Shown: positions 1-24,709 of the stretch, in pieces
Numbering within the stretch: the stretch's first letter is position 1
Layout of the letters: each line of letters starts with the position of its first letter
NCBI GenBank assembly: GCA_964389675.1
Contig: CAYMEV010000002.1
Span: 248,001 to 272,709, forward strand
Length of the DNA: 24,709 nucleotides
Source: an uncultured Candidatus Sumerlaeota bacterium
GTDB lineage: Bacteria; CAYMEV01
Reading direction: 5' to 3'
The notes under the pieces: generated by a model
What the model was told of the DNA's origin: nothing
Database searches by the model: none
The model's input: the letters and a program-made list of their open reading frames with translations, nothing else
Translations under genes and position numbers: made by a program

Positions 1-85
1 AAGTTAAAAATCATCAGGCTGTCATACCGCATAATAAAAATTAAGAATCTACCTATAACCTCATATCTTTAATTAATCAAGAAAA

Positions 86-1579
86 TTATTTCTTAAATAT
101 TCCGAAGCCTTTTTTATCCTTTTCGGAACTCTTTGGAGTCATATCATTGATTGCACGTGATAATTTTGAAATTTCCTCTTCCTTTTCCTTCTGCATTTTC
201 AGGGATTTTTCAAGAAGTGCTGAATTCTTCTGGTTTGCTTTTTGAAGCTCTTTTCTAAGCTCCAAAAGCTCTCTTTCCAGTTCTTTTATAATATTGTCCT
301 TTTCCTGAATGACAGAATCTTTATCATCCAGGTCCTTATTATGCTTTTCCATCTGTTCCTGAAAATCCTTTTCAAGCTCTATAAGCTTCATTATCTTTGA
401 AAAATCTGCTTTGCTCAAATCTGACTTACCCCCTTTTTGATCATGATCGTCCGAATCCTTTAATTTATCCGCAAACAATTTTGTAAGATTAAGCTCAAGT
501 TCTGATGCGTTTGCGCTGCACCTTACTGCTTCTTCCTTGGAAATAACATTATTCAGGATCAGTGCCATAAGAGACTGATTCATGGATTGCATCCTCGTAT
601 GAACTACACTGGATTCTATCTCATCTACAAGTTCACCTGTATTTCCGGTCAGGATCAGCTTCTTTGCATTTGGAGATGCTATTAGTATCTCAACAGCTGC
701 AACCATACCGTCAACATTCTTCTTTTTTACAAGATGCTGGGATATTACTGCAAGAAGAACATGGGAAAGCTGGAGCCTGATCTGCTGCTGCTGAGATGAT
801 GGAAACATATCTATTATCCTGTCAATTGTCTGAGGAGAGTCATTGGTATGAAGCGTAGAAAGAACCAGATGGCCTGTCTCAGCAGCGGTAAGGACAGTCA
901 TCATGGTCTCCTGGTCTCTCATCTCACCGACCATTATTACATCAGGGTCCTGCCTGAGAACATTGCGAAGAGCTTCAGCAAATGTAGGCGTGTCAAATCC
1001 GACCTCTCTCTGGCTTATGCAGGCAAGCTTATCCCTGAACAGGAATTCTATAGGATCCTCAATTGTTACAATATGGACATTTCGGGTGCTGTTTATCTGT
1101 TTCAGCATAGCTGCCAGTGTGGTTGACTTACCGCTTCCTGTTGGCCCTGTTACCAGTATCAGTCCCTGTTTTCTTGAAACAAGGTCAATCAGCTGTTCTG
1201 GAAGGTCAAGGTCCGTTATCGACCGGATCTCATGAGGGATATTCCTGAAAACTATGCCAAAGGAGCTTCTCTGCTGGAAGATATGTGTCCTGAACCTCGC
1301 AAGGCCTGGGACAGAATACCCTATGTCGATTGCCTTCTTTTCCCTGAATTTATCCCTGCTGTCCCTTGGAAGTATGCACAATGCAATGGACTTGATATCG
1401 TCAGGCTTCAAAACAGGATAATCCAGAGGAATGAGTTTTCCATCCAGCCTTATCATGGGAGGCCTCATTACCTTTAAATGCAGGTCTGATGCATTTTTCG
1501 TAACAAGATCCTTAAGGAATTTATGCAGTATTAATGTGCTTCTTTCCCTTTGTTCCTGTATAGTCTTTTCTATTGTCAA
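86..1579 (-). CDS. Type IV pilus retraction ATPase, PilT/PilU family, with long C-terminal coiled-coil extension
   Basis: ASDLHL N-terminal motif, Walker A GPTGSGKST, TIEDPIE Asp box, QREVG, LRQDPDVIMVGEMRD Walker B, AETGHLVLSTLHTN His box. TTG start with AAAGGAG RBS upstream on the minus strand (~1587-1593). The AIRNLIRE helix is replaced by NAKKLILTG, so PilT versus PilU is not resolved. Confidence 0.93.
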   Translation of the reverse strand: MTIEKTIQEQRERSTLILHKFLKDLVTKNASDLHLKVMRPPMIRLDGKLIPLDYPVLKPDDIKSIALCILPRDSRDKFREKKAIDIGYSVPGLARFRTHIFQQRSSFGIVFRNIPHEIRSITDLDLPEQLIDLVSRKQGLILVTGPTGSGKSTTLAAMLKQINSTRNVHIVTIEDPIEFLFRDKLACISQREVGFDTPTFAEALRNVLRQDPDVIMVGEMRDQETMMTVLTAAETGHLVLSTLHTNDSPQTIDRIIDMFPSSQQQQIRLQLSHVLLAVISQHLVKKKNVDGMVAAVEILIASPNAKKLILTGNTGELVDEIESSVVHTRMQSMNQSLMALILNNVISKEEAVRCSANASELELNLTKLFADKLKDSDDHDQKGGKSDLSKADFSKIMKLIELEKDFQEQMEKHNKDLDDKDSVIQEKDNIIKELERELLELRKELQKANQKNSALLEKSLKMQKEKEEEISKLSRAINDMTPKSSEKDKKGFGIFKK

Positions 1580-1687
1580 GGTTTTGCTCCTTTACCTGCT
1601 GAATACTATGAGGTATTCACTATACTATAAAGAATATTCTACTTATTATGTTAATTTTAGTCAAAAATAATTTCGTAACAATATATT

Positions 1688-1715
1688 TTGACATATAGCG
1701 CCAATTTACTATTAT
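1688..1715 (+). promoter_or_regulatory. Putative sigma70 promoter for murB operon
   Basis: TTGACA (1688-1693), 16-bp spacer, TATTAT (1710-1715), ~50 bp before the murB start. Confidence 0.6.
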
Positions 1716-1763
1716 TTTTTTAATCCGGCTGAATTAATTATCAATGGTGAAAAGGGAAAAATA

Positions 1764-2645
1764 GTGGAGATCAGATATAAAGAGCCTTTGAAAAAGCATA
1801 CTTCTTTCAGGATTGGCGGCACAGTTCAGGAGATGGTCTTTCCCAGGAATGAGAAGGATATTGCAGAAATTATTGGATGTATAAGGGATAAACCATATTT
1901 TGTAATATCCAATGGCACCAATATATTGTTCAATGATGTCCACTTTAACGGTGTAATAATTAATATGTCAATGTTCGAGCGATTAAAATACCCTGGCAAG
2001 TCAAGGCTCCTTGTATCTTCAGGTACCATGAACAGCGATATAATTGCAGAAGCACGGGAGAAAGGGCTTATTAACCTTACATTCCTGGCAGGCATACCTG
2101 GCAGGTTTGGCGGGGCTGCCTATATGAATGCAGGTGCATACGGGCATTGTATCTCAGAGTATATTAGCAGCATAATGCTTTTTGATCTGAGATCATCAAA
2201 TTTTATAATCCTGGACAGGGATTCGATGAATTATTTTTACAGGGGTCAGGATTTTATAAAGCCGTATCATATTATTCTTTCAGGAATTATTAAACTCGAA
2301 TACGGGGATAAAGCAGAAACTGGAAAACAGATTGAGCTCTGCCTTGCAAAAAGAAAACAGAAGCACCCCCTGGAGAAACCTTCAGCTGGTTCAGTCTTTA
2401 AGAATCCGAAAGGCTGTGTTTCAGGCATCCTTATTGAAGAACTCGGCCTGAAAGGTACTGTATGCGGAGGCGCGCAGATCTCTCAAAAACATGGGAACTT
2501 TATTGTAAACAATGATAATGCTTCATTTGATGACGTCATCAGGCTCGTGGATATGGCCAGAAAAATGGTTCTGAAGGAATATAATATTGAACTCGAAACA
2601 GAAATAAGGATAATAAAAAGTGATATGGATTTTTACCGTTTATGA
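1764..2645 (+). CDS. murB: UDP-N-acetylmuramate dehydrogenase (UDP-N-acetylenolpyruvoylglucosamine reductase)
   Basis: HTSFRIGG, GIPGRFGGAAYMNAGAYG, FYR, PSAGSVFKNP, GGAQISQKHGNFIVN, LETEI motifs; 293 aa short-type MurB; GTG start. Confidence 0.95.
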   Translation: MEIRYKEPLKKHTSFRIGGTVQEMVFPRNEKDIAEIIGCIRDKPYFVISNGTNILFNDVHFNGVIINMSMFERLKYPGKSRLLVSSGTMNSDIIAEAREKGLINLTFLAGIPGRFGGAAYMNAGAYGHCISEYISSIMLFDLRSSNFIILDRDSMNYFYRGQDFIKPYHIILSGIIKLEYGDKAETGKQIELCLAKRKQKHPLEKPSAGSVFKNPKGCVSGILIEELGLKGTVCGGAQISQKHGNFIVNNDNASFDDVIRLVDMARKMVLKEYNIELETEIRIIKSDMDFYRL

Positions 2646-4033
2646 AAGTATTGTTTCTACAGAGGCTTTATTTTGAATATATAGGAATATCATACCTCTC
2701 CGCTTCCCTTAAAAAAGCTGGTTTCAGAACAGATCTTATTATTGAAAAAAACACTGGCAAAATCAGGGATTATGTAAGGAAAACAGAGCCTGATGCAGTC
2801 GCCATGTCTATTGTCAGCGGCTACGAGGATTTCTACAGAAAAGCAGCAGAAGAAATAAAGAGCATCTCAAGGGATATTACCATTGTAGCTGGAGGGCCCC
2901 ATATTACATTTTTCCCGGCTTTTCTCGAGGACGGGAATTTTGATTTTGGCATGGTCGGAGAGGTTGACAATATATTCCCGCTTGCCCTTAATAATATGGA
3001 TGATCTTAAAAAGGTGCCAAATGTTGCAATTGACGGCCATAGTGTCTCCAATCTGGGAAATCTGGTTGAGGACCTTGACACACTGCCTTTCCCTGACAGG
3101 GACCTGTACCTGAAAAAGTACAGGCTTTTGAGAAATATCCCTAACAAGCATTTTATCACTGGCAGAGGCTGCCCTTATGAGTGCTCTTTCTGTTTTAATG
3201 TTACATTAAAGGAGATATACAGGGGAAAGGGCAGGTTTGTAAGAAGGCACTCCCCGGAGAGGGTGATTGATGAAATAAAATATATCAGGGATAATTACCC
3301 TCTGAAAGTTATAAGGTTTGATGATGATGTATTTACACTTGACAGCAGATGGCTCTCTGAATTTCTTCCCCTGTACAGGGACAGGATAGGTCTGCCATTC
3401 AGCTGCCTTATAAGGGCAAATAATTTTACTGATGATATGGGCAGGCTACTGGCGGAATGCAATTGTCATTTCGTACAGTTCGGCATTGAATCAGGGAACG
3501 AAAGACTAAGGAAAGATGTGCTCAATAAGAATATTGAGAAGGAGCATATTATAAACACCTCCGATATACTAAAAAAATACAGGATCAGGTTCGGGACATT
3601 CAATATGCTGAATATACCGACAGAGACCTTTAATGATGCTTTTGAAACCGTTCAGCTCAACAGGATTATAAAGACGACTCTGCCATGGTGCTCTGTCATA
3701 CAGCCATATCCCCGGACTAAGCTTGCAGAATTTGCTGTGAATATGGGTCTTCTTGATGAAGAAAGATTAAAATGTGTACAGGGCAGTTATTTTAACAGGG
3801 GGCTTCTCTGGAACAAGGATTCGAAACTGCTTATCAGGATGCAGAAGCTGTTTTTCCTTTTCTGCAAAATCAGGTTCAGCATTTCAGTTACCAGGTTTAT
3901 TGTATCCCTTCCGTTTTCATTTATATACAATGCAGTCTTTTTTGCTACTTTCGGATACCGCTACCTGAAAACCTACAGAATAGGGCTTAAAAATCTAATA
4001 CTGCTCGGGATAAAAACCAGGGGGGATTTCTGA
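2642..4033 (+). CDS. Cobalamin (B12)-binding radical SAM protein (class B methyltransferase-like)
   Basis: N-terminal B12-binding domain (GISYLSASL, VAGGPH, GEVD), DLDTLPFPDR linker, GRGCPYECSFC CxxxCxxC, FDDDVF, FGIESGN, QPYPRT; hydrophobic C-terminal segment. ATGA overlap with murB. Confidence 0.9.
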   Translation: MKVLFLQRLYFEYIGISYLSASLKKAGFRTDLIIEKNTGKIRDYVRKTEPDAVAMSIVSGYEDFYRKAAEEIKSISRDITIVAGGPHITFFPAFLEDGNFDFGMVGEVDNIFPLALNNMDDLKKVPNVAIDGHSVSNLGNLVEDLDTLPFPDRDLYLKKYRLLRNIPNKHFITGRGCPYECSFCFNVTLKEIYRGKGRFVRRHSPERVIDEIKYIRDNYPLKVIRFDDDVFTLDSRWLSEFLPLYRDRIGLPFSCLIRANNFTDDMGRLLAECNCHFVQFGIESGNERLRKDVLNKNIEKEHIINTSDILKKYRIRFGTFNMLNIPTETFNDAFETVQLNRIIKTTLPWCSVIQPYPRTKLAEFAVNMGLLDEERLKCVQGSYFNRGLLWNKDSKLLIRMQKLFFLFCKIRFSISVTRFIVSLPFSFIYNAVFFATFGYRYLKTYRIGLKNLILLGIKTRGDF

Positions 4034-4101
4034 TACTGAATGGGCCATACAGGCTTACATGCTTGAAGGCATGATTCTTTCAGGGCCTGGTCGGCGTCAT
4101 A

Positions 4102-5430
4102 TTATTTATCCCTGTCCTCTTCACGGAATCTGTTGAATAGATTTATTGCGGATTCTATGCTGTTATCCATGTTGTTATAAAAGAATGCGCCTGTCCTTCC
4201 CGACAAATAAAGATTTTTAATCCTGGCGGTATCCTCTTTGAGCATTTTAAGCTGATGCCTGTATTCAAGGTGATATATGGGATAGGCGTCTTTTATCCTT
4301 TCAATCCGGATATCCCTGATATAGCTCTTTTTGATGAGATTCAGCTTTACGAGGTCATCAATTACATCCTGTCTGTATTTTTCCGGGTTTTCCCACAGAT
4401 CCCTGTCTTTAACAGTTACCTCTACACAGAGCCCGTAAAGACCTTCCCTGAAAAGAAAGTGTGAAAAGTTGTGAGGGAATGATATCCTGGTGAATATCAG
4501 GTCTTTTTCTCCGTAATAAACCCATTGATCCTTAACATCGATCTTCCTGTCTATGATCACATTGAAGAGTACAATATCCAGGTAGGGCAGATATCTTTCA
4601 GGTATATTTACAAGTCTTGTAAGGTCGTTTATATTGCCTGTCCATACAAACCTTTCTGCATTATAGGTGCGGTCTTTTATCTTCACCTGGTTTATTCTGC
4701 CCTTGCTGATATTAACAGAATCTATAACTGAGCCTGTAAGTATCATTGAGCCATTTTTCTGAATAATATCCGCGGCCTTCTTGCTGTACATGTAGCACCC
4801 GTTCCTGGGATAGATGAACAGTGTATCAACTACCGGCTTAGGGAGGAGCGATACCTTTATTGTATCAAGCAGGCTTCCGATCTGGAGCCGTTTGTCTATA
4901 ATAGCCCTTTCTACTCCTGTCATAGCCCAGTCATAGTGCAGGTCTGAAGGTTCTATCCTGCAGAATTTGCGGGAGTAATCTCTAAAGAAGATTGAATATA
5001 GTGTTTTGCCATACTTGCTGATTACATATTCTTCGAAACTTTTCATCCCTGGTTTAAATCCGGGTTTTGTGAAGAGATCAAAAAATGATCTTATAAGAAA
5101 CCATTTTGGAAGCTTCAGGACAGTATTCAGCCTGATGGGCCATGGGTGCCTCAGCCCGTAAAGGTGAACAGAGCTTTTTCTTTTTATGTAGATCAGGTCA
5201 TCTTTCAGGACTTCCTTTATGATATCATTCACTTTCTGGTTATCTGTATGAAACCGGTGAGGCCCGACATCGAATGTCCCTTCTTCATACTGGAAGCTTT
5301 TTGCCAGCCCGCCGATCACATCGCCTTTTTCTGCTATTAAAACAGTGTAGCCCCTGCCTGAAAGAAGATAACCGAGGGTTAGCCCTGTTATGCCGGCTCC
5401 GGCAATTATTATGTCATAATCTGTCTTCAT
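4102..5430 (-). CDS. FAD-dependent oxidoreductase (UDP-galactopyranose mutase / protoporphyrinogen oxidase-like superfamily)
   Basis: Rossmann GAGITG...EK...IGGL, DVGPHRFHT, AYPIY and C-terminal GRTGAFFYNNMD motifs. Confidence 0.85.
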   Translation of the reverse strand: MKTDYDIIIAGAGITGLTLGYLLSGRGYTVLIAEKGDVIGGLAKSFQYEEGTFDVGPHRFHTDNQKVNDIIKEVLKDDLIYIKRKSSVHLYGLRHPWPIRLNTVLKLPKWFLIRSFFDLFTKPGFKPGMKSFEEYVISKYGKTLYSIFFRDYSRKFCRIEPSDLHYDWAMTGVERAIIDKRLQIGSLLDTIKVSLLPKPVVDTLFIYPRNGCYMYSKKAADIIQKNGSMILTGSVIDSVNISKGRINQVKIKDRTYNAERFVWTGNINDLTRLVNIPERYLPYLDIVLFNVIIDRKIDVKDQWVYYGEKDLIFTRISFPHNFSHFLFREGLYGLCVEVTVKDRDLWENPEKYRQDVIDDLVKLNLIKKSYIRDIRIERIKDAYPIYHLEYRHQLKMLKEDTARIKNLYLSGRTGAFFYNNMDNSIESAINLFNRFREEDRDK

Positions 5431-6421
5431 ACTGCCTGAGGTCCTTTATTGTAAGATAAGCTCTTTGATTGTAGTCAGGAGAATGACAATCTCTGCAGAT
5501 ATCAGGTTTAGTACCTGAAATATATGCATCTCTGAAATTCTGGTAGGCTTTGCTGTTCCAGATTTCCTCAGGTGAATTTCTGCATATATTTCCCATTTTA
5601 TGGTCAAGCCTGAAGTCAAAACAGCATGGATAAGCATTGCCGTCGCTATTTATAAGCAAAAGGGAGTAAAGCCTCCTGCAAAGTTTGTTGTTGGGCATTC
5701 TTCTTATTTTCCATTTTGCTTCCTTATCATTATCGAAGTGATAATCCACCCTTCGGAAAGAAACACAGTCGCAGCCGGAATCTTTGAGTATACTGTGAAT
5801 ATCTGTCAGGAGATGAACTGGCTGATCTTCAATTATTACTGCTGCGTCCACAAATGGATGCTTTTTCCCTGCTTTCAGAGAAGCAATTTTCTCTACAATG
5901 CTTTTATATTTTGCAATATCGTCATTCTTATTTATATAACAGCTTATTTTAAGATAATTCAGTCCTGAATCAATCATCTTTCTTATCCTTTCTTCATCCA
6001 GAAGGAAACCATTGGTTGTTATTATTGAATAAACTGCATTTTGCCTGCAGAGCTCAATCATTCTGAAGATGTTTTTTGCTGCAAACGGTTCGCCGTAATT
6101 CCAGAGCATTGCCAGGAAAACACTGTCTTTGAGGTCATTTAGTATTTTTTCAAACATAGCTGTATCAAAATCCTTTTGTGTTCTGTCTGACTGGTATATT
6201 GTCCTTGCACACATGCTGCAGTCCAGATTGCATTTATTTGTCGATTCCAGCATCAAAAGGCTTGGAAGGGACCTTAGTACAGTCCTTCTTTTTATAATAT
6301 CCATTTGCTGTTTGAACAGATTTATAAGCCTTTTATATCTTAGAACGGATCTGAGCAAAGGAAAAAACAGTTTTGTAAATTCCTTGAATTCATAAGATTG
6401 ATTCAGCAAACTAATGTACAT
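5414..6421 (-). CDS. Radical SAM protein with C-terminal SPASM/twitch Fe-S domain
   Basis: ESTNKCNLDCSMC CxxxCxxC, NYGEP, TTNG; C-terminal C...DGNAYPCC...GN...IWNS...CRDC. Overlaps the next gene by 17 bp. Confidence 0.9.
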   Translation of the reverse strand: MYISLLNQSYEFKEFTKLFFPLLRSVLRYKRLINLFKQQMDIIKRRTVLRSLPSLLMLESTNKCNLDCSMCARTIYQSDRTQKDFDTAMFEKILNDLKDSVFLAMLWNYGEPFAAKNIFRMIELCRQNAVYSIITTNGFLLDEERIRKMIDSGLNYLKISCYINKNDDIAKYKSIVEKIASLKAGKKHPFVDAAVIIEDQPVHLLTDIHSILKDSGCDCVSFRRVDYHFDNDKEAKWKIRRMPNNKLCRRLYSLLLINSDGNAYPCCFDFRLDHKMGNICRNSPEEIWNSKAYQNFRDAYISGTKPDICRDCHSPDYNQRAYLTIKDLRQYEDRL

Positions 6422-6483
6422 AATGATAACTTTTTTAAATCAGAATATAATAAATCTATAAAAAAAACGAATATTATCAAGAT

Positions 6484-7833
6484 TTAAATATTCCTGTCAT
6501 ACCATTTTTTTCTCTTATACGGGATATATATGATCAGCCCCTTAAGCAGGGTCGTAATATGGATTGCTATCCAGACTCCTAAAACCCTGTAATCAAATAC
6601 TACTGCCAGTACATAAGCGATCGGGATCCGTAAAGCTGTTATGGGGGTATTTATAAGCAGGACAGGGAGAGTATTCCCTGATCCCTGAAATGCTCCGGAG
6701 ATGATTATCTCGAGGCTGTGGAAGAAGAGGACGAAAAAAAGGATTCTTATATATATTGTACAGTAGTCTATAACAAGCATATTATCTGTAAAAAGAGAAA
6801 AAATCCATGGAGCGAATAAAAACAGGACAGTACCTGTTGTATAGGCCCCGGCATTGGCAAGAACTATCGAGTTCCTGACGGACTCTCTTGCTTTGCCGGG
6901 CTGTTTAGCCCCCAGGTTTTGCCCTACCATGGACATTGTTGCCTGAGAAAAACCGAAAAATATAAAATAGGTCATGCTCTCAACCTTGTGGACAAGCCCC
7001 ATTGATGCAATGGCTTCAGTTCCAAACCTTGAAATTATGCTGGCAATAAATACATATATGCTTGAAAACAAAAACCCGTTGATTGAGGGTGGAAAGCCTA
7101 TTTTTAACGTTTTCCTTATGATATCGAAATAATAACTCAATGGCTTTATCCCATATTTATCCTGATACCTGTTGATAAACCTTAATTTTAAGAGGGCATA
7201 GGCAATGAGGCAGCCTGCTATTCTGGAAATTACTGTTGCAACAGCAGCCCCTTTTATCCCCATTTCTGGAAAGAAAAACCATCCAAATATCAGTATGGGG
7301 TCTAAAATTATATTTATGATCAGGCTGGTTATCAGTATCTTAAAGAATATAATATTATTGCCGATTGCATTAAATGTATTTCCAAGCACCTGGAAGAAAA
7401 AGAGAAAGAATGACCCTGTTATCATGGTGCTGGTATAGGTAATTCCCTGCTCTATAACAACAGGGTCATCTGTCATGAAGCTGAAAACCCTGGAAATAAT
7501 GAAAAAACTGCTGCCAATAAACAGTATGCTCAATAATACACAAAGCAGTACAGAAGTCTTGAACACATCAATCGAGCTTTCAAAATTCTTTTCACCTATC
7601 CTCCTTGCAATGATTGAGGTCTGTCCTGTTGCAATAATGCTCCCTATGCTTATAATTCCCCAGAGTAAGAATGAAGATGCTGAAATCGCAGCTATGCTGT
7701 GATGGCCCAGTTTGCCTATCCAGAAGATATCTATCAGCTCAAAAGCAGACTGGAATACCATCATTCCGATTGCCGGGAAGGCAAGCATAAGGATATTTTT
7801 GTATATGGAACCTGCTGTCAGATCTTTATACAT
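6484..7833 (-). CDS. MATE family efflux transporter (MOP superfamily)
   Basis: DLTAGSI...LAFP start, D-x-FWIGKLG, NIILDPILIFG, MGIKGAAVATVIS, GQNLGA; about 12 hydrophobic segments in 449 aa. Confidence 0.92.
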   Translation of the reverse strand: MYKDLTAGSIYKNILMLAFPAIGMMVFQSAFELIDIFWIGKLGHHSIAAISASSFLLWGIISIGSIIATGQTSIIARRIGEKNFESSIDVFKTSVLLCVLLSILFIGSSFFIISRVFSFMTDDPVVIEQGITYTSTMITGSFFLFFFQVLGNTFNAIGNNIIFFKILITSLIINIILDPILIFGWFFFPEMGIKGAAVATVISRIAGCLIAYALLKLRFINRYQDKYGIKPLSYYFDIIRKTLKIGFPPSINGFLFSSIYVFIASIISRFGTEAIASMGLVHKVESMTYFIFFGFSQATMSMVGQNLGAKQPGKARESVRNSIVLANAGAYTTGTVLFLFAPWIFSLFTDNMLVIDYCTIYIRILFFVLFFHSLEIIISGAFQGSGNTLPVLLINTPITALRIPIAYVLAVVFDYRVLGVWIAIHITTLLKGLIIYIPYKRKKWYDRNI

Positions 7834-7911
7834 ATGAATAAATTAAGTAATAGATATATTTATTAAAAGCAAATTAAAAACAATGAGTGGCCCCCGTCAG
7901 CAATTTTAATA

Positions 7912-7941
7912 TTGACATCAAAAAGATATAAGGGTTAATAT
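7912..7941 (+). promoter_or_regulatory. Putative sigma70 promoter for ileS operon
   Basis: TTGACA (7912-7917), 18-bp spacer, TAATAT (7936-7941); GGAGG RBS at 7968-7972 before ATG 7979. Confidence 0.55.
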
Positions 7942-7978
7942 AGCTTGTCATTTTATCATAATTAGCTGGAGGCTCGAT

Positions 7979-10744
7979 ATGGACAGTCAGAAGATCAAAG
8001 AAACATTAAATCTGCCGCGGACAAAATTCCCCATGAAAGCAAATTTATCTGCAAATGAACCCAGGATTCTTGAATATTGGGAAAAAGAGGGGATTTACGA
8101 TAAGATCAGGGAGATCAAGGCAGAATCGCCGAAATTCATACTTCATGACGGCCCCCCATATGCAACTGGGCATATACATATAGGTACTGCACTTAACAAG
8201 GTATTGAAGGATTTTATCGTAAAATATAAAAATATAACAGGTTTTGATGCCCCTTATGTCCCCGGTTGGGATTGCCATGGCCTTCCGATAGAGAATAAAG
8301 TCGAGAAAACAATGAAGGAGAAAAGGGAGGTCCTGTCAAAGCTTGATATCAGAAAAAGGTGCCATGACTATGCGGTATCCTATGTGGATATAATGAGGGA
8401 GGAATTCAAAAGGCTCGGTGTGCTTGGAAGATGGGAAGACCCATATCTTACGCTTAACCCTGTATACGAATCTGTTATACTCAGGGTTCTTGCCTCAGCT
8501 GTCAGACAGGGTTATGTATACAGACAGCACAAACCGATACACTGGTGCATGAGCTGTACTACAGCTCTTGCAGAAGCAGAGCTTGAGTATTATGATGCAG
8601 AGTCAGATTCAATATATGTAAAATTCCCGTTAAGGAAAACCCGTGTAAAAAGCCCGCTGGCCGATTATCAGGGTAATAAAGACATATTTTTCGTAATATG
8701 GACGACGACTCCATGGACAATACCCGCCAATATGGCGCTCGCTGTTCATCCTGACCTGATCTATGGCCTTTATAAAGTCGGAAGCGATTATCTGATAATT
8801 GCAAAGGATATGAAGGACAGCCTTGAAGAGATTCTTCAGGCAGGCGCATTTAATCTTGTCAGGGAATTTGCAGGCAGGGAGATTGAGGGGGATATATCCT
8901 CTCACCCTCTTATGGACAGGGATTCTGCTGTTGTTCTTGCAAACTATGTTACCCTCGAACAGGGATCAGGCATTGTGCATACAGCACCAGGACACGGTCA
9001 GGAGGATTATCAGACAGGTCAGAAATACGGCATTGAAACTGTTTGCCCTGTGGATGAGAACGGGCTTTTTACATCCGAGTTCTCTCCCTGTGAGGGAATA
9101 AATGTCTTTAAGGCAAATCCGGAGATAGTAAAAATGCTCGATGCTAAGGGGATGCTTCTTAAAAGCGATAGGTTTGTACATTCATACCCGCACTGCTGGA
9201 GATGTAAAAAGCCTGTAATATTCAGGGCAACCGAACAGTGGTTTATAAATATTGATCATAATAACCTTCGCCAGAAAGCCCTTGATACAATAAGAAGTGT
9301 AGATTGGATACCCAGCTGGGGCATGAACAGGATCTATAACATGATAGAGAACAGGCCGGACTGGTGTATCTCAAGACAGAGAAACTGGGGAGTCCCTATT
9401 GTAGCCGTAAAATGCAGAGATTGCGGTGAAATATCCATAGATGCTGACCTTATAGATAAGGTTGCAGATATTGTAATGCAGACAGGGATAGGAATCTATT
9501 TTGAAAAGAATATTAAAGAGATTGTCCCGGGTATAAGATGCCCCGTATGCAAATCGGAGAATATTGTGCAGGAAGAAGATATTCTGGATGTATGGTTTGA
9601 ATCAGGGGTTTCACATAAGGCGGTACTGACCACCAACAAAGAGCTGTCATGGCCTTCAGATCTCTATCTTGAAGGCAGCGACCAGCACAGAGGCTGGTTC
9701 AATTCATCTCTTATCCTCTCGCTGATATCAGAAAAGAGCCCTCCTTACAGGCAGGTACTGACTCATGGGTTTGTAGTGGATGAACAGGGGAAAAAGATGT
9801 CCAAATCACTGGGAAATTTTATAAGTCATGAAGATATAATCAAGAAATATGGTGGCGATATACTCAGGATGTGGGTAGCTTCAGAGGATTACAGGGAGGA
9901 CATCAGGGTATCAAATAATATTATCAATAATCTCTCAGAAAGCTACAGAAAGATCAGGAATACATTCAGGTTCGCGCTCTCCAATCTGTTTGATTTTAAT
10001 CCTGATACAGACATGGTAGATATTGAGGATATGACCAGCCTGGATAAATATTATTTTCAGAGATTTCTAAGGATTGTCGCAAAGATAAAGGAAGCATATC
10101 AAAAATATAATTTCCATATTGTAATACAGAATCTTGTAAATTTTGCAAGCATTGACCTGTCATCGCAATATCATGACATAATAAAAGACAGGCTTTATGT
10201 AAGCAAGGCGGACAGCATGGAGAGAAGAAGCACGCAAAGCTGTATCTACAGAATTATAAAAGGGCTGCTTACAATATCTTCCCCTATATTGTCATTTACA
10301 TCAGAAGAAGCATGGCAGTACCTTCCAAGGTCATCAAAAGATCCTGAGAGTGTACACCTGTCCTCCATGGATGAATTTGACTTCTGCTTTGACAGGTCCG
10401 AGCTTTTTGATGAGATTATGAATATCAGGTCAGCTGTTTCAAAATCACTGGAAACACTCAGAAAGAGCAATGTTATAGGGCTTTCCCTTGATTCATCGGT
10501 TGAAATTGCGCTGCCGTCAAGGATTTACAAACAGCTTGTTCCTCTTCAGAACGATCTGAAAGAGATCTTCATGGTATCTGAGATAAAAATCAATGAATCC
10601 ACTGAGCCTGAAAAGGATACTCTGGAAGAAAGCATAACTGTTAAGGCCGGTAAGCATGAAGGGAAGAAGTGCCCCAGGTGCTGGAGGTATTTCTATGAGG
10701 ATCAGGACCTGTGCCCCAGGTGTTCACAGATAGTTGACCTTTAA
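7979..10744 (+). CDS. ileS: Isoleucine--tRNA ligase (type 1)
   Basis: LHDGPPYA, HIGT (HIGH variant), GWDCHGLP, IWTTTPWT, GSGIVHTAPGHG, DWCISRQRNWG, EGSDQHRGWF, KMSKS, C-terminal CPRC..CPRC zinc finger. Confidence 0.98.
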   Translation: MDSQKIKETLNLPRTKFPMKANLSANEPRILEYWEKEGIYDKIREIKAESPKFILHDGPPYATGHIHIGTALNKVLKDFIVKYKNITGFDAPYVPGWDCHGLPIENKVEKTMKEKREVLSKLDIRKRCHDYAVSYVDIMREEFKRLGVLGRWEDPYLTLNPVYESVILRVLASAVRQGYVYRQHKPIHWCMSCTTALAEAELEYYDAESDSIYVKFPLRKTRVKSPLADYQGNKDIFFVIWTTTPWTIPANMALAVHPDLIYGLYKVGSDYLIIAKDMKDSLEEILQAGAFNLVREFAGREIEGDISSHPLMDRDSAVVLANYVTLEQGSGIVHTAPGHGQEDYQTGQKYGIETVCPVDENGLFTSEFSPCEGINVFKANPEIVKMLDAKGMLLKSDRFVHSYPHCWRCKKPVIFRATEQWFINIDHNNLRQKALDTIRSVDWIPSWGMNRIYNMIENRPDWCISRQRNWGVPIVAVKCRDCGEISIDADLIDKVADIVMQTGIGIYFEKNIKEIVPGIRCPVCKSENIVQEEDILDVWFESGVSHKAVLTTNKELSWPSDLYLEGSDQHRGWFNSSLILSLISEKSPPYRQVLTHGFVVDEQGKKMSKSLGNFISHEDIIKKYGGDILRMWVASEDYREDIRVSNNIINNLSESYRKIRNTFRFALSNLFDFNPDTDMVDIEDMTSLDKYYFQRFLRIVAKIKEAYQKYNFHIVIQNLVNFASIDLSSQYHDIIKDRLYVSKADSMERRSTQSCIYRIIKGLLTISSPILSFTSEEAWQYLPRSSKDPESVHLSSMDEFDFCFDRSELFDEIMNIRSAVSKSLETLRKSNVIGLSLDSSVEIALPSRIYKQLVPLQNDLKEIFMVSEIKINESTEPEKDTLEESITVKAGKHEGKKCPRCWRYFYEDQDLCPRCSQIVDL

Positions 10745-10748
10745 TAAT

Positions 10749-11279
10749 ATGCATGGAAATAGAAAAAAATTAGCTGCGTTTATTCTCCTGATCGTATCAA
10801 TAGCATTGTTTGACCAGGTTTCCAAGATCTGGATCATGAGCATTCATGACAGAAGCCCGGAGGCTTTATATAGAGGCATACCTGTAATCAAGGGTTTGCT
10901 GGAAATAACCCTGACCCACAATACCGGGATAATCTTCGGTTTTCTCGGCAATGCCAATAACATGGTAATTCTTATCATAAATTCAGTTATACTGGTTTCT
11001 GTTATGTTTTTTTTATTCAGGGATATTTTAGCCCGGCCTGAACGTTTGGCCTATTTTATAGGTTTCAGCATGATTATTGGGGGAGCCCTGGGAAATATTA
11101 TTGATCGCATAGTGGTTGGCCGTGTCATAGATTTTATAAAATTATATATTACAAGGGATTTTGTCTGGCCCATATTTAATATTGCAGATTCGGCAATTAC
11201 AGTAGGGATTGTCCTTGTATTCATCGACTTAATCTTTCTTGACAGCAGCAGGAGGAAAAATGCACCCGATACTTGTTGA
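10749..11279 (+). CDS. lspA: Lipoprotein signal peptidase II
   Basis: DQVSK, NTGIIFG, GGALGNIIDR, VIDF, WPIFNIADSAI with both catalytic Asp; canonical ileS-lspA order. Start is ATG 10749 or TTG 10734. Confidence 0.95.
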   Translation: MHGNRKKLAAFILLIVSIALFDQVSKIWIMSIHDRSPEALYRGIPVIKGLLEITLTHNTGIIFGFLGNANNMVILIINSVILVSVMFFLFRDILARPERLAYFIGFSMIIGGALGNIIDRIVVGRVIDFIKLYITRDFVWPIFNIADSAITVGIVLVFIDLIFLDSSRRKNAPDTC

Positions 11280-12039
11280 TTTAGGCTTTATAAGGATTCA
11301 TACATATGGTTTCTGCATTTCACTTGGTGTAGTATTTGCAATCTATCTCGCGATCAGGCTTGGCAGAGTTTATAATGTGAGCCAGGACTTCATACTTGAT
11401 CTGTCCATTAAACTGCTCATATCTGGAATTATTGGCTCAAAAGTCCTTTATCTGCTGGTATATTTCAGAGATTACCTTGATGATCCAGTCCGGATAATAA
11501 CGGAATTCAGATCAGGATTTGTTTTTTTGGGAGGGCTTATCCTTGCTTTCTATGCAGGGTACAGGCATGTAAAAAAAAGCCGCTATGACATTAAAGTGCT
11601 TTTTGATGTGTTTGCACCTGCTATACCGCTGGCGCATGCTTTTGGAAGGCTTGGCTGTACAATGGCCGGCTGCTGTTATGGGAAGGTTGCAGAATATGAT
11701 GCATTCTATACACTGCGTTTCTGCCATCCTGAAACTGCTGCATATCCGCGATGCCGTCCGCTTATAGCAACCCAGCCGATAAGCTCCATATTTTTGTTTC
11801 TTCTTTCACTGTTTATTGTTTTTTTGTTCTATAAATGGAAAAAACGGCCACCAGGCACGCTTTTATATGTTTATGCCATGAATTATTCAGTTTTCAGGTT
11901 CACAATAGAATTTTTCCGGGGAGATTACAGGGGGGGGATACTGTTCTTTTCAACATCTCAGATATTATGCCTGATCATTTTCCCCTCAGTTCTGTACCTT
12001 CTTCTCAGATCGATAAAAAAAAAGAAACAAGATGAGTAA
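11260..12039 (+). CDS. lgt: Prolipoprotein diacylglyceryl transferase
   Basis: MHPIL...IHTYG, GRLGCTMAGCCYG, YSVFRFTIEFFRGD, STSQ motifs. AGGAGG RBS directly before ATG 11260 favours this start over 11239. Confidence 0.92.
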   Translation: MHPILVDLGFIRIHTYGFCISLGVVFAIYLAIRLGRVYNVSQDFILDLSIKLLISGIIGSKVLYLLVYFRDYLDDPVRIITEFRSGFVFLGGLILAFYAGYRHVKKSRYDIKVLFDVFAPAIPLAHAFGRLGCTMAGCCYGKVAEYDAFYTLRFCHPETAAYPRCRPLIATQPISSIFLFLLSLFIVFLFYKWKKRPPGTLLYVYAMNYSVFRFTIEFFRGDYRGGILFFSTSQILCLIIFPSVLYLLLRSIKKKKQDE

Positions 12040-13024
12040 CCTGTCCGCCGGCGAATCAATAGCCCTGAAAAGAAGAATAGAAGAGATTGACCTTGCCGGG
12101 AAAAGGCTGGATATAGTGCTTGTTCATCTTTATCCTGTGATCTCAAGGCATTTTGCCCAGGCATTAATAAGCGAAGGTTTCGTTTATGTAAATAAAGAGA
12201 AGGCATTGCGCAAATCAACCAGGCTGAAGTATGGCGATATGATTGAGCTGCTGGAGTATAAAAAGGGATGTGAGGAACAGCCTGCCCCAAAAAAGATAAA
12301 TCTAAGGATCTTATATAATGATGATGATATATTTGCTGTGGATAAGCCTTCAGGTCTCACTGTCCACCCTGGGGGAGGCAATTATCAGGATACGCTTGTA
12401 AATGCACTGCTTTATTACAAGGAAAGGTTTAATCTCTCATTATCGGATATTCAGGGAATTGACAGGGCTGGTATTGTGCACAGGCTTGACAAGGATACCT
12501 CGGGTGTTATGATAATTGCAAAGAATAATGATTCACACAGGAAACTGCAGCATCTTTTCAGAGAACGCAAGGTAAAGAAGGAATATATTGCCTTAACATA
12601 CGGTGAGATGAAGAAGGATACCTATGATGTCGATATACCTGTAGGCAGGGATAAAAAGAACAGGCTTATATTTTCGCCGAGAAGCGAAAATCCAAAGGAA
12701 GCACTGACAAAGATAAGGGTTTTTACCCGCTTCAATGGCTACAGCCTTATAAAAGCGCACCCCCTGACAGGGCGTACACATCAGATAAGAGTCCATCTTA
12801 AGGAATTGGGGCACCCTGTGGTCGGAGATATTATTTACTCCCAGAAAAAAACAGGAAAAATCCTTAATCTTTTTGCAGGGGATAAAACAAATCCAAGATT
12901 AATGCTTCACAGTTTTAAGATTTTGTTTCCTCATCCTTATAAAAATGATATTATAATAATTAAAGCAAATGTTCCCTCTGATTTCAGGAAGTGTTTTAGG
13001 ATACTAAGAACATATAATGGTTAG
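12032..13024 (+). CDS. rluD: RluA/RluD family 23S rRNA pseudouridine synthase
   Basis: N-terminal S4-like RLDIVL...SR, VDKPSGLTVHP, GIVHRLDKDTSG (catalytic Asp), TGRTHQIRVHL...HPVVGD, RLMLHS. Confidence 0.9.
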   Translation: MSNLSAGESIALKRRIEEIDLAGKRLDIVLVHLYPVISRHFAQALISEGFVYVNKEKALRKSTRLKYGDMIELLEYKKGCEEQPAPKKINLRILYNDDDIFAVDKPSGLTVHPGGGNYQDTLVNALLYYKERFNLSLSDIQGIDRAGIVHRLDKDTSGVMIIAKNNDSHRKLQHLFRERKVKKEYIALTYGEMKKDTYDVDIPVGRDKKNRLIFSPRSENPKEALTKIRVFTRFNGYSLIKAHPLTGRTHQIRVHLKELGHPVVGDIIYSQKKTGKILNLFAGDKTNPRLMLHSFKILFPHPYKNDIIIIKANVPSDFRKCFRILRTYNG

Positions 13025-14270
13025 ATTATTAATAGTTGATGATTCAGATATTATCAGGAAACAGCTCAGGAAGTTTCTTGAAAGCAAAAGGGGATATTCT
13101 GTCGAAGAGGCCTCGGACGGGCTTGAAGCCATCCAGGTATTGAAAGCAGATCCGGACTTTGATATTATCGCCCTGGATGTTGAAATGCCCAGGCTTAATG
13201 GCCTGGAGACTCTCAGAGGCATATCTTCAATGGATATTGATGCAACTCCGGTCATGATAACATCCAGGAGTGATTTCAATACTGTCATACAGGCAATACG
13301 GCAGGGGGCATATGACTATATTACAAAACCAATTGATTTTGAGAACCTTTTGATCATTATCGACCGTACCCTTGAAAAGCGTGCGCTTGAAAAGGAAAAC
13401 AAGAGGCTGATAGATGACCTGCAGAAGATGAACAGCAACCTTGCACAGCTTGTCAGGCAGAGAACCAAGCACCTTGCTGAGGCTGAACAGAAATCCAGGA
13501 CATATGCCAATCAGCTCGAAAAGGCTTATGAAGAGCTTAAGAGCCTTGACAGGATGAAGGGTGATTTCATTTCTCTTGCCTCTCATGAATTGAGAACACC
13601 GCTGGTGCTGATTAAGGGCTACAGCGAGATATTGCTGAGAAAGAGGTATGGTGATATCCCGCATCAGGTTGAGAGTGCGCTGAAGATACAGAATGATAAT
13701 ATAGAAAAATTGAGCGAGATCATTAATGAAATACTGATGATAAATAACCTTGAAGTACTTGAGAATATATATAAGGAAGAAAACCTTGACATTAATCCGG
13801 TGCTCGTTGAAGCTTATGAATCACTCAAAGAATTTATTAACCTCCGCAACCAGGTATTCAAGTCTGATCTTTATGAAAAGCCTTTGCTGGTCAAAGGCAA
13901 TAATAAACTGCTTTTCTATGCTGTCCATAACCTGATAATAAATGCCATTAAGTTTACCCCTGATGGTGGTGTCATTACTCTTAGGTCTGCATTGAAAAAC
14001 TCTGAGAATAGGCCCATGGCAATAATTTCAGTATCTGATACAGGTATAGGAATACCGGAAGATGCTCTGGAAAAAATCTTTACACCCTTCTATGAAGTGA
14101 AAGATATCAAGTATCACAGTTCAGGCAAGTTCCAGTTTCTGTCAGGTGGGCTTGGAGTAGGGCTCAGTATCTCCAAGAGCATCATATCCCAGCACTCAGG
14201 GCAGATTGCCGTTGAAAGCTCTCTTGGAAAAGGAAGTACCTTTTATATATCCCTGCCTCTGGTTTATTAG
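13017..14270 (+). CDS. Cytoplasmic hybrid response regulator / sensor histidine kinase (REC-coiled coil-HisKA-HATPase)
   Basis: REC: IVDDS, phospho-acceptor LDVEMP, TKP. H box SHELRTP, N box NLIINAIKFT, G1 DTGIGI, F box IFTPF, G2 GLGVGL. No TM segment. Confidence 0.93.
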   Translation: MVRLLIVDDSDIIRKQLRKFLESKRGYSVEEASDGLEAIQVLKADPDFDIIALDVEMPRLNGLETLRGISSMDIDATPVMITSRSDFNTVIQAIRQGAYDYITKPIDFENLLIIIDRTLEKRALEKENKRLIDDLQKMNSNLAQLVRQRTKHLAEAEQKSRTYANQLEKAYEELKSLDRMKGDFISLASHELRTPLVLIKGYSEILLRKRYGDIPHQVESALKIQNDNIEKLSEIINEILMINNLEVLENIYKEENLDINPVLVEAYESLKEFINLRNQVFKSDLYEKPLLVKGNNKLLFYAVHNLIINAIKFTPDGGVITLRSALKNSENRPMAIISVSDTGIGIPEDALEKIFTPFYEVKDIKYHSSGKFQFLSGGLGVGLSISKSIISQHSGQIAVESSLGKGSTFYISLPLVY

Positions 14271-14309
14271 ATATAAGGGAATTAGCTGCAGGATCACGCC
14301 TTATAAATA

Positions 14310-14337
14310 TTGACATTGTTTTCTATAGAAATAGGAT
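14310..14337 (+). promoter_or_regulatory. Putative sigma70 promoter for activase-reductase/lnt pair
   Basis: TTGACA (14310-14315), 16-bp spacer, TAGGAT (14332-14337) in the 94-bp intergenic gap. Confidence 0.5.
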
Positions 14338-14364
14338 AAATTCATAAAAATTTATAAAACAGGC

Positions 14365-17300
14365 TTGCAAAAATATATGTATGCTGGAATTGATGCAGGA
14401 TCTATTTCATTTAAGATAGTGATCCTTAAAGATAATGGTGAATATCACAGGGAAACAATATTTCACCGTGGAGAGCCTGTCAGGGTGTTTAATGGTCTCC
14501 TTGAGCGGTTTAACCTGTCAGATGAATTGAACAATATGATGATAAACGGCAGATATGGAGCCCTGCTTTCCAATCTGCACAAGATTGCCCTTGTCGATCC
14601 TGTCAGGGCCCTGGTAAAAAACCACTCAGGCGGCATAAGCAGGATCATTGATATTGGAGCATCAAAGCTATGCATGATCGAGCTCAAAAAAGGAGCTTTC
14701 CAGAGGCTCAATACCAACTCATTATGTGCTTCAGGGACTGGAGCTTTTCTTGATCAGCAGATGAAAAGAATGGGCATAGGCTATAAGATGCTGAAAGACA
14801 TCAGATTTATTGAAAATCCTCCATCCATTGCTACCAGGTGTGCAGTTTTTGCCAAGAGTGATCTTATTCACAGACAGCAGCAGGGATATTCGATAGAAAT
14901 GCTGTGGAACGGATTAGTAAAGGGTATGGCAGAATCTGCATTTTCCACCCTTTTCAGGGGGAAGAGCAACTGCGGTGATGTAATGCTTATAGGGGGCCTG
15001 ACAAGGAATAAAATATTCATAAAGTACCTTGAGAGGCTTCTGCAAACGTCGAAACTTTCTGTATCTCCTGATTCATGCTATTATCAGGCAGAATCTAACC
15101 TGAAATACAGAATGCTTGACAGGGGTTTTAATAAATATGCAGATATCTATATTATTGACAAGAAAACCGAGGCACCTCTTAAAATTGAGAAAACCAGAGG
15201 GCATGATCATACCTGGGAAATCGATTGCTATGGAAATGAGGTCGATCTGTTCAGCATGAAAAAGGGGACAGATGGGGTTTATATCGGTGTGGACATTGGT
15301 TCTACAAGCACCAAGCTGGTAGCAGCGGACGCAGAAGGTACAATCCTTTTTGGATTATATACAAGAACAGGGGGAAAGCCTTTAGAAGCATTCAAGAATC
15401 TCTTAAGGGGCATAAAAAGGCTGGATGATGAATATTCCCTTAAGCTGAGGATATCAGGGTTTGGAACTACAGGCAGCGGAAGGAAACTTGTCGGTAAATT
15501 TGCCGGATCAGACCTTATAGTTAATGAAATAACAGCACATCTCAAGGGTGCCATCAAGGAATACCCTGATGTAAGGACCATTTTTGAAATAGGGGGCCAG
15601 GATTCAAAATATATCTCCGCTGAAGATGGGTGGATGAAAGATGCTAATATGAATTATGTCTGCGCTGCAGGTACAGGCTCTTTTATAGAGGAACAGGCCT
15701 CAAACCTTCAGATAAAACTGAATGATATAGAAAATATATGCAGTGGTGTAAGCCCGCCTGTTTCAAGCGACAGGTGCACAGTGTTCATGGAGCAGGATGC
15801 AACACAGCTTCTGATAAACGGCTTTACAAAAGGCGAGGTCATGGCTTCAATGCTGTATTCTGTATGCAAGAATTATCTAAACAGGGTTGTTCAGGCACGG
15901 CCCGTCATAGACCCGGTTCTGTTTCTGGGAGCAACTTCCAAGAATAGAATGCTGGTCAGGGCTTTTGAGAATATTCTGGGCAGAAAGGTCCATACATCAT
16001 TATACGGCCATATAACAGGGGCAATAGGAGTAACCGAAATGCTCAGGAAAAATCCGCCGTCCCGGACAAAGTTCAGGGGACTGGGGATATCCGGGGCCGA
16101 TGTCGATATTACGGAGACGAACTGCAGTCTGTGTAATAACCGGTGCAGGATTACTATTATGAATATTAATTCAACAGGGGAAAAAATAAGCTGGGGATAT
16201 ATGTGCGGTAAAGAGCCTGAAGCAAAGTCAGCAAAAAGGATCAATTCTCTCAGGTATATTGCTAAGCTTGAAGGCATTCTGTTTCCAGAATCAAAAAAAT
16301 CCAGGAACGATTACAGGTTATATTATCCAAGAGCCCTGCAGTTCTTCTCTCATTTTGCATTATGGAGGAAATTTTTCGACACCCTGGATATTGACCTGTT
16401 GCCATCAGAACCTACTGGACAAAGAGTTGCATCACTTGCAAGAGAATATTCCATATCAGACTTCTGTTATCCCCTGAAGATATCCATAGGGCATATCATA
16501 AGCCTTATCGCCGATAACAGGATGCCTGTGTTTTTGCCTTACAATATACAGGATACGCCAAACCCTGTCACAAAAAAAAGCCATTTCTGCCCGATAAGCC
16601 AGGGTTTTCCATCGATTGTCAAAAATACCCTGGATTATAACAGCATCCATGACTATCAGCTTATAAGCCCTGTTATTGATCTTGAAAGGAACAGCCAGCA
16701 TAATTCTGATAATCTTTACAGAGCGCTTCATGAGCATTTCGCAGTATCCAGAAAGGACTGCAGGAAGGCATTTGATCTGGCGCTTGAATATCATCAGTCC
16801 TTAAACAGGACAAAATTTGAAACTGCTCTTAAAATCAATAATGATATCAGGAAGAAAAACAGGGAATGTATTGCATTGCTTGGAAGGCCCTATAATATTC
16901 TCGATAAGGTTCTAAATCTGGATCTCCTGAAGAGCATAGGCCAGTCAGGTTTTGAAATAATACCGGGAGACCTTCTTCCTGTAAGGCGCTGTGACCTGAA
17001 CCCCGACCTTGGCGATATTTACTGGTCATATGGCCAGCACCTGGCTGCATGTGCGGAATTTATAAAAAAGGAACCGGGCATGTTTGCCATATACCTTACA
17101 AATTTCAGCTGCGGCCCTGACTCATTCTTATTAAGCACAATTGAGAAAATTATGGGCAGGAAGCCCTTTTTAATCCTTGAGCTGGATGAACTTGGAGGAA
17201 ATGCAGGTTATATCACGAGATTAGAAGCATTCTATGACCGGATTGAGAATTATACTAAAAACCCTGAGAAGAATAGGTCCGGAGAATCAATATGCCTGAA

Positions 17301-18462
17301 AATGGATATAAAAAATTCAATAAATGGCCACAGGGTCTATATACCCCCGATCCATCCATTCGCAACAAAGCTTATAAGCCATGCATTCAGGGCTTTCTCC
17401 GTGGATGCCGTTCCAATGCTGAAGGAAGATATGCAGACATATCTGCTGGGCAGGTCAAAAGTAAGGGGATCTGAATGCATGCCGGCTGCATCCACTATAG
17501 GGACTTTCATGCATTATTTAAATGGCAACGGCAGCAAACCAGGGCTTCTTTTTATGCCGTGTACAAGCGGCCCATGCAGGTTCGGGCAGTACGCAAGGCT
17601 TCATGACAGCATTATTAAGTCAGATAATATGAAGGCATCCATCTTTTCTCCATCAAGTGAGGATGATTACAGGAGCATAAAAGGCAGGCTTCGCGTACAC
17701 CTTATCAGGAGTGTTATCCTGTCCGACCTCCTGACAAAACTGGGCTGTGCTCTAAGGCCGTATGAGAACAATCCAGGTGATGTTGACTCTATAATAAAAA
17801 GATATATTAATATCCTTTCAGAAGCCCTTGAACAGAAAAAAGGCCTGCTGAAGATACTAAAAGGACTGAAAAATGAGCTGTGTTCACTCGGGATTGACCG
17901 GAATAATCCTAAAAAGCCGCTGATAGGGATTGTCGGCGAGATATATGTCAGGAATTCACCTTTTTCAAATTCCTTTCTCATAAGAAATATAGAAAAAAAC
18001 GGGGGCGAGGCATGGATGACCTCTTCTATTGAATGGCTTTATTACACATCATCACTTTTATATGAGAATAATAAGAGCATGGGGCATTATTTTAAGAACA
18101 GGCTTATAAAAATGTATCTGGCTTATCTTGAGAACAGTATATTCAGTATTTTCTCAGATTTCATAGACCACAGGACTGAGCCTGATATAGATGATATTCT
18201 GCAGGCAGGACAGGAATACATACCCCTTGAGTTTACAGGCGAGACCATCCTGACGGTAGGCAGGGGTGTCCATTTCATAAAGCAGAAAGCGGATATGATT
18301 GTCAATGTCGCTCCGTTCTCATGCATGCCGGGAGCCATCAGCAGTGCAATTTTCAGAAATATTTCCAGGTTTTACGGTGTTCCTATCATATCCATGTTTT
18401 ATGACGGGGAGACAGATTTTAATGACCTGCTGTCCACATATATAAGCAATCTTAATTGTTGA
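14365..18462 (+). CDS. Fused acyl-CoA dehydratase activase-related protein (2x BadF/BcrA ASKHA activase + DUF2229 + HgdD-like reductase); PlsA/Ger-type plasmalogen/ether-lipid synthase architecture
   Basis: Activase 1: GIDAGS, CASGTGAFL, RCAVFAKSD. Activase 2: GVDIGSTSTK, TTGSGR, NEITAH, EIGGQDSK, CAAGTGSF, RCTVF. Then CxxCxNxC, FCYP, FCP, LGRPYN, FSCGPD, TRLEAF, ECMP, GPCRFGQY, GIVGEIYVR, PFSCMP. Start TTG 14365 or ATG 14377. The domain call is firm; the lipid function is inferred. Confidence 0.88.
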   Translation: MQKYMYAGIDAGSISFKIVILKDNGEYHRETIFHRGEPVRVFNGLLERFNLSDELNNMMINGRYGALLSNLHKIALVDPVRALVKNHSGGISRIIDIGASKLCMIELKKGAFQRLNTNSLCASGTGAFLDQQMKRMGIGYKMLKDIRFIENPPSIATRCAVFAKSDLIHRQQQGYSIEMLWNGLVKGMAESAFSTLFRGKSNCGDVMLIGGLTRNKIFIKYLERLLQTSKLSVSPDSCYYQAESNLKYRMLDRGFNKYADIYIIDKKTEAPLKIEKTRGHDHTWEIDCYGNEVDLFSMKKGTDGVYIGVDIGSTSTKLVAADAEGTILFGLYTRTGGKPLEAFKNLLRGIKRLDDEYSLKLRISGFGTTGSGRKLVGKFAGSDLIVNEITAHLKGAIKEYPDVRTIFEIGGQDSKYISAEDGWMKDANMNYVCAAGTGSFIEEQASNLQIKLNDIENICSGVSPPVSSDRCTVFMEQDATQLLINGFTKGEVMASMLYSVCKNYLNRVVQARPVIDPVLFLGATSKNRMLVRAFENILGRKVHTSLYGHITGAIGVTEMLRKNPPSRTKFRGLGISGADVDITETNCSLCNNRCRITIMNINSTGEKISWGYMCGKEPEAKSAKRINSLRYIAKLEGILFPESKKSRNDYRLYYPRALQFFSHFALWRKFFDTLDIDLLPSEPTGQRVASLAREYSISDFCYPLKISIGHIISLIADNRMPVFLPYNIQDTPNPVTKKSHFCPISQGFPSIVKNTLDYNSIHDYQLISPVIDLERNSQHNSDNLYRALHEHFAVSRKDCRKAFDLALEYHQSLNRTKFETALKINNDIRKKNRECIALLGRPYNILDKVLNLDLLKSIGQSGFEIIPGDLLPVRRCDLNPDLGDIYWSYGQHLAACAEFIKKEPGMFAIYLTNFSCGPDSFLLSTIEKIMGRKPFLILELDELGGNAGYITRLEAFYDRIENYTKNPEKNRSGESICLKMDIKNSINGHRVYIPPIHPFATKLISHAFRAFSVDAVPMLKEDMQTYLLGRSKVRGSECMPAASTIGTFMHYLNGNGSKPGLLFMPCTSGPCRFGQYARLHDSIIKSDNMKASIFSPSSEDDYRSIKGRLRVHLIRSVILSDLLTKLGCALRPYENNPGDVDSIIKRYINILSEALEQKKGLLKILKGLKNELCSLGIDRNNPKKPLIGIVGEIYVRNSPFSNSFLIRNIEKNGGEAWMTSSIEWLYYTSSLLYENNKSMGHYFKNRLIKMYLAYLENSIFSIFSDFIDHRTEPDIDDILQAGQEYIPLEFTGETILTVGRGVHFIKQKADMIVNVAPFSCMPGAISSAIFRNISRFYGVPIISMFYDGETDFNDLLSTYISNLNC

Positions 18463-18475
18463 GCGGTATTATAGC

Positions 18476-19984
18476 ATGAAAAAGAGAATAATATATTATC
18501 CGTTTTTGATATTATCGGCCATAATTCTTGGATTATCAAGAGAAAGCCTTATGATGTCCTTTTTTTCATTTATATCAATAATCCCCCTGATATATGTCTG
18601 CAGTTTTGAGAAATCTCTAATGGCCGGTTTTTCATCAGGCCTGGTTTACGGATTTGCATACAATATCATTCAGGTGCACTGGATCATTAATACCATGGTA
18701 AATTATGGAGGTTTATCCATTATCGAAGCCGCCATTGTATTGGCCGTGCTATGCCTTTATTTAGGGCTGTTCTGGGGTATATTCGGAATTATAGTCAATT
18801 ACACTGAAAAAAGAAACTGTCCGTTTTTTATTCTTCCGGGGATATGGGTGATCATTGAATATATAGTTACTTATCTCTTTACAGGGTTTCCATGGACGCT
18901 TGCAGGCTATAATGTCAGCAAAAACCTCATTATTATACAAACCCTTGATATAGGTGGCATATACCTGCTATCTTTTCTTCTGATCAGCATAAATATTCTA
19001 ATATATAATATAATTATGCGCAGGTCGAGGGCCTTAAGTATTATGCTTCTAATATTGATTGTATCATCTGTAAGCATTTATGGATTTTTTCGAATTGGCC
19101 AGCTTAAAAACCGGTATGAAGAAAATAAAAAGAGGGCTGTCCTTATTCAGCCAAATATAGATCAGGGCGAGAAAATGGATTTCAGCCGAAGAACTGCCAT
19201 ATTGAACAGGATGCTGGATTATCTGGATGAGATAGATACAGAAGGCACAGAGCTGGTTGTTTTTCCTGAGACTGCATTCAATACCGGAATAAGGGACAGC
19301 ATATATTTTTATAAAATTTCTGAATGGGTGAGCAGGAATCATATACCTGTCATTACCGGTACCGTCGATCATGTACGCACCAAAGACGCGTGTTTCAGCT
19401 TTAATGCCAGCCTTTTCATAGATATCGACCATTACAGTTTCTACCATAAGAATCATCTTGTACCTTTTGGCGAGTACCTTCCCCTTTCGAATTTCCCGAT
19501 CCTGAAAGAACTGAGGAATATTATACCTGCAGATGTCGACAGGGGAGAAGAAAGGACTTTTTTTATCGATAAGGATGGATTTACCATTATTACCCCTATA
19601 TGCTTTGAAATAATATTCCCTGAAGAGATTGCAGGCTGGGCCAAAGACAAAGCTGACCTTATAATAACCCTGACCAATGATGCATGGTTTGGAAGGACAA
19701 AGGCATCCTTCCAGCACTTTGACAAGGTGGCATATAGAGCTGTTGAGAACAGAATACCATCAATTATGCTGGCTAATACAGGCGTTTCAGGTTTTGTGGA
19801 CATTACTGGAAAAAGATATGGCATGACCGGCATTTTCACAGAATCGGTCGTATATGATGAGATAAATGTACATGAACAGAAAAAGACGATCTGGAACAGG
19901 ATATATCGATATAATCTGTTTTTCTATATTATTCTTACTGCAATTCTGCTATATGCAGGGATAAGAAAAAGAAGCATTGAATAA
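18476..19984 (+). CDS. lnt: Apolipoprotein N-acyltransferase
   Basis: N-terminal TM bundle, TGFPW, IQPNI, catalytic triad in FPE / KNHLVPFGEY / ICFEI, TNDAWFG, RAVEN, ANTGVS. Confidence 0.95.
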   Translation: MKKRIIYYPFLILSAIILGLSRESLMMSFFSFISIIPLIYVCSFEKSLMAGFSSGLVYGFAYNIIQVHWIINTMVNYGGLSIIEAAIVLAVLCLYLGLFWGIFGIIVNYTEKRNCPFFILPGIWVIIEYIVTYLFTGFPWTLAGYNVSKNLIIIQTLDIGGIYLLSFLLISINILIYNIIMRRSRALSIMLLILIVSSVSIYGFFRIGQLKNRYEENKKRAVLIQPNIDQGEKMDFSRRTAILNRMLDYLDEIDTEGTELVVFPETAFNTGIRDSIYFYKISEWVSRNHIPVITGTVDHVRTKDACFSFNASLFIDIDHYSFYHKNHLVPFGEYLPLSNFPILKELRNIIPADVDRGEERTFFIDKDGFTIITPICFEIIFPEEIAGWAKDKADLIITLTNDAWFGRTKASFQHFDKVAYRAVENRIPSIMLANTGVSGFVDITGKRYGMTGIFTESVVYDEINVHEQKKTIWNRIYRYNLFFYIILTAILLYAGIRKRSIE

Positions 19985-20102
19985 ATAGCCTCCGTAACCG
20001 GCCTTCCCTCTGTTGAACCGGCATCTGTCCCCAGGCTTTATATGATCCCGGGTATCCAGGTCTCAGGCGATTTTTCAGAAATTATTTATATCCCAAAATT
20101 TC

Positions 20103-20131
20103 TTGATTCAATATCTGATATATGGTATTAT
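20103..20131 (+). promoter_or_regulatory. Putative sigma70 promoter (extended -10) for ablAB
   Basis: TTGATT (20103-20108), 17-bp spacer, TG-n-TATTAT (TG 20123-20124; -10 at 20126-20131); predicts a TSS near 20138. Confidence 0.7.
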
Positions 20132-20140
20132 TATAAATGA

Positions 20141-20197
20141 TAGAGTTAGGTAAGTGGTTTTTTAGGCATTTTGCCTGGTTTAATGGATATTCTAACT
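20141..20197 (+). ncRNA. Candidate cis-regulatory RNA, Na+ (DUF1646-type) riboswitch-like aptamer
   Basis: Begins just after the predicted TSS. P1 TAGAG/TTCTA encloses TT, P2 AGGTAAGTG/CATTTTGCCT and the GGTTTAATGGATA segment; lies upstream of osmolyte genes. The resemblance to the consensus is from memory, not a covariance search. Confidence 0.5.
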
Positions 20198-20206
20198 AAT
20201 TGGTTT

Positions 20207-20260
20207 TGGGAGATCACCTGCAGCATTAATATGCTGATTCGATCCCATTTCCTTTCTTTT
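20207..20260 (+). terminator. Leader hairpin with T-rich tail (possible attenuator/expression platform)
   Basis: TGGGA(GATC)...CAGCAT-TAAT-ATGCTG...GATCCCA followed by TTTCCTTTCTTTT, upstream of the ablA RBS. Confidence 0.4.
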
Positions 20261-20321
20261 CATTAAATAATCAAAAGAATCCACCTGCCCAGATAAAAAA
20301 ATTATGGAGGTGACGAGACTG

Positions 20322-21656
20322 ATGATTAGCAGATCATTAGCGCTGAATAAGCTTGCAAAAAGGATTGACCCGGATATAGTCAACAAAAACTGGTATGACT
20401 GGAAATGGCATATCAGGCACAGCATAAAGGATATTGAATCATTTGAGAGACTGCTGGATATAAAGTTTTCAAAACAGGAGAGGGAATTTTACCAGAATAC
20501 GTGTAAAAAGTTCCCTATGTCGATTACCCCTTATTATCTATCTTTGATCGATGTCGGGAATTATAAGCATGATCCGGTATTTAAGCAGTCTTTTCCTTCA
20601 CGGGAAGAGCTGATAATAAACAGGTATGATATGAAGGACCCTCTCTCAGAGGATAAAGACAGCCCTGTTGAAGGAGTTACGCACAGGTATCCTGACAGGG
20701 TGCTTTTCCACATATCAAATGTCTGTTCAATGTACTGCAGGCATTGCACCAGGAAAAGGAAGGTCGGGGATATTGATTATATACCCGACAGGAAAACTAT
20801 TAAAAAGGGGTTAAGGTATATAAGGAACACACCGCAGGTCAGGGATGTCCTTCTTTCAGGAGGGGACCCTCTCATGCTCTCGGACGAATATCTTGAATGG
20901 ATTTTACAGGAATTAAAATCTATCCCTCATGTTGAGATAATCAGGATTGGAACCAGAATGCCAGTTGTCCTTCCATACAGGATTACTGATGAACTGGTAG
21001 ACATGCTTAAGAAGTATAATCCACTCTGGCTTAATACTCATTTTAACCATCCGAGAGAGATTACCTCATCATCAAAAACAGCTCTCAGGAAGCTTGCTGA
21101 TGCAGGGATCCCACTTGGAAACCAGTCTGTCCTCCTGGCTGGAATAAATGACTGCCCAAGAATAATGAAGAAACTTGTACATAAACTTGTTCAGAACAGG
21201 GTCAGGCCGTATTATCTGTATCAGTGCGACCTGTCAGAAGGCCTGGAGCATTTCAGGACGCCTGTTGGCAAAGGAATTGAGATTATAGAGAATCTGATAG
21301 GGCATACAACAGGATTTGCAGTTCCGACCTATGTCATTGATGCACCGGGTGGGGGCGGGAAAATCCCCATTATGCCGAATTACCTGATAAGCTGGTCAAC
21401 CAATAAGGTTGTCCTCAGAAATTTCGAGGGGGTAATAACAACATACAAGGAACCTGATTCATATGAGCCCATCTTTTGCGACAGAAAATGCGATGAGTGT
21501 GCACTGCCGCTGAATACTGAGGAAGCAGAAGAATCAAAGGCTATCGGCATAAGCCAGCTTTTATCCGATTATGATAATACCATATCGCTGGTACCCCAGG
21601 ATAATGAAAGGATAGGCCGGAGGGACGATCAGAATGATGACGGGGAATCAGCCTGA
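20322..21656 (+). CDS. ablA: Lysine 2,3-aminomutase (radical SAM/PLP), AblA/KamA type
   Basis: [67 protein letters not shown] (PLP Lys), C-terminal Cys cluster. GGAGGTG RBS (20306-20312) supports ATG 20322 rather than 20304. Confidence 0.95.
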
Positions 21657-22497
21657 CAGTATGGATTATATTACGGAAATAGGAGCTGGAAGCATTATAC
21701 AGCATGGCAGGTATAATGCCAGGATTTATCTGATGAAGCTGTTTTTTGATGATTATCCCTTAATTATCAAGGAAATGGAACGAATAGCTGTGAGGGAAAA
21801 TTATGGGAAAATAGTTGCAAAGATACCTTCATGGGCCTATGACGGTTTTATCAGTTCCGGATACAAAAAAGAGGCTATAATTCCCAGGTATTTCCTGGAT
21901 GGAACAGACCTTTATTTTGTATCAAGGTTTCTTGATAAGAGTAGAAGCAAGGATCCAAGAACAGAGTATTGCGACGATGTGATAGAAACCTCTCTTGCCA
22001 AGGATAAAAACAAAAAAGCAGCCTGCCTGGGCACAAAATATCATTATAAGATCCTGGAAGACAATGATGCTGATGAGATAGCAGCTATATACAGGCAGGT
22101 ATTTAAAACATACCCCTTTCCGATATTTGAGAAAGAATATATCCTTAAAACAATGAGGGATAACCTTATCTATTTCGGGATTTTCAATGGAAACATGCTT
22201 GTATCGGTATCATCCACTGAAATAGATAAGGAAAACAATAGCGTGGAGATGACTGATTTCAGCACACTGCCTGAATACAGGGGAAATGGTTTTGCGGGCT
22301 ATCTTCTTTTTAATATGGAAAATGAAATGAAGAAAAGAAATATCAGGACCTTTTATACTATTGCAAGAAGCATGTCCTACGGTATGAATATAACCTTTGC
22401 AAAAAACAGTTATATCTACAGCGGCAGGCTGATAAACAATACAAACATAAGCGGGAGCATTGAAAGCATGAATATATGGTACAAGGTCATTGTTTAG
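21634..22497 (+). CDS. ablB: Beta-lysine N-acetyltransferase (GNAT)
   Basis: [81 protein letters not shown]; overlaps ablA by 23 bp. Confidence 0.92.
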
Positions 22498-22762
22498 CTG
22501 AAAGATTGATCAAAACCCTGTACCACAGGCAAGACTGCCAAGAGACCCATTCAGCATTTCAGCCTTAAATTAGCCAGCTTTAATGTCCCGCAGAATATAA
22601 CTTAAAATATCCAGCCTGAAAAGCTATCAAATACCTGTAAAATAAGTATCGCAGGCATTATTGACCCCTTTAGGGCTAAAAACAGATTTTATTTCTGTTT
22701 TATCCGGTATTATTATATAAAATTAAGATAAGGATTATATACTCTATAAGGGCTGGCCTTAT

Positions 22763-24019
22763 ATGAAACAGAATGTGTTAAGAGACCTGCAATACTATAA
22801 GTTCTGTGCTTATGGTTTTTTAAAGAACTTAAAGTTCTTTGATCCATTTTTTATCCTTTTCCTGATTTATAAGGGACTGCCGTTTATACAGATAGGGCTC
22901 CTTTATTCGCTGAGGGAAGTACTGGTAAATATATTTGAAATTCCTTCGGGGTTTTTTGCCGATGCAATGGGAAGAAAGGGTGCCATGATATTCTCCTTTA
23001 TATCATATATAATATCTTTTGCCGGATTTTATTTCAGCAGGGATTTTTACACGCTTGCCTTTGCCATGGCCTTTTTTGCACTCGGGGACGCCTTCAGGAC
23101 AGGAACTCACAAGGCTATGATATATGAATACCTCAGGATAAAAAATATACAGGACCAGAAAGTGCATTATTACGGGCATACAAGGAGTGCCTCGCTTATA
23201 GGCACAGCTCTTTCAGCCCTTATCGGCAGTGCAATAGTCTTCTATACCAGAAGCCTGGAGACTATTTTTCTCTTCTCAATAATACCATATGTCCTTGGAT
23301 TGCTGCTGATCATGTCATATCCGGGAGCCCTGAATGGCGATATAAAAAAACTGGAGCTGAGGAAGATCATTGACAGGTTTGCACTGATCCTGAGTGAGAT
23401 AAAAAAGGCATTCAGCCGGAGAAAAACCTTTATGACCCTGGCTAATACAAGTATGTTCAGCGGATATTACCAGGCAGGCAAGGATTATATTCAGCCCATA
23501 TTGAAAAGCTTTGCACTGGCTATGCCTGTTTTTTTTAATCTCGAAAATGAACAAAGGACAGCATTGGTCATAGGCACAACATATTTTCTTCTCTATCTGC
23601 TGACATCTATTATAACCCGGAATGCGGGAACCTTTGCTGACAGGATAAAAAAAATATCAGTCTCGCTTAATATTACTTTTATATTAGGATTTACCGGTGG
23701 AATTATATCAGGTATTTTTTATCACTATAATATGTTTTATCTTTCAGTGATATTCTTTATATTAATAATATTTAATGAAAATTTGAGAAGGCCTATAGGT
23801 TTAGGGTACTTTACTGAAATACTTGACAGCAGAATATATGCTACAGCATTATCTGTTGAATCCCAGATGAAAGCATTATTCGCCGCTGGCTTTGCTTTTC
23901 TGCTTGGTTTATTTGCCGAATTGTTTGATGTAGGCATAGCCATTATTATGACAGCAATAATCGGAATACTGCTGTTCCCTGTATTAAGAATCAGATCAGA
24001 TCAATCTGAGAATATATAG
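22763..24019 (+). CDS. MFS transporter
   Basis: About 12 hydrophobic segments; EIPSGFFADAMGRK motif A; GDAFRTGT; second-half FADRI. Confidence 0.88.
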   Translation: MKQNVLRDLQYYKFCAYGFLKNLKFFDPFFILFLIYKGLPFIQIGLLYSLREVLVNIFEIPSGFFADAMGRKGAMIFSFISYIISFAGFYFSRDFYTLAFAMAFFALGDAFRTGTHKAMIYEYLRIKNIQDQKVHYYGHTRSASLIGTALSALIGSAIVFYTRSLETIFLFSIIPYVLGLLLIMSYPGALNGDIKKLELRKIIDRFALILSEIKKAFSRRKTFMTLANTSMFSGYYQAGKDYIQPILKSFALAMPVFFNLENEQRTALVIGTTYFLLYLLTSIITRNAGTFADRIKKISVSLNITFILGFTGGIISGIFYHYNMFYLSVIFFILIIFNENLRRPIGLGYFTEILDSRIYATALSVESQMKALFAAGFAFLLGLFAELFDVGIAIIMTAIIGILLFPVLRIRSDQSENI

Positions 24020-24052
24020 CCTTTTGGCCATGATTATTCTTTAAGGCTGCAG

Positions 24053-24081
24053 AAAAAAAGGCCCTCCTGTGAAGGGGGCCT
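24053..24081 (-). terminator. Rho-independent terminator of the 24104-24607 gene
   Basis: Minus strand AGGCCCCC-TTCACAG-GAGGGCCT (one mismatch) followed by a T run, ~20 bp after the stop; lies between convergent genes. Confidence 0.75.
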
Positions 24082-24103
24082 ATAACTTTCATTTTTTTAC
24101 CGT

Positions 24104-24607
24104 TTACGGGGTAGAAGGGCTTGCCTCATCATCATCTTCCATTATCTTGACTGCAGCAAAAACAACTCCCCCGGTTACACCAGCAATAAGGGCAATCCCA
24201 ACAGGTGAAAGGAAAAATATTCCTGCAGGGCTTGAGTTAAGCATTATATTAAGGTCTATCATCAAAGCTTCTTCACCTACAATAAGCTTCCCCTGAACAA
24301 AGTAGTTCGAAGCTTCTGTGGAATCATCTATTGTATGTTTCCTGTTAAATGATTTTACCCTGACTTTTATTTCGTATTCAGCCGGAGGAACGCTGTCAAT
24401 GAGATAATTACCCGTATCATCAGTATAGTTAGAGAAAAATTCAGTGCCTGCACTGTCAATAAGTATGATCGTTCCGTTTTCTACAGGAGTTTCCCCGTCA
24501 CTGTAAAAGAGAAACCCGGATACCTTTGCAGCAGAGACAGCCGGAACAAGGACAAAAAGATTGACAATACAAAATATGACTAGATATATTAATAGAAAGC
24601 GTTTCAT
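24104..24607 (-). CDS. Secreted protein with carboxypeptidase-regulatory-like (prealbumin-fold) domain and C-terminal hydrophobic anchor
   Basis: Signal peptide MKRFLL...AVSA|A; VSG...DGETPVENGTI...TDDTGNY.I..VPPAEYEI pattern; C-terminal Gly/Ala-rich TM. GGAGG RBS at 24614-24618 (minus strand). Confidence 0.8.
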   Translation of the reverse strand: MKRFLLIYLVIFCIVNLFVLVPAVSAAKVSGFLFYSDGETPVENGTIILIDSAGTEFFSNYTDDTGNYLIDSVPPAEYEIKVRVKSFNRKHTIDDSTEASNYFVQGKLIVGEEALMIDLNIMLNSSPAGIFFLSPVGIALIAGVTGGVVFAAVKIMEDDDEASPSTP

Positions 24608-24642
24608 ATAATTCCTCCCATGGAAATTTACATACTATTCTT

Positions 24643-24671
24643 ATAATATATTACCGGGTATATAATGTCAA
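24643..24671 (-). promoter_or_regulatory. Putative sigma70 promoter for the 24104-24607 gene
   Basis: Minus strand TTGACA (24671-24666), 17-bp spacer, TATTAT (24648-24643). Confidence 0.7.
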
Positions 24672-24709
24672 CACAAATTTTTTTCCGAGCATTAATTAAA
24701 TATGCATAT

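Follow-up and report, generated by a model that had tools for sequence, protein, structure and literature searches.

The window, the whole stretch of 24,709 nucleotides analysed here, comes from an uncultured marine-sediment bacterium and contains a same-strand string of genes, most of them housekeeping genes for the envelope and translation, in which a large activase-reductase gene (hereafter plsAR) is followed directly by lnt. The PlsAR protein is an ordinary family member with the build of PlsA, PlsR and Ger, and we consider it likely that its lineage-specific juxtaposition with lnt indicates no dedicated functional coupling. A coupling of ether-lipid synthesis to lipoprotein maturation, which a first-pass annotation of this DNA had proposed, was not supported, since the linkage is not conserved, the neighbours are not shared among homologous loci and collinearity with a congener is not specific to this gene pair.

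Open reading frame calls, together with Pfam and NCBIfam profiles, gave the order ileS, lspA, lgt, an RluD-like gene, a receiver-histidine kinase gene, plsAR and lnt, all on the plus strand. The string opens with ileS for isoleucine-tRNA ligase (7979-10744; TIGR00392 at 923.1 bits, cut-off 621.4), followed by lspA for lipoprotein signal peptidase II (10734-11279; PF01252, E 1.7e-34), comfortably above its equivalog cut-off (TIGR00077 at 107.8 bits against 73.95), and by lgt for prolipoprotein diacylglyceryl transferase (11239-12039; PF01790, E 2e-44), which passes its own narrowly (TIGR00544 at 122.0 bits against 118.9). Downstream are genes for an RluA-family (RluD-like) pseudouridine synthase (12032-13024; TIGR00005 at 273.9 bits, cut-off 192.7; PF00849 and an S4 domain) and for a soluble histidine kinase with receiver, HisKA and HATPase_c domains (13017-14270; PF00072, PF00512, PF02518). 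The fused PlsA/PlsR/Ger-family gene occupies 14365-18462 and is separated by a 13-base spacer (18463-18475) from lnt for apolipoprotein N-acyltransferase (18476-19984; PF20154 and PF00795; TIGR00546 at 287.3 bits, cut-off 132.9). All of the curated cut-offs were passed, which identifies the genes of the string, and the order ileS-lspA-lgt-rluD is a variant of one that is common.

These calls bore out the first-pass annotation on the placement of lspA, lgt and lnt on one strand within about 9 kb, with profile matches at or near the positions it gave, and on the 13 bp that separate the stop codon of plsAR (18462) from the start codon of lnt (ATG, 18476). For lspA it was right about the gene and less so about the start, as the open reading frame begins at 10734 and the proposed 10749 is a later in-frame ATG, which may nevertheless be used. 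An assembly artefact at the plsAR-lnt junction was ruled out, as a run of another study yielded a 306-base contig that covers 18282-18587 with no differences (X3, record 14).

The maturation enzymes themselves appear conventional. Lnt combines the LNT_N membrane domain, a CN_hydrolase domain and the motifs of the Glu-Lys-Cys triad. When it is aligned with E. coli Lnt (5n6h, E 1.5e-35), the Glu of PE(T/S), the Lys of KNHLVPFGE and the Cys of ICxE all match; the triad is numbered E267, K335 and C387 in PMC10313180. All three enzymes exceed their NCBIfam equivalog cut-offs and the Lnt triad is conserved, so that they resemble the canonical E. coli Lgt-LspA-Lnt pathway as described in PMC10313180 and would be expected to carry out ordinary three-step lipoprotein maturation. 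Lnt draws its acyl group from the sn-1 ester of a glycerophospholipid (PMC10313180), as the first-pass annotation had also stated.

The difference from the canonical E. coli system lies in the gene arrangement. The lspA-lgt pair is common (adjacent in 12 of 39 unrelated genomes), whereas in none of the 33 unrelated genomes with lnt did that gene lie within 10 kb of either member of the pair. The clustering of all three genes within 9 kb is thus unusual. One such coincidence is to be expected when very many windows are scanned.

The plsAR open reading frame encodes 1365 residues and the database copy of the protein has 1361, which fits the ATG at 14377 as the likely start. Two successive ATPase domains (1 and 2) lead into a Cys-rich linker, which is followed by DUF2229 (Red1) and then by an HGD-D-like module (Red2). 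Two BcrAD_BadFG activase domains lie in the one chain (PF01869 at 192.7 bits over two stretches; the N-terminal copy alone at E 1.4e-20; TIGR00241 at 219.8 bits, cut-off 125.4), and matches to PDB sequences included 1hux, 9gai_D and 4eht. DUF2229 follows the ATPases at residues 655-870 (PF09989 at 145.6 bits, cut-off 29.4). The match to PF06050 was weak (E 0.0018; 18.4 bits, under the cut-off of 28.4), and the second reductase/dehydratase module was counted as present because the fold matches. An AF2 model of the last 726 residues (pLDDT 90.7, pTM 0.91) predicts that the C-terminal half folds like the catalytic subunits of benzoyl-CoA reductase and 2-hydroxyacyl-CoA dehydratase (BCR/HAD). The ten best PDB matches in the fold search were all HadBC, DCCP, BzdNO or MbdON chains, with 3o3m, 7yyl_A, 8s2r/8s02 and 9gai_A/B at the top, and the best matches to these catalytic chains had a probability of 1.00 with target-normalised TM values of 0.39-0.51. 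Up to rank 17, 13 of the 15 listed matches belonged to these four at probabilities of 0.98-1.00, the remaining two being DCCP at 0.93 and iron nitrogenase at 0.63. The two PF01869 domains, PF09989, the weak PF06050 match and the BCR/HAD-like fold together supported the PlsA/PlsR/Ger architecture proposed in the first-pass annotation.

The cysteines of the protein are strongly conserved. In the numbering of the 1361-residue form, C117/C155 and C429/C467 in the ATPase domains and C583, C586, C590 and C610 in the linker are invariant in 17 sequences, and C697, C738, C912, C1034, C1067 and C1316 in the reductase half are invariant both in these 17 and in 42 sequences. We infer that they are Fe-S cluster ligands, and the assignment of each to a particular cluster is putative. 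Such a layout matches the description of fused PlsA, in which Act1-Act2-Red1-Red2 modules carry conserved [4Fe-4S] cysteines, a build common to PlsA/PlsR and to the protein described here (PMC12838417). The gene, at 4,098 bp, is similar in total size to the C. perfringens two-gene region CPE1194-1195 (4,287 bp) and the fused genes (4,248-4,920 bp); single-gene hosts include Enterococcus faecalis, Lactococcus cremoris and Bifidobacterium longum subsp. suis (PMC12838417). Ger, represented by Thermotoga maritima Tmari_0479 and Desulfatibacillum alkenivorans SHJ90043, is described as a 'BBD' core of two PF01869 domains and PF09989 followed by short, weakly matched PF06050 reduction/dehydration stretches, and both the core and the weak PF06050 match are shared here (PMC13159169). 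In facultative anaerobes a TetR/AcrR regulator is reported upstream (PMC9702350), which is absent here, where a receiver-histidine kinase gene stands instead. A position next to lnt, as found here, is not reported for PlsA/PlsR in the available text of the cited papers.

By analogy with the characterised members of the family, the most likely mechanism of PlsAR is as follows. Its two fused HgdC-type ATPase domains would spend ATP to drive a low-potential electron into the Fe-S clusters of the two BCR/HAD-like catalytic modules. Under anoxic conditions these modules would then reduce a diacyl glycerolipid at its sn-1 acyl ester. The product would be an alk-1-enyl (plasmalogen) or alkyl ether lipid.

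A protein of the same superfamily could also carry out some other ATP-driven Fe-S reduction or dehydration on another substrate, and not act as a glycerolipid ester reductase, which we judge unlikely. Ether formation by the subfamily to which PlsAR belongs is a presumed activity: a tree of 84 proteins has at least three deep subfamilies, and it implies paralogy, because Bacteroidota and Thermodesulfobacteriota are spread over several of them. Two of the sampled genomes (G025 and G014) each have two near-full-length PlsAR-like matches, and the tree includes no characterised member. The weak PF06050 match points the same way. However, the tested members, from Bacillota, Actinomycetota, Thermotogota and Desulfobacteraceae, all make sn-1 ether bonds according to PMC12838417 and PMC13159169, the four-module build is complete with its cysteines invariant, and PlsAR is the sole copy in its genome.

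Conserved linkage to the maturation genes was surveyed at 98 loci, comprising the best 80 of 599 confirmed genome matches and 18 metagenome contigs; 78 of the 98 had at least 1.5 kb of downstream sequence, and neighbours were detected by tblastn and additionally by phmmer on 2823 ORFs. A PlsAR homologue adjoined lnt only at L025 and L104, both of which carry the sequence of the congener G001. Outside these two records lnt was adjacent at 0 of 96 loci, lying 8 kb off at one of them (L048, from Planctomycetota), and neither lgt nor lspA was found near a homologue at any of the 96 by tblastn or phmmer. None of lnt, lgt and lspA was found at the loci of the 11 nearest clade members (43-50% identity). 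From genome size alone, roughly 0.5-1 such adjacencies would be expected per 100 loci. No other family recurred: the 86 downstream neighbours fell into 132 Pfam families with at most four members each, and the 83 upstream neighbours into 101 families with at most six, the maximum being Radical_SAM. The PlsA/PlsR/Ger family is thus without a conserved gene neighbourhood among the loci surveyed, and linkage to the maturation genes, which the first-pass annotation had proposed to survey, did not recur there in independent lineages. In the sample of 39 unrelated genomes, a PlsAR-like match was present in 14, of which 11 also have lnt; the two genes were linked in none of the 11, the sole pair on a common contig being about 1.95 Mb apart.

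The congener, the one related genome compared from a phylum-level lineage represented by two genomes in the collection searched, retains the plsAR-lnt adjacency although the proteins have diverged (56-65%). However, its gene order agrees with that of the window from end to end (16 of 17 ORFs), so that retention of the adjacency says little about this gene pair in particular. Identity was 87.5% for the histidine kinase, 80% for ileS and 56-69% for lspA, lgt, RluD, PlsAR and Lnt. A third organism probably has the adjacency too, as a PlsAR homologue (P0004, 60%) and a Lnt homologue (P0123, 52%) share the same longest contig figure of 31,646 bases. A second lineage with it is possible, as P0039 (PlsAR, 39%) and P0175 (Lnt, 33%) share a figure of 6,561 bases.

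Transcription signals were of little help. A sigma-70-like promoter match (TTGACA-16-TAGGAT, 10/12) stands at 14310-14337 in the 94-106-nt gap upstream of plsAR, and the consensus scan of the window found no terminator-like site between it and lnt, as the first-pass annotation had noted. Both features were reproduced, yet the scan carries little weight because its counts were near shuffled levels, with 51 promoter-like sites against 38.7 +/- 6.5 in shuffles (barely commoner) and 11 terminator-like sites against 10.1 +/- 3.4. A weaker match (9/12) at 18362-18389 could equally serve lnt alone. A single plsAR-lnt transcript, or read-through into lnt, is plausible because the genes lie on the same strand 13 bp apart with no terminator-like site in the spacer. 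Read-through by itself would not make a system.

These observations bear on a reading in which plsAR and lnt, perhaps with the whole string from lspA, form a co-transcribed, lineage-specific functional operon. It would either balance the sn-1 ester donor pool of Lnt against ether-lipid content or let Lgt transfer a 1-O-alk(en)yl-2-acyl-glyceryl group from ether phosphatidylglycerol to give ether-anchored lipoproteins. The short spacer, the presence of the adjacency in the congener too and probably in the third organism, and the requirement of Lnt for an sn-1 ester (PMC10313180) are in its favour, as is the unusual clustering of lspA, lgt and lnt, each with one above-cut-off match in the 3.57-Mb, 93.8% complete genome. 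Additionally, our literature search found no paper on Lgt or Lnt in membranes rich in sn-1 ether lipids, or on ether-anchored bacterial lipoproteins. Against it stand the lack of adjacency outside the congener records, the nearest clade members included, the lack of any conserved neighbour, the unlinked genes in the 11 unrelated genomes and the window-wide collinearity with the congener. Moreover, an encounter of Lgt and Lnt with ether lipids concerns every ether-lipid producer that has these enzymes and not specially this locus. We therefore regard such an operon as quite improbable, and a fortuitous, lineage-specific arrangement of an ordinary family member next to lnt as the probable one.

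In its boldest form the reading would join lspA, lgt, lnt and the only ether-lipid enzyme in one regulated unit, Lgt using 1-O-alk(en)yl-2-acyl-phosphatidylglycerol to build an ether-linked glyceryl-cysteine anchor while co-expressed Lnt secures N-acylation as sn-1 ester donors are consumed. This form, which is very doubtful, would give bacteria their first counterpart to the archaeal lipoproteins anchored by archaeol. The nearest precedent for an ether anchor is Haloferax volcanii, whose lipoproteins are anchored by thioether-linked archaeol through AliA/AliB and are the only ether-lipid-anchored lipobox proteins that we found in the literature (PMC12462473). That system differs in its enzymes, has no Lgt homologue, uses isoprenoid diether lipids and belongs to another domain of life (PMC12462473). 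The biochemical question raised by the first-pass annotation is nonetheless a real one: how Lgt and Lnt behave in membranes rich in sn-1 ethers, and whether bacterial lipoproteins can carry ether anchors. It is general to ether-lipid producers, given that most of the unrelated genomes with a PlsAR-like match also have lnt, and it is better suited to a cultivable organism than to argument from the plsAR-lnt adjacency.

The locus adds a PlsA/PlsR/Ger member and a complete Lgt-LspA-Lnt set to its sparsely sampled lineage. PlsAR and the adjoining Lnt differ in their nearest relatives, judging from sequence identities: the nearest PlsAR clade includes one Bacteroidales-labelled MAG, while identity among Lnt relatives falls to 37% and then stays at 30-36% through the rest of the matches listed, those named at 30-37% being Thermodesulfovibrionia, Nitrospirota, Thermodesulfobacteriota, Desulfobacterium and Aminicenantaceae. 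A presence signal for PF09989 was obtained in the control genomes of T. maritima, L. lactis, B. thetaiotaomicron and T. thermophilus. The PlsAR clade may already figure among the Ger homologues of PMC13159169 (table S21, fig. S14).

The stretch from 7979 to 19984 of the window (G000:C2:248001-272709; genome G000, 3.57 Mb in 58 contigs, 93.8% complete) consists of seven plus-strand ORFs that overlap or are separated by short gaps. With Pfam and NCBIfam in agreement, these were assigned to ileS (7979-10744), lspA (10734-11279; 107.8 bits, equivalog cut-off 73.95), lgt (11239-12039; 122.0 bits, cut-off 118.9), an RluA-family (RluD-like) pseudouridine synthase (12032-13024), a soluble kinase with receiver, HisKA and HATPase_c domains (13017-14270), a 1365-aa PlsAR-like ORF (14365-18462) and lnt (18476-19984; 287.3 bits, equivalog cut-off 132.9). 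The three lipoprotein maturation genes lspA, lgt and lnt each have one above-cut-off match in the genome. The Lnt protein matched E. coli Lnt (5n6h) at an E-value of 1.5e-35, and the residues matched include Glu, Lys and Cys from the catalytic motifs, numbered E267, K335 and C387 in the accessible text of PMC10313180. The stop codon of the PlsAR-like ORF lies 13 bases before the ATG of lnt, and this junction is spanned without differences by an independent 306-base contig (X3, record 14) from a sequencing run of another study. The ORF calls, the Pfam and NCBIfam assignments and the bridging contig thus confirmed the arrangement described in the first-pass annotation, in which all three maturation genes share a strand with the large gene placed directly before lnt. 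The database copy of the large protein has 1361 residues, which is consistent with a start at the ATG at 14377.

The same annotation had proposed a PlsA/PlsR/Ger-like domain architecture for the large protein, and this was borne out by Pfam, by published domain builds and by fold matches. Pfam identified two BcrAD_BadFG ATPase domains and a DUF2229 domain, together with a weak HGD-D match (E 0.0018) in the last 495 residues. This agrees with two published architectures: that of the Thermotoga maritima and Desulfatibacillum alkenivorans Ger proteins, described in the available part of PMC13159169 as 'BBD plus short D/H stretches', and that of the fused PlsA proteins known from Enterococcus, Lactococcus and Bifidobacterium, described in the available part of PMC12838417 as Act1-Act2-Red1-Red2, with fused genes of 4,248-4,920 bp. 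A structure model of the last 726 residues, built from a 42-sequence alignment, reached a pLDDT of 90.7 and a pTM of 0.91. Its best PDB fold matches were all catalytic subunits of benzoyl-CoA reductases or 2-hydroxyacyl-CoA dehydratases, namely 2-hydroxyisocaproyl-CoA dehydratase (3o3m), the double-cubane cluster protein (7yyl_A, 6eno), BzdNO (8s2r, 8s02) and MbdON (9gai), and the ATPase part matched HgdC (1hux), MbdQ/P (9gai) and HadI (4eht) by sequence. In the alignments, a cysteine pair in each ATPase domain, a four-cysteine linker and six cysteines in the reductase half are invariant. Because domain build, fold matches and invariant cysteines agree, assignment of the protein to the PlsA/PlsR/Ger family is well supported by architecture and predicted fold. 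By the mechanism of the family, the protein would carry out ATP-driven electron injection and would then reduce a diacyl glycerolipid at its sn-1 ester bond, giving either a vinyl or an alkyl ether.

The substrate was considered separately, by means of a FastTree phylogeny of 84 proteins. Excluded from it were L104, which duplicates the sequence of locus L025, the four loci L074, L084, L089 and L097, whose matched span contains stops, and loci with a match span below 3,900 bases. The tree contained at least three deep, well-supported subfamilies, several of which included both Bacteroidota and Thermodesulfobacteriota. Among the sampled genomes, G025 and G014 each carried two near-full-length PlsAR-like matches. 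Functional divergence among the subfamilies is possible and, because of their depth and these signs of paralogy, the ether-forming activity of the window protein's own subfamily is something that we infer. The same features favor an alternative in which the protein acts on a different substrate, and we consider this alternative unlikely for a protein with the build and predicted fold of the family.

The window protein paired with that of L025 with a support of 100. Both fell into a 12-row clade (support 99) containing the nearest PlsAR relatives, whose other rows are one MAG labelled Bacteroidales and nine contigs from metagenomes; L114 attached to this clade as a 13th row. Searches by tblastn found no lnt near these 11 relatives other than L025 (43-50% identity). 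The relatives of Lnt differ from those of PlsAR. Among the matches listed, their identity runs down to 37% and thereafter lies at 30-36%, and those named at 30-37% belong to Thermodesulfovibrionia, Nitrospirota, Thermodesulfobacteriota, Desulfobacterium and Aminicenantaceae.

Whether the neighborhood recurs was assessed in a family that comprises 5,705 proteins at E <= 0.001, of 7,999 candidates scored. The survey covered 98 loci: the 80 top-ranking ones among 599 confirmed hits in contigs from one genome per species, and 18 metagenome contigs picked by patterns specific to the large protein, with at least 1.5 kb available downstream in 78 loci and upstream in 78. Neighbors were searched with the window proteins by tblastn, and by phmmer against the full set of 2,823 ORFs with a length of 100 aa or more. 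Across the 98 loci, lnt immediately behind the homologue was found solely in L025 and L104, both of which are identical in sequence to the congener G001, and lgt and lspA were likewise found near homologues in these two loci only. A single Planctomycetota locus (L048) carried lnt at 8 kb from the homologue; with about 20 kb per locus and genomes of 2-5 Mb, approximately 0.5 such co-occurrences would be expected by chance, versus the one observed. A phmmer match in L030 (E 0.0078, 121-aa ORF) was dismissed as noise. No common Pfam family was found downstream (132 families in 86 neighbors, the top family in 4) or upstream (101 families in 83 neighbors, with Radical_SAM at the top in 6). The receiver-histidine kinase gene was rejected as a conserved partner, its tblastn matches being generic two-component domains (Response_reg in 4/86 downstream and 2/83 upstream neighbors). 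Some of the upstream Radical_SAM genes might encode membrane-spanning-lipid synthases, as reported with Ger in the accessible portion of PMC13159169.

The lineage of the source organism is very sparsely sampled, and its phylum is represented in the collection by G000 and G001 only, from one genus; a baseline was drawn from 39 unrelated genomes, each from a different family, that share no rank below domain with these two. Adjacent lspA and lgt, in this order, occurred in 12 of them (G008, G009, G014, G015, G019, G023, G025, G026, G032, G033, G037 and G038), and the lspA-lgt portion of the window locus is ordinary. The lnt gene was present in 33/39 genomes, none of which showed it at 10 kb or less from either lspA or lgt, many assemblies being fragmented so that linkage may be hidden; the closest approach was 20 kb, in G017. 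PlsAR-like matches at E <= 1e-50, some of them only partial, were detected in 14/39 genomes, 11 of which also carried lnt. In none of these 11 were the two genes linked; they lay on separate contigs or, in G028, 1.95 Mb apart. Organisms with both a PlsAR-like enzyme and Lnt are therefore common, and the genes are unlinked there.

In G001, the gene order ileS-lspA-lgt-rluD-kinase-plsAR-lnt is kept, with protein identities of 80, 58, 69, 60, 87.5, 65 and 56% from ileS to lnt. Because 16 of 17 ORFs across the entire 24.7-kb window are collinear with G001, the kept plsAR-lnt adjacency is part of general synteny between the congeners. The segment downstream of lnt is a breakpoint, as a 913-aa P-type cation ATPase lies right behind lnt in G001 (L025:15581-18322) and is absent there in the window, and the MFS gene of the window (22763-24019) has no match in the G001 contig. 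We also observed in G001:C1 an exact tandem duplication of 24,571 bases at 100% identity (45425-69995 and 69986-94556; L123-L128), encompassing the whole ileS-to-ablB block. This is probably an assembly artefact of the MAG, and it leads to doubled gene matches in searches of G001.

Protein searches yielded two further candidate adjacencies. The PlsAR homologue P0004 (60%) and the Lnt homologue P0123 (52%) agree in the length of their longest contig, 31,646 bases, and the linkage is probably shared by this third organism. Similarly, P0039 (PlsAR homologue, 39%) and P0175 (Lnt homologue, 33%) from JGI agree in this length at 6,561 bases; these could be a second independent lineage with the linkage, or the agreement could have arisen by chance among 120 x 120 pairs. 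By tblastn, no lnt was found near the closest surveyed relatives of P0039 (L027, L116, L004 and L026; 45-49%), and no Lnt counterpart to the PlsAR homologue P0003 (34,249-base contig) was present among the matches listed.

With respect to transcription, a sigma-70-like match (10/12) lies at 14310-14337, although the sigma-70 consensus may not be that of the host, and a second one (9/12) at 18362-18389, immediately upstream of lnt. The consensus scan gave no terminator-like hairpin between the large gene and lnt. Promoter-like sites in the window numbered 51, with 38.7 +/- 6.5 in shuffles; for terminator-like sites the figures were 11 and 10.1 +/- 3.4. Being near shuffle expectation, these scans were discarded as evidence for or against co-transcription, which, judged by spacing alone, is plausible for plsAR and lnt.

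Altogether, we consider it likely that plsAR-lnt is a lineage-specific and probably fortuitous juxtaposition within a long string of genes on one strand. A functional plsAR-lnt operon confined to the window's lineage would accommodate the short spacing and the order kept in G001, an order that is part of general synteny, and we regard it as quite improbable. The coupled ether-lipid and lipoprotein maturation system proposed in the first-pass annotation is not supported, as the neighborhood survey shows no recurring linkage of plsAR to lnt, lgt or lspA outside the G001 records, save for L048 at 8 kb. Its boldest version, ether-anchored lipoproteins, appears very improbable. The accompanying statement that Lnt needs the sn-1 acyl ester of a phospholipid as donor is sound according to the accessible text of PMC10313180.

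In the literature searched, as far as its accessible text extends, no description was found of bacterial ether-anchored lipoproteins or of ether-lipid synthesis tied to Lnt. The nearest precedent is archaeal, namely Haloferax lipoproteins with thioether-linked archaeol, formed via AliA/AliB (PMC12462473, accessible part). Two other papers were set aside on their accessible portions: PMC12345273 deals with an acetylated heptaprenylglyceryl donor and N-acetylation in Bacillus, ether anchors not being its subject, and in PMC11878027 'plasmalogen' and 'diacylglyceryl transferase' are confined to the reference list. A further one, about pulmonary surfactant in lung fibrosis, was considered off-topic by its title and the opening of its abstract. 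The underlying biochemical question is worthwhile, yet independent of the window locus.

Other genes of the window were also considered. The kinase at 13017-14270, which is without a sensor or membrane domain, is 87.5% identical between G000 and G001 versus 56-69% for LspA, Lgt, RluD, PlsAR and Lnt, and by this comparison is under much stronger constraint than these proteins. Further upstream, a B12-binding radical SAM protein (2642-4033), an FAD oxidoreductase (4102-5430, minus strand) and a radical SAM/SPASM protein (5414-6421, minus strand) received no equivalog assignment. The first of these gave sub-threshold matches to HpnJ (97.9 bits, cut-off 577.6) and to TIGR04072, 'lipid biosynthesis B12-binding/radical SAM protein' (90.9 bits, cut-off 360), and the three genes may serve to modify lipids or cofactors. 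Marine sediment metagenome runs contain the DNA of the window. Within 20304-22497 lie ablA, for lysine 2,3-aminomutase (TIGR03820, 788 bits, cut-off 525), and ablB, for beta-lysine N-acetyltransferase (TIGR03827, 327 bits, cut-off 205), which together provide for synthesis of the osmolyte N-epsilon-acetyl-beta-lysine. This pair is in keeping with a saline sediment habitat.
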